Source: Giardia intestinalis (taxonomy: Eukaryota). Taken from it: DNA of 64,000 nt. Below the pieces are notes generated by a model. That model saw nothing but the letters and a program-made list of their open reading frames with translations, had not been told where the DNA came from and made no database searches. The translations under genes were made by a program, and so were the position numbers. The stretch lies in the NCBI GenBank assembly GCA_000002435.2, contig CM018792.1; one strand, given 5' to 3'. Numbering within the stretch: position 1 is the first letter of the stretch; every line of letters begins with the position of its first letter. Positions 1 to 64,000 of the stretch are shown here, one piece after another.

Positions 1-1065
1 ACGTGCAGAGACAAGGGGACACACGAATGTAGGAATGGACATTGTAGCGCTTGTGCCGTAACACATATTTTCTTTAAGTACGGATGTTACGATCGGTACG
101 GGAGCATTGCACAGAGGTACATCTGCAAAGCAGAAAATCAGTTTGAGCTAGGCAATAGGGTGTGTTGCAGGAAGTGCGTTGACCCGCTATTCTTTATCAA
201 TAACGGAGCATGCGTGAGTGAGACTTTTACGTGCGAGCAACGGAGTGGAGAAGTCTGCACTAAATGCAATTCAAAGATTCCTACAATATTCCTGTTCGGC
301 GGAGGGTGTTATGAAGCAAGTAAGGCTCCCGGGAACCTGCTCTGCAGCAAGGCTTCTGATGGTAAGTGCACAAACTGGACGTGCGATCAGAAAGGAGTGA
401 CAAAGCTAGGAGACGATTGCATTTTCTGCGATGACTCGAAAGGCAGTGTTGGCTGCACTGAGTGCAAGGGCGAAGGTGACAAATTCGCCTGTGTCGCTTG
501 CAAGGATGGCCTCTATCGGCTGGTCAACGGAGCATGTGCCTGTACTATTGACAAGTGCAAGAAGTGTGCGATACTAGGTTCTAGCCCCGTTTGCCTGGAG
601 TGCGAGGGAATGTTCTCTCTCGATCAGAAGAGCTGCGTCACCGAGTGCCCGCCAGGCCAAAAGCCCGACGAGAAAAAGGAAAGGTGCCAATGCAGCGAGG
701 GAACGGTTCCAAAATCCGATTGGTCGGGATGCGAGCACGAGGGAAACTGTCCAGCCAGTGCCGTCGGATGTTCGAAGTGCAGCTCGAGCGGGAAGTGCGT
801 CTCATGTATATCCAATGCTGAGTATGTCAGCCCAGGGCAGACACGGTGCGTGTCCTTCTGCCCTGACGGTTCCCAGCCCCTTGGACAGCGCTGCATCTGC
901 GCTGCAGGCCTTACGCCTTCTAACGATGAGTGCATAGTGAGACAGAAGAACAAGGCTGGTTTAAGCACTCAGGCCATTGCTGGGATTGCCGTGGCTGGTA
1001 CCATGACCCTTGGCGCCCTTGCTGGGGTCCTGGTCTGGCTGTTTGTCTTTAGAAGAAAACAGTAA
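1..1065 (+). CDS. High-cysteine membrane protein (HCMP, VSP-like), 5' partial. The frame is open from nt 1, so the gene starts outside the window.
   Basis: Cys-rich with repeated CXXC and CxC motifs (TCEQRSGEVCTKC, GCTECKGEGDKFACVACKDG). C-terminal TM helix LSTQAIAGIAVAGTMTLGALAGVLVWLFVF followed by a short basic tail RRKQ, with no CRGKA, so it is an HCMP rather than a true VSP. The listed ORF begins MCC with no signal peptide because the true N-terminus lies upstream of the window. Frame 1 has no stop from nt 1. Confidence 0.75.
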   Translation, partial: TCRDKGTHECRNGHCSACAVTHIFFKYGCYDRYGSIAQRYICKAENQFELGNRVCCRKCVDPLFFINNGACVSETFTCEQRSGEVCTKCNSKIPTIFLFGGGCYEASKAPGNLLCSKASDGKCTNWTCDQKGVTKLGDDCIFCDDSKGSVGCTECKGEGDKFACVACKDGLYRLVNGACACTIDKCKKCAILGSSPVCLECEGMFSLDQKSCVTECPPGQKPDEKKERCQCSEGTVPKSDWSGCEHEGNCPASAVGCSKCSSSGKCVSCISNAEYVSPGQTRCVSFCPDGSQPLGQRCICAAGLTPSNDECIVRQKNKAGLSTQAIAGIAVAGTMTLGALAGVLVWLFVFRRKQ

Positions 1066-1099
1066 CGATCTGCAAGAGTAAATTCTATGTCTGTTGAGG

Positions 1100-3050
1100 A
1101 AGTAATCATCCTCAAGGATCCCTTCACGCGGAGACCTGCATCAACTCGGTCATTCCAAGCAAACTGGAGATAACTGGATGAGAAGCGGCTTTTGAGGCAG
1201 TCGAACGCTGCATGACGGCGAGCTGCTCCCTTGGATCGAGCACAAGAAGATGCTCGAGGATTCCGCGGATGACCACGTCCTTGACCCCCTAGAGGTCTGA
1301 TGTCACCCCCTTCTCAAGGAGTTCATCGGTCCGCCTACCGTCTGGAGCAACGGGCTTGCTACCTGTGCTCAGTTCGTAAAGCACCGCTCCAAGGCTCCAG
1401 AGGTCGGAAGCTGGAGTGGGCTCTTCCCCCAGTAGGACCTCTGGTGGCGCATACACAGATAAGTGCCTGCGAAACGCCTCTGTTGAGACGCTAAGGTGGG
1501 ACTGTCGCCTGCTATCTGAGTGGTCTCTCATGCGAGCCACCGCCACCCTGGGCAAGTTCCTCGTTCGTTCACCAACTGAGATCCAGATCCAGAGTTCGAA
1601 GGCGGGTGTCAAGCGACTCCGGTGGGAGAAGAACTCTTGTTCTTCCCTCTTCCCAAGAACAAGACAGGACAACCACGATCAGGGGACGATCATGATGCGC
1701 TCCACAAGGCAGTCCCAAGCCCCCTGGAGACCAGACACTAGCCTTCCCCGAGACAGAGCAGACTGCGTTCCACCGACTGTACATGGTGGTGTTCGCATGG
1801 CACAGGGAGGCGCAGACTGATGGGCACGGCGGCCTCGCTCGACATAGCGAACATTCCAACAGCAGACGGCCTCTGCCGGACGAGTGTGCCCCGTCCCGAG
1901 GAGCTGCGTCGAGGCCTTCCTCCGGCTGCGACGCGCTGCACTCCTGGACTCGGTCCCTCGGGGCCCTGCGCATGCTTCTGTGCTGCGGGGGACAGAGCCT
2001 GCTCACCAGGAACTGAAGGAGATACCCCGCTCATTGCCTTGCCGACGACACATCCATCTTCCATAGTAGCAACAGTGACGCGACGGGGATAGCCACAGAG
2101 GCGACAGGCCTGGCGAAGCGATTGGCTCGACGGTCAGCACTGGGTGTAGGAGCACTGAGAGGCAGGGGGCCTCCTTCCTGGCCGGGCTCGAAGGAGCCCC
2201 CAAGGCAACAGAGAACCTGAAGCCAGTGATGGCACTAATCACTCGCCATGCTTGTCGAGATGGACCCACCATGCGATCTCTGTGAATCCCTCGACAAGAG
2301 ATGGGCCCCTGGGGTGCTTGGCTGACAGAGGCGGACTGATCCTGCCCGCACCGAAGAGCGGTGGTCTGGGCCACCTGCCGGGCGTCTGCCACAGCAGCTG
2401 GCAGTGCCTGACACCCTCGAGTAGGCGGGTGCCGGCTACCGAGCAAGACAGCCTAACGGCGAACCAGTTCTGATCGCTCCTGGTGCCTCAGACGACACCC
2501 CTCGGAGAGGTGGCCCTGGACCGACGCCTCGACAGACCGAAGCATCACCCCAAGTGTGCTGTCAGATGGACCAGCCCACACGTCACCGAGCCGGCACACT
2601 GCACAGGGTGGGCGTCGACACGGTCTCATGCTGGGTGACGGAGCACCTCTGCGATCCATGAGCAGAGGGGTGGGCCTCTCCCCCGACACAACACATGGGA
2701 GTACTCCATCGGCATCCACGAACGCGTACTATGACTCCAAGATAGAGGCGCACGGGGAGCGCACCCTCCGATCATGCTCGGGACCGATGATACAATCCAC
2801 GAGGAGACGAAGAGGCACCCCGAGGAACGGGGTAGACACTCGAGGTCGTGGCGTATCCCATCTTCGTCATGGAGCACCAGGGTCCCGGGCCACGTGGAGG
2901 CCAGATCGCCGTGACCGACACAAGACCCGAGACAGCGGGTGCTCACTAGATGCCAGACGATGGTTGGCCCCGACGGGCCAGAGGAAGGGAGGAACCCTAG
3001 AGGTAACGTGAGGAGCAGCGGCTCCCGGGGGAGAGGGAGCACAGAGTCTT
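1100..3050 (-). pseudogene. GC-rich degenerate NEK-family protein kinase pseudogene fragment. It is a diverged third copy of the repeat that fills the palindrome arms.
   Basis: ORF 1289..1672(-) carries kinase subdomains VIII-IX (VYAPPEVLLGEEPTPASDLWSLGAVLYEL). Nucleotides 2700-2900(+) are about 85% identical to 52520-52690(+) (gcgtactatgactccaagatagaggcgcacggggagcgcaccct versus gcgtactctaactccaagatagaggcatacggggagcacaccct). No long intact ORF, many overlapping frames, and high GC unlike the neighbouring genes. Confidence 0.55.
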
Positions 3051-3913
3051 CTCCTGTCGGGATCGAAGGCATCTGATCTTCGGACTCTGGATTTTGATCT
3101 CAGCTGGTACACGAGCGAGAGATACCCGTTTGCCCAGGACGGTAGTAGCTCGCACGGGAGATCACTCAGGTAACAGGTGACAACCCCACTCGGGCCTTCA
3201 TTCAGGTATTTCGACGGTCGCCTGTCTAAGTTGAGGTATTTCTGTAACTCACTCCAAAAACGAACAAGCTAGCTATGAGCATTCTGGTAACGTTATTCAG
3301 TAAGATTTATCAGTGTGAATTGTACATCTAACAAAGTAGTCAGGCATATTGTGCTATACTAGCTACATCGATAGCTCAATGAAAGTTCATATAGTAGTCT
3401 TTTGCCAGCAGTGAGTACTTGCTGGTCTTCTTTGGTGTTTATCAGCAAACGATTCAGTATTACAAGATACTCAAGGTACTACATCAATCTTAAAATATTT
3501 AATTATATTCATCTATCTATTTAGTTTCAGATGGACTATGAGGAGTGGATCATGACACTAGTAGTCCCACTTTCAGCGTGACCATTCACATGCCACTTGT
3601 TAATTGATCAGCAACCAAGGACGATCGCTGACCAAAGGGGCAATACAGATAAGTTCTTAAAATATACCACCATCAAGAGCAGATCTACATAAAAACCTCA
3701 GGTTTGAACCACATGCTTATCTTCTAGCGCAGTTTTTACATGCCATTAATTCTAAATCTCACCAGAACAAAAAATTACTCATTTTAAACTGATACTTATT
3801 GTTTCTGGTAGAATAGAAACCGGCTGATCCTATTCGTATTAAGGCTTAGGGTAATCTTGGCCGAAACAAGAGAGATGCCAAGCAGAATAAGTAATTAAAA
3901 AATAGTTCTAAGC

Positions 3914-6900
3914 ATGAAAACGCGGGGGAACCTCGCGGAGCGCACAGCAGGACGCACGTTTTCTGCTCTATTAGAAAAGCTTGGAGAGCAAATTTATCTT
4001 TCCAGAAGTCAGACTCAGATTGTTAGCGCTTCAAGTAGCACGTCTCATTCCAACCCCTCACTAACTGCATATCAATCCCAACCAGATGTAGATATTAACA
4101 CCTATTCGCTTAGTCCCCAAGCCTCTAACTGCTCTAGCTGTACCGAAGATTGGTCGCAATCCACTTCGTTCTACTCACAAACTAGCCCTTCCCATATTTC
4201 AGCGCAGTCAAATGATCCTGAAGATTACTCCTCACGGAGCTATAGTTATTCGTCGAGTGATGACTACTATAGTAGCAGCGTTAGCTATAGTTACTGCTCT
4301 GATTTGAACACTGAGGACGACATAGAAGCACCAGACCAGATATCCAGTGCCACCCGCACAGAGAGCTCTTTGCCTAGGAAAATTCTAAGGACGATTATTC
4401 GTGAAAATCCTCACATTCTTTCGCAGTTGAGATCCGGCTTAGGATCAGATCCGTCTTGTTCAAATAAATCCAATCAACCACTAGAGTCTCTAGAGTATAA
4501 ATTTTCCATTGAGGAAATGCGTAAGATAAAAGAGATAGGAGAGGATTTAGTAGCCGCTACTCAAAATGCTCTCAAACAAGAGGCAAGGCGACAGCGTGAG
4601 GTATCCAACAGGCTTTCTCGTCCTAAACACGGAATGACAAGTACTCTTAGTTTACGATCACATCGTAGACAGACAGAACTTACACCAAAGGGGTCCTCCA
4701 AAGCTTCAAAGCGGAGACAACCTGCCATAGTGTTGGAGGTTCCTCAGCTCAACAAGGGCACCACGACATCTACGGTGTGCAGTTCTTCAAGTGTTAGTAC
4801 TGAACTATCATCACCGTCAGTCGGACTCGTAACAGGCCGGCACTCAGTTAAAACATCTACTCAGGAAGCTTCAACCAGTAGTGAGCAAATAGATGATCCT
4901 CTTATTCTTTCTCGTGTACAAAGAGACTATTTGAAAGTGGCGCAACCAGTGATACAAGAACATTCACCACATCGTCTTAGTATTCCTGGATCAACAAACA
5001 GTACATCCAATGCTGTGGAGCAAAAAGTACATAGCGATATACTCAAGAGATCTGTTACTTCTATAGCAACACCCCAGGAGTTATTAGCCTCAGTTGCTCT
5101 GGTTGGATCTATCCCGGATATTAATAGTACTATCGAAGCAGCTTCAAAACAACACGTAGCATCCCAGACTAGTTCCACAAATTCCTTCAAGAGAAAGGCT
5201 GGGGATTCATCAATAAGTTTGATAGGTACTGGGAGTCATAGTAAGCCTTTGTCGAGCAGCGCACTTGAAGTTTCAAGAGAGCTCCCAGAGCCGGCATCCC
5301 GTCTTGTGACAACCAAGTCGTCCAGCCTAGCTCGCACCCAGCCCATGATCGACTTAACATTGACAACAACAGCTCCGCAGCCAGGAAACGCATCTACCTC
5401 CTATCGACCAAGAAGCCTCAGTTCTTTGTCACAGCAGCTCCATACGGCTCAGCTACAATCAGACCAGGTGGTTAAAGAGCTTAAGGATAAGATTGCTACG
5501 CTGGAACTAAAGCTTAAGGATGAAAAGCAACGAAATGCATCTACTTCCAAAGAGCTTCGTAACCTTAGAGAAAGAAAACGTGTTCTAGAAGGACAACTTA
5601 AAAAGAAGATCGAAGAAAAAGATCTCGCAACGTGGGAAGCACAGAAAAAAGCCCTCAAAATGAATGTGTCTCTTATGCGAACGATAGCTGCCATGAAAGC
5701 AAACTCGTCTAGTTCGAAAACTCAGCGCAAATATTCTCACCGCCAAGTACCCTCTCATATGCTGACTCGTCGAGATCCTGACTGTTCTGAGCCTACACAG
5801 TCCTTGCTTAACACGAATCTCCCTCTTATAGAGATAGCACCTCCTATGGCAAAACTCTCCGCATCAAAAGAAAACTCTATTCCTCCATCCGTTAAATTGT
5901 TCGATAGCATAGAGCAATCTGCCGATGTTAATGAGATTGTAGTCTGTTCGCATAAAAGACAAACACACTCTTCGGGCTCTCATGATTTAAACAGATTATT
6001 TGTAGATACCTGTAACAAAACTATCAGGGATGCTCTAGCAGATGTTTATAGTCTAGATTCAACTACAATTCCAGTCTTTGCATCGGCAGATCTACCCACA
6101 CTTCACATAGAGACAACCCCACCGCCGCCGATTATCTCTGCGGATCGTGAGCCAGACAGTCCTGTCGATAGGCAAAAGCTGCTAGAGTCTGATATTAGTC
6201 CAGAGGTTACCATTGGTAAACTAAAGTCACAAGATACCGACCAAGATGAGGAATCAGCACGGGCCTATACGCTTCCCGTTGATAAGCAGCTCTTTCAAAA
6301 GGATCTACATAAAAATGCCTCTATAGTGTTGGGAAACCAAACACATCTAGACTCGGAACTAAAACATTCAAGACCCCCGATAGCTCCACGACAAGAGAAC
6401 CGTGCACGTTCTATAAGACGTCACGGAGAATGCGTTGCCCTATTTCTTCTTCCAAGTCCCACACGTTACCCAGCTGACGCCGCAGAGATAACCAAACTCA
6501 TCGTTTCTATCAGCACCGATATATCATCAGCACCAGGGCTACCATCAAATGACCAGGAGCACATGCATGAGAATCTTCGGCTGGTGCGTGAACTAATTGA
6601 GAGTCCAGACCTAAGCATCTTTAATTATCCTTTGTTTGGTGCCAAGCTTATTGCAGCCATGTTTTGCACATATGGGCCTGGATCGTTTCCTGTTTTCAGC
6701 ACCGTCATTTATCGAATCAGTGATCTTTTACTGACAGAAGTAGTAAGCCTAGCCAATACACCTACCAATCCAACCCTTTATGAAATAGAGTGCCGGTTAT
6801 ACACATATATTCTGAACATTATTAGAGGAACATGTCTGCTAGTTATGAGCGTAACCACATGTACAAGTTTACAGCCAGGAGAGAGTAGTCTTCAAATATT

Positions 6901-7381
6901 ACTATTTGCATTTAACAGTCTTTGTGAGTTTAGTTCGTCAGCAAACGTCTTTTTGGAAGATACGGCCTTATACCTTGTAGTATCAACGAGTATAGAGGCC
7001 CTATTTTCAACCACATTAGCACGAAATACGGATTCACTATCACTATCTACAACTCCTATAGTGTGCCAAAGCACTGGTGAGAATCATCAAACATACCTCT
7101 CCATAACAGAAACAGATCAAGAGAGTCTTTTAGTAGCGGTTATAAAGACAGTTATATTGCTCTGTCACCAAATGCTATTGGAGTCAGACTGTTCAGATAG
7201 CAAATCAGAAGTACGGTACTATCAAAACCATTCTCTTTGTAGTATTTCATCCCTTTTACATTCTATATCAGCATTATTACAACGTAATAAACTATCTGTG
7301 AACGACAGCGCATTACTCACGCAACTACGGCGAAGGATAGTTGACGCCATTCCAGCACTAAGTTTAGTTCCTTGTGCATAG
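3914..7381 (+). CDS. Hypothetical protein, 1155 aa, with a Ser/Tyr-rich low-complexity N-terminus and a central coiled coil (KELKDKIATLELKLKDEKQRNAS...).
   Basis: Single long ORF in a compact genome. Heptad-like charged segment around aa 510-560. No recognisable catalytic motif. Confidence 0.6.
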   Translation: MKTRGNLAERTAGRTFSALLEKLGEQIYLSRSQTQIVSASSSTSHSNPSLTAYQSQPDVDINTYSLSPQASNCSSCTEDWSQSTSFYSQTSPSHISAQSNDPEDYSSRSYSYSSSDDYYSSSVSYSYCSDLNTEDDIEAPDQISSATRTESSLPRKILRTIIRENPHILSQLRSGLGSDPSCSNKSNQPLESLEYKFSIEEMRKIKEIGEDLVAATQNALKQEARRQREVSNRLSRPKHGMTSTLSLRSHRRQTELTPKGSSKASKRRQPAIVLEVPQLNKGTTTSTVCSSSSVSTELSSPSVGLVTGRHSVKTSTQEASTSSEQIDDPLILSRVQRDYLKVAQPVIQEHSPHRLSIPGSTNSTSNAVEQKVHSDILKRSVTSIATPQELLASVALVGSIPDINSTIEAASKQHVASQTSSTNSFKRKAGDSSISLIGTGSHSKPLSSSALEVSRELPEPASRLVTTKSSSLARTQPMIDLTLTTTAPQPGNASTSYRPRSLSSLSQQLHTAQLQSDQVVKELKDKIATLELKLKDEKQRNASTSKELRNLRERKRVLEGQLKKKIEEKDLATWEAQKKALKMNVSLMRTIAAMKANSSSSKTQRKYSHRQVPSHMLTRRDPDCSEPTQSLLNTNLPLIEIAPPMAKLSASKENSIPPSVKLFDSIEQSADVNEIVVCSHKRQTHSSGSHDLNRLFVDTCNKTIRDALADVYSLDSTTIPVFASADLPTLHIETTPPPPIISADREPDSPVDRQKLLESDISPEVTIGKLKSQDTDQDEESARAYTLPVDKQLFQKDLHKNASIVLGNQTHLDSELKHSRPPIAPRQENRARSIRRHGECVALFLLPSPTRYPADAAEITKLIVSISTDISSAPGLPSNDQEHMHENLRLVRELIESPDLSIFNYPLFGAKLIAAMFCTYGPGSFPVFSTVIYRISDLLLTEVVSLANTPTNPTLYEIECRLYTYILNIIRGTCLLVMSVTTCTSLQPGESSLQILLFAFNSLCEFSSSANVFLEDTALYLVVSTSIEALFSTTLARNTDSLSLSTTPIVCQSTGENHQTYLSITETDQESLLVAVIKTVILLCHQMLLESDCSDSKSEVRYYQNHSLCSISSLLHSISALLQRNKLSVNDSALLTQLRRRIVDAIPALSLVPCA

Positions 7382-7393
7382 CTCTACTAGGCC

Positions 7394-10300
7394 TTATTTG
7401 TTAGAAGAGAGAAGCTGCTCAATGTCGTCAAGCTGTTTGCGTAACATTTTGTTCTTCTTATTACGGTTCAATATAATAGGTACTATGATAGCAACAATCA
7501 GCACTATAACACAACACACAACTGTGACCGATATTATAACGGTTCGGTTGTTTATGGGGGCTAATTCTGGATATATGCATAGACCATATCCTCTATTAAT
7601 AACATAAGGTGCATTGCATTTTAAACAATATAGTGGGTTATACACGTCGCATAAACTACATGTTGGATGGTCGCACTTATCTGTTGTGAAGCATGTGTTA
7701 TTGATAAGCGTAAAATCGGTCAAACATTCTAAGCAATGAAATGGAGAAAGACACCTTTTACATCCTGCCTCACATCGGTCACACCCCTTGGTAGAAGGAT
7801 TAAAAACGTATCCTCCTTGACATACCTTACACGCTGTTTCGCTGTTTAAGACGCAACTGAAGCACCCAACGACTTGACAATTATTCTCAATTTTTTTACA
7901 TACCCACTCTTCATTGGGATGGTATACCTCCCCTGTGCTGTAGACTTCACATGCAATACAGAGAGTTGGATCACTTCTGATGGAAACAGCGCATGAATTG
8001 GCGGTTCCTTCATTGTAGACGTTATACACACACAGCCCAATCACAGGCAAGTTATCATAATTTTTACATAGCAAGCACCCTGCAGAGTTTGTACACAATG
8101 GACAATACAGAGGACACGGAGTACAGTATCCTTCTGGGTTGTGGTAGTATCCCATTGCGCATTTGATACACTTCCATGGGTCATCGCAAGAACAACGCAA
8201 ACAGTGGGGAACATTGCAGGTCGGACATATCATGCAAAGAATGTCTCCTGCATTTGCGAGGACTTCAGATGCGACTAGAAACCCTAAAGGACATGTGACA
8301 CAAACAGCTGGGGACTCTGGCAGCGGAAACGGAAGGATACTACCGCACATTGCACACTCCGATTGACACTTGGAACATATCGTTGTCCCACTAAGTACAT
8401 AGTGTGATGTAACACAACTAATGCAAGTATCTGGATCGTCCTTCTTGCAGTGTCTACAGTTGGGAACATTGCATGGGGTTGTGATATATTGAAATGGAAG
8501 AAGAGGAGGCGATTGTGTCGAGGGTGTATAGTTAAACGTATAATTGCAATCCCAGCCGATTTTGGATATTTTGTCATTGACAATCATCTTGCCTGCCCAC
8601 TGAACAGATGGGTTCCTTGTCGATACAGACATAGGACTGAGCTCATAATTTGGTAACGTTCGAAGAACAGGTTTCTTACTGTCAAAGAACCACTCACTTG
8701 TCTCGGTGAACTGGAAGGCGTATGTAAACTTTTCAATACTCATCGCCTGACTTATTGTAAATTCGTTTGAAAGAATATACTTGTTTTGCACAATATATAT
8801 AAGATCGCAGAGCAAACAATTATTGATCTCGCTTGTACCAGCGTAGAGAGACACACTGAGCGTGCCAGAGACTTTTGAGGTAATTATTTGGGCGGTTAGA
8901 TTGATGAGGACTCCCTTAATTGACGTATGAGAAAGGAGAGACTTTCCTAATAGGGCACCAATGCCGTATGCATTGACTCCAGAGGGAGAAAAATCCTTAA
9001 ACCCAACCATCTGGAGAGAAACAATTGCTTGGATGTAAGAATTATAAAAGTAAATATCTGCGTACGACAAGCCAAAGAGCCCCCCGTATAGAAATGTGCT
9101 GGAAGCTAAACAAGTTTCTCCAGAATAAAAGGAGGCATTCATCGTAGTGTAGGAAGACCGCACTGTCAGATTGTTCATTAGAGTTTGGTATCTTTGAAGA
9201 ATATATCCCACTAGGCCGCCTACAATAGCACTATTGTTATAGGGTAGACAGGAAAGGGTTGCATTCGCTATTCCATAGACCGCATATGAACTGTATATGG
9301 TCGAGATGTAATCGTCCTTCAACAGGACACCTCCAACTAACCCTCCGAGGGTAAGGGTTGAAGTGATCTCTTCAGAAGCAGTGAAATTGATATATGCATA
9401 TGCTGCTGCAGTGCTATTGATAAGAAATTTGCTACCTTCGCCAAGAAGCCCGCCAAAGACAAAATTATCCATATAAATTCCAATGATGGTCGTGAAGTTG
9501 ATTAGTGATTGATGGACAAAAATATCGCCTGTCCCCATTGCCACTGCACCACCGAAAAAAATGCCATTGCACTGGGCTACATTTGCCGGCAAAGGAACTC
9601 TGCAAGCAGATCTGTCGTGAGTCTCCACCGCTACCATGCACTGTCTGAATTCAGAAAGTACAGCCAGACCAGCAATTCCTCCCGTGTGCAGACACGAATG
9701 CAAATTTGTTATATTGATAATTGTCCTAGTGACTTGAAGATTGGTACTGCTAGCAAGAATTCCCCCAACATAATCTATCGTATAGTCTGCAGTGAAGTCA
9801 GAAATAGTAATGTTACAAGAATCTATTCTATTCGATAAAAATGTTGTTGCATTTCCAGTACCTACAAGTCCACCAACATAATTGGTATTGGCAGACCCAG
9901 ATGTGATGACTTGCAACTGATCAAGCTTACCGCGAACATCCACCAGGCTGGCTAATAACAGCCCAACAACACCACCAGCAATGGTGGGCTTGTCATTCAT
10001 ACCAGAAATTTGGATTTGCCCAGAAATGGTAGAGTTAGCAACAGATTGATATGTCATCCCAAAGAGAGCCCCGGCATAGCAAGATGATTGCAAGCACCGT
10101 ATGTTTGTGTTTGATGTCAAATTCATAGTAGATGATGTCAAGTTTGTTACAGGAAAACCATTCTCTGCTATTCCAACAATCCCGGCTAACCCGCCCACAT
10201 ATGCACTCATGAGCGTCACCTGTATGGTAGAGTTGATGGTAATGTCACTTGGGAAACTCAATGTGGCGCCGCAAAAGCCCCCGATTGCCTTACGAGAGCA

Positions 10301-10729
10301 ATCTCTACAGTACTCTGTTCCTCCCGTTACTCTGGAGGTCACATTGACGTTCTGAATCATCTTTGGAACCATGTACCCTGCAAATCCACCAATGAAGACA
10401 CTATCTGCCTTAATGCTCTTAATGTGTATATCCAAAACAATGTTTCTAACTATCCCATTGAAGGTTCGAAAGAATCCAAGAGTGTAGCCTCCAGAACTGA
10501 TGGTTATATTACTAATTGCATGATTTTCCCCATCGAGAACGCCATAAAATGTGTTTATGGGAATAAAGTCCTCTTTCATGACAATGTCTTGCTTCAATTT
10601 AAATGCGGAGTTCGGGCAATACCGCATCATCTCCATGGATTCTACATCATTTATGTCATAAAACACATTGCAACTGACCTGTTCACCCAAGACTGCAGCC
10701 AATAAAATCAAAAGAAAGGTGATGGTCAT
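7394..10729 (-). CDS. Type I membrane surface protein with about 18 Gly-rich 28-30-aa repeats (core Y[VA]GG[LI][VA]G, GLUG/beta-helix-like), then an HCMP-type Cys-rich CXXC stalk, a TM helix and a short cytoplasmic tail.
   Basis: N-terminal signal peptide MTITFLLILLAAVLG. Repeats include YVGGLAGIVG, IAGGVVGLLL, YVGGLVGTGN, HTGGIAGLAV, LGGLVGGVLL, IVGGLVGYIL and LYGGLFGLSY. The C-terminal third has dense CxxC and furin/EGF-like spacing (CRHCKKDDPDTCISC, CLRCSCDDPWKCIKC). TM segment VIISVTVVCCVIVLIVAIIVPIIL, then a basic tail. Confidence 0.7.
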   Translation of the reverse strand: MTITFLLILLAAVLGEQVSCNVFYDINDVESMEMMRYCPNSAFKLKQDIVMKEDFIPINTFYGVLDGENHAISNITISSGGYTLGFFRTFNGIVRNIVLDIHIKSIKADSVFIGGFAGYMVPKMIQNVNVTSRVTGGTEYCRDCSRKAIGGFCGATLSFPSDITINSTIQVTLMSAYVGGLAGIVGIAENGFPVTNLTSSTMNLTSNTNIRCLQSSCYAGALFGMTYQSVANSTISGQIQISGMNDKPTIAGGVVGLLLASLVDVRGKLDQLQVITSGSANTNYVGGLVGTGNATTFLSNRIDSCNITISDFTADYTIDYVGGILASSTNLQVTRTIINITNLHSCLHTGGIAGLAVLSEFRQCMVAVETHDRSACRVPLPANVAQCNGIFFGGAVAMGTGDIFVHQSLINFTTIIGIYMDNFVFGGLLGEGSKFLINSTAAAYAYINFTASEEITSTLTLGGLVGGVLLKDDYISTIYSSYAVYGIANATLSCLPYNNSAIVGGLVGYILQRYQTLMNNLTVRSSYTTMNASFYSGETCLASSTFLYGGLFGLSYADIYFYNSYIQAIVSLQMVGFKDFSPSGVNAYGIGALLGKSLLSHTSIKGVLINLTAQIITSKVSGTLSVSLYAGTSEINNCLLCDLIYIVQNKYILSNEFTISQAMSIEKFTYAFQFTETSEWFFDSKKPVLRTLPNYELSPMSVSTRNPSVQWAGKMIVNDKISKIGWDCNYTFNYTPSTQSPPLLPFQYITTPCNVPNCRHCKKDDPDTCISCVTSHYVLSGTTICSKCQSECAMCGSILPFPLPESPAVCVTCPLGFLVASEVLANAGDILCMICPTCNVPHCLRCSCDDPWKCIKCAMGYYHNPEGYCTPCPLYCPLCTNSAGCLLCKNYDNLPVIGLCVYNVYNEGTANSCAVSIRSDPTLCIACEVYSTGEVYHPNEEWVCKKIENNCQVVGCFSCVLNSETACKVCQGGYVFNPSTKGCDRCEAGCKRCLSPFHCLECLTDFTLINNTCFTTDKCDHPTCSLCDVYNPLYCLKCNAPYVINRGYGLCIYPELAPINNRTVIISVTVVCCVIVLIVAIIVPIILNRNKKNKMLRKQLDDIEQLLSSNK

Positions 10730-10787
10730 TAAAAAGTATACATCTACAGTCCAATGAAATCAGAAGCAAGGCACATAGGTTTCACAC

Positions 10788-11123
10788 ATGGCTTTGATTA
10801 AGCTTCGGTCGATGGTAACAACCTATTTACTCTGGCTGTTCTTGGGCATCTTTGGGGGGCATAGATTTTATCTCTATCAGTATGACATGGGCCTGCTATA
10901 TCTCTTTACCGCAGGAATATTCCTGATGGGGTGGATAACCGATGCGTTCATTATCCCCTTTATGGTCTGGGAAACAAATACGATCATCCGTGCCATCAAT
11001 AGACAGCAATTACAATTTGAGAACGAATACGGAGAAAATACAATAGTGCACCCTACTCGCCCACGCTATCCTCTAGTCACTCAGGTCAAGGCAACCGAAT
11101 ACGATGGACCTAAGGTCTTCTAA
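10788..11123 (+). CDS. TM2 domain-containing small membrane protein (111 aa).
   Basis: LLWLFLGIFGGHRFYLYQ ... GLLYLFTAGIFLMGWITDAFIIP matches the TM2 domain signature (GxxGxHRFYLG, then a second helix with a conserved D). Its stop overlaps the 3' end of the convergent gene 11120..12190 by 4 bp. Confidence 0.65.
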   Translation: MALIKLRSMVTTYLLWLFLGIFGGHRFYLYQYDMGLLYLFTAGIFLMGWITDAFIIPFMVWETNTIIRAINRQQLQFENEYGENTIVHPTRPRYPLVTQVKATEYDGPKVF

Positions 11124-12190
11124 GTAGAAGAGTTTGAGCACAATCTCGACTTCTGCCGTATCATAATTGTTTGGCAACGAATAATTTCCGGCTGCATTGC
11201 TTTTGTAAATGAGACGTTCGTCTTGGGTGTAGTTATTATCACTGAGGTAGACAAAGAGGATGCTTCAACCTCTAGTACCGAATGCTGCGCAGGCATTAGC
11301 TCTGATGCCGCATTAAGGTCTTGCTTTTCCGGAGGTTGTATGACGCTCTTCTTAGAAGTTAGCTGCTTTAGTTGCGGTTCCTTCGGTGCTTGATGATCTA
11401 ACTTTGATTGCGAGGGGTTAGAGCTTACACCTTTGCTTTTTTCAGCTCGTATTACCTTCTCTTTTGGAGAGTTGTTCGCTTGTAACTGTTTGTGCAAATG
11501 GCAGAGACGATCAACAAATTGTGTGTCAAACAAGGTTGATAGGGCCCGCAAAGATATATCCTCCCGTCTTCTAACATACATTCGGAGATACAGTTCTGGT
11601 TCGTAGCTCTCTGTTGGCCGTGTTGACGTACTGAGTATTAAAATGTAACACTTATTACATAAGCAGGCACAATCTGCTTCTCGCGATCCAAAAAATAGTG
11701 GCCGCATCTCACGACTAAACGCTTTCCTACAGGCTAAATGGATCATAGAGTTGCAACGAATGCAAACGCTTACGGGAAGCCCGGATTTTCCCTTTTTGCA
11801 ATGGAGACAGACATGCCGAGGACAGGAAAAGGATAAACCAAAAATATCCTGAGTGGGCAGTCCAGCTTTCTTGTAGCATTGTTGGTGGAACACTGTCTGA
11901 CAACCTGGTACACAGCACACAAGTAATGGGCCTTGATCATTAACCTTATGTTCGAGACAAATAGAGCAAACGCTTGTTCCTCTTTGACATGCTGTACAAG
12001 TGAAGTGGTAGTTGCTACCTAAACATTCTAATAGTCTCTTATTCATGTTTATCCGTTCTTCGTTAAAAACTGGCTCAGCTTTCCGGATTTTGGCTTCGAT
12101 GAGACACATAGGGCAATATGATCTGCGACAGACCCCTGCACAGACGATTCCATCTGGCTGTGCACAGAGGCAACAAATAGCGGATGTCAT
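11120..12190 (-). CDS. Cys/His-rich zinc-finger protein (PHD/RING-like), 356 aa.
   Basis: Several C-x2-C...H-x2-C clusters (CSICLEHKVNDQGPLLVCCVPGCQTVFHQQC; CPRHVCLHCKKGKSGLPVSVCIRCNSMIHLAC). The N-terminus MTSAICCLCAQPDGIVCAGVCRRSYCPMC also fits. Confidence 0.5.
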   Translation of the reverse strand: MTSAICCLCAQPDGIVCAGVCRRSYCPMCLIEAKIRKAEPVFNEERINMNKRLLECLGSNYHFTCTACQRGTSVCSICLEHKVNDQGPLLVCCVPGCQTVFHQQCYKKAGLPTQDIFGLSFSCPRHVCLHCKKGKSGLPVSVCIRCNSMIHLACRKAFSREMRPLFFGSREADCACLCNKCYILILSTSTRPTESYEPELYLRMYVRRREDISLRALSTLFDTQFVDRLCHLHKQLQANNSPKEKVIRAEKSKGVSSNPSQSKLDHQAPKEPQLKQLTSKKSVIQPPEKQDLNAASELMPAQHSVLEVEASSLSTSVIITTPKTNVSFTKAMQPEIIRCQTIMIRQKSRLCSNSST

Positions 12191-12318
12191 TTTAAACTTT
12201 TTAGTCCAATTTACGAAGATTGGATTGGATACAATAGAATAAAACTATTGTCGATTTACTAATACCTAGCGTTCACGAATTGATCTTCGAGAATTTCGAA
12301 TGCTTAGAGCACAAGCGA

Positions 12319-14970
12319 TTAGTTGGGGAGAGTCTTCTTCAGCTTCTCAAACTCCCCTTCGTAATACTTCCTCAGATCTTCTAATGACAATGAAAACTTG
12401 CTTCGTAACGATGGAACGTAGCATCTTTCGGAATAGTCAAGGAAAAGGGAATATCTTCTTTTTATACTTTCAAAGAGTGCATCACTGACTTGCTTCAGAA
12501 GGCCTATTGTTCCATCCTTGATACGCGCAACAGCAACGATGGACGAGCAATTTGCAATGGCCGCCTTGAGGTTTATATGCTTGAAAAATCGGTCCATGGT
12601 ATCCGAAAAGTGCTTCTTGATGGTTGAGTTGCATGTCTTTATTGCTTTCTCTACATCCTTATGTGCTAGTCCTGTCTGGGTGGGTACGTCGGTTGGCTGG
12701 ATCCCTCCGGCTATAACCTCTTCAATCTTATCGACAACCTGAACCCAGGAGAAGTCTTTGGAAGAATTATCGCAGAACTTGTACCTAATATTCTCTTCTA
12801 TATACTCAGATAGCAAAATATCTATTTTAGTCTTCAAAGACATCTGTATGGATGTGCTGAAGTTGTGCTCTAAAAGACTGTCACAGAAGTATATAAGAAA
12901 TGACAAGTTTTCAATGGTAGCAATGTTCCGGTACTTTTCAGTATTTGCTTTATCTGCTACTATAATAGAATCAAGCCACGCCTCAAATCTTTCAACGATA
13001 AGCATGTACGGGTTTGTTATAAGCTTGAGCAGCGACATGTGTCCGGAGTCAAGCTTAAATGTCATCGGGAATGTACTTTCTTCAATATCTGGCTGAGTAA
13101 AAGTAATGCTCCCAGCGCGATCTGACGGAAGGAAAGCTGACAATGAGCTAAACAGACTACTGTACGCAGGGGAGCTCGCTGAGAGCGTCTTGACGGTGAG
13201 GGTAGCAGAACAATACATAGCATGTATTGCAGAGAGCAGTGTGCACGTGTAAATGGTACCGGGAAAGACACCGGCTTGCTTGATCGTTGGCTGCTGTTTT
13301 GATAAGTGTGCATGAAAAGTATCCGTGAAGGACACGACGTGGGACTCGATGGTCTGCAGGGCGCTGGACAGCAAAAGTATCATAAGGTCGCAATCAAGGG
13401 TGCACGCTATTGACAGAGCATGATCTATCTGCATGTAAAGAGCGAACCCATAGAGAGGGTTGGACGTCAGAACGCCTTCGAGAACATGACTGAGAGGTCT
13501 AGTCCGGACTGAAGAGAAATAGGCCTCAGGAACATCCTTAACCCATTTTAGTGTGTTACGATAGGATTGACTTCTGGTAAAATCTAAGGTTGAGAAGTAT
13601 TTTATTTCTGCATGGAGCATTTTATAATCTAGAACGGGGTAGAAAATGGTTCCGAGGCAAGCGTCAATCGTAGAGAGATCTGTTAACAATTTGTTACTTC
13701 CGTTTGCACTGAGTTTTTGTATAGCAACCTCCAGAGACTCACGAGAGGAAAGTTGCTCATTTAAGACAGCATCCAATACAACAGTAAATCTTTCGATTTC
13801 GTGGATCTCTTTCGTGCCGTGTCTGGGCTCTGAATTTTCCTTTGGGTTACTAGAGAAAAAAACTGATAGCAAGATATCTCGTGTATGATATATGTATATG
13901 GTTACAGCCAAGAAGTAATATCCTAGCGCGCGATCTAAGTATTCACAGCCATCTTTGAGAAGGTTATTTGCATAGGTGGAATGATGCAGTTGTACCGTAT
14001 TCACAGTCGAGTTAGAGTGCCTCCCCGATTTTGTTTGGGCTTCTCTCTCCGCAGCAACTCTACGATCGATAGGTACACTGTCCGGATAACAAATGGTGCT
14101 ATAGGATAGTTCATATATCTTAAGTCCTAGGCCTCTGAGTAGATTTATATCTGGTGCTGCAATGCCCTCATGCATGTTGTCCTCTAAGAAGGATATGCTT
14201 CCACGCGCTAGTTCATAAAGTACTAGTATCACAGCTGCTCGCACAAGGCTATAACTGGCAGGATCTAACTCTTTTAGAAAAGATATGGAAGCTGCATCAG
14301 AGAACAACATCTCACGAAAGGATGCAACATCAAAGTAGCTTTTTATATCCTTAACCTTGCATCGCTTACGTGTAGCAATAATGACCGCAAACTCGTTACA
14401 AATGGCCTTTATAAGTCGCATGGTCAGCGCTTGTACAAAGGTTCTAATAGCATCTTTGATCTGGGCATGTGAACGAGAGACAACAACAAAGGTGTCAAAC
14501 CCGGGGAATTCCTCTGCGTAGCTATGCATTGCTTCAAAATAGCTTTGAGACGCCTCAATAATCGACAACTCAAACTGCCTATCTGCTCCATGTCTATATG
14601 CTTGCAGATCTTTTAATAGGTTATCTGCGACAGTAAGAATATGATCAACGGCCTCGAGAATGCGTATCATTTGCTGCTTCTCTGATTCTGTTGTATTGGC
14701 TTGCTGTTTCGTCTTAACGTTGTAGATATTGGCATGGTGCTCGCGGCCCCGGAGCGCCGCCAGGGTGACGGAGTCCCCAATATTTGCAATACCTGTACTC
14801 AGATGCACAGCCTCCATAACAACACGCTGAAGATCAGCATTAGTGTCCTTATTAATGGCGAAGATCCCCAGCAGTAGGTGTTCGTTAGCAAGCTCCAGCT
14901 CGTCCGCGAGCTGAACCAACTGAGACTTGTGTCCGGAGGGAAGGAGATGCGGGCCGGAGGGAGAGGGCAT
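12319..14970 (-). CDS. Hypothetical protein, 883 aa.
   Basis: Long uninterrupted ORF with codon usage like its neighbours. No diagnostic motif seen. Confidence 0.55.
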   Translation of the reverse strand: MPSPSGPHLLPSGHKSQLVQLADELELANEHLLLGIFAINKDTNADLQRVVMEAVHLSTGIANIGDSVTLAALRGREHHANIYNVKTKQQANTTESEKQQMIRILEAVDHILTVADNLLKDLQAYRHGADRQFELSIIEASQSYFEAMHSYAEEFPGFDTFVVVSRSHAQIKDAIRTFVQALTMRLIKAICNEFAVIIATRKRCKVKDIKSYFDVASFREMLFSDAASISFLKELDPASYSLVRAAVILVLYELARGSISFLEDNMHEGIAAPDINLLRGLGLKIYELSYSTICYPDSVPIDRRVAAEREAQTKSGRHSNSTVNTVQLHHSTYANNLLKDGCEYLDRALGYYFLAVTIYIYHTRDILLSVFFSSNPKENSEPRHGTKEIHEIERFTVVLDAVLNEQLSSRESLEVAIQKLSANGSNKLLTDLSTIDACLGTIFYPVLDYKMLHAEIKYFSTLDFTRSQSYRNTLKWVKDVPEAYFSSVRTRPLSHVLEGVLTSNPLYGFALYMQIDHALSIACTLDCDLMILLLSSALQTIESHVVSFTDTFHAHLSKQQPTIKQAGVFPGTIYTCTLLSAIHAMYCSATLTVKTLSASSPAYSSLFSSLSAFLPSDRAGSITFTQPDIEESTFPMTFKLDSGHMSLLKLITNPYMLIVERFEAWLDSIIVADKANTEKYRNIATIENLSFLIYFCDSLLEHNFSTSIQMSLKTKIDILLSEYIEENIRYKFCDNSSKDFSWVQVVDKIEEVIAGGIQPTDVPTQTGLAHKDVEKAIKTCNSTIKKHFSDTMDRFFKHINLKAAIANCSSIVAVARIKDGTIGLLKQVSDALFESIKRRYSLFLDYSERCYVPSLRSKFSLSLEDLRKYYEGEFEKLKKTLPN

Positions 14971-15091
14971 CTTTTAAAAATAAAAATCTCTGCTCCTTTT
15001 CGAGTGGTGTTTTCCTACAGGAATGCCTCGAGGCCTCATGGCACAAAACAAATAGTTCAAAGGTTATATATAGAATTGTGCGGGGTTTGCG

Positions 15092-15163
15092 CCGGAATAG
15101 CTCAGCGGTAGAGCGCTGCACTTGTAATGCAGTGGTCGCGGGTTCAATTCCCGCTTTCGGCTT
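15092..15163 (+). tRNA. tRNA-Thr (anticodon UGU).
   Basis: Hand-folded cloverleaf. Acceptor stem GCCGGAA/TTTCGGC with one G-U pair. D arm GCTC-AGCGGTA-GAGC. Anticodon stem CTGCA/TGCAG with loop CTTGTAA, giving anticodon TGT. Variable loop TGGTC. T arm GCGGG-TTCAATT-CCCGC. Discriminator T. 72 nt, no intron. Confidence 0.8.
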
Positions 15164-15187
15164 TTCAGTGGGCCTTACAGGTTACAG

Positions 15188-15991
15188 GTGCTTCTCCGCA
15201 GAATCCCCATCACAGAGGCCGTTATCCCCCCGGAGGTGTGGGCCAAGATCCGCGCCCTGAGCTTAGCAAGCCTCGACAAGGCCATGGGGCTCATTGAGGG
15301 GGCGTCGTGGAAGGACCCCAAGGTGGACGAGGGGATGTCGATCACCACCGCCGTGGTCGAGGGCAACAAGAACCACGCGCTCAAGGCGACGATGGAGATA
15401 CCATACCCCGTCCACTGCTGCTTCGGGGCCCTTGTGGCGATGAACATCAACGTTGACGAGACCAACAGCCAGGCCCTCCGCAAGTCGACGCTTTTCCGCC
15501 GCGAGACGCTGGAGTCTCCGGCCGACGCCGAGGCGAAGAAAGCCTATGCAGGCTATGCCCAGCAGAAGACGGCCCAGGACTTCCCCGAGGTCAGGGAGAT
15601 CTCTAGCGTCTCCCAGTTTGTCACCACGTCTCCCTCTGCGATTGTCGCCCACCGCGAGTTTCTCACCGTCCTCAACTTCAGGGAGCTCCCGAAGGCGGAG
15701 GGGAGGCGCCGAATCCTCTACTCGTTCATGAGCCCAGAGCTCCCGGAGCTTCTCGCCCTTTACCCAGAGGCGACCAAGCAGGAGGGCTGGGTCCGCGGAG
15801 TCGTCCACATCAGCGCCTTCCTTTTTGAGGAGACGGCCCCGGGCAGCGGAAAGACAGCCGCCACGTTTGTCTGCCATAGCGATCCCATGGGAAAGGTCCC
15901 GGCGCTGCTTGCCAACTCAGTGATTGTCAACCAGGCGAAGTCCCTGCTCAGCATCGTTAAGGTCATCGAGACCGGGCAGGTCCAGAAGTGA
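15188..15991 (+). CDS. START/Bet-v1-like lipid-binding domain protein (267 aa), GC3-rich.
   Basis: The C-terminal half resembles a START fold (REFLTVLNFRELP...RRRILYSFMSPELPE...GWVRGVVHISAFLFEE...ATFVCHSDPMGKVPALLANSVIVNQAKSLL). GC3 is very high, so a full-length antisense ORF (15263..15877) appears, which I regard as an artefact. The start codon is only 25 nt downstream of the tRNA, so an internal Met start is possible. Confidence 0.45.
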   Translation: MLLRRIPITEAVIPPEVWAKIRALSLASLDKAMGLIEGASWKDPKVDEGMSITTAVVEGNKNHALKATMEIPYPVHCCFGALVAMNINVDETNSQALRKSTLFRRETLESPADAEAKKAYAGYAQQKTAQDFPEVREISSVSQFVTTSPSAIVAHREFLTVLNFRELPKAEGRRRILYSFMSPELPELLALYPEATKQEGWVRGVVHISAFLFEETAPGSGKTAATFVCHSDPMGKVPALLANSVIVNQAKSLLSIVKVIETGQVQK

Positions 15992-16424
15992 ATGCATGAT
16001 GGTGCGTCTCACTAACGCTGGCCCGTTCTTTGGGTGTGCTGCAAGTCTGTCCTTCTTTTCCGGACGTGCATGCACTCCCACGAGGAACCTACAATTCTGG
16101 ATGCAGTGAAGGGGCCGATTACACGTCAGCCCTAGCAGCCCATGAGAGCCGCCTCCTGCAGACCTCTGGCCCAGGTTATACTGAGGACGCTATCGTAGAC
16201 ACAGATCTTTAGAAATCCTCATCCAACTTGAGTGCCTGAAGGAGTCTTAGTCTCGAGCATTATGCAATCTAACCACCATCGTTCTCGGCTCCAGCTGATC
16301 TTTCCCAATACAAGAGACATCGGGGACCCGTCGCCCAATTCGCACTCACAGTCGCTGTCTCCTGCCAATGGGCGCACCTACTCGAGCTTTCTCCACAATC
16401 GCCACCGCAGTAGATACATTTACA

Positions 16425-18452
16425 TCAAAGAGCAGAGTCGGCGGACCCCTCGGGCAGCAGACTGTCTGCACTCCCGCGATCGTACTTCATTGCCCGGGTC
16501 CTTCTACGCACCCCCTTGCGGACCAGGACCTTCACGATGAACGGTATTGCCGCGCAGACGCCTATGAGGAGCAGGACCAGAATCACGATCGCTGCTGTTA
16601 CTCCGGGCTTGAGGCCAGACTTGTTCAAAAGGCCACTGCAGTGCAGGCCATAGGCTGTGCTTAGACTGACAGTTTCTCCCGAGGCACATCGCGTGCATCC
16701 AACTCGGCCATTATTTGAGAACTGTTTGCACATAGAGCATCCAGAGGGGCACTCAAGACACTTACTGTTGTCATAACTGAAGTAGAAACCATCGGCACAA
16801 ACTCCGAACGCACAAATATCTGCAAAGTAACAGCCTCTAATGCATTCCTTTTGGCACGGAATACAGGTAGGATTAGCGCCTTCTGAAAATCCGTAGCCCT
16901 TGATACAAGTATTACATTTATCCTGTCCTTTAACATATTCCATGCAATTTTGGACAGAGCCTTTGGTACAAGTTGTGCTGTCTGTTGACAAGTAGTATCC
17001 ATTATTGCATGTAGAACACTCTTCACGTTTAAACAGACATCTGCTGCAATTTTCAACCTGGCACTTATCGATTTGTTTTTTAGTTGCGTCATAAAAGTAT
17101 CCTTCAACGGCACGCATACACTGGGATACGTCGGGGCCGCTACAGGACTCACACTTATCGGCACAGGAAGCACAAATTCCACTAGATACATAGTATCCAG
17201 CAACGCACTTAATGCAGGTGGGATCTGTCTCATCGCCTGCAAGTATACAATTAGGAATTACGTCGCCAACAGGAATGCAAATACCATCCTTTAACGCCAT
17301 ATCATTACGGCATGTTTTACAGTTACTACCTGGACCATCGCAGGTATAACAAACGGAGTCACAGGCCACGCATATATTGTCAGACAAGTAGAAGCCGTCC
17401 TGACACTTTGTGCAGTTGTATCGTTCGCTGCACGTATCACATCCCAGTATACTCAGTTCACAGCGTATGCAGGCCCCATTTTCTTGAAATTCATCTTCAG
17501 CACATGGGTCTGGTTCAGATGTAGCACATAGTACGCCGTATATCTTTGGACCAGTCCTAGCTGCTGTTGTTACTTTACATTTTTCACATACAGCTTCTCC
17601 GTGTCCAAGATCGTAGTAACATGAAAAACATCCATCTGGACATGGTAAGCAGTACTGCGAATAGGGGTTAAACATAGACCCTGGCATACAGGCGCCACTA
17701 GTACAGCGGTATGGCGCGGGAGTATTACCATTCATGCAGAACAAGCAATTTGTGGCACAAGGAAGACAAGCAGCTCCGCTGAGGACATAGCCTTCTTTAC
17801 AGCCTGTACACGTGTCCTTAGGCTCACATTCATTGCAATTTTGGACAGTGCACTTAATGCAACTCCCATTTTTGTTACTACTTTTATCTAAACCGTATCC
17901 ATTCACGCATTCATCACATGTATCCTTAGATGTGTTACATATTTTGCAGTTAGTATCTACGCAGCGAGTAATCTCTCCAGTGGTTTTATTTAAATAGTAC
18001 CCAGAAGAGGGCTCCTCACACTCAGTTTCATTCTTGCAGCTGTAACAGTTATCTTTGCATTTAGTGCATGTAAAGGTCTTTGCATTAAAGAAGTATCCAG
18101 CGTGGCACTGTATGCACTTGTTGGTGTCATGTGCGCACCTGATGCACCCCTCATAGACCTCACCGGGCTCATCGCAGACCCCAATTGCATTCCTGCAGTG
18201 ATTCCCGCTGCACTCCAAGCAGCTGTTCGGATTATTGCACGTCTTGCATGTGTGGTCGCACGGCTTGCAATAGCCATAGTCGAGATAGTACCCCGCTTTG
18301 CACTCAGTGCAGGCTCCTGGCCCCCGACACGAGAGGCACCAGAGCATGCTGTCATCGCACTTAACGCACATGTTGCCGAGAGCATAGTGGTCTCGGGGGC
18401 AGTTGATAGCTAATGTTCCAATAAGAAGAGCGATTAGAGTAAGAAGTTGCAT
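16425..18452 (-). CDS. High-cysteine membrane protein (HCMP), 675 aa, EGF/furin-like CXXC repeats.
   Basis: Signal peptide MQLLTLIALLIGTLAINC. About 12% Cys with repeated CxxC and CxC motifs. C-terminal TM helix VTAAIVILVLLLIGVCAAIPFIV and a 40-aa cytoplasmic tail without CRGKA. The embedded ORFs 16661..17242(-) and 17990..18385(-) are alternative frames of the same Cys-codon-rich DNA. Confidence 0.8.
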   Translation of the reverse strand: MQLLTLIALLIGTLAINCPRDHYALGNMCVKCDDSMLWCLSCRGPGACTECKAGYYLDYGYCKPCDHTCKTCNNPNSCLECSGNHCRNAIGVCDEPGEVYEGCIRCAHDTNKCIQCHAGYFFNAKTFTCTKCKDNCYSCKNETECEEPSSGYYLNKTTGEITRCVDTNCKICNTSKDTCDECVNGYGLDKSSNKNGSCIKCTVQNCNECEPKDTCTGCKEGYVLSGAACLPCATNCLFCMNGNTPAPYRCTSGACMPGSMFNPYSQYCLPCPDGCFSCYYDLGHGEAVCEKCKVTTAARTGPKIYGVLCATSEPDPCAEDEFQENGACIRCELSILGCDTCSERYNCTKCQDGFYLSDNICVACDSVCYTCDGPGSNCKTCRNDMALKDGICIPVGDVIPNCILAGDETDPTCIKCVAGYYVSSGICASCADKCESCSGPDVSQCMRAVEGYFYDATKKQIDKCQVENCSRCLFKREECSTCNNGYYLSTDSTTCTKGSVQNCMEYVKGQDKCNTCIKGYGFSEGANPTCIPCQKECIRGCYFADICAFGVCADGFYFSYDNSKCLECPSGCSMCKQFSNNGRVGCTRCASGETVSLSTAYGLHCSGLLNKSGLKPGVTAAIVILVLLLIGVCAAIPFIVKVLVRKGVRRRTRAMKYDRGSADSLLPEGSADSAL

Positions 18453-18919
18453 TTTAGATTCTATACATTTTTCGTGTGCATGGTGAAAAAGCGCAATAGC
18501 CTGTAACGTTATTAGCGTCCTGCCCTTAAGTAACTATTAGGTACATTTCAAAATGATCTGTGTTATTTTTAACATTAGTTTGTACTTAAGGTGCCTGTGG
18601 TATACACCCTTTGGAAGTCGTAACCTTTGTGTACAAGCTTCTCGGGCTTCCAACTATAGATTGTGACGATAACTATATGTAGTAAAATATTATTTAACAA
18701 TTCAACTGAATAACAAGTGAATTTAAGGCTGTAATCATGACAGAAAGCAACGTAGGTATGTCTTCAGAAAATGGTTGCGCTTCTACTTAGCCTGACTCTT
18801 TCGCATGATGCATGTTGCTCTAACACAATAACCACGTTTGGCTGTGTTTCACTCGCCTCAACCCGATCTATATTGCTAACGTACTAATTGCAACATTCTA
18901 TGTATGGACAAGAGCCGCT

Positions 18920-21900
18920 TTGTCCTATCGACAAGAGGTGCTTTCCATAAAAATAATTGCAATGGGTTGGAGCCCTACTTCAACGGCCATTGCTAACACT
19001 GAAAAGCTAATCAATTTAGCATCATGTATGACGAACGAAGCAAATAAAGAGGCAAATGACCTTATGGCAAGGCTCGTCGAGACAGAGGTAGATCTTCCTT
19101 GCTTACTTTTAGAAGCTTTTCTCTCCGATGGACCCTACAGTACATACGCCGGCGCGCTCTTTAAAGCGTGCATTCGTCAGTCGTATAGCTATATTATATC
19201 GCAAGGGCGGCAGGATATTGCGTCCTATCTCTTTCTGCGATTAGTAGACAGCCTGCAATCTAGTTCATCTAGAGCATATAATTCACAGTCAATTCTCGCG
19301 AATATGATAAGTGCATTAGTTTGTCATGAACGTGTGGGATTCATTTGGCCGGAACTAGAGCAGGCACTGATAGAGGCAGTGACTTCCATGCAAGCCACAT
19401 ACGTGTCATCTCTCTCTTGCAAGAATCTCAATCCTAAATCTCTCGCTCCATTTATGTGTACTTCTTTGCTGATACAGAATATTACCGACGATTCCATTAA
19501 GATTCTTAAGGACTGCAAAGGTTTGTCGGCTGCCATTGAGATGATGGTTTCGACGGTATTAACCGATACTGTTACCACTTTTTTAGTTACTAAAGTCTCT
19601 ATAGATGCAAATCCCCTCATGTTTGCTGCTTTCAGTCCAGTGTTACGGTTTTATAAGGGTGTTTTGACAGAGCCTATCTCTCCCCAGTTTAGTGATGACA
19701 CTGCGCTCATTTCGCGAGTCTTCATCCTCATAGAGCGCCTCTGTCCGTTAGCCATTCATTCAGATTGGGATCTTCTCCAGGCTGCACTCGAAGTTGTTAT
19801 CCGAAGCATTACCGTGACGCCAGAACTGTACTATCAGAATACGGACTTCTTCTCTAATGTTCTGGAACTTCTAATATATATGACCAAAGAGCTTTACGAG
19901 CTAGAGAACGTTGGAGAGAAACTTGAGGCACAAGTACAGTATCTTGGGGTTAAGCTCCGCGGCGAAGGGACAGGTGTGGCGCGGCTAGTAATGGAGGTGT
20001 GGCACCTTTTCGTTAGCGATTCCAATTTTTATTCTGTTCTGCGTAATCACATTACCCTTCATCTGATAGATCCCCTGCTTGCTGCGTGCATTCTTCAAGA
20101 AGATGAGCTTCTCTTTTTAAAATCTTCAGCTGCAGTGGCTACAAGAGACATAGGACAAATTTCAGATCTACTAGGACCGTGGACTAATCGTAAACACGCC
20201 TTGCTCCTCTTAGACATACTCTGTGGAATACGAAGGGATTGTACTGACCTAGTTATACAGGGATGCACCCGAATGCTGTCATCATGTGACATATCCATCA
20301 TCGAAGCGGCCATAACGATTCTTGCATATGTTTCGTCTCATGTCAAGAAGGAAGCCATTACTACCATTTTAATACAGATCAAAGCTACAGTCCTGGACAC
20401 GTTCTATACGGATTATCCTGAGCCTTTTCTACTCGACCATTCTACGGGGAGCGTATCATTTAATCAGCAGTTCTCTGTAGCCATGGAGGCTTCGTATCGC
20501 TCTTTCAGCGCTACTGAAAACCATAGCCAGCTTTTAGGTGCCCCAGCAAGAGGGGAGAGGGTCTCTCTATTTCTGTCTATCATAGTTTCTCATAGTGTAT
20601 ACACCATTTCAAAATACATCGAATTGTTTGACAGCTCCTCAATTACATGTATCCTAGCATCTTTTCTTAAGGTCCTTGTGTTCTCTTCAGACATCAGAAC
20701 AAGGTACTATGCGATCGGAGCCATTGGGACAATAATTGATATCGCACTTGTATCTTCTGATAGCTCTGCTGCCGATTCAGCTCAATTTGTACCGTCAGGA
20801 GAAGCTATTACAGTGTCCTATATAGATCGAATTGTCTACGAGGGTGTTCTGAATATAGTGTGTGGGCTTCTACTACTGGACGTACGAGCAAACAGAGTTG
20901 TTCCCACAGAGCTTAACTTTCTAATTGATGTAGTGATCTCCTGCTTGATGGCCGATTCCGGAAAAGAAACGTCCATAGTTATGGCAGGCGTGGCAGAGTA
21001 TGACATATCAGGACTTGGACGCTCTTCTCTATGCACAACCTCTGTCATGGAGGCTTTAGCTGAGGTCTTTTCTACGTTACTTCCTTCCTATCTTCCTCAC
21101 GTTGTTCGCGCAATAACCACCTTGTCTGATAGTAACGACTCTGATGAGCGCATATGCTTGGCATTTAGTAATCTGAATGATGCCATATCATCACTGCTTG
21201 GGGACTTGATCCATCCAGGTATTGGGCCTCAGACAGAGAAGCTGCAAAAGACCATACATTCTCACCTCATTCCTACCTACATTGACAGCGTAATCAGAGG
21301 ACTTATGCTTTGCATGGATCAGGTGGAAAATCCAATTCTTTGGCCCGACGTGTCACTGATGGAAAGTCTTATTTCGTTTATCAATGATGCTTTATTGACT
21401 GGAAATAGCACGGCTATGATGATTCTAAATTACAACAATCAGTCACTTGTTCCTGCACTCATTCAAACTGCTGCTATTTTTGTAGGCACAACTCTGCAAG
21501 CGGAGATGTTCGGGATATTGGGAGAAATTGTCAGGGAATATCCAGAGCATATTTTCGTGCACCGTGAATATTCATCTGCGTTACTAGATTGTTTGTTTAA
21601 TGTGATTCAGAGCCCTTTTGAACCGAAAGCGCAGAACAACGCGACTTGGTTATTTAGCACACTTATTGCAAGCCCACAACTGAGTGTATCCATTGGTGTA
21701 CACGCATATATGACTCTTTACTGTGGCACAGCATCTGGAGACCTAGGGTCGTATTTAGCAGCACTGCCTCAGTACTGTGAAACACCAAAAGAGATACTGA
21801 TACTTTCAGACACTGCACAACTATCTGGTGAGCATTTCCAAAATTACGCGCAGCTCCTTCTCGAACTGATTCAAGAAGAGCGAGCAACAAAAGATGTTTT

Positions 21901-22270
21901 GATCAATGCATCTGTTGCTTTGCTGAAATGGGTGCGAATCTATCTACTTATGGGACGAGTGGTTCCTTTTCTGGACTGTCGCCTTTTACAGATGGTTGCT
22001 GAAAATCTGGATATAATAGTCCTTCAGGTGTGCAGAAGCGATGACGTGGATGACCGAGATTGCTGCTTTATAGCTATTCTTATGGTTGCGCTTTGTATGC
22101 CAGATGTAGCTGCTGAGGCTAGCACGGAGATATGCTGTTCTTTGATGGAAACCGTAAAGATGTGCCCTATAAACAACGAGGAATTTGATGCCCTTTTGAA
22201 CGACGTTTTGCGAGCCAATATAATAGTTGGGCTAAACAGGGATGCTCTAGATAAGTGCATTAATTCATAG
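18920..22270 (+). CDS. Hypothetical large protein (1116 aa), probably alpha-helical HEAT/ARM-like repeats.
   Basis: Leu-rich amphipathic helical segments throughout and no catalytic motifs. Divergently arranged with the HCMP gene across a 467-bp AT-rich intergenic region. Confidence 0.5.
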   Translation: MSYRQEVLSIKIIAMGWSPTSTAIANTEKLINLASCMTNEANKEANDLMARLVETEVDLPCLLLEAFLSDGPYSTYAGALFKACIRQSYSYIISQGRQDIASYLFLRLVDSLQSSSSRAYNSQSILANMISALVCHERVGFIWPELEQALIEAVTSMQATYVSSLSCKNLNPKSLAPFMCTSLLIQNITDDSIKILKDCKGLSAAIEMMVSTVLTDTVTTFLVTKVSIDANPLMFAAFSPVLRFYKGVLTEPISPQFSDDTALISRVFILIERLCPLAIHSDWDLLQAALEVVIRSITVTPELYYQNTDFFSNVLELLIYMTKELYELENVGEKLEAQVQYLGVKLRGEGTGVARLVMEVWHLFVSDSNFYSVLRNHITLHLIDPLLAACILQEDELLFLKSSAAVATRDIGQISDLLGPWTNRKHALLLLDILCGIRRDCTDLVIQGCTRMLSSCDISIIEAAITILAYVSSHVKKEAITTILIQIKATVLDTFYTDYPEPFLLDHSTGSVSFNQQFSVAMEASYRSFSATENHSQLLGAPARGERVSLFLSIIVSHSVYTISKYIELFDSSSITCILASFLKVLVFSSDIRTRYYAIGAIGTIIDIALVSSDSSAADSAQFVPSGEAITVSYIDRIVYEGVLNIVCGLLLLDVRANRVVPTELNFLIDVVISCLMADSGKETSIVMAGVAEYDISGLGRSSLCTTSVMEALAEVFSTLLPSYLPHVVRAITTLSDSNDSDERICLAFSNLNDAISSLLGDLIHPGIGPQTEKLQKTIHSHLIPTYIDSVIRGLMLCMDQVENPILWPDVSLMESLISFINDALLTGNSTAMMILNYNNQSLVPALIQTAAIFVGTTLQAEMFGILGEIVREYPEHIFVHREYSSALLDCLFNVIQSPFEPKAQNNATWLFSTLIASPQLSVSIGVHAYMTLYCGTASGDLGSYLAALPQYCETPKEILILSDTAQLSGEHFQNYAQLLLELIQEERATKDVLINASVALLKWVRIYLLMGRVVPFLDCRLLQMVAENLDIIVLQVCRSDDVDDRDCCFIAILMVALCMPDVAAEASTEICCSLMETVKMCPINNEEFDALLNDVLRANIIVGLNRDALDKCINS

Positions 22271-22275
22271 GTGTG

Positions 22276-23232
22276 CTATCGCCTAATTTTACGTTTTGCT
22301 TTTCGACCTCTGGGGGTAATTATTTCGCTTAAAGTTAGCTGCTTCTCCCCGTTCTCTTTGGGATATCTAATTTTCAACTTGTCAGCGTCTAGGCTAGTTG
22401 TATTAGTCTCCTCCCTCTCTGCCATCAACACATTATTGTTAAGTAAATAGTTACTGAGTGTTTCTAGGGAAACGTTGATCTTACACTTCTTCATATGCTC
22501 GAGCATTTTGTACTTGTTCACTGGGACAAAGGTCAGAATCAACAGGTACCAGGGAGACGCCTTGATCCAATCGGTAATTGTCTCCTCCAGCGTTTGACGG
22601 CGTGCCGGGGACATCAGCTGGAACTGAGTCAAATGGATATTTGGAAGCCACCCATGAGTATCATGCTCTCTACGCAAAGTCTGTATGGCCTGCTCTCGTG
22701 TAAAGTACTTCTTTCCCAGCTGCTTTAGGCTCTGACGGAGCTGAAAGATGGTGTATGACTCAAAATCCGTAAGGGGGTTAGAAGCAGGTGTGCTAGGCAG
22801 CGCAAGGTTGCAGGGCTGCAGCCTCTCCATTAGAGACAGTCGTCGATGCTCGGGCGTTTGAGGAGGGCGACTAGGCTCTGTGAGCTGGGCAGAGCAGTCG
22901 ACTGTAGGGTGAGTTCTATCTAGAAGTCTCACCAGCTCAGTGGTCTCAGGAGTGCCACCTAAGATTGGCACTGCAATAGGTGTACTTTGGCGAACTGTAC
23001 TAGAGTCCCTTGGACAAGGATTCTCTAGGGGTGAGCACGGCTGAAGAAGTTCTTTGCTCTGTAAAGCCGTTGATTTTACAAATTGTAGATATGCTTTGCG
23101 AGCCAGAATTAAGGATGAAACTATAGAATCGATTCTGCGCAAAATGCACTCTGGCAAATGCTCAGAATCGCCTCCTTCTCCCGTGACATATCCAACAACA
23201 AGGAGACGCAGCGATGCATCATCAGGGGTCAT
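22276..23232 (-). CDS. Hypothetical protein, 318 aa.
   Basis: ORF packed between the convergent gene at 22270 and the Sec61 gene, with only 11 bp between its start and the Sec61 stop. Confidence 0.45.
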   Translation of the reverse strand: MTPDDASLRLLVVGYVTGEGGDSEHLPECILRRIDSIVSSLILARKAYLQFVKSTALQSKELLQPCSPLENPCPRDSSTVRQSTPIAVPILGGTPETTELVRLLDRTHPTVDCSAQLTEPSRPPQTPEHRRLSLMERLQPCNLALPSTPASNPLTDFESYTIFQLRQSLKQLGKKYFTREQAIQTLRREHDTHGWLPNIHLTQFQLMSPARRQTLEETITDWIKASPWYLLILTFVPVNKYKMLEHMKKCKINVSLETLSNYLLNNNVLMAEREETNTTSLDADKLKIRYPKENGEKQLTLSEIITPRGRKAKRKIRR

Positions 23233-23243
23233 TTTTATCGAGT

Positions 23244-24716
23244 TTACATAGAAAGCTGGATACCTTCTTTAGCGAACTCCTCGTACATCTTTACGAGAGT
23301 CGTTGCTGCAAGTAAAATGCCCGTGCCAGACCCAATAGCACCAAAGATGTCCGCACAGAACCCAACAAACCCGAGTATAAGACCGCCTGCGAGGGCTGCA
23401 GTTGGAATGTATCTATTCAGCTCGCGCTGAAGAGCCCCCTTAGTCATATAACCAGGCATGCACCAGCCATTGGTCTCGAGCATCTCTGCGACCTCTTTAG
23501 CGCCTTCACCAGAGAACTCTACCCAGACACGTGAGATAAGCCCAGAGAGAGCGACTAAGGTCACCGCGTGGAGAATGGTATGAATAGGGTGAAAGAGTGC
23601 ACTTCGAAGAGAGTACGGAGAGGCAAGAATCCATGCAAGACCACCTGTTGGAAAGGCCTGACCAGGACGCGACTCGACCTCCGCCCAAGTACCTAGCAGC
23701 GCAGTGAAAATAGAATTGCCAAAGCGACGCCAGATAGCCTGAGAAATCATAAAGACGTTAGACGTCAATGTTGATATAATCATCATGGGCGTCGAAGATG
23801 CATAAAGCAGTCTGATGGGATATTGTTGCTGAACGGATGGCCCTGCCTTTGCATGCTGAATCCGCAAATTACGCTTGATTCCCTGGAGATAGATAGCCAC
23901 AAGGAAAACTACAAGGGTTGCTATAATGTTCATCACATTTGTGAGACCATCCCGGAAGAAGGCCAGCTTGATCGCCTTGAGCTTATTTGGCTGGGTGAAC
24001 ATGTAATGGACAGCTGCCAGGACAGCACCCTCAAATTCCTTTCCATTGCCACGGTCGATGCGGAAGAAGGAGAACGACTTCCAGATGATGTTCTCGCAGA
24101 CATTGGCAGTGGTAAATAAAGAAATACCAGAGCCTATGCCCCATCCATTTTCAAGCATTTCATCCAAGACCTGAACCAGTATAGATGAGATAGTCAGCTG
24201 AGCAATAATGGCCACTGCACTGAACAGGCCTATTTGCGAGATAGACCCGTAAATACCAGCGAGCACATAAAGAACGGCCTGGAAGAAGGTGAAAATAAAT
24301 CCAATAAGATTTTGGACACGATTAAAAACTTGGCTCTCTACTTCGTTGTTCTTGTCAAAGGGCAGTACCTTGGATGAGATAAGTATCTTGAGGAAAAAGC
24401 TCGAAGTGATCGTAGGACCAATACCCAACTCCATGAGGCTTCCTCGCTGGCCCGCAAATATAGAACGCAGCCAGAACAAAGGATCCTTACGGATTGAGGA
24501 GTGCAGACCGTAAAGCGGCACCTGAGAAGCCGTGAGGTAGACAATTAAGGCCAGAAAGGTATAAAGCCCTTTTGTAGTGAAGCGCACCGTTTTCGGAGCC
24601 TTCTCAACACTAGGTAGCATCCTTGCCCACGGATCCAGCACCTTTAACCACGTTGCAACCATCCTTGCTCCACGCCCTCTGGTCTTTCTTTTTTGACTTT
24701 TAACAAACTGTAACAT
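23244..24716 (-). CDS. SEC61A: Protein translocase Sec61 alpha subunit (SecY family). The true start is probably the internal Met at about 24662.
   Basis: Conserved Sec61-alpha blocks: VRFTTKGLYTFLALIVYLTASQVPLYGL, SLMELGIGPTITSSFFLKIL, GWGIGSGISLFTTANVCENIIWKSFS and TNGWCMPGYMTKG. 10-TM topology. The first 18 codons (MLQFVKSQKRKTRGRGAR) are basic and not Sec61-like. Confidence 0.9.
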   Translation of the reverse strand: MLQFVKSQKRKTRGRGARMVATWLKVLDPWARMLPSVEKAPKTVRFTTKGLYTFLALIVYLTASQVPLYGLHSSIRKDPLFWLRSIFAGQRGSLMELGIGPTITSSFFLKILISSKVLPFDKNNEVESQVFNRVQNLIGFIFTFFQAVLYVLAGIYGSISQIGLFSAVAIIAQLTISSILVQVLDEMLENGWGIGSGISLFTTANVCENIIWKSFSFFRIDRGNGKEFEGAVLAAVHYMFTQPNKLKAIKLAFFRDGLTNVMNIIATLVVFLVAIYLQGIKRNLRIQHAKAGPSVQQQYPIRLLYASSTPMMIISTLTSNVFMISQAIWRRFGNSIFTALLGTWAEVESRPGQAFPTGGLAWILASPYSLRSALFHPIHTILHAVTLVALSGLISRVWVEFSGEGAKEVAEMLETNGWCMPGYMTKGALQRELNRYIPTAALAGGLILGFVGFCADIFGAIGSGTGILLAATTLVKMYEEFAKEGIQLSM

Positions 24717-24880
24717 GTCAAAGTCTTAAGTTGACCAATGGAGATGCAATAAAAACAGTACCAAAGCTTAGACTAGGCGACCTGACTATTAACTGAGTAT
24801 GGATAGCAGATGCAAATCATTTTGTCTCATCGATAAGCCTCTGAAATAATAATTCCAATTCAAAATTAGAGTGACCAATC

Positions 24881-26509
24881 ATGCCTGAGGTGGTGGAAAA
24901 GGACAGTCATGGCATTGTGCGAGGCAAGCAGTGCAACACAGCACGTGATCAGTCGAAGCAACAGAAGCAGGCGATTCGTGGTGGCGACGTGACTTTCAGC
25001 TTAACTAAGACCCGTGACACTTTTGCTGATTGGTTTGATGCCATTATGGATGCTGCAGAGCTTGTTGATAGGCGCTACCCAGTTAAAGGCTGCGTTGTCT
25101 TTCGTCCTTATGGGTTTTTCATGGAGAATGCTATTATGAGGCTTTGCGAGGAGGAGTATGCTAAGGTAGGTATTAGCCAGATTCTCTTTCCTACTGTTAT
25201 TCCAGAAAGCTTTCTGAAGAAGGAAAGTGATCATATAAAGGGCTTCGAGGCAGAATGCTTCTGGGTCGAAAAAGGTGGACTCCAGCCGCTGGAAGAGCGC
25301 CTTGCTCTAAGGCCTACTTCTGAGACAGCCATATACTCTATGTTCTCCAAGTGGGTCCGTTCCTACAAAGATCTTCCTCTGAAAATTCATCAGACGTGTA
25401 CCATATTTCGCCATGAGACAAAAAACACAAAGCCCCTAATAAGAGTTAGAGAGATCCATTGGAACGAGGCACATTGTTGCCATGCAACAGCAGAAGATGC
25501 GGTGTCTCAACTTTCCGACTACTGGAAAGTTATCGACACCATTTTTAGCGACGAGCTCTGCTTCAAGGGGCAAAAGCTACGCCGCGTATGTTGGGATAGG
25601 TTTCCGGGTGCGGACTACAGTGAAGTCTCCGATGTCGTTATGCCGTGTGGGCGAGTGCTTCAAACAGCCGGCATCCACAATCTTGGGCAACGCTTCTCGT
25701 CTACCTTCGATATTCTGTATGCGAACAAGGCTAATGAAAGCGTGCATCCATACCTAACGTGTGCAGGTATATCCACTCGTGTGCTAGCGTGTGCCTTATC
25801 AATCCATGGGGACTCGGGAGGCTTGGTTCTTCCTCCCCTCATTGCCCCCATCCATGTAGTAATAATTCCAATTGGCTGTGGAAAGAAAAACAACCAAGAG
25901 TCCGATCAGCAGGTTTTGGGGAAGGTAAACGAAATCGCCGACACCCTGAAGTCAAAGCTTGGATTACGGGTTTCTATCGACGATGACTTCTCGAAGAGCA
26001 TGGGCGATAAATTGTACTATTATGAACTCAAGGGGGTGCCTCTTCGAATAGAAGTTGGACAGCGTGATTTGGCCAACGGTCAATGCATTGTTGTGCCCCG
26101 TGATGTAGGAAAGGACCAGAAAAGAGTAATTCCCATTACGGAGGTCATGAAGGTATCTTCTCATACCACCGAAAACCACGAGTTGGTTGTGAAAAATGTT
26201 ATCAAGGACGAGCTAGACGCCTACAAAGCCAGGCTTAAGGAAAAGGCATTTGCATTTCACAATTCCATGGTTACCAATTGCAAGAGTTTTGATGAGATAG
26301 TGGCTTGTATAGAAAACAAGGGAGGCCTGGCACGCTTTCCATTTTATACGACAGAGGCCGATGGTGAAGTGTGGGACAAGAAGCTAAAAGATGCGTGCTC
26401 TGCAGAAATTCGCGGGCACAATCCCGACGAGAATGTTCTCCCCGGCGAGGTCTGTGCCCTTTCAGGGAAACCTGCTGTTTGCTACATGTACTGTGCCAAG
26501 TCGTATTAA
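24881..26509 (+). CDS. PARS: Prolyl-tRNA synthetase, archaeal/eukaryotic-type class II aaRS.
   Basis: Class II motifs and ProRS blocks: FRPYGFFMENAIMRL, LALRPTSETAIYSMFSKWVRSYKDLPLKIHQTCTIFRHE, HVVIIPIG (anticodon-binding domain), and a C-terminal zinc-binding domain ending in a conserved Tyr (CYMYCAKSY). AGTAAAT polyA signal about 18 nt after the stop. Confidence 0.88.
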   Translation: MPEVVEKDSHGIVRGKQCNTARDQSKQQKQAIRGGDVTFSLTKTRDTFADWFDAIMDAAELVDRRYPVKGCVVFRPYGFFMENAIMRLCEEEYAKVGISQILFPTVIPESFLKKESDHIKGFEAECFWVEKGGLQPLEERLALRPTSETAIYSMFSKWVRSYKDLPLKIHQTCTIFRHETKNTKPLIRVREIHWNEAHCCHATAEDAVSQLSDYWKVIDTIFSDELCFKGQKLRRVCWDRFPGADYSEVSDVVMPCGRVLQTAGIHNLGQRFSSTFDILYANKANESVHPYLTCAGISTRVLACALSIHGDSGGLVLPPLIAPIHVVIIPIGCGKKNNQESDQQVLGKVNEIADTLKSKLGLRVSIDDDFSKSMGDKLYYYELKGVPLRIEVGQRDLANGQCIVVPRDVGKDQKRVIPITEVMKVSSHTTENHELVVKNVIKDELDAYKARLKEKAFAFHNSMVTNCKSFDEIVACIENKGGLARFPFYTTEADGEVWDKKLKDACSAEIRGHNPDENVLPGEVCALSGKPAVCYMYCAKSY

Positions 26510-26566
26510 CGCCAGGATGTATAAAAGTAAATCTTTAGGTACTCTATCCATTTTCATTTATCGACT

Positions 26567-28885
26567 CTAGAAGAGGACCTCCTCTATCAATGACCAGACG
26601 GCCTTGTCATGAATAAGCATGAAGTGAGTAATATTCTTTACGATAACACGGTCAATAACAAAATCATGTGGAAATCCATCCGATAGGGCAGAATGAAGCA
26701 AGACTGTTCCATCGCCATCAGAATCAATTGTAGTGGGGATTTGCGTGCAGAGTTCATGGTAGCTACTGACTGGTTGATTGTAGACCACGTGCAGTGGAGT
26801 CTTGCACCCACTTCCACAGATAGCAAAGTAACGGAAGTTGGTTTCATTAGGCTGCGGGAAGATAATTGGTTTCGTTCGTATCTTATAGATCTCATCCCAG
26901 TATTGCTCAAAAGGCTCAAATAAGTACTCCTCCAGGCTTCCAGGGCGGTTGAGGCTTTTCATCAAGGACAGAACGCTGCGGTAGATGATGGATGAAACGA
27001 CACTTATGCTACTCCAAGGCAGAGGTGGTATCTTGATGCCAGTCTGCACATTGTGTGGTCGTTGACGCAAGGCTGACATACCACGAAAACCCGCTTTGTC
27101 AAGTCTGTATAAAGATGAGATTAGTTCCAAAGGAGTTGATTCAGTGAACAAGTTCTTGTCTGCAACTACTTCCACAGCACAATGATCCTCTAGGTCAGAT
27201 GCTTTTGTAGGAGTTATTAGTCTAGTTTGCTTCACTACCGAAGTTGTGCGCCTATGGTTTAGTGCCTTTTGCTTGTGGTTTAGATCTAATGTTGCGGTCT
27301 TATAAACAGAAAGCGTTAATGGCACAAATGCGCTTTCTGCTCTGTTAGTGTAAGGAGCAAGCCGTACTAGCGTCCCTGCATCTTCAAAAATGTCCCGAAG
27401 AGCTGTGAAATCGCTGAAGCTTTGATAAATGGAGTTAGCGTATGCATGCTGAAGAATGTCTGGGCGTGATGACGAGCGAATGATTTCAGTTGGTGCGCCA
27501 ACTCTGCAGTCTTTGATTTCATCGTAATAGGGGGCATCTTCTTTGAGGAGTAGCCGATCGCCAGAAATATAAAACCATGGATGCTTAAAGGCACGTAGTG
27601 GCAGGTATGATTTTCTAAGGTCTGAAGTCTCTGTCCAAGAGGTATACGCCTCCCATTCCCACAAACCAAGCTGGTTCTCAACAGCCTCTCGAGTAGGTAT
27701 ACCAACCGTATAACGTGGAGTTAGTAGCGTATCAACGTATAAGAAATTAGAAGACCAAATGCGCTCGCCTGTCACCTTTGACCGAAGAACTCCGCGTTTT
27801 ATATTTAACAGCAAAAGTCGTAATGCCTGTGCCTCGTGTTGTGGATGGAGTTTTTCTGGTTGTTGACTGAGTCTCAGAAGAAGAAGAGACGAAAGATCAG
27901 GAAACTTTTTCCCGTACTTTTTCAAATCAACAGAGATATCCTTGATAGAGAGGTTGGTAGGAATGACTTTTTGCAAGAACTTTTTGTAAAGTGATCCATC
28001 AGTACAATAGGTAGGGCCAGGGTCATGAGTTGAAACACCTATCTGACGTGCAAAATTAGCGCTGTTTCGGTAAACTTTCTTAATAAATATGCAAGTAGGA
28101 ATGTATTGATTGACACCATACTCCTCTAATTGTGAAACCACAGGAGCAGGGCCCAGAAAGACAGGAACAGAGCTGCTGGCTTGGAAATTGCGAGCTGTTA
28201 TATATTTTATAAATGGGATTTTCAATGCGAAACCGTTGATAAGACTCATTGCCATATAGGCAGAAGAGTTATCGTAAGGGGGTCCAATTGCTATAAAGCG
28301 AAAAATATGTTGATGCCAGTCATCATACAACTGCATATACAGCCTGACCAACAGCGCACCATGGCTATGACCAATTAGAATAACGTGTAAGGAGCTAGTT
28401 CTATTCAAGACACTCAGAATGAGTCTTCGCAGAGAGCCTAAAACTGCATCAGATGATAGGGGCTGTCGCCAATCATACGAATGGCAAAAGAGATCGACAT
28501 CCACTTGATATCCGTGCCTTTTGAGTCTATTCTTTAAAGTAGTGAAATATCTGCCAAGCATGAATTTGGGATTTAAGGCATGAATCACGGAGATACCCCA
28601 GTGCTGAGCTAGGTGTGAGCAACCCTTGAAGCCTTCCAATATGTGCATATCTCCAACATCTTCAATAAACGACTGATACCGGCCATCACTGGTTGGCTTT
28701 CCCCATACATCGTTTATCATCTTTTCTCCCATACGGGACTTTGGTATGTAATGAGCTGAAACCCACGCACGTTCTCTCATGCCCGTTGTCCTGTGGACGA
28801 TGTCCAGTTTGGTACTACAGAGACCTGGAATAAGGATTATAGGCACACGTGCTTGTTGCTCAGTGGTAGCCCCAGGTGCCCTCAT
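26567..28885 (-). CDS. LCAT-like alpha/beta-hydrolase (putative phospholipase or acyltransferase), 772 aa.
   Basis: Nucleophile elbow LHVILIGHSHGALLVRLYM (GxSxG) preceded by a WRQP-type LCAT-like region (CHSYDWRQPLSSDAVLGSLRRLIL). Long C-terminal extension. Confidence 0.5.
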   Translation of the reverse strand: MRAPGATTEQQARVPIILIPGLCSTKLDIVHRTTGMRERAWVSAHYIPKSRMGEKMINDVWGKPTSDGRYQSFIEDVGDMHILEGFKGCSHLAQHWGISVIHALNPKFMLGRYFTTLKNRLKRHGYQVDVDLFCHSYDWRQPLSSDAVLGSLRRLILSVLNRTSSLHVILIGHSHGALLVRLYMQLYDDWHQHIFRFIAIGPPYDNSSAYMAMSLINGFALKIPFIKYITARNFQASSSVPVFLGPAPVVSQLEEYGVNQYIPTCIFIKKVYRNSANFARQIGVSTHDPGPTYCTDGSLYKKFLQKVIPTNLSIKDISVDLKKYGKKFPDLSSLLLLRLSQQPEKLHPQHEAQALRLLLLNIKRGVLRSKVTGERIWSSNFLYVDTLLTPRYTVGIPTREAVENQLGLWEWEAYTSWTETSDLRKSYLPLRAFKHPWFYISGDRLLLKEDAPYYDEIKDCRVGAPTEIIRSSSRPDILQHAYANSIYQSFSDFTALRDIFEDAGTLVRLAPYTNRAESAFVPLTLSVYKTATLDLNHKQKALNHRRTTSVVKQTRLITPTKASDLEDHCAVEVVADKNLFTESTPLELISSLYRLDKAGFRGMSALRQRPHNVQTGIKIPPLPWSSISVVSSIIYRSVLSLMKSLNRPGSLEEYLFEPFEQYWDEIYKIRTKPIIFPQPNETNFRYFAICGSGCKTPLHVVYNQPVSSYHELCTQIPTTIDSDGDGTVLLHSALSDGFPHDFVIDRVIVKNITHFMLIHDKAVWSLIEEVLF

Positions 28886-28984
28886 AATGTAAACAATTTA
28901 TATTCAACTTTGAACCCTGTAGATACTCACTATGAACTATGATCTCCATCGCATGGTTGGTGGGTTGGCAAATGCAGCAGTCTA

Positions 28985-29821
28985 CTACAGCCCACTACAA
29001 AAGTTTGGATCCAATCCCTTTGCTTCCAAAATGATCTCCTGTGCGCAATCGTTAATATGTTTGAATCGTGCTGGACCCAGAGGGATTCCACCAAAGTATC
29101 TGGTGACGATTGCGACCCTATTATAAACCTTCATCTTCTGCATCAACAGCAGTAGGCGCCCTCCCGCTGCATGCTCTCCGTCATCATCGAAGCCCTCTTG
29201 AAGGTCAGATGGATCTTTCGTCGAGCAGAGGCGATAAGCAATGATATTATGGGTTGCATCGTCAAGTCCTTGAGTGTCCTTGAGAAAGATGCAGAGTCGA
29301 TCAACGTCCTCAATAGTCAAAACGTGTGCGGTGTGCGCGAAAAACACGGACTTCTTCGATTTTATGGTATTAGACTTGAGAATACATCGTTCTTTGAGCC
29401 AATGATCATCTATGCAAAGTGCACTTTTACAAAGTACTGGGGACTTAGATTGTTCTGAAGTAAAGGCGGCTTTAGGAACATTATTCCTATTAAAAGACTC
29501 TAGTGCAGAAACCAGTTTTCCATATGCAAAGACAGCAGCAGCAATTAGATCTGTGGGATCTGCTTCGACGATATCCATAAGCTCCTTAGTTAAAAGCCTA
29601 CAATCATCAAAGGATAGAGTTGTGGATTGGATTTTTGCGGAGTTAATCAGTAGATCCTTGGAGTCTTCGACGGAGTTGCTCAATGACAAGTTGAAAACGA
29701 TAGAGCTTTCATAGCGACTTTTGTCGTTATTAATGAAAAGGGAGACAACAGGCAAAGATACATCCACAGTACACTCAGGAAACATGTGCTCTAAAGCGCC
29801 TAGCTGCTCATTCATGGGCAA
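28985..29821 (-). CDS. IMPACT/YIH1-family protein (RWD-like N-terminus plus UPF0029 C-terminal domain).
   Basis: Family signature DDDGEHAAGGRLLLLMQKMKVYNRVAIVTRYFGGIPLGPARFKHI, corresponding to DDGE..aG...l.....nvlvVVtRyfGG..LG in IMPACT/YigZ. Confidence 0.7.
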   Translation of the reverse strand: MPMNEQLGALEHMFPECTVDVSLPVVSLFINNDKSRYESSIVFNLSLSNSVEDSKDLLINSAKIQSTTLSFDDCRLLTKELMDIVEADPTDLIAAAVFAYGKLVSALESFNRNNVPKAAFTSEQSKSPVLCKSALCIDDHWLKERCILKSNTIKSKKSVFFAHTAHVLTIEDVDRLCIFLKDTQGLDDATHNIIAYRLCSTKDPSDLQEGFDDDGEHAAGGRLLLLMQKMKVYNRVAIVTRYFGGIPLGPARFKHINDCAQEIILEAKGLDPNFCSGL

Positions 29822-29863
29822 TTGATATTTCGGATTTTTCTTTAAAAAAACTCGGGACTTGGC

Positions 29864-30655
29864 ATGAACACTCTCTTCTCCGTTTCTCCCATGACCATGC
29901 CCTTCTACAGAGCATACAAGGCGAAGCAGGGTTCATTTTTTGTTGTGTCTAGCACCTTTGATCTCCCTATTCTGGTCAAGATAAGCTCTACTGCCTCGCA
30001 GGACTACATAGTCTATCCTCCAATATTTGTATTAGCCCCGCATACAGCCCAAGAAATTTGCGTCAGCCTCACATTAAAGGAAGAGCTAAAACCTCACGAA
30101 GATCACCGCTACTCTGTTGACGCCTTTCCCTTGGAGCAGGGGGCCTATGCATCTCTCAGTACTGACGCATCTCCGCAACCAACAGCATTACGAATCTACT
30201 GGAACTCGCACTACAATGACGCATGCAGAAAAGGAAGGTTGTTTACTCAGAAATTCACTGTTTCATTTGTGGACGGGGCACCCCCTGCAGCTGTGCAGAA
30301 ACTTGCACGTCATGTTCCCGCAGAAATACTTGATTCGAAGGATCTTGATACAGAGCTGGGGAATATAAGCCACAAGAAAGCAAGATACATCGCAGAGAAG
30401 GCGTCTCTCTTGCACTCTATCCAGCTTCAGCAAGGAAAAATAGATCTTCTTAAGAATACCATTTCCCGCGATGAAGCAGAAATACTTAGGTTCAATAGAG
30501 AGATTGATGAACTTCAGAGGCGCCTCAAGGAGCTTGGCAATCATGACACCTTGTCTAAGTACATCATAGGCACCAGGCTAGAGCTTCGTGTAGTACACTA
30601 CATACTAGCAATCTTTGTCGGGTTAATATGCGGTAGGCTATTGCACAAATTTTGA
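29864..30655 (+). CDS. VAP-like tail-anchored protein (MSP domain, coiled coil, C-terminal TM).
   Basis: The N-terminal ~120 aa has MSP-domain beta-strand pattern (FFVVSSTFDLPILVKISSTASQDYIVYPPIFVLAPHTAQEICVSL). Coiled coil (EAEILRFNREIDELQRRLKELG). C-terminal TM ILAIFVGLICGRLL. It shares a 42-bp AT-rich divergent promoter region with the IMPACT gene. Confidence 0.6.
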   Translation: MNTLFSVSPMTMPFYRAYKAKQGSFFVVSSTFDLPILVKISSTASQDYIVYPPIFVLAPHTAQEICVSLTLKEELKPHEDHRYSVDAFPLEQGAYASLSTDASPQPTALRIYWNSHYNDACRKGRLFTQKFTVSFVDGAPPAAVQKLARHVPAEILDSKDLDTELGNISHKKARYIAEKASLLHSIQLQQGKIDLLKNTISRDEAEILRFNREIDELQRRLKELGNHDTLSKYIIGTRLELRVVHYILAIFVGLICGRLLHKF

Positions 30656-30692
30656 TGGAACACCCAGATATTTTTCATGTGCTTACTCAAAC

Positions 30693-32723
30693 TCAACTCA
30701 ACTTCTCCGTGCTCATCATATATACTTCTGCAAGTCTAGAGCATATTTCATATTGGGTCGCGGCAATGTTGCGTAACCCAAGTTGACTCTGAGGTAGATA
30801 TGCCTCCGCATTATAGTATGTTAGAGAGCGCTGGAAACCTAGAGACAACTCCTCAAATTGGACGGCACTAATATGAGTTCCCATTTCATCTGAGCAAGCG
30901 TCAGAAACGACGGCCGGTACTACGTTGAGGAAGAAACTCGGGGAGCTCACAAGCTCATATGACAATGCCTGAATCTCTTTAGCATGCTGGTGCCTTTTAT
31001 CAATGCTCTGGCGCGCGGTTATTATATGCTCTCTGAAGAGCTTTATATTCTTTGCCAGTGCAATGTCCTCTACAATTTCATGATCGGCCATATCCACGTC
31101 CGAGATCATGGCTTCAATTGCAGCAAATAGCGAACTAGCGCTTTCTCCGTTTATTTCCTCCATAGCCACTCGTATGGCCTCCTTGAGAGCCCTGGTAACC
31201 AATCTTTTCAACTCATCCATCTTTCCTGCGCGTTTGTACCACAAAGCAGCATCTTGTATGAGGTTTCTTCGCTCCAGCATTTGTGCAGCCCCCTTCTTGA
31301 CCAGCAGCTCCATCTCTGGTCCTAGTTCCAATCGGGATACAAGGTGTAGTAGCTCTATGATCTCGGTTACGTCCTCTGCCGATGCAATTTTTGAATACAG
31401 TGCTTGCTGAATTCTGTGAGAAATATTATTTTTTGAGACTAGGTCTGCGTTACTTGGAAGGGTCCAACGATAGTAATCTATGGCGAGCTTCCATATCCCA
31501 GTACTTGTAGTATCGATTGACAGTGTTTTTTGGGCCCCAGAGACATCTACCAACACGCGTATCTCACTAAGGCACTCCGCATAGCTCATTATGGCAGCAA
31601 CACGGGCTGACTGGAAAATGTGGTCAGCAGTTGAAATGAGGTCCATGATATGTGCATAAATCATCAACAGAAGTGGCTTTTTCAACGAGTTCATCCCGCA
31701 AAGAGTAGAGAAGGACCACGGTGTAGATTGTAGGGCAATACTCATGAAGGCCTCCTGTGTATGTTCTTTATTCGGCTGTTTAAATAAAGCAATCGAAGAA
31801 AATGACAGGATACTTTGTAGAGTTACCAAGAAAGCAGTAACATATGGGCCATAAGTATGCGAGAATTTGACTGATTTCAAAAGTATCTCAAATAGCAGCC
31901 GGAGATCTTCTACATAAGTATCTTGTCTTTTCTGCTTTATTTTTCCATACTGTACCTCTATAATTATAAGGAAGCAAAGGTAGACGAGAGCATTGGATGT
32001 AATTGGCGCTATAAGAGATGAGTTATTTGCATCAGATTGCTTTACAAAGTATGAAAGCTTTCTTATCAAGGGTCTTAGCTCTTGATCATCTCCAATTTGT
32101 GCGATTGTTAAATGCCCCAGGAATTCTAGTGGTTGTATATTTCCAGAGAGCATATCTATGATCTGCTGGAGTTCAGACTTTTTTCCACCGGCCTGAGCAA
32201 GCTTATCCGCTCCTGGCTTTCCTTGCTTAGGTTGTGATATACCATTCAAGAGGTTAGCTATCTGTATGCTAAGCGGATCATGATTACTTGCCAGATAGCC
32301 TTGTATATCCTCAGTATTGCCTAGCAGTAAATCAAGCTTGAATCGTGTTTCTGGAGCCAAATGGGGCTGCCTCTGAAGTGCAGCCCCATCCAGGTCAGCT
32401 AACGCTTTGATAAAGTTCCTAAGAATGCTTAATATTCCTTCTGTGGCAGTAGCTCTTGCCAGCGTTGCGTGTTTGTATATTCGAAGATAGAACATCTCGA
32501 GAAGGGCCCAAATAGATCGTAAGAAGAGCAAGTCATAGGTAATGTTCAAGTTCGATACCTTCAAAGCCTTTACGAGTTCGTCAAACACAGAGAGATAGTC
32601 CTGCGATGCTTGAATGGGATCAAAGTGGGTATTAGATGCTCGATTGTGAATAGAGGCTTGGGATGAGAGAAAGACCTTGTGCATTTCAAATAGGAGACGG
32701 ATCACTTGCGGCGTAGAGTCCAT
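30693..32723 (-). CDS. Hypothetical protein, 676 aa, alpha-helical.
   Basis: Long ORF with no diagnostic motifs. Confidence 0.5.
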   Translation of the reverse strand: MDSTPQVIRLLFEMHKVFLSSQASIHNRASNTHFDPIQASQDYLSVFDELVKALKVSNLNITYDLLFLRSIWALLEMFYLRIYKHATLARATATEGILSILRNFIKALADLDGAALQRQPHLAPETRFKLDLLLGNTEDIQGYLASNHDPLSIQIANLLNGISQPKQGKPGADKLAQAGGKKSELQQIIDMLSGNIQPLEFLGHLTIAQIGDDQELRPLIRKLSYFVKQSDANNSSLIAPITSNALVYLCFLIIIEVQYGKIKQKRQDTYVEDLRLLFEILLKSVKFSHTYGPYVTAFLVTLQSILSFSSIALFKQPNKEHTQEAFMSIALQSTPWSFSTLCGMNSLKKPLLLMIYAHIMDLISTADHIFQSARVAAIMSYAECLSEIRVLVDVSGAQKTLSIDTTSTGIWKLAIDYYRWTLPSNADLVSKNNISHRIQQALYSKIASAEDVTEIIELLHLVSRLELGPEMELLVKKGAAQMLERRNLIQDAALWYKRAGKMDELKRLVTRALKEAIRVAMEEINGESASSLFAAIEAMISDVDMADHEIVEDIALAKNIKLFREHIITARQSIDKRHQHAKEIQALSYELVSSPSFFLNVVPAVVSDACSDEMGTHISAVQFEELSLGFQRSLTYYNAEAYLPQSQLGLRNIAATQYEICSRLAEVYMMSTEKLS

Positions 32724-32793
32724 ACGTGCCTCCGGTCACGATAGCAAATTTTAAGGAAGCCAGATTTACTGTAAAACGCACCGAACCTTCTTT

Positions 32794-35331
32794 TTACCTC
32801 CCTCCTGCTCGTCCAGATGCGCCACGCTTCTTTAGGAGCCGTGCTCTTGCTGCGTCCAGGTCTTTGTAACTATGTTGATCAACTTCCAACATATGTTGAA
32901 CTTTATTGGCGGCGCGCTCTCGTCCTGTTTTAAGCTTTAGCTTTTGTTCTGTTCGGAGAGCTGCTTTCCGTCTGATTTCTCTCCGAGCACTCCGCTCCTC
33001 GTCTCGTTTCTGCTTTTTGATACGCTTCTCTTCTACACGGGCGCGCTCGCGGGCCTTGTTGGGATCCATACTCTTTCCTGGGCAAAAGTCAACCATATAC
33101 ATAGGTTCGTTTGCTTTGATCTCAGGAAGCCTATCATCTATCCAACTTAGACTCTGCTCTTTTCTTTCAGACGACAGCGTCTCAACCAGCAAATTAAGAG
33201 ACCACTGAATCGAGAATTGTGTACCAGGGGTGCTATAACTTTCTGCAGGCACTAAGTGAGATTGGAGCTCCTTGCAAATTGGCAATAGAAGTGAGTACTG
33301 TGAGGATAGGTCGTACTTCTTTGCGATCTTAAGTTGTAAGAAACATGCGTTGAGAACTGTTGAGAACCCTGCTAATATATTTCCCAGGGTGAAAGTCAGA
33401 TCGTCCTGGAATAGAGACGGTAGCAACTCAATCTTGTGTTCTGTTGGTACACTTAGGACTATGTACGGCGCAGTAATAGATTGAAAAACCTTCTTAGGTG
33501 TGTCTGTGATGGCAACGGAGTGTGCAAATAACTTGGAATATACACGGAGTATACACGCGAGGCCTCGAGACACAGATGGAATATGAAGTTGAGTTGCATT
33601 ACTTAGCATGAGGGTGGTCAGAACGAGAGCCTGCAAGAAAAGAGTCTCTTGATATATTGTACAGAGCATGCAGCTATTCATATTAATTAGTGCATCCTCT
33701 GTTGTCAAAAGAATCTGTTCAAGGCGCAAACACAGACCTTGAATTGGAGCGTCGTTGGCCAAAAACATAGCGGTATAGAGAGGCTGTTCCTCAAACACGC
33801 GCATATTAGTGAGTGCAAACTCATCTGGGGATAACGTATACCAAGTTCCTTGTGGAAAAACAATGGCCATTAAATTAGAAAGCATAACACCTCCAAATAT
33901 TGCACGACCATGTAGAGAAAGAAACCCTTTTGGCTGCTCATCACAGGCCTCTGTTTTTTGACTGGCTATAGATGCAGTGGAAAAAAGCACAGTGTCAAGA
34001 CCTTCTATTCTTTTCTTCTTATTAGAGCATTTGCTTTTTAAGGCCTCCTGATTGTGTAGAGAGATCCTCATAAAATTCACAGCCTGGACCGCTTTGTGAT
34101 ACGTTAAGATAAGCTTTTGATAGGCAGACATCATGTAATGTGGAATTTCACTGGTTATATGTCGTAGTCCTCGAGCCTGAGCGTCAATGCGAACTGGATC
34201 TAGTTCAGGCGCGTCATAGATGAGGTACATGAAGCGAGTGGTGCAGAAAGATCCCAATCTCTCCATTTCGGGACGATTAGATCTTTCCAAGAGCGTAGAG
34301 TTGGACTTAATGAGCCTGTCTAGGACCAGTATCTCCTCAATCGATTGAACAGAGTCCAACATTGCCTGGAACTCATCCATAGTACTTGGAACTGGCAACG
34401 AGAATGACAGCTTTTCGAAATATGTGGGCTGAACTTCCCGGCAGAGAAAATGAGGCAACTGATGCTCTCTAGTATCATCTTCCTCACTGTGCTCATTGCC
34501 TTCTGTGCCACTTTGCGTATCAGATTCTTCAGGAGTATCAGATGAAAAATTATCTCCTAAGTTGAAATCTCCGTTAAGGCACTCTGGATCATTACTGGTA
34601 ATATTGGTGGATTGCTGGTGGTCAAGTTTAGGACGCATAACTGGAGCTGTGCTCCTGTCTCTATCCATTTTCTCCAGTGTTTCAGCACACGCTCTTACTG
34701 CGTCGGCTAAATTAGTAGCCCCACGTGACGCATGGACGCGGACTCCATCTAAAGGTTGAAACTCTGCAACAATGGACTGGGATTCCAGACGAGTCTCTTT
34801 CGGCAACAGTCGAGACACTGTCCCATAAGCTCTGTCGAGCTGTTGTACGGCTTCTGAAACATCTCTATTAATACGCTTATGCTCTTCTCGGTAGGCTTTT
34901 GCTTTAGCACGGACCTCGGCGTAAACATCTCTAGCACGCTGCCTCATTTCCCGCTCATAAAAAATCCGCTCATCTGGCCGCGTATTATCTGGAAAATCGA
35001 ATTTCTGTGGTGTCTGATTAATACTGTGTCGTATGAGTTCGCTACGTTGATAGGAATAGCCCTTTTCTCCTTGCTTCGGAACAATGCGCTCATCATTTAT
35101 TTCCGCTATTACGTGAGCATTGTTACCCGCAGAACCAAGTGGTTTTTTGATTGCCTCGGTAATGGGCTTTGCACAAGTGTGTCTATATTTATGCTCCCCT
35201 TTGTTGAGGACTTGACGGCGTGTATTCACCTTAATATGATCAAATGGGTTCAGCTTTCCGTCTTCTACACCCATTTTCCGCTTCACTATGTCCAGTTTTG
35301 CTTGTAACTTAAGGTGGGTCGGTTTCCCCAT
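32794..35331 (-). CDS. Hypothetical protein (845 aa from Met at 35331). The open frame continues to 35604 into the GC-rich repeat, but I take that extension as spurious.
   Basis: The body has ordinary Giardia composition. The 5'-most 91 codons (35332..35604) are low-complexity, Arg/Pro/Gly-rich and GC-rich, and 229 nt of them lie inside the inverted repeat (boundary at 35375). The same sequence mirrored at 52687..52941 makes a dead-end 84-aa ORF. Met35331 (MGKPTHLKLQ...) is 44 nt outside the repeat. Confidence 0.55.
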   Translation of the reverse strand: MGKPTHLKLQAKLDIVKRKMGVEDGKLNPFDHIKVNTRRQVLNKGEHKYRHTCAKPITEAIKKPLGSAGNNAHVIAEINDERIVPKQGEKGYSYQRSELIRHSINQTPQKFDFPDNTRPDERIFYEREMRQRARDVYAEVRAKAKAYREEHKRINRDVSEAVQQLDRAYGTVSRLLPKETRLESQSIVAEFQPLDGVRVHASRGATNLADAVRACAETLEKMDRDRSTAPVMRPKLDHQQSTNITSNDPECLNGDFNLGDNFSSDTPEESDTQSGTEGNEHSEEDDTREHQLPHFLCREVQPTYFEKLSFSLPVPSTMDEFQAMLDSVQSIEEILVLDRLIKSNSTLLERSNRPEMERLGSFCTTRFMYLIYDAPELDPVRIDAQARGLRHITSEIPHYMMSAYQKLILTYHKAVQAVNFMRISLHNQEALKSKCSNKKKRIEGLDTVLFSTASIASQKTEACDEQPKGFLSLHGRAIFGGVMLSNLMAIVFPQGTWYTLSPDEFALTNMRVFEEQPLYTAMFLANDAPIQGLCLRLEQILLTTEDALINMNSCMLCTIYQETLFLQALVLTTLMLSNATQLHIPSVSRGLACILRVYSKLFAHSVAITDTPKKVFQSITAPYIVLSVPTEHKIELLPSLFQDDLTFTLGNILAGFSTVLNACFLQLKIAKKYDLSSQYSLLLPICKELQSHLVPAESYSTPGTQFSIQWSLNLLVETLSSERKEQSLSWIDDRLPEIKANEPMYMVDFCPGKSMDPNKARERARVEEKRIKKQKRDEERSARREIRRKAALRTEQKLKLKTGRERAANKVQHMLEVDQHSYKDLDAARARLLKKRGASGRAGGR

Positions 35332-35699
35332 TATATTTATTTTAAGAAGAGATTTACTCCGTGTTAACAGACGAGCTTGCCACCCGCTGCCCGAGCAGGC
35401 CCGCTGGGGCCTCTCCCCCGCCCTGCGCGGTTGACCCCGAGAGCCTGGAGGCCGCCCGATTCTGGGGAGGGGAGGGGTGTCGCGCCTCCTCGCTCTGAGC
35501 GTCGTGACCTTGCTCTTGCGACACCGTCTGGGCTTCTCCTTTCTCTCACTCAGCCCCCTTGGGGCCAACTTCTGTATGGAGTGGAAAGCAGTGATCTTGG
35601 CCACGTAGCCTAGGGCCTTGGTACTCTATGACGAAGATTGCATACGCCATGAACCTCGGGATGGCCCGAAGCTCACCGGATACTTTCTTGTCATCTCGT

Positions 35700-37751
35700 G
35701 GAGCGGGTGTCCGTCCCACTATCAAGGGTGTGCTCCCCGTATGCCTCTATCTTGGAGTTAGAGTACGCACTCATGGATGCCGGCGGACAGCTCCCATGCG
35801 TTGGTGCCGAGGAAGAGGTCCAGCCCTGGTTTGCCTTCCCGCTCGACCCGTCCTTCTGCTCATGGACCACAGCGCGCCTCTTGTGCAGTGCTAGGAGACG
35901 CATACCGACAGACATTGCGCCTTGCCACGTCACTGGCCGGATCTTCCTGCTCGCGGTTGGCATGCGGCTCCTCGTCTGTCTGAACAAGGCAGTGGGGGTT
36001 GGAGTGGCAGAACTAGAGCGTGTTTGCCAGAGGCGCTAGTCTGCCGGCTAGAGGCGGAGTCGAGCGATGCCTGCCCAGAGATGCTCGCTCGGCTGCGAGG
36101 AGCACTGCAGGGGGTTCCACGAGCGCGGGAAGGCTCCCTCCCCTAGAAGCCCCGAGGGCCCTCGCGTCCCCGAGTTCAGTCTCCAGGGGCTTTGCGGGCA
36201 TATGCGACGATCTGGGCGCAAGAGCCCTGGGTGGTCTCGAACTCCGGACGCACGCTTTCACCAGGGTTTCGCACCCGAGCGTCCTCAGATACCACCGGGT
36301 AATCAGAACGAGCTGCTTTGTCTACACAACCATGGACCGCGGCCACAGAAGTCTAGGACAACTCCTCCTTGAGCACATGCAGGCCGACGAGCCGGTCGCT
36401 GAGGGCCTGGTGTTGTCCATCATGGAGCAGCTTTCTACCGGGCTTACCTACCTCCATGACGTCTGCTGGGAGGACGCCAGCGGAGCGCCCTGCCAGGGAA
36501 TCGTCCACTAGAGCCTCACGCCCGCCGACGCCCTCATTAGACAGGACGAACAGCGCGTCGTGCTCGCAGACTTCGCGTCCACAGAAACGCTCTGCACAGT
36601 GGCAGTGCGGAGGCAGAGGGCCCCGCGTACACGGATCCTGAAGCCCTCAGATGGCGCGGCCTCCGATCTCTGGGCCCTTGGTGCTATCGCATGCGAGCCT
36701 GCCACTTTGAAGGGGCCGAGCTTCCTGGACGGGTAAGACGCAAAGGCCCCTTTGTCGCCGGATGGAAGCCGAATCTGGGCCTTGTTGTGAAGGATCTCGT
36801 GTGGGATGTCCTCGGGAGGGTCTTTGCCTCAGACCCCGAGTGGTGACCAACAGCCACCAAGCTCGCCAGCCTGCTTCTGCGTGCGGGACGTCTGCTGTGG
36901 GCCCGGATCTCCAGGCCGGCGAGTTGGCAAGCACGGGCGAGTCTCTGCGGCCAGTGCCGAGTCTGTCCTTTCGAGGCAGGGCCCGAAGATGCCGCTCAGC
37001 ATATCAGAGGCATTGGCGCATCCATCGGGCCGTTCCACCAAAGGGCGGGAGCAGCACACTGCAGACGGGCACGGGGCTTCCATCGAATCGACCGACCAGG
37101 TTGCAGCGAGCGGCACGAGGTCCCTATCCTTCCGGGTCCCTGCGAAGGACTCCTCGTGGACCCGGCTGATGCGCGCTGCCGTTACTGGAGATCTCAAGAC
37201 GGCACAGAAGCACCTTGGTGAAAAGGACAAGAAGAACGAGGCGGCGACGCGGTGTACACTCCTGCCGTCAAGGCCGGACAGGGGCCGATGCTGGAGCTCC
37301 TTGACCTTACGGATAAGGCCGGGTCACGGCGCTCATGAGGGCTGCGGACAGAGGAGACGCAGAGGCAGTGAGGCTTCTGGTGAAGCACGAGGACGGCATG
37401 AGGGATGACGATGATTGACGGCGCTCATGATAGCAGCACGGTATCGCCATCCGGAATGCGTTAAGCTTGCTAGAGAGGGAAGCATGTATGACAGGCATAA
37501 GAGGCGCGACTGCTCTTGTGCATGCGGCGGCCAACGGCAGTGCCTTGTGCATACCCTTCCTCTTGGAGAAGGAGGCATGTGTGCAGGACGCCAGTGGCTG
37601 GTCTGCTCTCGCGTGGGCAACATATCTAGATAAGCCAGAGTGTGCGAAGCTTCTTATGGGGGAGGAGGACATAGAAATCACCCCCATAGCTGGAGGGTAT
37701 GCCGACGATGGCAACAATGGCAAGACCGGTGGCGACTATTGTCGACTATGA
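35700..37751 (+). pseudogene. NEK-type Ser/Thr kinase plus ankyrin-repeat pseudogene with a nonsense codon in the catalytic loop.
   Basis: Kinase subdomains IV-VIa in ORF 36020..36511 (HPSVLRYHRVIRTSCFVYTTMDRGHRSLGQLLLEHM...IMEQLSTGLTYLH). The frame then reads GIVH-TAG-SLTPADALIRQDEQRVVLADFA...ASDLWALGAI, that is HRDLKP, DFG and subdomain IX, with TAG (36496-36498) replacing the Arg of HRD and DFG changed to DFA. Ankyrin repeats are spread over three frames (WTRLMRAAVTGDLKTAQKHL; TALMIAARYRHPECVKLA; GATALVHAAANGSALCIPFLLEKEACVQDASGWSALAWATYLDKPECAKLL). Confidence 0.7.
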
Positions 37752-40301
37752 CGACTATGATTACTCGACTCCTATGACCACGATTATCATGCTCCTGACG
37801 ATCATGACGTTTACGATTGCTACGGTTACTAGTATTCTGATAACTATGATTTTCATAATCCTTTTGAATGCGATTCCTTATGTGGCGCCACAGCTCTTGA
37901 GCTAGAGGATGGATCATCGAGGGATAGTGGAGGTTCTTTCAACGCGACTGCAGGGTACTAACGGGCTTCTCTACAGGCACACCTTTATACAACTGCCAAT
38001 CTGTTTGCAGCAGTAAAGCTGCGTCACCGCAGTGGCCTAGGGGCTGCTCGATCTATAATTCCGCAAGGGGCAGGCTGATAAAGCAAAACTCTGCGGCCTA
38101 ATTTGTGCCCTGTACAGCCAGCAAGCAAATCCTCTGGACCGCCAGCAGAGCTGCTCGTTCAGCGGAGCGCCGTCTCGTAGGGAGAAGCGGGACGTCACTG
38201 TCAGGCCCAAGCGAGAGTGCCGGCGCCATGCGAACAGTCTCCGGTCCCTGGAGGCCGCCCCGGGTCACCGAAGGCAGGGTATCCTATTGCACAGTGCAGG
38301 CGCGTAGCAGCTAACAGAACCGGCGCAAGTGGCGGCCGAGCGGTGGCTTTTGCGCCTCTCCGAAGTGGGGAGACAGTGTCCAGAAGGCGCGAGGTTCCCG
38401 CGATTTGTCTGGAGCCAGCCGGGAGCGTCACAGAAAAAGCATCTTGAGGGCTCCCTAGGTGCAGTGGCAAAGGGACGTCCGCTGCTTCTTCGCCAGCGGC
38501 TTGCCCGGTGGACCACAGGGCCTCCTAGGCCGCCAAGCGCGAACACAGCTGCGATGAGTGGCTACTGTACGCCCTTGTGACACAGAGTGGACGTGCAGGA
38601 TGCCAGCGACGTGCTGAGGAAGGCTTTATTACCCTCCTGCTGTCTGTGCACCTGCTCCTGGTAAGGATGCTGAGCCCATGCTTACAAGCCACGGCCCCTT
38701 TGAGAGTGGCCAAAGCCGGTGCTCGAGCAGAGATAGATGGCTGCCTCGCAGATCTCGAATCGCTGCGCATGCCGGTCCAGAGAGACACCGATCAGCCCGT
38801 CACTAGGGATGAGGATCCAGGCATGAGAATCGCCAGCCTCCCGCGCCTCGGATGGACCCAGGCGATGGTGGTACGGGGCTAAGGGTCCTGCTACATCCGG
38901 GCAGACCAGGCATTGCCTCTGAACATGACATCAGGTCAGGGCCCTGTCGCGGACAGAGGGGCGAGGCTAGAAGCCAGCCGAGGCGGAGCAGCTGCATAGA
39001 CGGGAGCGCAGGTTATTATGGCAGCAGACTTCCACAGACGAGGGAGCCCGCGCTCTACTCCAGGATGAAACAGCGACGCCCCAGAGTGCGGCCCCGAACC
39101 ATGCTGCACCCCTCCTTTTGTGGCGCGGGAAGACTGCATGCACTTCAACCACGATGCATCCGGCCTTGAACACTGTGCGGAAAGACAGGCGGCCAGTGCG
39201 ATTCATGCGACGCAAGGAAGATGCCTCACCTTCTGATGCCCTACAATGCGGGGAACATAGCCCCCTGCGCACGGGCTGTCTGCTTAAGGACGGCAAGCAC
39301 ATGGAACCAGGCATGAACGGAACCGGGTCTTGATAGCGGCACGGCTGTCTTCAAGGGAAGGGTGATCTCTTGTCTCTTTAAGCAAGACGTGCTGGATCGC
39401 ACAAGCTTACGATTGGGTGAGGAAGGCTTCTGCATGCAACTCTCTGGCATGACCTAGCTGCAAACAGGCGGCAGCGAAGAGCGGACAGCGGGCTCCAGTC
39501 GTGCGGAAGGAGGATGCACCTGCCTGAGGCTACACGCAGTCATCAGGCGGGGCGTTCTCTGCAGAGGTTACGTGCTATGCAGGGTCGTGTCAAACCGAAG
39601 GACCACTCTTAGATGAGCCAGACCAAGGTGCCCCCATCCGCGCGAGACAGGCCTGTCAGATATATGGCATGCCTGCGAAAGTGAGCGCCGACAGGCAGGG
39701 GCCCGGGTAGACCTGGCGTCCTGGCCCAGAGAGTGAACGAGGACGGCCCGCGATACTTGTCCAGCCGAAGTATGAACGCTATGATGCCCCGGGTTGGACA
39801 AGCAACTCTTAGCGCCCCCCCTGAGAGGCTGCAGAGGACGGGCTTCTGGATGGAGGGACGACCCCAGCCAGGCAGACGTGATCACAGAAGAAGGGGCGCT
39901 GGAACCCGGAACAGTGGCTGACGACTGCGTGTCTGCGCGATGCAGTGCCCACTACTGTCAGTCGGCACACGGCGGTCGGCAGGACGCAGAGCTGCAGAGT
40001 GCTGGAGGCGCCGAGCGAGGCCAGTCTCGCTCATGGGACAGAGGCTGCCTGAGCCCCGCAGTCCTGCGAGCCTCTGGACGGTGGCAACAAGAGACCTTTC
40101 ATGGTACGCATCTGCCTGGATGGCGGCGTGATCCCAGAGCCGGCATCGTACCACTTCACGAGCATCACGATCGCTGTGTCCCCCACGATGGTCACTCGGG
40201 CAGTAGTCAGGTGCAGGGCATGGCGGCTCTTCCCTGTCCCCCAGCAGGACCTCGTAAGAGTAGAGTAGATTGTATAACGATGGACGCGTTTACTATCTAA
40301 G

Positions 40302-42524
40302 TCACGCCTTGCCCCTACATATGAACCACCAGCAGAGGAAGCCCACGAGGCCCCCAACGACGACGATGACTGCGACGGAGATGCCCGCGATGGCCCCCGT
40401 GGAGAGCCCGCTCTTATTCGTGCTTCCGCCAGTATTGTCGCCGGTATTATCATCCGTTTCGAAACATATGAACTTGCCGTTAACAGGTGTCGCGCACTGC
40501 CTGCATCCAGCCAGCCCCTCGGAGCACTTTCTGCACGGCCCATTACTACTACTCTCCTTGTAATATCCAGGAGTACATACCTTGCATGTAGTAGCATCGG
40601 CTTCGCAGGTGTAGCAACTTTCGTGGCATTTCGTGCAGGCACTGCCGACCTTCACATATCCGTCCATGCACCTAGAACAGTCCCTAGTGGTGGTGCACTC
40701 AGCGCACCCAGTGTAGCAAGCCACAAGGCTCTCGCCTGTCAGGCTAAATCCTTCTTCCGGAGTCTTGCAGGTTCCGCCTGTACTCTGCGCACTCAAGCAC
40801 ACTGTCGACCCCGGAAGCTGGCTGGTGGAGTAGCAGCCGCCGTTCATCTTGAAGAAGCCGTCTGCGCAGACATTGCACACGCCACCAGTAATGCTTCCAT
40901 CTTTGCACTTATCTGTGCGACTGGTTTTAACAGCACAGACGCCGTTCTGGGGATACTCGTTGTTTTGACTACAGACAGAGCAGTATTTTGTCCCCTCAAC
41001 AGTCAGACCGCACTCCCTGCACTTGCCTGTGCCTGTGCCCGCCGCGCACTCGGCCCCACATGTGCCAGTGTTTCCTGTGGATCCGTAGGTGAGCGCGCTT
41101 CCAGACTTACAGCTTGTGCAATCATTGGCAGTATTTCCGCTACATGTCTTACAGCTGGAATCGCAAGGGGAGCACGCTTCGCCGTAGAAGCCGTCCTTAC
41201 AGAGACCGCACCCGCCATTTTCACTGCACGCGAGACAGTTGGCGACCTCGCACTTCTTGCAGACCCTCTTGTTGCCCTCTGTGCTACTGTAGTAGCCTAG
41301 AATATATTCGCAGTGGTCTATGCACTGGTTTGTTGGCGTCAGATACTTGTTGGACAGACATTCGGTGCAGATCTCTTTGTTTGTTTGTGCACCACTGCAT
41401 GCCTTACAATCCTGAGTACTGCATGGATTTGAAGGGGAATCATTTGGCACGCATTGTGTTTCTTCTTCGTCAAGTTTAAATCCATCATTGCACGTGCAAG
41501 TATTCTCGGTCTTGGCTTCTGAGTTATCAGGGCAGCTACTAATGCACGACTTCTTTCCGAGTCCAAATACCATATTTTCCTTACACGCTGTGCAGGTAAC
41601 GGAGGTGTCACTTTTGGTGCATGTTTTGCAGTTCTCAAACGTTCCTGCCGTGCACGGCTTGCACGTCTTCGGCTCCTCATCGTCGGCGTAGTGGGTGTTT
41701 CCACTCGTGCACGCTTCCTCAGTCACGCACTCGCCTGCCTGATCCTGTGACTGCGCCTTCTTTAGGTACGGCTTGTCCTCATTGCAAGAGGTGCACTTCG
41801 TAGCCTCGGTCTCACAGGTCTTGCATGTCTCAGCGCACTTGGTGCATTTTTTACTGCCTGTTGCATCGACGAAGAAGCCTGCAGTACTCGTGCACTCATG
41901 TTCCGTCACACACGACGTCACGTCGCCGTCCGTCTTAACAATCCTCGCGGTTTGCTGCGCATCAGGGCCGCACGCAGTACACTTAGCAACTCCACTGGCC
42001 TCTACCGTTAATTGTAATCCGTCACAGGCAGTGCACCCATCCACGCCCGTGTACTTCTTATTGCCAGTAAGCGTCACGCCTATCGAATCTCCGCACGAAA
42101 CAACCGAGTCGTGCGCATTATCAGCGCCCGGCGGTAGAAAGTATCCTTCCGTAGCCTGTGTGCACTTACCACCAGCTGCTCCTCCACACATCACATTGCC
42201 AGGCTCAATAGCTTGTTCGTAACACCCGCCCTTGTACATAAAAGTCTGACCAGCGCACTTTGCACAGGTCTCATCAGATGCAGTATTTCCATCGGCAGCT
42301 GTACATTTATCTGTTACATCATCTTTGCCTACACATTTTCCATTGATAGGAACAAATCCTGTGTTACATTGAGAGCAATACAATTTACCACCGATCAGAA
42401 CGTTGCATGCGTTTGCTGCACAATTGGCGTTATTCGCGCAGTGAGCTTCCCGCGCACGTTCTGCTACTTTTTCTGCCCATGCAATCTGGATGGCTAGGCC
42501 CGCGAATATAAAACTGCCGAACAT
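40302..42524 (-). CDS. vsp: Variant-specific surface protein (VSP), 740 aa, copy 1 of an identical pair.
   Basis: Signal peptide MFGSFIFAGLAIQIAWA. About 12% Cys with many CXXC motifs. C-terminal TM plus the invariant Giardia VSP tail GGLVGFLCWWFICRGKA. AGTAAAC polyA signal 7 nt after the stop (40288..40294 on the minus strand). Confidence 0.93.
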   Translation of the reverse strand: MFGSFIFAGLAIQIAWAEKVAERAREAHCANNANCAANACNVLIGGKLYCSQCNTGFVPINGKCVGKDDVTDKCTAADGNTASDETCAKCAGQTFMYKGGCYEQAIEPGNVMCGGAAGGKCTQATEGYFLPPGADNAHDSVVSCGDSIGVTLTGNKKYTGVDGCTACDGLQLTVEASGVAKCTACGPDAQQTARIVKTDGDVTSCVTEHECTSTAGFFVDATGSKKCTKCAETCKTCETEATKCTSCNEDKPYLKKAQSQDQAGECVTEEACTSGNTHYADDEEPKTCKPCTAGTFENCKTCTKSDTSVTCTACKENMVFGLGKKSCISSCPDNSEAKTENTCTCNDGFKLDEEETQCVPNDSPSNPCSTQDCKACSGAQTNKEICTECLSNKYLTPTNQCIDHCEYILGYYSSTEGNKRVCKKCEVANCLACSENGGCGLCKDGFYGEACSPCDSSCKTCSGNTANDCTSCKSGSALTYGSTGNTGTCGAECAAGTGTGKCRECGLTVEGTKYCSVCSQNNEYPQNGVCAVKTSRTDKCKDGSITGGVCNVCADGFFKMNGGCYSTSQLPGSTVCLSAQSTGGTCKTPEEGFSLTGESLVACYTGCAECTTTRDCSRCMDGYVKVGSACTKCHESCYTCEADATTCKVCTPGYYKESSSNGPCRKCSEGLAGCRQCATPVNGKFICFETDDNTGDNTGGSTNKSGLSTGAIAGISVAVIVVVGGLVGFLCWWFICRGKA

Positions 42525-43439
42525 TAACCAATCTGGTAGATTGATAGGAACAGAATCGCGATATATTCAGCCAATCCGTGTGACTGACACATGATGATGA
42601 TGATGATTTACTCCACCCACCGGTTGCTTCCAGTGGTGTGCTGCTGGGGCCCTCGCCTGCAGGCGCTGTCCGCAAATCTCGCGAGTAAATTCCCGCTCAA
42701 TTTTTGGCGATGTCCGGAGATGAGGGTTGGTCACGGGCCGTAACGATAATCACAGCGGTTGTAAGGAGGAGCTATCTGCATTCCTCGGCTGTTCCGTGGG
42801 CATGCGCACACAACCGGACCTGAAACGAAGGAGAGCCCGCAAGGACCCGATCCACATCATGAACGCAAGATCGTACCTTCGGGCCCCCAGAGAGCAAGCC
42901 GTGAGTCTCTACTTGGGAGACCACTCCAAAGACGCTTGCCCTCTCGGCAGGACACACACGCTGGCTCTGTGGCCTACCGTGCAAGAGTGCCAACAATCAA
43001 CCGAGCACCTGAGAGAAGCAAATGATAACAGACACAGAGTACTAGGTGACGACAAACTGATCATTCCATCCCATATACCGAACCAGACAGCTGCCATGCT
43101 CATCCACCAGGGTGCAGCATGATCGCGAGCATCGAGCAGGCCGGGACTGGGGTAGCGCTCCCCGCTATCAGGGGCCTGAACGCCTTGGTAGGAAACTGCT
43201 AGAAGACTCAAGCAACACAGCAGAGCAGACCCAGAGCAAGGCGGACCCAGACCCCGAGAAGGCGAGACGCCGGATAGCAAACAGGGTGAACAACGCGCTG
43301 AGTTTCGGGGCAGTTGCCAAGGCCCTCCGCGCCCTTGATGACACGCCCACGATAGACAAGCCGGAGAAGGCCGACCGCCCTCAGCGCGCTACACCTGTGC
43401 GTCCCCCCGAAGGCTACGTTGGCCTTGACTACCCTCCAT

Positions 43440-45110
43440 CGATGAGCTCGACGGGCTGGAGTGGCAACCGAAGAAGAAATGAGGAAGGCTCTGTTTGAGA
43501 CTCTCAACAAGAAGGCCTCGGGCCGGTCCAGCTCAAGGCGATGAAGCAGAGCGACAGCTTCGTGAAGTACCTCACGCAGGCATACAACGAGCTGACCACC
43601 CACCCCGAGGCGATGCCAGAGGTGATGGCCATGCTCGAGTTCCGGGCGATCCTCATCCCGAAGGAGTCCGACGGATACCGCCCGATCGCGATAGGCGAGA
43701 CGGTGACAAACATCTTCCACCGCGTCCTGCTGAAGGGCTGATCAGGCATGCCAACTACCTCTTGTGCGAACAGATCGCCTTCATGCAGAACGCATACGCG
43801 GTAGGCGTGAGGAGGGCCCACGAGCTCATCAGCAGGACAGGAGCACGCCGTCTCCCTCGACACAAAGAACGCCCTCAACTCGCTCCCGAGGGCGGAGGTC
43901 GTCAGAGCCCTGAACGAGGCGGGCGTCCCGAAGGTCCTGGTCGACTACATCGGGGACTTCCTCGACCTGAGGCACAGCCGGGACGTGAAGTGCGAGGTCT
44001 GCGGCGTCCCCCAGGGCGACCCGCTCAGCATGCTCCTCTTCTGCATGGCCACCGAGCGCCTCCTGAGACGCCTCAGGGAGAGGGGCATCACCTTCCTTGC
44101 CTATGCGGACGACATCGTGGCGTTCCACGACGAGGCCTACCCAGCAGGCGTGATAACACAGCTGGCCATGGGCCTGACGATCAGGAGCGACAATGCAAGT
44201 CCACCATGGCGGGCGAGGAGGTGACCTTCCCCAACCACCCGGTGTCCCCCACTCCTGCCAGTCTCGCGCCGAAGGCCATCGCAGGTGCCGAGACTGCCCT
44301 GAGGAAGATTGAGAACGCCCCCATAACCACCCACCAGAAGCTCATCCTGATGTCACTCTGCGTGGTCCCGATGGTGAACTACGCCCCCCTGGTCGAGATA
44401 ACATCGGATAAGGCGGACTACAAGGAGCTGACAGATATCGCACAAGGCTTCAGCAAGCTAACCAGCAGAAGCTGCGATCGCCTGGTCGACTTCCTGGCGT
44501 ACCAAAGGAGAAGGGCGGCCCGGGCCTGCTCATGCCGGGGTTCTACCACGACGAGCTGCGGAGAGCATGGGCCTCCCTGGACGTCAACAAGGGGACCAGA
44601 GACCCGGTGGAGCTGCCGGTGGAAGGCCAGGCACTGCAAGGGAAGGGGACCTACTCCAACCGCCTCCTCACGCATACACCAGCTTCCGGACAGAGCGGCG
44701 GCGTGCTGACCGAGGAGGAAAGGGCCCTGAAGCAGAGAGATGGCTCGATCATGGGGCAGACAAGAGGCACCTGCCCGGGCTGCCACACGGCAAGGACCCT
44801 CGACCGCGACATGATCGTCACGTGCCTGTACCTCCGCGTCTCAGGGAAGTTCAACGCAGAGCTGGAGGTCAAGACCCACAGCCACCTCAGCGGCCAGAAC
44901 CAGAAGCCCGACATCTGGTTCGTCGACAAGTGCAAGGCGATAGATGTGGGTGTCATCCAGCCCCGCCAGATGGACGCCTACTACAACGAGAAGGTCAAGA
45001 AGTACAGGGACGGGACGCTCCCGATCATCTACGGGACAGACGGATCCCTCCACCCAAGTCCAAGGGGCACCTCGAGGAGCTCCACGTGGACCTCTGTCCG
45101 GGCTGCCTTC
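43440..45110 (+). mobile_element. Degenerate non-LTR retrotransposon (Giardia GilD/Genie-like: RT plus CCHC plus REL-endonuclease) with at least 3 frameshifts, filling the palindrome spacer.
   Basis: RT motif 0 (EEEMRKALFETLNKKASGP..QLKAMK, about 43470-43560, frameshifted). Motifs 1-2 (AILIPKESDGYRPIAIGETVTNIFHRVLLK, 43541..43741). Motif A (VSLDTKNALNSLPRAEVV), B (CGVPQGDPLSMLLF) and C (FLAYADDIVAF) in a second frame (about 43840..44222). Thumb in a third frame (ALRKIENAPITTHQKLILMSLCVVPMVNYAPLVE). Then CPGCH...C and a PD-(D/E)xK block (KPDIWFVDKCKAIDVGV) in ORF 44532..45359. No frame is intact across them. Confidence 0.8.
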
Positions 45111-45766
45111 GCCATCGCCCACATGGCTGCAAAGGCGAACGAGCACCCGACGAAGCTGATCAGACGGGCCGGGCCGAAAGCCTGGCCACCCAGAGCGACC
45201 GTCTCCTGTCATCCTACTTCTGACAACCGAATGAGTCCATCCCCGGGACCTGTCGACAACGACCGAGAAGGGGCGCAAGACTGGACACACAACCGAGTTG
45301 AATCCCAACCAGAAGAGAAAGCCCCGCTAGCTGCTGCTGATATACATGGACAGTATTGAGAATGACAACAAAGACCAGAGCTTCACTCACCGTGAAGGGA
45401 GAGCAAGGAGAGGCACCCTAGTAGACCAGCAAGCCTGCAGGACGGCTTGATCTCTGAAAGAACCGATGTGCACACCCAGTCTGAGCTCACGCCCACGGAA
45501 CAGCCGAGGAATGCAGATAGCTCCTCCCTTCCACTACTGTGGTCTTTGTATTGATACACGACCAACCCTCGTCTCCGGACTAGTCAGGGACTGAGCAAGA
45601 GCTTACCCGTGAGATCTCTGGACCATACCTGCAGGCGAGGGCCCCAGCAGCACACCACTGGAAGCAACCGGTGGGTGGAGTAAATCATCATCATCATCAT
45701 GTGTCAGTCACACGGATTGGCTGAATATATCGCGATTCTGTTCCTATCAATCTACCAGATTGGTTA

Positions 45767-47989
45767 ATGTTCGGCAGTTTTATATTCGCGGGCCTAGCCA
45801 TCCAGATTGCATGGGCAGAAAAAGTAGCAGAACGTGCGCGGGAAGCTCACTGCGCGAATAACGCCAATTGTGCAGCAAACGCATGCAACGTTCTGATCGG
45901 TGGTAAATTGTATTGCTCTCAATGTAACACAGGATTTGTTCCTATCAATGGAAAATGTGTAGGCAAAGATGATGTAACAGATAAATGTACAGCTGCCGAT
46001 GGAAATACTGCATCTGATGAGACCTGTGCAAAGTGCGCTGGTCAGACTTTTATGTACAAGGGCGGGTGTTACGAACAAGCTATTGAGCCTGGCAATGTGA
46101 TGTGTGGAGGAGCAGCTGGTGGTAAGTGCACACAGGCTACGGAAGGATACTTTCTACCGCCGGGCGCTGATAATGCGCACGACTCGGTTGTTTCGTGCGG
46201 AGATTCGATAGGCGTGACGCTTACTGGCAATAAGAAGTACACGGGCGTGGATGGGTGCACTGCCTGTGACGGATTACAATTAACGGTAGAGGCCAGTGGA
46301 GTTGCTAAGTGTACTGCGTGCGGCCCTGATGCGCAGCAAACCGCGAGGATTGTTAAGACGGACGGCGACGTGACGTCGTGTGTGACGGAACATGAGTGCA
46401 CGAGTACTGCAGGCTTCTTCGTCGATGCAACAGGCAGTAAAAAATGCACCAAGTGCGCTGAGACATGCAAGACCTGTGAGACCGAGGCTACGAAGTGCAC
46501 CTCTTGCAATGAGGACAAGCCGTACCTAAAGAAGGCGCAGTCACAGGATCAGGCAGGCGAGTGCGTGACTGAGGAAGCGTGCACGAGTGGAAACACCCAC
46601 TACGCCGACGATGAGGAGCCGAAGACGTGCAAGCCGTGCACGGCAGGAACGTTTGAGAACTGCAAAACATGCACCAAAAGTGACACCTCCGTTACCTGCA
46701 CAGCGTGTAAGGAAAATATGGTATTTGGACTCGGAAAGAAGTCGTGCATTAGTAGCTGCCCTGATAACTCAGAAGCCAAGACCGAGAATACTTGCACGTG
46801 CAATGATGGATTTAAACTTGACGAAGAAGAAACACAATGCGTGCCAAATGATTCCCCTTCAAATCCATGCAGTACTCAGGATTGTAAGGCATGCAGTGGT
46901 GCACAAACAAACAAAGAGATCTGCACCGAATGTCTGTCCAACAAGTATCTGACGCCAACAAACCAGTGCATAGACCACTGCGAATATATTCTAGGCTACT
47001 ACAGTAGCACAGAGGGCAACAAGAGGGTCTGCAAGAAGTGCGAGGTCGCCAACTGTCTCGCGTGCAGTGAAAATGGCGGGTGCGGTCTCTGTAAGGACGG
47101 CTTCTACGGCGAAGCGTGCTCCCCTTGCGATTCCAGCTGTAAGACATGTAGCGGAAATACTGCCAATGATTGCACAAGCTGTAAGTCTGGAAGCGCGCTC
47201 ACCTACGGATCCACAGGAAACACTGGCACATGTGGGGCCGAGTGCGCGGCGGGCACAGGCACAGGCAAGTGCAGGGAGTGCGGTCTGACTGTTGAGGGGA
47301 CAAAATACTGCTCTGTCTGTAGTCAAAACAACGAGTATCCCCAGAACGGCGTCTGTGCTGTTAAAACCAGTCGCACAGATAAGTGCAAAGATGGAAGCAT
47401 TACTGGTGGCGTGTGCAATGTCTGCGCAGACGGCTTCTTCAAGATGAACGGCGGCTGCTACTCCACCAGCCAGCTTCCGGGGTCGACAGTGTGCTTGAGT
47501 GCGCAGAGTACAGGCGGAACCTGCAAGACTCCGGAAGAAGGATTTAGCCTGACAGGCGAGAGCCTTGTGGCTTGCTACACTGGGTGCGCTGAGTGCACCA
47601 CCACTAGGGACTGTTCTAGGTGCATGGACGGATATGTGAAGGTCGGCAGTGCCTGCACGAAATGCCACGAAAGTTGCTACACCTGCGAAGCCGATGCTAC
47701 TACATGCAAGGTATGTACTCCTGGATATTACAAGGAGAGTAGTAGTAATGGGCCGTGCAGAAAGTGCTCCGAGGGGCTGGCTGGATGCAGGCAGTGCGCG
47801 ACACCTGTTAACGGCAAGTTCATATGTTTCGAAACGGATGATAATACCGGCGACAATACTGGCGGAAGCACGAATAAGAGCGGGCTCTCCACGGGGGCCA
47901 TCGCGGGCATCTCCGTCGCAGTCATCGTCGTCGTTGGGGGCCTCGTGGGCTTCCTCTGCTGGTGGTTCATATGTAGGGGCAAGGCGTGA
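45767..47989 (+). CDS. vsp: Variant-specific surface protein (VSP), 740 aa, copy 2. Identical to 40302..42524 and head-to-head with it.
   Basis: Identical 740-aa translation ending ...FLCWWFICRGKA. AGTAAAC polyA signal at 47997..48003. Confidence 0.93.
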   Translation: MFGSFIFAGLAIQIAWAEKVAERAREAHCANNANCAANACNVLIGGKLYCSQCNTGFVPINGKCVGKDDVTDKCTAADGNTASDETCAKCAGQTFMYKGGCYEQAIEPGNVMCGGAAGGKCTQATEGYFLPPGADNAHDSVVSCGDSIGVTLTGNKKYTGVDGCTACDGLQLTVEASGVAKCTACGPDAQQTARIVKTDGDVTSCVTEHECTSTAGFFVDATGSKKCTKCAETCKTCETEATKCTSCNEDKPYLKKAQSQDQAGECVTEEACTSGNTHYADDEEPKTCKPCTAGTFENCKTCTKSDTSVTCTACKENMVFGLGKKSCISSCPDNSEAKTENTCTCNDGFKLDEEETQCVPNDSPSNPCSTQDCKACSGAQTNKEICTECLSNKYLTPTNQCIDHCEYILGYYSSTEGNKRVCKKCEVANCLACSENGGCGLCKDGFYGEACSPCDSSCKTCSGNTANDCTSCKSGSALTYGSTGNTGTCGAECAAGTGTGKCRECGLTVEGTKYCSVCSQNNEYPQNGVCAVKTSRTDKCKDGSITGGVCNVCADGFFKMNGGCYSTSQLPGSTVCLSAQSTGGTCKTPEEGFSLTGESLVACYTGCAECTTTRDCSRCMDGYVKVGSACTKCHESCYTCEADATTCKVCTPGYYKESSSNGPCRKCSEGLAGCRQCATPVNGKFICFETDDNTGDNTGGSTNKSGLSTGAIAGISVAVIVVVGGLVGFLCWWFICRGKA

Positions 47990-47996
47990 CTTAGAT

Positions 47997-48003
47997 AGTA
48001 AAC
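47997..48003 (+). terminator. Giardia polyadenylation signal AGTAAAC (AGTRAAY) 7 nt after the VSP stop. Its mirror is at 40288..40294 on the minus strand.
   Basis: Exact match to the AGTRAAY consensus, which normally lies within about 10-30 nt downstream of the stop codon in Giardia mRNAs. Confidence 0.7.
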
Positions 48004-50539
48004 GCGTCCATCGTTATACAATCTACTCTACTCTTACGAGGTCCTGCTGGGGGACAGGGAAGAGCCGCCATGCCCTGCACCTGACTACTGCCCGAGTGAC
48101 CATCGTGGGGGACACAGCGATCGTGATGCTCGTGAAGTGGTACGATGCCGGCTCTGGGATCACGCCGCCATCCAGGCAGATGCGTACCATGAAAGGTCTC
48201 TTGTTGCCACCGTCCAGAGGCTCGCAGGACTGCGGGGCTCAGGCAGCCTCTGTCCCATGAGCGAGACTGGCCTCGCTCGGCGCCTCCAGCACTCTGCAGC
48301 TCTGCGTCCTGCCGACCGCCGTGTGCCGACTGACAGTAGTGGGCACTGCATCGCGCAGACACGCAGTCGTCAGCCACTGTTCCGGGTTCCAGCGCCCCTT
48401 CTTCTGTGATCACGTCTGCCTGGCTGGGGTCGTCCCTCCATCCAGAAGCCCGTCCTCTGCAGCCTCTCAGGGGGGGCGCTAAGAGTTGCTTGTCCAACCC
48501 GGGGCATCATAGCGTTCATACTTCGGCTGGACAAGTATCGCGGGCCGTCCTCGTTCACTCTCTGGGCCAGGACGCCAGGTCTACCCGGGCCCCTGCCTGT
48601 CGGCGCTCACTTTCGCAGGCATGCCATATATCTGACAGGCCTGTCTCGCGCGGATGGGGGCACCTTGGTCTGGCTCATCTAAGAGTGGTCCTTCGGTTTG
48701 ACACGACCCTGCATAGCACGTAACCTCTGCAGAGAACGCCCCGCCTGATGACTGCGTGTAGCCTCAGGCAGGTGCATCCTCCTTCCGCACGACTGGAGCC
48801 CGCTGTCCGCTCTTCGCTGCCGCCTGTTTGCAGCTAGGTCATGCCAGAGAGTTGCATGCAGAAGCCTTCCTCACCCAATCGTAAGCTTGTGCGATCCAGC
48901 ACGTCTTGCTTAAAGAGACAAGAGATCACCCTTCCCTTGAAGACAGCCGTGCCGCTATCAAGACCCGGTTCCGTTCATGCCTGGTTCCATGTGCTTGCCG
49001 TCCTTAAGCAGACAGCCCGTGCGCAGGGGGCTATGTTCCCCGCATTGTAGGGCATCAGAAGGTGAGGCATCTTCCTTGCGTCGCATGAATCGCACTGGCC
49101 GCCTGTCTTTCCGCACAGTGTTCAAGGCCGGATGCATCGTGGTTGAAGTGCATGCAGTCTTCCCGCGCCACAAAAGGAGGGGTGCAGCATGGTTCGGGGC
49201 CGCACTCTGGGGCGTCGCTGTTTCATCCTGGAGTAGAGCGCGGGCTCCCTCGTCTGTGGAAGTCTGCTGCCATAATAACCTGCGCTCCCGTCTATGCAGC
49301 TGCTCCGCCTCGGCTGGCTTCTAGCCTCGCCCCTCTGTCCGCGACAGGGCCCTGACCTGATGTCATGTTCAGAGGCAATGCCTGGTCTGCCCGGATGTAG
49401 CAGGACCCTTAGCCCCGTACCACCATCGCCTGGGTCCATCCGAGGCGCGGGAGGCTGGCGATTCTCATGCCTGGATCCTCATCCCTAGTGACGGGCTGAT
49501 CGGTGTCTCTCTGGACCGGCATGCGCAGCGATTCGAGATCTGCGAGGCAGCCATCTATCTCTGCTCGAGCACCGGCTTTGGCCACTCTCAAAGGGGCCGT
49601 GGCTTGTAAGCATGGGCTCAGCATCCTTACCAGGAGCAGGTGCACAGACAGCAGGAGGGTAATAAAGCCTTCCTCAGCACGTCGCTGGCATCCTGCACGT
49701 CCACTCTGTGTCACAAGGGCGTACAGTAGCCACTCATCGCAGCTGTGTTCGCGCTTGGCGGCCTAGGAGGCCCTGTGGTCCACCGGGCAAGCCGCTGGCG
49801 AAGAAGCAGCGGACGTCCCTTTGCCACTGCACCTAGGGAGCCCTCAAGATGCTTTTTCTGTGACGCTCCCGGCTGGCTCCAGACAAATCGCGGGAACCTC
49901 GCGCCTTCTGGACACTGTCTCCCCACTTCGGAGAGGCGCAAAAGCCACCGCTCGGCCGCCACTTGCGCCGGTTCTGTTAGCTGCTACGCGCCTGCACTGT
50001 GCAATAGGATACCCTGCCTTCGGTGACCCGGGGCGGCCTCCAGGGACCGGAGACTGTTCGCATGGCGCCGGCACTCTCGCTTGGGCCTGACAGTGACGTC
50101 CCGCTTCTCCCTACGAGACGGCGCTCCGCTGAACGAGCAGCTCTGCTGGCGGTCCAGAGGATTTGCTTGCTGGCTGTACAGGGCACAAATTAGGCCGCAG
50201 AGTTTTGCTTTATCAGCCTGCCCCTTGCGGAATTATAGATCGAGCAGCCCCTAGGCCACTGCGGTGACGCAGCTTTACTGCTGCAAACAGATTGGCAGTT
50301 GTATAAAGGTGTGCCTGTAGAGAAGCCCGTTAGTACCCTGCAGTCGCGTTGAAAGAACCTCCACTATCCCTCGATGATCCATCCTCTAGCTCAAGAGCTG
50401 TGGCGCCACATAAGGAATCGCATTCAAAAGGATTATGAAAATCATAGTTATCAGAATACTAGTAACCGTAGCAATCGTAAACGTCATGATCGTCAGGAGC
50501 ATGATAATCGTGGTCATAGGAGTCGAGTAATCATAGTCG

Positions 50540-52591
50540 TCATAGTCGACAATAGTCGCCACCGGTCTTGCCATTGTTGCCATCGTCGGCATACCCTCCA
50601 GCTATGGGGGTGATTTCTATGTCCTCCTCCCCCATAAGAAGCTTCGCACACTCTGGCTTATCTAGATATGTTGCCCACGCGAGAGCAGACCAGCCACTGG
50701 CGTCCTGCACACATGCCTCCTTCTCCAAGAGGAAGGGTATGCACAAGGCACTGCCGTTGGCCGCCGCATGCACAAGAGCAGTCGCGCCTCTTATGCCTGT
50801 CATACATGCTTCCCTCTCTAGCAAGCTTAACGCATTCCGGATGGCGATACCGTGCTGCTATCATGAGCGCCGTCAATCATCGTCATCCCTCATGCCGTCC
50901 TCGTGCTTCACCAGAAGCCTCACTGCCTCTGCGTCTCCTCTGTCCGCAGCCCTCATGAGCGCCGTGACCCGGCCTTATCCGTAAGGTCAAGGAGCTCCAG
51001 CATCGGCCCCTGTCCGGCCTTGACGGCAGGAGTGTACACCGCGTCGCCGCCTCGTTCTTCTTGTCCTTTTCACCAAGGTGCTTCTGTGCCGTCTTGAGAT
51101 CTCCAGTAACGGCAGCGCGCATCAGCCGGGTCCACGAGGAGTCCTTCGCAGGGACCCGGAAGGATAGGGACCTCGTGCCGCTCGCTGCAACCTGGTCGGT
51201 CGATTCGATGGAAGCCCCGTGCCCGTCTGCAGTGTGCTGCTCCCGCCCTTTGGTGGAACGGCCCGATGGATGCGCCAATGCCTCTGATATGCTGAGCGGC
51301 ATCTTCGGGCCCTGCCTCGAAAGGACAGACTCGGCACTGGCCGCAGAGACTCGCCCGTGCTTGCCAACTCGCCGGCCTGGAGATCCGGGCCCACAGCAGA
51401 CGTCCCGCACGCAGAAGCAGGCTGGCGAGCTTGGTGGCTGTTGGTCACCACTCGGGGTCTGAGGCAAAGACCCTCCCGAGGACATCCCACACGAGATCCT
51501 TCACAACAAGGCCCAGATTCGGCTTCCATCCGGCGACAAAGGGGCCTTTGCGTCTTACCCGTCCAGGAAGCTCGGCCCCTTCAAAGTGGCAGGCTCGCAT
51601 GCGATAGCACCAAGGGCCCAGAGATCGGAGGCCGCGCCATCTGAGGGCTTCAGGATCCGTGTACGCGGGGCCCTCTGCCTCCGCACTGCCACTGTGCAGA
51701 GCGTTTCTGTGGACGCGAAGTCTGCGAGCACGACGCGCTGTTCGTCCTGTCTAATGAGGGCGTCGGCGGGCGTGAGGCTCTAGTGGACGATTCCCTGGCA
51801 GGGCGCTCCGCTGGCGTCCTCCCAGCAGACGTCATGGAGGTAGGTAAGCCCGGTAGAAAGCTGCTCCATGATGGACAACACCAGGCCCTCAGCGACCGGC
51901 TCGTCGGCCTGCATGTGCTCAAGGAGGAGTTGTCCTAGACTTCTGTGGCCGCGGTCCATGGTTGTGTAGACAAAGCAGCTCGTTCTGATTACCCGGTGGT
52001 ATCTGAGGACGCTCGGGTGCGAAACCCTGGTGAAAGCGTGCGTCCGGAGTTCGAGACCACCCAGGGCTCTTGCGCCCAGATCGTCGCATATGCCCGCAAA
52101 GCCCCTGGAGACTGAACTCGGGGACGCGAGGGCCCTCGGGGCTTCTAGGGGAGGGAGCCTTCCCGCGCTCGTGGAACCCCCTGCAGTGCTCCTCGCAGCC
52201 GAGCGAGCATCTCTGGGCAGGCATCGCTCGACTCCGCCTCTAGCCGGCAGACTAGCGCCTCTGGCAAACACGCTCTAGTTCTGCCACTCCAACCCCCACT
52301 GCCTTGTTCAGACAGACGAGGAGCCGCATGCCAACCGCGAGCAGGAAGATCCGGCCAGTGACGTGGCAAGGCGCAATGTCTGTCGGTATGCGTCTCCTAG
52401 CACTGCACAAGAGGCGCGCTGTGGTCCATGAGCAGAAGGACGGGTCGAGCGGGAAGGCAAACCAGGGCTGGACCTCTTCCTCGGCACCAACGCATGGGAG
52501 CTGTCCGCCGGCATCCATGAGTGCGTACTCTAACTCCAAGATAGAGGCATACGGGGAGCACACCCTTGATAGTGGGACGGACACCCGCTCC
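50540..52591 (-). pseudogene. Second copy, identical and mirrored, of the NEK kinase plus ankyrin pseudogene.
   Basis: Mirror of 35700..37751. The same TAG sits in the HRD position (ORF 51780..52271(-) ends GIVH-stop). Confidence 0.7.
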
Positions 52592-52953
52592 ACGAGATGA
52601 CAAGAAAGTATCCGGTGAGCTTCGGGCCATCCCGAGGTTCATGGCGTATGCAATCTTCGTCATAGAGTACCAAGGCCCTAGGCTACGTGGCCAAGATCAC
52701 TGCTTTCCACTCCATACAGAAGTTGGCCCCAAGGGGGCTGAGTGAGAGAAAGGAGAAGCCCAGACGGTGTCGCAAGAGCAAGGTCACGACGCTCAGAGCG
52801 AGGAGGCGCGACACCCCTCCCCTCCCCAGAATCGGGCGGCCTCCAGGCTCTCGGGGTCAACCGCGCAGGGCGGGGGAGAGGCCCCAGCGGGCCTGCTCGG
52901 GCAGCGGGTGGCAAGCAAATTCTACAAAGATTTACTTCTAAGAACGTAAAGGA

Positions 52954-55900
52954 TTAGATCTTGTATTCTTGACATCCCAATATGATTCCTTCTTCAGCTG
53001 CCTGTCTTACATCGTCTGCCTTTCCAAAAACAACAGTTTGACCAGAGATAACGGCTTCAAATGAAACAGCAGCACTCTTAAGGTCATTAATGGTCATGCG
53101 ACGAATTTGGCCAACAGCTCTTCTGTAATCGTTAACACTGTTGCCTTCTAACCAGTAGTCAACGGCCTGGGTAAAGCGAACTAACGGGGCCAAATCCATT
53201 TGGCGCTTACCGACGGCGCCTATTTTGAAGAAAAGAAGCTCTTCAGCAGTTAAGGTAAGGCGGTCGATATATTCTTTAATCTCATCAAACACCTTCTTTG
53301 TTTCTACCAATTGAGGATCTAAGTATGTTGTTAGATAGGACCAGCGTGATCTGGATAAAATAAAGAAGCAGCCACAAGCTCCATTTTCTATTCGTATCTT
53401 TTTTGCAAGATAATCGTAAGTGATGATATGCAAAAGCAATAATTCCGCACCAGTCAGCTCTGTCAACGGAAGCCGGCCACTTCGAGCAACATAATTAACG
53501 TTGACGGGAGCCGCCACAGAGAGCATCCTATGCTGTATGTCTTGTTCCATTTTGAGGAAGCGCTGAGAGTCCTTTTCTGGGGGGCACAAGTCCTTCTTAT
53601 GCAACTTGACCGGGGTAGTTAGAAAGTGCGCGGCATGTTCAGTTATTGGGAATATGTCTGGCTTCATATTCCACTTGTTTATATCGTAAGTATGTGTTGA
53701 GTATTTGTCGTGTATAATAGCTTGAAGCTTTTGAACTATTAGCAGCCCATTAATAATTTTATCTACCACGGCTTGCGTATTGCTGGTGATAATGCGCTTA
53801 TTCATGAAGGGTTCAAGTTCAGGGACATTTAAGCCAATACAAACAGCAATCGATGTGTGCCTTTGCAGAAGCCTTGCATACATGTTCTTCAGCTTCCTTG
53901 ACATAACAATAGCTATCTTCAAATCATCATCGGTCAATGTGTATACATTATGCTTGATGCATTCCTCATCAAAATCAAGTCCGTTGGCGGAGGAAATTTC
54001 GGAGTCAGCCGGGGGCTCCAGCAAAGTCTTCTTCAGGTATTCCAGATAATTGATCCCATTAACATACTCATCATAGATGGCCCCGATACTCCCAGATAGT
54101 GCCATGGCACGCGTGTAAGCGATGTAGTAGCCCATTTTCTGTAAGAAGTGGCTCTCCATTTGCTCCTTATGGCTGTGAAGTATCTTGAATACTAGCTCCA
54201 GATTGCCCAATCCAACCATTGACTTTTGCCAGATTTCGCTGAGTATAAGGTGAAGGGCCTGATCCGTTTTGCTTTCTAAGAATGAAGCATCTATCCTTAT
54301 ATAGGCACGTGGGTATGTTTCTGACGCATTCAGTGTGTGTACGGTTGAATAACGATACTCCATAGAGACGCGGAACTTTCCTAGGACATTGCTAATTGCT
54401 AGCTGCAGCTGCTCCGGAGATTCATAGTTCTCTGTACTGACATTTCCGAGCATCGCACCTGCTAAGAAAGAGATCAAAGGCGCCTCTTCAAAGGTCACCA
54501 GTTCAGAGACGTCAATAAACATACTAAAGTGAACAATTCCATTTCCCAGACTTCCTGTATTATACACGTTTATGGGGACATCATTAAGGTGAACTCCTGG
54601 GCTATTGTGTTTGGAAAGCGATCGAGAAAATATGCGTAGCTGCAAGTAGTCATCTTCAAGAGAGACTAGGTCTGCTTCCGAGACCTGAGGAAACTCCCTG
54701 AGCACCTTCTCGTCGACTTCATTAGAGCGATTGAGTACAGCCAGTGTTTGTGCAACTAAGCCGTTTATCTCCTTCTCTGACATCATACTCTTTTTGTCCT
54801 GGAGCTCTCTTTGCTTGGCTTCTGCTATGTCCTCAGCAAGACCTGGTGTTGGGGTCAAAATAGCATCCTTCCAGGCTTTGTTGTCAATGTAGTATCTTCT
54901 AAGGAGTTCGCGCATATATACACTTATGGTACCCTCTGCTATTTTCTCTCGTAACTCTAGGAATGCCCCTTCAAACAGTAACTCTTCTTCTGGGGTCACA
55001 TTGTAGAACCAAGAGCCGAAAAGTGAGGTCAGAACCTTGACGCCATAGTTAGTCTGATGCTCACGAAGCTCAAACTCAAGTCTGTCCATCTCTGACGAGA
55101 TTCGGGTTGGAGAAAGATAAAACATATAGTCGGAAAGCGGATCCTGCTCTGTTCGCGTACTATTCTCATTCTCCAAAAGAAGGAAGACACGATCAAGCTC
55201 TCTGCGCAGACGACTAGTGGAATCTTCATCATATTCGCACCCGTGAAGACAAATATATGTGTATCCTTGGCAGTTAGTATCATCAGTCTCCACAGATAGT
55301 TCTGAAATAAGGCCCAACTTCTGTAGATGAGCAAGGACAGGAGAGGAAGTGGCACCAAATAAAATTCCAGAAAGGGTGTCAAGCGCTAAGCGCTCTGTTC
55401 GCGTGACTTCGTTAATGTTGAAAGTACGCCACATACGTACCAAATAGCCTTGTCGAAAGCCTACTTGAGATTCCTTTGCGATAGGGTAAGAGAGGCGCAA
55501 TGGTTCTATGCACGCGTTGATGGGTAAAGCGCCTGCTAAAATAGGGGCCTTTTTAACAATGTAAGGAGCCAGCTCTTCGCTGCTCATAGATTCTAGAGGC
55601 TGCAGATATCTATCATATATCAGTGAGAGCTCCTTCTCTAATGGGAGAGTAGAATGGTAGGCTATACGACCGTTTGCCATGGTATAGTGAGTGCTGTGGT
55701 ACTCGACAAGATCATCCGGCTCTAAGGTGACGATGTGATCAGGGTGTCCAATAGATGTATACATGAGACTGCCTCCATCGAATAGAGCCTGCTTAAGAGC
55801 GTGCACAGCGATGTGGATGGGCTCTGAGAAGGCCACTGTTAGCTCATTAAGGATGGCGCCTCGCAGCTCCAGCTCTGACGTATTGCTCATAAGGTGCATG

Positions 55901-56355
55901 GACCACGCTTCCTGGTGAAAGACTCGCTTGTCGTGAAGGAGTGCAGGACAGAACACCGCGTCGAGATAGATGGCCATTATATTCAGATAGTCCTTTTCAC
56001 AACGCGACGCAAAGGGATAAAGAGTAAATGTGTCGTAGGTTCCAGCGTTAAGGTACGTTTTAAGAGATCCTTGTAACAGCTGGCCAAATGGATCTGGAAG
56101 AGGATAACGGTCGGAACCACAAAGAACAGAACGGCTGAGAATGTGCGGAAGGCCTGTATCAGAGGTTGGAGGAGTGCAAAAGCCAATCGAAGCACTGAAT
56201 TCCGGGTAACTTGCCTGAAGCGGGGTCAATTTGATCGCTCGAAAACCAGTAAGCTTGTGCTCTAGTTCGATCAAGGAGCAATCTATCTCTGGTATCTGTT
56301 CAACCGTGCGAACGACGGTGAAGCCCGAAATGACACTTCCTATTGGCGGAGGCAT
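52954..56355 (-). CDS. M16C-family (presequence protease/falcilysin-like) metallopeptidase homologue with a degenerate zinc motif (HILSR in place of HxxEH). Probably a pseudo-protease.
   Basis: The N-terminal block LIELEHKLTGFRAIKL...FCTPPTSDTGLPHILSRSVLCGSDRYPLPDPFGQLLQGSLKTYLNAGTYDTFTLYPFASRCEKDYLNIMAIYLDAVFCPALL...FHQEAW is collinear with PreP/Cym1 (HILEHSVLCGS.KYPV.DPF..LLKGSL.TFLNA.TY.D.T.YP.AS.N.KDF.NL..VYLDAVF.P). Length 1133 aa is typical of M16C. The stop codon is 38 bp from the palindrome boundary. Confidence 0.65.
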   Translation of the reverse strand: MPPPIGSVISGFTVVRTVEQIPEIDCSLIELEHKLTGFRAIKLTPLQASYPEFSASIGFCTPPTSDTGLPHILSRSVLCGSDRYPLPDPFGQLLQGSLKTYLNAGTYDTFTLYPFASRCEKDYLNIMAIYLDAVFCPALLHDKRVFHQEAWSMHLMSNTSELELRGAILNELTVAFSEPIHIAVHALKQALFDGGSLMYTSIGHPDHIVTLEPDDLVEYHSTHYTMANGRIAYHSTLPLEKELSLIYDRYLQPLESMSSEELAPYIVKKAPILAGALPINACIEPLRLSYPIAKESQVGFRQGYLVRMWRTFNINEVTRTERLALDTLSGILFGATSSPVLAHLQKLGLISELSVETDDTNCQGYTYICLHGCEYDEDSTSRLRRELDRVFLLLENENSTRTEQDPLSDYMFYLSPTRISSEMDRLEFELREHQTNYGVKVLTSLFGSWFYNVTPEEELLFEGAFLELREKIAEGTISVYMRELLRRYYIDNKAWKDAILTPTPGLAEDIAEAKQRELQDKKSMMSEKEINGLVAQTLAVLNRSNEVDEKVLREFPQVSEADLVSLEDDYLQLRIFSRSLSKHNSPGVHLNDVPINVYNTGSLGNGIVHFSMFIDVSELVTFEEAPLISFLAGAMLGNVSTENYESPEQLQLAISNVLGKFRVSMEYRYSTVHTLNASETYPRAYIRIDASFLESKTDQALHLILSEIWQKSMVGLGNLELVFKILHSHKEQMESHFLQKMGYYIAYTRAMALSGSIGAIYDEYVNGINYLEYLKKTLLEPPADSEISSANGLDFDEECIKHNVYTLTDDDLKIAIVMSRKLKNMYARLLQRHTSIAVCIGLNVPELEPFMNKRIITSNTQAVVDKIINGLLIVQKLQAIIHDKYSTHTYDINKWNMKPDIFPITEHAAHFLTTPVKLHKKDLCPPEKDSQRFLKMEQDIQHRMLSVAAPVNVNYVARSGRLPLTELTGAELLLLHIITYDYLAKKIRIENGACGCFFILSRSRWSYLTTYLDPQLVETKKVFDEIKEYIDRLTLTAEELLFFKIGAVGKRQMDLAPLVRFTQAVDYWLEGNSVNDYRRAVGQIRRMTINDLKSAAVSFEAVISGQTVVFGKADDVRQAAEEGIILGCQEYKI

Positions 56356-56503
56356 CTCTCACTTTTTATAAATTAAAAATATCGCGTCTTGTGGCGTTCT
56401 TTGCAGCTTGGTTGCCCCGGACTTTGAGGGAGTCACCAACAAAGAGACCGCAAGCATCAGCCAGCGTACCACGGGGAATACTTAAGAGTTTAAGATTTCA
56501 ACC

Positions 56504-59500
56504 ATGGCATCCTTAGCCACATCCCAGTTTATATTTCATGATGACACAATAGACATCCTTGTGGGCAACAGGGTTGTTAACAATGTGCAGCTTACAAACT
56601 CTTGCATCTTGGCGCTGCACAGAATAGGAAGATTTGATGTGCCTCAAGTCTTTGCCGTCTATATCAGTAGTGAAGAGCCAGGCCTTCATTCTATCCTTTT
56701 CCGTCTGTCGACGATTAAGGATGTTGCCACACTTGTCCCGCTGATGCGTATTGATATTAGCTCCATAATGTCAAATTGTCCGGGATTGACTGTGTCCCAC
56801 CTTTTTCCAGAGCATACTAAGATTCTTTTGTACCTTCGAGAAGAGCACATTTGCATCCAGTTTTCTCCGTCTTGTATCATTTACGCAAACATGCGACTTT
56901 CGCACCGTGTGGATACTGGCGGTGTGTACCGCTTTGTGCTTCCTTCGACTGCCTCATGCATGCTGAACATACCGAATCCAGAACACATTACATCCATGGA
57001 TGCTAACGAGTACCTGTACGCATGTGTAGGAAATGCGCTTTTACGGACCAAGACTCCTATAAATCTTCACATACTAAGCAGGCGACAGACGCCAATGATG
57101 TTTAAGAGGGTTGCAACACTATCCACTTCTGGAGAGTATGTTTGTCTCAATTGTAGTATACTTTCTGACTCTACCCTTTCCGAAATCGACACTCACAGAC
57201 CGGGTTACAAGCATGCTCCTACATTGTTAAAAAGGCCCATAGATATTGCTCCTTTATCACAAAAGTTTTCTCAGCAACTTCAGTCTGCTTACCCTCCTCT
57301 TCCGTCTACCTTGTTGACTCACAAGTGGCAAAAAGAGATCTCTACTGCATCTCATCTCTCTACTAACAGTACCACTTTTATTAAGCACTATATCATGAAT
57401 ATCTCGGGTAGTAGTCAGACTCCTGTGTTTCTCATCGGAACTCTGGTTCATGACACAACAGGGTGTTTCTCTTTCTTCTCAATTAATATCTACACACTCT
57501 CTCAGGTGCCAATGAGCGACTGGAAACGGTACACAAAAAATGAGATGACTTCTGCATCTATGTTTAGACTGTGCAAGACAGTTGGAAGAATCAATTTGGA
57601 TGAGCTGTGTACGTACAGGTTTCCTCTTGCCACGGAAACGGAAATGAAGCCTCAGCAACTAGGCGGTCCGTCGTTGTGTCATACTAAGACATACTTAGAT
57701 AACTTCACCATCTCTCCATTGCGAGCTATCAACAATTCTTTCTTTTTCTCTATGAGCTTCATGGCCCGATATACCGATACAGACGCATTCCGTTTTTTCT
57801 ATGCTTTCCAGGTTAACTGCGAATCTGCAAACATCCGCCTGGTGATGAAGCAGATCTACTTGTCTGTGCCTCGAGCCCCCGACTGCAATGAGTTTGCACT
57901 TACTGAGCAAACGATTATCAATAACACAATTGCAGGGGTACATCTGGTCTCCTTTATATCGGATAAATCGGAGAATCTCCTATACATTCACGATAACACA
58001 AAGGTGTACTTCCTTATGATGTTTAACGAGAAAATCAAGTTTGTGTCCGGTAGGGATCTCACCCTCTTCATCTATTCGTATGCAAATAACGAGCGCGATG
58101 TCTTTAATATTTACAACTTAGAGCTTTCTGAGAATTGTGCATCCCTTCCGGCGGATGGCTTAGAGGCGCAGGAACATGGAGGACTGTTTGAGGCTGTAAG
58201 CTATAAGTATGTGTCTAAATATAGTGTCGGGCTGGCTGCTACATTCTTGCGCCTGGTTGGCTTTGGAAAGAATCTGATGATGATACAAGGGATTGCAGGA
58301 GCTGCTATGCCTTATGGAAACAAGACCGACAAATTAGATGGAGAACTAATTAAGATAACTATATTTTCTGAAAAAGACGGGAACTATTTGTCTTCCTTCA
58401 AGTACTTAGTCCTTCCACACACATCTCGTGACTCTTCTGAAGCGTCTCTAAAGCACGCACTATTTACTAGCTTTGAGAGGTATGGGCAGCTATACATTGC
58501 TTTCTGCACTGAGTATGCTGCCGACAACAGAGTTCAAATGACCGGTGACACGCTCAAGGTGGATAGTCTTGCACGAATAGCTTCCACAGCATCGATCACT
58601 AGAACATCCTCTATCACGACCATAGGGTCAGACCACTCCACTGAGTCTCTCCTTACTATACCGTCCGATCTTTCCGACGCGTCTGTGAAAACATCCTCTG
58701 GCTTAAAGAACCCGGAGCCTCTTCCTGGCTTCCCGTGCCCGAACATAGATACCCATTTGGATCAGCACACTCGGAGCACATTCATGATTCGAGACTTTAA
58801 CTTGCTGACCATTGTGTTTACTATGTCTGGAAGATATCTTTACTCCACAGGTTTCCAAGACTTAGAATACGATGCTCTTCCTTCGACGGAGAAGGTTACA
58901 AGTGATCCGTCTGATGACCCTCAAACGAGTTTCTTTTCTAGCGGGGTGACACAATTTCGCTGTCTATTGCGCAGATCAAATTTAATTCCTCATCGTTTGT
59001 TCTATGTTCTTCCAAATGACTGCTTGCGATTATCTTTTATTACCCCATATGAGCTGCGTGCCCCACTGCAGCGCCACAAGATACATGTAGAGCGCTTCTT
59101 TTTGCCATTTCTTTCAATTGCCACATGCTTCCTTTCCTCTGCGCCAAGCATTCTCAGAACATACACTGCTCACCTGCACACAACGCTTTTTAGGCGCTTT
59201 ATTACAAATGTGCTGACATCCAGCCACTACCTCTTCAACATTACTCTCCGGGACAAGCTGGAACCAGATACTATCATGAAGTACGCCTTCTTCAACCTTT
59301 ACGATGTTTCTGTTTCGATAAGTGAGTTCACCTCTATTTTACTCTTATCTACTTCTCAACATTATGACTATGACTCTCATCTTACAAATTACATCGTAAC
59401 AAAATTATTGATGTCTAAGGATCTTCCAAGAGATAGACTTCTCCCTTACCTAGTCACCGGCGTTCTCTGCTTAACAAAGCAGCTTGGGCCAAAAGGCTCA

Positions 59501-62500
59501 GATAGTATATCTCAGGATCTGGCGTATGATCTGCCCAATTGGTTGGAAACCTACCTTTCTGCTGATCATGTCGCTGTTGATTATACATTGCTGGCTGCCC
59601 ACTCTGGGTCTGTGCCTCGTATTTTCTTACCGGAAGCACATGCTTTCAAAACAGGCCTGCTCAGAGTTCTCCCGTCTGTCTATCTTAGGGGACTCTTTAT
59701 CGCCATTGGTGACACAGAGTACCGCTTATCAAAAGTGCCGAATTCAGTGGTCACCTTCTACTATGTAATAACCAATCGACTTGTTGTACTTGCAAACCTT
59801 TATCTGCGTGCACAGAATACCAAAGTAGCCACTTTCCTTAAATCCCACACGTACAACGGAGAAGACAGCGCGAGATCGTTTGAGGTCGCCAGGAAAAACG
59901 CATTTGTATTACTGACGAAGTGCGATTATTATATGGCAGCAGCATGGTTCGTCTTGGCGGCCGATTTTGAACACATGGTTACTGTTCTTGTTGATAAGCG
60001 CTACATGGCCAACATAGATCTTGGGCTGGCAGTTTTCAGGTATCTGCGAGACACCATGTCTGATTCACTTGTTAAACTGACCCAACTATCTTCGACATTC
60101 GTCATCACACCTGATCATCTTACATCGATGGAAAGAGTTCTTTTTAACTCCACAATCAAGGAGTATGTTGTCACAGAAGATACAGAGGACACTGGGAGCC
60201 TATCTCCGCAAAAGCATACAGTTATCAATCTGGAAAAGTCTGAGATATCAAGGTTGTCGTACAAGATGTCATCAAGCAGAATTCACAAAAACATCACTGA
60301 TTTTACCTCTCACTGTATGGCAGCATACGATATAATCTACTATTACTTTGTTCTAAGTCAATACGAAGACAGCAGCGAATTTCTTGCTGCAGTTATTACA
60401 GATGTTGTTGCTGCGATCATCTCGTTTACGCAGCACACAACTCTAGAAAATGGTACACCAGCGGATATGCACGAGGCTATCTCTGTGGTACTGCATGTAC
60501 TTCACAACTTCATATTCCTTTGCGTCCATTACAAAATGACAAACGAGATCCGGAGCATCTTGAACGCACTATATCGACTTTACTCATGTAACATGTTTGG
60601 GCCCATTGAGAAGTTGCGAATTCTTAATCTGTCCATGTATATTCTTGCTCTAAGCAGGCGCACATTTGCTGCAGTGGAGGGTCTAGGATCGTTCCTCCTA
60701 CTTTCAGATGTCAAGGTCTCTCAGAGGCAGCTCTTTAACGCGTTTGAGCTCTCTTTCGTGTCACTGATCCACTTACACTCTAACACACTTTCAACGTCTC
60801 TGCTCTACAATGCGTTTCTTTATTTTCTAAACCCTAGCCGATATCTTGGCAGCAGCTACACATCTCGAATGAAGAAGCTAAGAGAGCAATGCGACATTGC
60901 AGCAGAAAAAGAGATAGCAGCCACCGGGAAGGATGAGTCTTCAGACAGTCAATCTGACCGCTTCAGACGCATACTATCTACGTTTGTGTTTTACCTTTGC
61001 TTGGGATTCTTCACTGGAGATGGGAAGAGAGCTGCTAACCTCATGTGGGAGAAATATCAGTCTGAGGTAGCAGAGCATATTTTGTTCACTCAATTGAAGC
61101 GACGCCCAAGCAGATTTGACATAGAAAATGCCCACCTAAAAGAGGAAAGAGTTATCAGACGCCGTCGCCTCTGTGCGGCAAGTGTGCCTGACGGCTATAT
61201 TGATGACAATATCGAGCTTGATAATGACAACGACGAGAGTGACAGCAATAACAGTAGCTATAGCTATAGCGATGACGAAAGCTGTCATGAGCCTATAGAA
61301 GCAGACAGTGAGGAAGAGGTTATGATCAAGGAAAAGAGTCATGATAAAACTAGGGTCCATTTGAAGAATCGCCGCTGCCGGCTGCAGACACCAGAAGAGA
61401 TTCAGCACCTGTGCAGAATTGTCCATGCGTATTTCAAAACTATCTTTGGTTTCACACAGTCTCCTCGTATCATAGATCATACTACTCAGATTCTAAACTC
61501 GTTTGAAGCAACTATTCTTCCTGTCGTCAACACCACTATTACAGCAGCTACGTCTAAGGAGATACACGATATGACCGACTCCTTACTTAACTTGATTTCA
61601 ACCCTTTCAACAGGGGACGAGGCGTCTAAGCAGCTCTTGAATTCAGTGCACTCTGAGGCGCGCGTGTTGCAAAGCGAGTCTGAATATCAATCTATGGCGA
61701 CATCGGATAGAGATAGCACGTCTATTATCCAGCAGTTGTTATTTAAGCGTCGTGAAAACCCCACCTCGGCTAGCTCGGATAGAGAGCTGCTTAAACAGCC
61801 AAAGCACAGAGAGAAGCGTGTGATAACGATCTCGGATATGGAGATGCATACGACCATGCTTTCAGATGCTATGAATGGTCCGTACGATACTCCAGGAGAA
61901 GATGACTATGATAGAACTGCGCGTACACCTTTTGCAAAGCATCCTGTTTTACGCCGCAGTCTTGGGTTTGTAATTGTAACAAAGAATAACACATTAATGA
62001 TTGAACAATATGATACCCTACTAGAATTCTATTCATATCTAACACTGACCCCGGGCGGCTACACAAGGTATGTGCCAGCAGCCTTTAATTCTGCACTGGC
62101 TGCAACAGCCCATTCTATCTCATTGTCGCGTAAAGAGGCCTCGACTATGGGCTTTGAAATGCTCTCTGTTTTCCTTACTCACGGGAGCAATAGCTTGTCA
62201 CATCTTGTGCGACATGGCTTGTCAGCAACTAAACGTGTAGAGCCGATGAACTTTGATTGCTTCCTTGCAACGCATGCTCAGAATTCGATTTCGGACGTTC
62301 GGATCTCCAATCTTTTTTACATTTTAATTGCACTACATGAATACACAATTAACAATGGGAGCATGCTTCTTTTTAGAAACACCATGCAGAGCAAGTATGG
62401 ATTGCAGATTCACCTCAATCAACTTATGGAGAAGACAAGTAACTGCCCGTACAAGGATATCCTTCCTGCCTACCATGCCATCTTTAAAGAGATCCAGCGC

Positions 62501-63997
62501 AATGCACTCACCACGGATGAGGTCTCCTATCTGGAAATACTTGAGCACGCAGGCACCACCTTTGTGGAAAGATTACTGATAGCTAAGAAGCTCATTCTAT
62601 TAGAGATTTACTATATTATCAGTAGGTACAAGACGGTTCCTACGAAAGAATCGCGCATCCATCATATGAGAGCAGCGCAGGACTCCGGTGGTGGGGCGCT
62701 AATCCCATCAACCCTGATAACCTTCCTCAAGAACCCGTTTGTATGTTTCCTAAACGGGCTTCTCAACCATATCTTCTACTCTCCGCGGTTGGCACTGAAT
62801 GCTACACCAATTAGTGTGTTGCATAAGACACAGATTTCAGGAAGTCTTGCTGAGGACTTACTGCCCGTTTTAAAGGACACCCTCTTTTGGCAAACATACA
62901 TAGCAAAAGATTGGAAGACAAGTTATGCGGCCAGCGAGCGGTTCTTTGACAGCAGACTTCTAAGATACTGCATTTTTCTCTCTAAGTACATCCTTCTTTA
63001 CTTGTACCCCTCCTCTATCCTTGTGTTCTCCATCGTGCAGAATAACAATCCATCAAGCACTACCACAGTGGACGGGACAATGGTGTCTATAGATACCTTC
63101 GAGGAGTATGGTGCAACAGATGAAAGCGACAGCGGAACCTCTCTCGATGGGAGCTCTGATGTTCCACCAAGATTGGCACGACGAGGTCGCTTAAAGAGCC
63201 GGGGACGGAAGGATCATCAGACTAGGCGTATGTATGACCTCAGATTAGTGCTTGAATACACGAATGTTACTTCGTTTATCCAAACGTCTAAAAACACTTT
63301 CTATCTCCTTGTCAAGTCAAACTATATCATAGGTGTCACGTTACATAAGGACGGCGACGAGGTTGCAACTGTTTCAGCACCTATTTCCACAAACTTCGAC
63401 TCGGAGAAGCTGATAGGTGGATTAGATACCATTAATGACTTAGGGGTTTTGTTTAGCAAATCTATGTACTCTGTGTTCTGCAAAGATGGTATCGTGGTTC
63501 CAGCAGTTCAAAATCGCAACATTAAGTTTGGCCTGACAGATGCATCGTTATCATTGAAAACTGCCACTATTCATGATATGGCACTATTCACCAACTTCCA
63601 GGCGTTGGCGCTAGTCTCCTATCTTGAGCATGGCTCTTCCGACAACACTCCACCCAAGCTAATTCTCGCCACGGTCAACCTTCTTAATTGCTCCATCATC
63701 GACGGCATTGAACTTGAAGAGGCATACGTCCATATTGTCTTGACTAAAGTGCGCGACATTCAAATTCTTCTGCTTTTTGGCGCGAAAGAGTACTGCATTC
63801 TGTGCAAGCATGTGGCAGGAGCAACAGACACTTATATCAAGGCGGAAGGTGGCCTTCTTCCTGAGGACGTGGGATCAGCACTGGTTCTTGCTGAGGCGCT
63901 TTGTGAGGGAAGCCGGGTCATCTACAGGCTTGTCTACGCCGTGGGACGGGGTGCCGTGAAGACCCACGTCATCACATATCATGTGAACGTTGTCTGA
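56504..63997 (+). CDS. Giant hypothetical protein, 2497 aa, Leu-rich helical with an acidic Ser/Tyr/Asp low-complexity insert.
   Basis: Single 7.5-kb ORF with its stop at 63995-63997. No P-loop or other catalytic motif seen. Acidic stretch DDNIELDNDNDESDSNNSSYSYSDDESCHEPIEADSEEE. Confidence 0.55.
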   Translation: MASLATSQFIFHDDTIDILVGNRVVNNVQLTNSCILALHRIGRFDVPQVFAVYISSEEPGLHSILFRLSTIKDVATLVPLMRIDISSIMSNCPGLTVSHLFPEHTKILLYLREEHICIQFSPSCIIYANMRLSHRVDTGGVYRFVLPSTASCMLNIPNPEHITSMDANEYLYACVGNALLRTKTPINLHILSRRQTPMMFKRVATLSTSGEYVCLNCSILSDSTLSEIDTHRPGYKHAPTLLKRPIDIAPLSQKFSQQLQSAYPPLPSTLLTHKWQKEISTASHLSTNSTTFIKHYIMNISGSSQTPVFLIGTLVHDTTGCFSFFSINIYTLSQVPMSDWKRYTKNEMTSASMFRLCKTVGRINLDELCTYRFPLATETEMKPQQLGGPSLCHTKTYLDNFTISPLRAINNSFFFSMSFMARYTDTDAFRFFYAFQVNCESANIRLVMKQIYLSVPRAPDCNEFALTEQTIINNTIAGVHLVSFISDKSENLLYIHDNTKVYFLMMFNEKIKFVSGRDLTLFIYSYANNERDVFNIYNLELSENCASLPADGLEAQEHGGLFEAVSYKYVSKYSVGLAATFLRLVGFGKNLMMIQGIAGAAMPYGNKTDKLDGELIKITIFSEKDGNYLSSFKYLVLPHTSRDSSEASLKHALFTSFERYGQLYIAFCTEYAADNRVQMTGDTLKVDSLARIASTASITRTSSITTIGSDHSTESLLTIPSDLSDASVKTSSGLKNPEPLPGFPCPNIDTHLDQHTRSTFMIRDFNLLTIVFTMSGRYLYSTGFQDLEYDALPSTEKVTSDPSDDPQTSFFSSGVTQFRCLLRRSNLIPHRLFYVLPNDCLRLSFITPYELRAPLQRHKIHVERFFLPFLSIATCFLSSAPSILRTYTAHLHTTLFRRFITNVLTSSHYLFNITLRDKLEPDTIMKYAFFNLYDVSVSISEFTSILLLSTSQHYDYDSHLTNYIVTKLLMSKDLPRDRLLPYLVTGVLCLTKQLGPKGSDSISQDLAYDLPNWLETYLSADHVAVDYTLLAAHSGSVPRIFLPEAHAFKTGLLRVLPSVYLRGLFIAIGDTEYRLSKVPNSVVTFYYVITNRLVVLANLYLRAQNTKVATFLKSHTYNGEDSARSFEVARKNAFVLLTKCDYYMAAAWFVLAADFEHMVTVLVDKRYMANIDLGLAVFRYLRDTMSDSLVKLTQLSSTFVITPDHLTSMERVLFNSTIKEYVVTEDTEDTGSLSPQKHTVINLEKSEISRLSYKMSSSRIHKNITDFTSHCMAAYDIIYYYFVLSQYEDSSEFLAAVITDVVAAIISFTQHTTLENGTPADMHEAISVVLHVLHNFIFLCVHYKMTNEIRSILNALYRLYSCNMFGPIEKLRILNLSMYILALSRRTFAAVEGLGSFLLLSDVKVSQRQLFNAFELSFVSLIHLHSNTLSTSLLYNAFLYFLNPSRYLGSSYTSRMKKLREQCDIAAEKEIAATGKDESSDSQSDRFRRILSTFVFYLCLGFFTGDGKRAANLMWEKYQSEVAEHILFTQLKRRPSRFDIENAHLKEERVIRRRRLCAASVPDGYIDDNIELDNDNDESDSNNSSYSYSDDESCHEPIEADSEEEVMIKEKSHDKTRVHLKNRRCRLQTPEEIQHLCRIVHAYFKTIFGFTQSPRIIDHTTQILNSFEATILPVVNTTITAATSKEIHDMTDSLLNLISTLSTGDEASKQLLNSVHSEARVLQSESEYQSMATSDRDSTSIIQQLLFKRRENPTSASSDRELLKQPKHREKRVITISDMEMHTTMLSDAMNGPYDTPGEDDYDRTARTPFAKHPVLRRSLGFVIVTKNNTLMIEQYDTLLEFYSYLTLTPGGYTRYVPAAFNSALAATAHSISLSRKEASTMGFEMLSVFLTHGSNSLSHLVRHGLSATKRVEPMNFDCFLATHAQNSISDVRISNLFYILIALHEYTINNGSMLLFRNTMQSKYGLQIHLNQLMEKTSNCPYKDILPAYHAIFKEIQRNALTTDEVSYLEILEHAGTTFVERLLIAKKLILLEIYYIISRYKTVPTKESRIHHMRAAQDSGGGALIPSTLITFLKNPFVCFLNGLLNHIFYSPRLALNATPISVLHKTQISGSLAEDLLPVLKDTLFWQTYIAKDWKTSYAASERFFDSRLLRYCIFLSKYILLYLYPSSILVFSIVQNNNPSSTTTVDGTMVSIDTFEEYGATDESDSGTSLDGSSDVPPRLARRGRLKSRGRKDHQTRRMYDLRLVLEYTNVTSFIQTSKNTFYLLVKSNYIIGVTLHKDGDEVATVSAPISTNFDSEKLIGGLDTINDLGVLFSKSMYSVFCKDGIVVPAVQNRNIKFGLTDASLSLKTATIHDMALFTNFQALALVSYLEHGSSDNTPPKLILATVNLLNCSIIDGIELEEAYVHIVLTKVRDIQILLLFGAKEYCILCKHVAGATDTYIKAEGGLLPEDVGSALVLAEALCEGSRVIYRLVYAVGRGAVKTHVITYHVNVV

Positions 63998-64000
63998 GAT

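Follow-up and report, generated by a model that had tools for sequence, protein, structure and literature searches.

The perfect arms of an inverted pair of identical VSP genes in Giardia intestinalis end inside the inverted termini of a dead retroelement

Why two VSP genes of Giardia intestinalis should lie in palindromic arms that are identical to the last base, and why that identity should then be lost abruptly within a short distance of their start codons, is the question raised by this locus. VSP genes underlie antigenic variation in Giardia, and the duplication and homogenisation of their repertoire matter for immune evasion. The window analysed here is a stretch of 64,000 nucleotides of the WB genome (contig CM018792.1 of assembly GCA_000002435.2), and its relevant features are collected in Table 1. 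A base-by-base symmetry test found the two arms of the palindrome (35375-42663 and 45628-52916) identical at 7289 of 7289 positions, without a single mismatch, in agreement with the 7.29 kb of perfect outer arm described in a first-pass annotation of this DNA. The annotation was also right that perfect identity has a sharp inner end, although it put that end at 42662/45629, one nucleotide away from its real position at 42663/45628. The outer edge of the arms is equally sharp, and no inverted similarity above chance was seen beyond it. Moving inward from the arms, identity steps from 100% to about 75% and then to no homology.

Table 1. Coordinates of the features in and around the palindrome (positions in the window)
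Feature	Position	Strand	Remarks
Nop14-like gene	32794..35331	(-)	left of arm; 100% identical to WB XP_001705334 / KAE8304421
Left perfect arm	35375..42663		7289 bp = 7232 bp of flank + outer 57 nt of the inverted repeat
NEK-kinase/ankyrin-repeat pseudogene fragments	36206..37673; mirrored 50618-52085	(+); mirrored (-)	tblastn with the NEK kinase of L012, E = 1e-19 to 2e-9, several frames
VSP gene, 740 aa	40302..42524	(-)	Pfam VSP E = 1.1e-136; C-terminus CRGKA
Complete repeat unit, 3078 bp	42607..45684	(+)	dead non-LTR retroelement between left and right inverted repeats
Left terminal inverted repeat, ~204 bp	42607..42810	(+)	outer 57 nt (42607-42663) in perfect arm; inner 147 nt (42664-42810) = stub
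Frameshifted reverse transcriptase + CCHC + endonuclease-like motif	43199..45089	(+)	three frames with stop codons
Right terminal inverted repeat, ~203 bp	45482..45684	(-)	outer 57 nt (45628-45684) perfect; inner 146 nt (45482-45627) divergent variant
Right perfect arm	45628..52916		7289 bp
VSP gene, identical copy	45767..47989	(+)	head-to-head with the first copy, in zero-mismatch arms
M16 metalloprotease gene	52954..56355	(-)	right of arm; 100% identical to WB XP_001704875 / KAE8304424

The feature is essentially already known, as both the VSP pair and the RT remnant have been published. Adam 2010 (PMC2996952) describes 14 identical inverted vsp pairs that lie 2-4 kb apart and diverge sharply 139-729 bp from the ORF. 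The present pair shows the same properties: its identical ORFs are inverted with respect to each other, 3242 bp separate them, and divergence sets in abruptly 139 nt upstream of the ATG, at the lower bound of the published range (the outer end of the inverted repeat discussed below is 82 nt from the start codon). Table 2 of Xu 2020 (PMC7000408) contains the chromosome 4 pair 50229/d50229, given as '<- ->', with 740 aa, 3242 bp and a ψRT between the genes, and the same paper places an RT remnant between the genes in four of seven diverging pairs. With its genes pointing apart and an RT remnant in the spacer, that chromosome 4 pair is the locus studied here. For the spacer, the parts of these two papers drawn on here use the terms 'non-coding DNA' or 'ψRT'; neither terminal inverted repeats with a breakpoint inside them, nor an extension of the arms about 4.9 kb beyond the 3' end of the VSP gene, is described in those parts of the text of PMC2996952 and PMC7000408. 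Exact-protein look-ups of the VSP and of a 404-aa spacer ORF in public assemblies returned no record. What is new here is the tie between the residual inverted homology in the spacer (the stubs), the inverted ends of the retroelement and the breakpoint of arm identity, together with cross-strain evidence for concerted evolution.

Inward of the breakpoint, an alignment of nucleotides 42664-42810 to 45482-45627, taken as reverse complement, contains 109 matching and 32 mismatched positions besides 11 gap nucleotides, which corresponds to an identity of 72% over all columns and of 77% when gaps are left aside. The pairwise alignment that the first-pass annotation had proposed as a check places these inverted matches well above chance. 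Chance similarity in GC-rich sequence, for which nothing but the high GC content could be adduced, can be dismissed outright: 200 shuffles score 21.1 ± 2.2 (maximum 34) in local alignment, where the real pair reaches 100, the reciprocal blastn matches of the stubs have E = 3e-55 and 2e-50, each taking in about 70 nt of perfect arm, and the stub sequences are conserved at other loci. Further inward than 42810/45482, inverted homology does not rise above chance (score 25 against 23.9 ± 2.8), and no further copies of the spacer or of the stubs were found within the window.

The two inner inverted matches that had been annotated are thus genuine homology; they do not form separate islands, being parts of a single continuous stretch that reaches 42810/45482. 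Their details also change on alignment. The 19-mer CCGGAGATGAGGGTTGGTC had been assigned to 42705-42723 / 45551-45569 and really occupies 42714-42732 / 45560-45578, its 17-nt offset being a miscount for a register shift of 1 nt. For the 38-mer, the partner at 45491-45527 was correctly placed, although the match itself sits at 42764-42801 and not at 42762-42799, and it is exact over 37 nt (42765-42801). The mirrored peptide EELSAFLGCSVG does occur, as had been noted, in both ORFs 42727..43122(+) and 45383..45565(-), as a trivial consequence of the 37-nt DNA identity and hence no evidence of coding.

Several smaller features lie along these repeats. The 37-nt perfect core, GGAGGAGCTATCTGCATTCCTCGGCTGTTCCGTGGGC (42765-42801 / 45491-45527), is the best-kept block of the inner repeat in other copies too, which hints that it may be a constrained site, for example for protein binding or priming, within an otherwise decaying repeat. 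At the exact end of perfect identity stands the palindromic octamer CCTGCAGG (42656-42663 / 45628-45635), in the place of which all other copies of the repeat carry CCTGCGGG. A (GAT)5 / (ATC)5 microsatellite (42592-42606 / 45685-45699) adjoins the outer end of the inverted repeat, with the VSP promoter region beyond it, and DH has about 290 extra nt at the position of this microsatellite.

The nature of the stubs becomes apparent when the spacer is compared with its relatives at other loci. Copies of the element were compared at four loci, namely the window and three loci of DH (L012, L013 and L014). Over its full length, window 42607-45684 is 86-88% identical to L014 884-4054, L013 8546-11672 and L012 9193-12292, and the termini TTTACTCCACC... 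are common to the window unit and the DH copies. In an alignment of eight ends, homology begins at TTTACTCCACCCACC on both sides in the window, L013 and L014 copies, the inverted ends being marked by TTTACTCC…. The repeat ends near …CTCGGCTGTTCCGTGGGC, where it is directly abutted by internal sequence that is specific for the left or the right side; these internal sequences are 67-90% conserved among copies, left and right being unrelated to each other (15-34%). At L013 the element stands alone, between NOT2/3/5 and EamA genes; this solo copy has 213-bp inverted ends that are 94% identical, two flanks that are unrelated to each other, and no palindromic arms. At L014, a 909-bp inverted repeat runs through the end of the element and on into a VSP 3' fragment, forming a second palindrome. 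The inverted ends of L012 are partial, the left one being truncated or divergent. Since the same unit with the same termini is present at three other loci, at one of them alone, the stubs are best understood as the inner two-thirds of the unit's terminal repeats of about 200 bp. The breakpoint of arm identity at 42663/45628 falls inside these terminal inverted repeats, 57 nt from their outer end.

The same comparison indicates how the left and right repeats came to differ. The left stub is 92% identical to the left repeat of L014 and 84-85% identical to the repeats of L013, against only 72% to its own right partner, and the right variant type (…GCTTACCCGTGAGA…CTGGACCA…) recurs in the DH orthologue (L019 ~2190-2260). 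Because the left stub is nearer to its paralogues and the right variant is common to the DH orthologue, the difference between the two repeats was inherited and did not arise by decay in place. In the DH orthologue, the variant type still extends through the outer part of the right repeat, and from this it appears that WB overwrote the outer 57 nt of its right repeat.

These findings bear on the history that the first-pass annotation had proposed, in which an old palindrome once extended deeper into the present spacer, its centre was disrupted, plausibly by a retroelement, and the inner parts decayed while conversion maintained the outer 7.29 kb. The descent from 100% through about 75% to no homology does resemble a decay gradient, and the homogenisation of the arms that this history invokes is itself supported. 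However, at three other loci that have different flanks, stubs and RT segment are arranged co-linearly and end at the same points; L013, the solo copy, carries these inverted ends without any arms; the left stub resembles a paralogue more than it does its own partner; and at 42810/45482 there is no sign of an insertion scar, a poly(A) tail or a target duplication. We therefore consider inward decay around an inserted element a very improbable explanation. The sequence taken for the decayed interior of the palindrome corresponds to the inverted ends, about 200 bp each, of a dispersed unit, and the retroelement, far from disrupting the centre as an intruder, is the core of the palindrome. Very probably, the centre of the palindrome is this dispersed 3.08-kb unit with its own inverted ends, and the arms are a homogenised inverted flank.

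What kind of element forms this core can be judged from its coding remnant. The spacer translation contains the RT motif YADD (…FLAYADDIV…), and the reconstructed RT protein, which tblastn maps to 43199-44197, 44134-44514 and 44502-45089, matches Pfam RVT_1 with E = 2.2e-15. CPGCH…C and PDIWFVDKCKAIDVG, corresponding to a CCHC and a PD…D/ExK restriction-enzyme-like endonuclease motif, were seen by eye in frame 3 and gave no profile match. The solved structures nearest to the DH paralogue P0121 are R2 retrotransposon proteins, and RT homologues with 66-81% identity occur in Giardia DH, P15 and GS under the names 'hypothetical protein / reverse transcriptase'. Some of the DH copies keep open frames with RVT_1, of 587 aa (L014 1840-3603) and 595 aa (L012 10001-11788); since these are longer than any frame in the WB copy, some AII copies are less decayed.

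Terminal inverted repeats are not a normal feature of non-LTR retrotransposons, and those found here could belong to the mobile unit or represent a palindromic target site. A Class II (DNA) transposon was considered and rejected, as there is no transposase, the RT/endonuclease being the only coding remnant, and no target-site duplication; at the ends of the solo copy L013 there is at most a 2-nt (CG) repeat. A metagenome scan with the 25-nt terminus of the repeat gave no match. GilD, said to have been described by Arkhipova and Morrison in 2001, and Genie 2, said to have been described by Burke and colleagues in 2002, are reportedly a 'dead' non-LTR retrotransposon family of Giardia lamblia, and inverted repeats of up to 172 bp were reportedly found by Burke and colleagues in all copies of Genie 2. 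The window element shares with GilD and Genie 2 its interstitial position next to VSP genes and a degenerate RT with frameshifts and stops; the endonuclease-like motif seen by eye may be a further feature in common. Its inverted repeats of about 200 bp are somewhat longer than those reported for Genie 2. We read the unit as GilD/Genie 2-like, a name given for its properties (a non-LTR RT domain, a degenerate and interstitial copy by VSP genes, inverted ends) and not for identity to the GilD or Genie 2 sequence. GilD adjoins VSP genes according to the part of PMC2861651 drawn on here.

The arms themselves carry more than the VSP gene. Past the VSP 3' end, each consists of about 4.9 kb of GC-rich DNA without a long ORF, in which the pseudogene fragments listed in Table 1 are found, and a Logan gene call in contig L002, which covers part of the arm, has an Ank_2 match. 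Since this Illumina contig is 100% identical to the arm across 3.1 kb, with no bubbles, the broken frames of the pseudogene are not long-read errors. An Rfam search of the window returned a tRNA at 15091-15162 as its sole match, leaving the palindrome empty. The whole palindromic module has a GC content of about 55-64%, against about 44% in the background, and its outer edges lie close to the neighbouring genes, with the ATG of the Nop14-like gene 43 nt outside one edge and the stop codon of the M16 gene 37 nt outside the other. If the GC-rich 17.5-kb module (35375-52916) is left out, 80 nt remain between the Nop14 ATG and the M16 stop; as this is a typical intergenic gap in Giardia, the module looks as if it had been inserted into a normal short spacer.

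Other parts of the window have some resemblance to this module. Further GC-rich islands (58-63% GC) lie at 1000-3000 and 15000-16500, a NEK-like fragment is found at 1223-1492(-), there is about 72% similarity between window 2666-2897 and arm 35601-35827, and Cys-rich (VSP/HCMP-like) ORFs are present at 76-1059(+) and 16512-18371(-). There are three occurrences of the 10-mer GATTTACTCC in the window, where 0.16 would be expected. Two of them, at 42605-42614 and 45677-45686, mark the outer ends of the inverted repeats of the element, and the third, at 35351-35360, is located in the Nop14 upstream region, 15 nt outside the outer edge of the left arm, where it could be a relic of an old element end, a target motif or a coincidence.

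Arms of such perfection invite the suspicion that they were made by the assembly, through a collapse of repeats or through consensus polishing, which might also have produced the stub junction. The PacBio assembly was indeed polished with Illumina reads, as the portion of Xu 2020 (PMC7000408) drawn on here states, and reads that map to more than one place can homogenise near-identical repeats. Nevertheless, Logan short-read contigs from at least 20 AI samples, assembled independently, all stop exactly 30 nt (k-1) inside the outer edge of the arm, contig L002 agrees with the arm at every position of its 3.1 kb, and identical inverted vsp pairs were already present in the Sanger-era assembly (the relevant part of Adam 2010, PMC2996952). 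An artefact is thus barely credible. Contig L002 (SRR3568097) is a case of its own in that its segment 3404-6532 crosses the outer boundary unbroken and continues from the M16 gene into 3.1 kb of arm, unlike the contigs of at least 20 other samples; the branch may have been resolved during assembly, or the sample may be one without the left junction.

A comparison of strains, which had also been proposed as a check, gives the palindrome an age and shows how its arms have evolved. The DH contig L015 and the AII Logan contigs L016 and L017 break 30 nt into the arm, at an outer boundary homologous to that of WB, so that the boundary is common to WB and AII. Because the AII contigs break at the homologous position, the palindrome and its outer boundary predate the AI/AII split. 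In contigs from assemblages B, E and others (L009, L010, L011 and L018), sequence ends 0.26-1.6 kb after the M16 gene, and these tails are unrelated to the WB arm, with the exception of 29 nt that adjoin the stop codon in L018, the P15 tail. Between WB and DH, the arms are 83-96% identical, differing by 4-17% in 500-bp bins, whereas the flanking genes are 98.4-98.8% identical and differ by 1.2-1.6%, which means that the arms diverge between strains several-fold faster than neighbouring genes. Within DH, by contrast, the two arms are identical at 419 of 419 positions, a sample of only 419 bp from a short-read-era assembly that may collapse near-identical repeats. Arms that are alike within a strain and diverge fast between strains show, on the evidence of sequence comparison, concerted evolution by arm-to-arm gene conversion or re-copying. 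The earlier proposal that the arms are homogenised by gene conversion is supported by this pattern of perfect WB arms, identical DH arms and divergence between the two.

Still, it might be asked whether any ongoing homogenisation is needed, since a single recent inverted duplication, in which a template switch in the terminal repeat copied the 7.2-kb flank, would equally leave 7289 bp with 0 mismatches, boundaries that are sharp at both ends and a breakpoint within pre-existing inverted homology. Such an event would have to be recent to account for the perfect arms, yet the AII strains share the outer boundary even though their arm has diverged by 4-17% from that of WB, and in DH, too, no difference separates the two arms within the 419 bp sampled. 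With flanks that have diverged by 1.2-1.6%, a single event before the AI/AII split would be expected to have left some 100 differences or more between one arm and the other. A one-time duplication without subsequent conversion is therefore unlikely, and we retain homogenisation of the arms around the dispersed unit as our reading of the locus.

The DH locus differs from that of WB in two further respects. Its VSP at the orthologous position is a different one, of 747 aa (L019 2716-4959, to be compared with window 40302-42524), and the two genes have 92.5% identity over only about 120 nt round the 5' end, the remainder being about 72% identical in patches; it is the distal arm that shows the 83-96% identity. 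This points to a replacement of VSP cassettes within a conserved palindromic frame, as judged from these two alleles. In addition, the spacer of the DH (AII) assembly is reversed relative to the Nop14-side arm when compared with WB (L019 1-2271, window 43470-45634), which reflects either a genuine flip-flop inversion through crossover between the arms or an orientation left unsettled by the short-read assembly.

How could a dispersed unit with inverted ends have come to organise a palindrome of this kind? On both sides of the unit lies the same flank of 7.2 kb, in inverted orientation and comprising the promoter region, VSP gene 50229 and the NEK/ankyrin pseudogene. Homogenising tracts, whether of gene conversion or of re-copying, would run inward through this flank and through the first 57 nt of the terminal repeat. 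They would halt at 42663/45628, where the two variants of the repeat may be too different for heteroduplex extension or template switching to continue. A halt of the tracts at the point where the variants diverge would yield the observed step in identity from 100% to about 75% and then to none. As for the origin of the arrangement, we suppose that the inverted repeats of the element provided the homology for the first reverse copying of one flank to the other side. The route might have been a template switch during replication or a break-induced fold-back within the repeat, with the inverted VSP pair as the product.

Precedents exist for both parts of this scheme. In yeast, inverted repeats mediate palindromic duplication by replication template exchange or fold-back, and such events typically yield dicentric or acentric chromosomes. 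The trace that the yeast mechanism is expected to leave matches what is seen in the window, where inverted repeats of about 200 bp, 2.7 kb apart, are located exactly at the inner junction of the duplication. However, in contrast to the yeast events, the duplication in Giardia is interstitial and has a clean outer junction, so that a second switch would have been needed. The maintenance of the arms recalls the ampliconic palindromes of the human Y chromosome, which likewise have long arms that are identical within a genome, a unique spacer, and divergence between lineages. The Giardia palindrome is far smaller than these, its cargo is a gene for antigenic variation, the evidence for conversion is comparative only, and the retroelement that serves as its spacer provides, with its own inverted ends, the inner edge of the arms.

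It is tempting to extend this scheme beyond the present locus. Tentatively, and with what we take to be slightly less than an even chance of being right, the element's inverted ends of about 200 bp may be the recombination substrate that gives rise to the 19 identical inverted VSP pairs, or to most of them, and that then fixes their inner limit; the spacers of about 2.5-3.3 kb would be full or internally deleted copies of the element. This extension is based on palindromes at two loci, the window and L014, on one solo copy and on one possible inversion of the spacer between WB and DH. At the locus described here, the inner edge of an identical VSP pair falls within the inverted end of a dead retroelement, a result that points to a concrete, testable mechanism for the formation and upkeep of VSP pairs. 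If the mechanism holds for the other pairs, an extinct retroelement would drive the duplication, the homogenisation and possibly the flip-flop inversion of the genes for antigenic variation in Giardia.

Follow-up and report, generated by a model that had tools for sequence, protein, structure and literature searches.

Giardia intestinalis carries a gene annotated as a metalloprotease in which the zinc motif of its family appears degenerate, and the question is whether the product is still a protease and, if not, what it is kept for. The analysis was based on a window of 64,000 nucleotides (assembly GCA_000002435.2, contig CM018792.1), where the gene lies on the minus strand with an ATG start and a TAA stop (Table 1). 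No longer frame is possible, as the ORF already begins at the first start codon past the upstream stop. The protein was 100% identical to XP_001704875/A8BTG2, "Metalloprotease, insulinase family", and the gene ID GL50803_93551 was assigned via the 1133 aa length and a 3402-nt minus-strand gene. Searches of PDB with phmmer matched it to AtPreP (2fge, E=5e-58), human PreP (4l3t, E=6e-48) and falcilysin (E=2e-20), and the Pfam domains M16C_assoc and PreP_C exceeded their gathering cut-offs. By full-length homology the protein is a member of peptidase family M16, subfamily M16C, in agreement with the first-pass annotation, which had described it as a collinear homologue of PreP and falcilysin. No match was obtained in it to Pfam PF00675, the active M16 N-terminal domain. 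This absence is not diagnostic, because the domain is also unlisted for the intact orthologue of G. muris.

Table 1. Features of GL50803_93551 and its flanks, in positions of the window
Feature	Position	Strand	Basis or remark
Putative polyadenylation signal, AGTAAAT	52930..52936	-	starts 18 nt past the stop codon
Coding sequence, M16C PreP-like pseudopeptidase	52954..56355	-	1133 aa + stop
PreP C-terminal domain, residues 949-1109	53029..53511	-	Pfam PF22516, E=1.1e-12
Degenerate R/Y pair, domain 4: R988 kept, Tyr to C994 (R-I-E-N-G-A-C)	53374..53394	-	aligned to R848...Y854 of AtPreP
M16C-associated hinge and domain 3 region, residues 500-776	54028..54858	-	Pfam PF08367, E=3.7e-17
Peptidase_M16_C domain, residues 211-371	55243..55725	-	Pfam PF05193, E=1.3e-7
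N170-E171-L172, distal zinc-ligand Glu kept, flanking Met to Leu	55840..55848	-	aligned to N-E177-M of AtPreP
L102-N-A-G-T106, kept xLNAxT substrate-binding edge strand	56038..56052	-	alignment
Degenerate zinc motif H71-I-L-S74-R75 in place of HxxEH	56131..56145	-	aligned to HILQH/HILEH of AtPreP and hPreP
AT-rich tract ATATTTTTAATTTATAAAAA, putative core promoter/initiator	56363..56382	-	ends 7 nt upstream of the ATG

Alignment to M16C enzymes placed HILSR (residues 71-75) exactly on the HxxEH columns, with G-L-P-H-I-L-S-R-S-V-L-C-G-S falling column for column on G-I-P-H-I-L-Q-H of the E80Q crystal mutant (2fge) and on G-V-P-H-I-L-E-H. The general-base Glu is replaced by Ser74 (AGC, 56134-56136; Ala in assemblage B) and the second His by Arg75 (CGT, 56131-56133), substitutions that had been proposed from the sequence and that the alignments to 2fge and 4l3t bear out. 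His71 (56143-56145) and the distal Glu171 are kept. One of the three zinc ligands is lost together with the catalytic Glu, and the headline of the first-pass annotation, that both zinc ligands had gone, holds for the second His only. The downstream Glu ligand, which had been singled out for checking, is present and invariant: E171 (G-A-I-L-N-E-L) aligns with AtPreP E177 (G-V-V-F-N-E-M; hPreP equivalent E205), the residue numbers of the PreP sites having been checked by counting along the 2fge alignment. Its neighbours V167, V168, M172 and G174 have changed in this lineage, M172L being specific to the G. duodenalis complex. An intact zinc motif elsewhere in the protein had been named as the alternative, and a motif search of the whole protein found no second HxxEH or HExxH.

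Another loss, missed in the first-pass annotation, affects the R/Y pair. Its Tyr was found in 178 homologues, whereas Cys was confined to 14 pattern-matched GL50803_93551 sequences of the G. duodenalis complex. With His71, Glu171 and Arg988 kept, metal binding or weak activity is formally possible. PreP activity is abolished by mutating either residue of the R/Y pair, and HxxEH is likewise needed (PMC12731061); the change to Cys994 therefore strengthens the case for inactivity. Judged from its residues, GL50803_93551 is almost certainly not a protease.

Comparison of orthologues confined the HILSR-type loss to the G. duodenalis complex, and all 177 other full-length homologues examined keep HxxEH. 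The comparison included two extra G. duodenalis-like lineages, a G. muris-like species and the outgroup P0007; ERR3333380, ERR3333382, SRR17450160, SRR30592944 and SRR14944320 were the sequencing runs among the sequences compared. A sequencing or assembly artefact was ruled out as the source of the motif, as HIL[S/A]R recurs in 18 sequences of independently assembled origin. E74, H75, Y994, M172 and G202 were specifically lost in the G. duodenalis complex, and H71, E171 and R988 were kept. The syntenic orthologue in G. muris carries an intact HIVEH, its orthology being backed by a conserved head-to-head Rav1p_C neighbour. The suggested check of other Giardia assemblages thus showed the substitutions across the G. 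duodenalis complex but not Giardia-wide.

A second Giardia M16C paralogue, GL50803_9508 ("Metalloendopeptidase", 1172 aa, chr2), is 30% identical to GL50803_93551. It has the same architecture with every catalytic residue intact, and its HITEH, NEM and R/Y pair are preserved in all lineages; M16C activity has therefore not been lost from the cell. G. muris also has both paralogues, and a diplomonad-specific duplication was evident from the tree. The ancestral diplomonad M16C gene was duplicated before G. muris and G. duodenalis split, and three catalytic residues of one copy were replaced on the stem of the G. duodenalis complex, namely Glu by Ser or Ala, His by Arg and the transition-state Tyr by Cys. 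The catalytic loss is recent, with an intact second copy remaining. On the G. duodenalis stem GL50803_93551 showed 139 unique changes versus 75 (p=1e-5), with 35 versus 9 in the N-terminal domain, an asymmetry that is pronounced only against P0007, the closest outgroup, and weakens when distant outgroups are used. The same relative-rate test gave 133 versus 104 (p=0.06) for the control paralogue.

Since the catalytic loss GL50803_93551 has been under strong purifying selection, the new Arg75 included. Among four lineages of the G. duodenalis complex, dN was 0.08-0.13 and dS >1.1, corresponding to an approximate dN/dS of about 0.04-0.09 with dS near saturation. Across the duodenalis-muris split synonymous sites were saturated (dS undefined), so that no branch-specific omega is available for the stem on which the loss occurred. 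The Arg75 codon varies between CGT, CGG and CGC while Arg stays, and synonymous codon turnover has left Arg75, Leu172, Glu171, His71 and Arg988 all unchanged. The protein is also more conserved than its intact paralogue, both between assemblages A and E (91.6 vs 89.0% identity) and between G. duodenalis and G. muris (45 vs 38.5%). Together with detection of the protein, the low dN/dS upholds the earlier view that the full-length ORF has been kept and not pseudogenised.

The fold was predicted with AF2 (AlphaFold), as had been suggested, and the model (pLDDT 88, pTM 0.87) superposes on closed PreP. The best Foldseek matches were closed AtPreP (TM 0.87), partially closed hPreP (0.89) and falcilysin, with TM ranges of 0.84-0.89 for PreP and 0.78-0.82 for falcilysin over about 1130-1220 alignment columns. 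The model shows a complete four-domain clamshell in its closed state, with a long helical hinge. This is the architecture of PreP (Arabidopsis AtPreP1/2, human PITRM1, yeast Cym1) and Plasmodium falcilysin (MEROPS M16C), which are single chains of about 1000-1100 aa. GL50803_93551 is collinear with these enzymes. The LNAxT strand is conserved in it, as are the first His of the motif, the distal Glu and the R/Y Arg; it differs from them in three replaced residues, which are the R/Y Tyr and, in the zinc motif, the general base and the second His.

In published proteomics, normalised spectral counts of GL50803_93551 were 0.05/0.92/0.13/0.25 at 0/4/8/12 h of encystation, in a table whose peptide-count columns are seemingly ordered by replicate, although its header says by time. 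The transient 18-fold rise at 4 h (p=2.8e-5) comes from one study, the 4-h sample of which shows broad transient shifts in many proteins. In a second proteomic time course, detection of the protein was limited to the points labelled 2, 4 and 10. GL50803_9508, in contrast, was flat during encystation. The mRNA of GL50803_93551 was abundant (logCPM 8.1-8.5).

GL50803_93551 is a clean natural "dead enzyme" and not a new kind of system, and it is best read as a selectively maintained pseudopeptidase. As for its function, N103, A104 and T106 of the xLNAxT strand, the role of which in M16 has been described (PMC9291397), were invariant among 60 homologues. This strand, Arg988 and the chamber are conserved and the chemistry is gone; peptide capture without cleavage is therefore the most likely role. 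We accordingly favour, with good but not full confidence, a catalytically dead but functional M16C "peptidasome" paralogue, which, as far as can be inferred from its conserved residues, has probably kept peptide binding but no longer cuts. The chamber would take up polypeptide tails or unstructured peptides and leave them uncleaved, and Arg75 may occupy the former zinc site through a putative pairing with Glu171. In the cytosol such a protein could serve as a peptide holdase or buffer, as an antagonist of the active paralogue, or as an adaptor.

The behaviour proposed here would resemble that of the trap mutants AtPreP E80Q (2fge) and hPreP E107Q (4l3t, 4nge), which hold peptides uncut with the general base gone and the chamber intact. 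The title of entry 4nge names a complex with amyloid-beta. In the trap mutants, unlike in GL50803_93551, the Tyr and the full set of zinc ligands are still present, and the binding mode may therefore differ. A more specific and rather speculative version, in our view improbable as a whole, is a natural "substrate-trap" of the G. duodenalis complex: a dead PreP-like cage would sequester specific peptides or unfolded termini, be switched on for a few hours at the onset of encystation, perhaps antagonise or complement GL50803_9508, and help to control the trophozoite-to-cyst switch. If true, this would be a lineage-specific innovation of the human-infecting species complex, as G. muris lacks the change. 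The early transient peak in encystation makes GL50803_93551 a testable candidate regulator of differentiation. A literature search found no interaction or phenotype data for it.

A maintained pseudoenzyme might instead have a role unrelated to peptide capture and act through surfaces outside the chamber, serving as a module for protein-protein interactions or as the scaffold of, for example, an encystation-stage complex. Pseudopeptidases commonly work through protein-protein interactions (PMC11266112), the protein peak is sharply stage-specific, and the C-terminal half contains insertions of the Giardia lineage (about residues 780-935) that bacterial and plant PreP lack. Yet this insertion region is the least conserved part of the protein (dN 0.205, 46% of positions invariant), and constraint is strongest in residues 1-194 and 989-1088, the regions holding the former active-site residues, and on the substrate strand. 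We regard the scaffold role as unlikely, and retain peptide capture as the preferred function.

The constraint on the N-terminal domain, still the most constrained part of the protein, could also be expected of a peptidase with a modified centre, in which His71 and Glu171 bind the metal and another residue is the base. His71, Glu171 and Arg988 are kept under selection, and bovine core I, which has a modified motif, shows low activity (PMC12731061). Against this, the Glu-to-Gln change alone served to trap substrates in PreP crystals (HILQH, 2fge and 4l3t), and position 74 offers no conserved substitute base, being Ala in one assemblage and Ser in some others. The R/Y Tyr is gone as well, and C79 and G995, family-invariant neighbours of the site, are polymorphic within assemblage A. 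Residual peptidase activity of this kind is very unlikely.

The first-pass annotation had hoped for a link to the mitosome, in which a dead organellar peptidasome would handle cleaved presequences, and PreP homologues are typically organellar. GL50803_93551 begins at the conserved fold, like bacterial homologues, and lacks the organellar targeting extension of PreP, the plant protein having about 85 extra N-terminal residues. Some Giardia mitosomal proteins lack cleavable presequences, and the missing extension is therefore not decisive. The protein is, however, predicted to be cytosolic in a proteomics table, it is absent from the mitosome protein table of PMC7985675, which includes the processing peptidase GPP (GL50803_9478), and a cytosolic interpretation has been given for other M16C-like proteins of metamonads (PMC11316075). 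A literature search found no localisation experiment for GL50803_93551. GPP, the single-subunit beta-MPP of the mitosome, is likewise an M16-family protein of Giardia, but it is a two-domain, active M16B enzyme, experimentally mitosomal (PMC7985675) and not closely related. A mitosomal function is highly improbable on this evidence, and GL50803_93551 probably does not bear on mitosome import. A decaying relic whose ORF survived by chance is scarcely credible: in its favour are the missing catalytic residues and the variation within assemblage A at some family-invariant positions close to the site, but the idea is effectively refuted by an intact 1130-1133-aa ORF in at least five divergent lineages (dS >1, dN about 0.1), by conservation above that of the active paralogue, and by abundant mRNA and a detected, regulated protein.

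Inactive M16 proteins kept for substrate recognition or structural roles are known from M16B, namely alpha-MPP and the cytochrome bc1 core proteins. A review of pseudopeptidases tabulates MPP as the M16 pseudopeptidase and mentions the bc1 core proteins in its text; the degenerate motif of alpha-MPP is HxxDR, with the same second-His-to-Arg swap as in GL50803_93551 (PMC11266112). These M16B proteins are two-domain subunits and obligate partners of an active subunit, with a glycine-rich loop and without the R/Y pair, whereas GL50803_93551 is an inactive four-domain enzyme in its entirety, made of one chain and with no known partner. An M16C protein of this kind, dead and standing alone, would extend the M16 list of that review. 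It also offers a well-dated pseudoenzyme case: the G. muris orthologue is intact, as is the paralogue that shares the cell with it, a burst of changes in the catalytic domain gave way to strong constraint, and selection acts on Arg75, which replaced a metal ligand by the swap seen in alpha-MPP.

GL50803_93551 bears the annotation metalloprotease and has been placed under "exopeptidase activity" or "peptidase activity" in papers on proteomics and transcriptomics. The functional enrichments that count it as a protease need correction, as do any drug-target lists that do so.

The intergenic region upstream of GL50803_93551 totals just 148 bp, and no Myb2-type encystation promoter elements (CWACAG, GTTTGK) were found in it. 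Judging by Giardia promoters in general, the AT-rich tract in front of the gene is a likely Giardia-type core promoter/initiator. The AGTAAAT downstream fits AGTRAAY, the Giardia polyadenylation consensus.

GL50803_93551 occupies one ORF, 1133 codons long and without interruption, and is followed by an AGTAAAT element that fits the Giardia polyadenylation consensus. Its product is 100% identical to the ‘Metalloprotease, insulinase family’ protein of Giardia duodenalis WB (XP_001704875, A8BTG2), and the identifier was assigned because length and strand match the published proteomics table (1133 aa, 3402-nt gene, minus strand; 1172 aa for the paralogue GL50803_9508). The Pfam domains M16C_assoc, PreP_C and Peptidase_M16_C were each detected above the gathering cut-off, and phmmer against PDB sequences recovered Arabidopsis PreP (5e-58), human PreP (6e-48) and falcilysin (2e-20), in line with the homology proposed in the first-pass annotation. 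An AlphaFold2 model built from a 60-sequence alignment was confident (pLDDT 88, pTM 0.87), and its top Foldseek matches, closed AtPreP (TM 0.87), partially closed human PreP (0.89) and falcilysin, spanned all four domains, with IDE far lower. Taken together, these results identify a complete M16C clamshell. The protein is full-length and well folded but lacks three residues required for catalysis.

In HMMER alignments, G-L-P-H-I-L-S-R-S-V-L-C-G-S of GL50803_93551 was placed on G-I-P-H-I-L-Q-H of the AtPreP crystal mutant (2fge); the human PreP motif in the same register is HILEH. AtPreP residues were counted along the 2fge chain in the alignment, and these numbers presumably agree with the published numbering. 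The replacement of the general-base Glu and the second His by S74 and R75, read earlier from the sequence, was thereby confirmed, and the downstream Glu ligand was located at E171. The accompanying description of both zinc ligands as lost is imprecise: it holds for the second His, but the losses comprise one of three zinc ligands, the general base and the R/Y Tyr, with H71 and E171 kept. No other HxxEH or HExxH was found in the whole protein, leaving no intact zinc motif elsewhere. According to a 2025 review (PMC12731061), HxxEH and the distal Glu bind zinc and activate water, and the active site is completed by the R/Y pair; activity is abolished when either residue of the pair is mutated, and the role proposed for its Tyr is transition-state stabilisation. 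GL50803_93551 retains an unaltered xLNAxT edge strand (L102-N-A-G-T106), the substrate-docking element of M16 enzymes (PMC9291397); across 60 homologues, N103, A104 and T106 do not vary.

Positions of the features of GL50803_93551, its neighbours and the compared loci
Feature	Position	Strand	AtPreP equivalent	State or source
GL50803_93551 ORF	window 52954-56355	(-)		
AT-rich tract	ends 7 nt upstream of ATG	(-)		sequence
AGTAAAT element	starts 18 nt past TAA stop	(-)		sequence
First zinc-ligand His	H71		H77	kept
General-base Glu	S74 (Ala, assemblage B)		E80 (Q80 in 2fge crystal mutant)	lost
Second zinc-ligand His	R75		H81	lost
Distal zinc-ligand Glu	E171 (N-E-L)		E177 (N-E-M)	kept
Arg of domain-4 R/Y pair	R988		R848	kept
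Tyr of domain-4 R/Y pair	C994		Y854	lost
Lineage-specific changed positions	E74, H75, G150, V167, V168, M172, G174			from 128-position set
Lineage-specific changed positions (rest)	G202, P226, L558, Y609, V989, Y994, S1010			from 128-position set
VSP gene	window 40302-42524	(-)		
VSP gene	window 45767-47989	(+)		
Rav1p_C gene	window 56504-63997	(+)		
Intact orthologue, locus L006	7001-10408			run SRR14944320
Intact orthologue, locus L005	5001-8306			run SRR30592944
Compared interval, locus L001	6403-7258			
Compared interval, locus L002	8394-9300			
Compared interval, locus L003	8403-8664			
Compared interval, loci L004/L005	8300-13300			

The loss of the catalytic residues arose on the G. duodenalis stem. 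Among full-length homologues from two database searches, HxxEH was kept in 177 and missing in 18, all of them G. duodenalis-complex orthologues from assemblages A (WB, DH), E (P15) and B (GS) and two further lineages (78-79% identical to WB); the assemblages carry HILSR or, in B, HILAR. The G. muris gene (44% identical) encodes HIVEH, N-E-M and G-A-Y-G, and is regarded as the orthologue because its position is conserved: a head-to-head neighbour of ~2200-2500 aa adjoins the M16C gene in every Giardia locus, with a Rav1p_C domain detected at four of six loci, including the window and G. muris. Catalytic residues are also intact in P0006, the protein of a G. muris-like species, and in P0007, that of a more distant relative. 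The organisms behind loci L005 and L006 are one G. muris-like, with an orthologue 80% identical to that of G. muris, and one more distant and diplomonad-like (31% identical), with different neighbours including NifU and prenyltransferase.

An intact M16C paralogue is present in the same cell. In GL50803_9508, encoded on chr2 and 30% identical to GL50803_93551, no catalytic residue has been lost in any assemblage or in the G. muris protein (P0157). Both Giardia clades and P0007 formed one group in a neighbour-joining tree (100% bootstrap), with P0007 on the GL50803_93551 side (88% support). The tree therefore indicates a duplication older than the G. muris/G. duodenalis split and a later presumed inactivation, in one copy only.

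GL50803_93551 is under strong purifying selection. Across four G. duodenalis-complex lineages, dN was 0.08-0.13 and dS 1.1-3, giving a dN/dS of ~0.04-0.085 that is approximate because dS is near saturation; dN is still an order of magnitude lower. Constraint was strongest in residues 1-194 and 989-1088, which harbour former active-site residues. Synonymous turnover was found at the retained residues His71 (CAC/CAT), Arg75 (CGT/CGG/CGC), Glu171 (GAG/GAA), Leu172 (CTA/TTA/CTG) and Arg988 (CGA/CGG/AGA), and position 74 drifts between Ser and Ala. The turnover at Arg75 indicates that the replacement Arg itself is under selection. These data, with an expressed protein, bear out the earlier argument against pseudogenisation. 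The copy without the catalytic residues is more conserved than the intact one, both between assemblages A and E (91.6% vs 89.0% identity) and between G. duodenalis and G. muris (45% vs 38.5%).

Tajima relative-rate tests with the closest outgroup revealed an excess of change on the G. duodenalis branch of GL50803_93551 (139 vs 75, p=1e-5; N-terminal domain, 35 vs 9), which weakens with distant outgroups; the control paralogue gave 133 vs 104 (p=0.06; N-terminal domain, 29 vs 21). Among 128 positions with conservation of 90% or more across non-Giardia homologues, those that differ in every G. duodenalis-complex sequence and are kept in G. muris and P0007 clustered at the catalytic centre; V167, G174 and V989 are also changed in GL50803_9508. 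The pattern is that of a burst of change around the active site, after which the new state has been strongly constrained. Two family-invariant positions are polymorphic within assemblage A (C79Y and G995S; proteins P0121 and P0133, isolate DH type). Residue 79 is the Cys of S-V-L-C-G-S and 995 the last Gly of G-A-Y-G, both adjoining former catalytic residues.

Judging from these residues, GL50803_93551 is very likely catalytically inactive, since Glu-to-Gln alone is the substrate-trap mutation of 2fge and of human PreP 4l3t, and since R/Y mutants are inactive. With its docking strand, Arg988 and chamber all conserved, the protein may plausibly still bind peptides. It is suggested that Arg75 may take the place of zinc by pairing with Glu171, given the selection on this Arg and the parallel HxxDR motif of alpha-MPP. 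Inactive M16 proteins, such as alpha-MPP and the bc1 core proteins, are already well known; a pseudopeptidase review tabulates MPP as the M16 case and mentions the core proteins in its text. GL50803_93551 is grouped under peptidase activity in the literature, and our literature search found no paper noting that it lacks catalytic residues. MEROPS or similar automated resources may already list the protein among non-peptidase homologues. The finding can improve annotation and offers a case study in evolution, with modest general interest.

The protein starts 4-5 residues ahead of the first conserved strand, as in bacterial homologues, whereas plant PreP has about 85 extra N-terminal residues. 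Some mitosomal proteins lack presequences, so the missing extension is no proof against a mitosomal location. GL50803_93551 is predicted to be cytosolic in the published proteomics table and does not appear in a published compilation of Giardia mitosomal proteins, in which the processing peptidase GL50803_9478 is present. In other metamonads, M16C-like proteins were interpreted as cytosolic (PMC11316075). Of the organellar or cytosolic roles first envisaged, the mitosomal one thus found nothing in its favour.

GL50803_93551 is expressed, with a peak in early encystation. In the encystation proteome of Faso et al., mean normalised spectral counts were 0.051, 0.924, 0.127 and 0.255 at 0, 4, 8 and 12 h (4 h/0 h ratio 18.1, p=2.8e-5; 4-8 h fall, p=6.7e-5), a peak from one proteomic study in which many proteins shift transiently at 4 h; GL50803_9508 was flat (0.36-0.47). 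The peptide counts (2/2/0, 29/27/29, 2/5/3, 6/5/8) were taken as replicate-ordered, the sole order consistent with the spectral-count columns, although the table header implies time order. The ‘mean TniP’ values in this row of Supplementary Table S2 (PMC3877021) follow the header order, hence their mismatch with the spectral counts. According to the same paper, the protein was detected in a second time course only at time points labelled 2, 4 and 10, and a transcript rise at about 3 h has been reported as well. In host-cell co-culture RNA-seq, logCPM was 8.1-8.5, vs 8.9 for GL50803_9508.

The product of the head-to-head neighbour in the window is 2497 aa long and has a weak Rav1p_C (RAVE complex) domain; this gene is divergently transcribed from GL50803_93551, with a 148-bp intergenic region between them. 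On the downstream side, Nop14, ornithine decarboxylase and dynein heavy chain genes are found in G. muris and a related species; in the window this side leads into a GC-rich variant-specific surface protein (VSP) region, and in three other G. duodenalis-complex assemblies the contigs end 0.3-0.9 kb past the M16C gene. These differing genes and nearby contig ends suggest that synteny is broken here and that the region is repetitive or variable. The two VSP genes encode 100% identical proteins of 740 aa and form a head-to-head inverted duplication, about 3.2 kb apart, within a block at about 36-52 kb with a GC content of 0.55-0.61, vs about 0.44 elsewhere.
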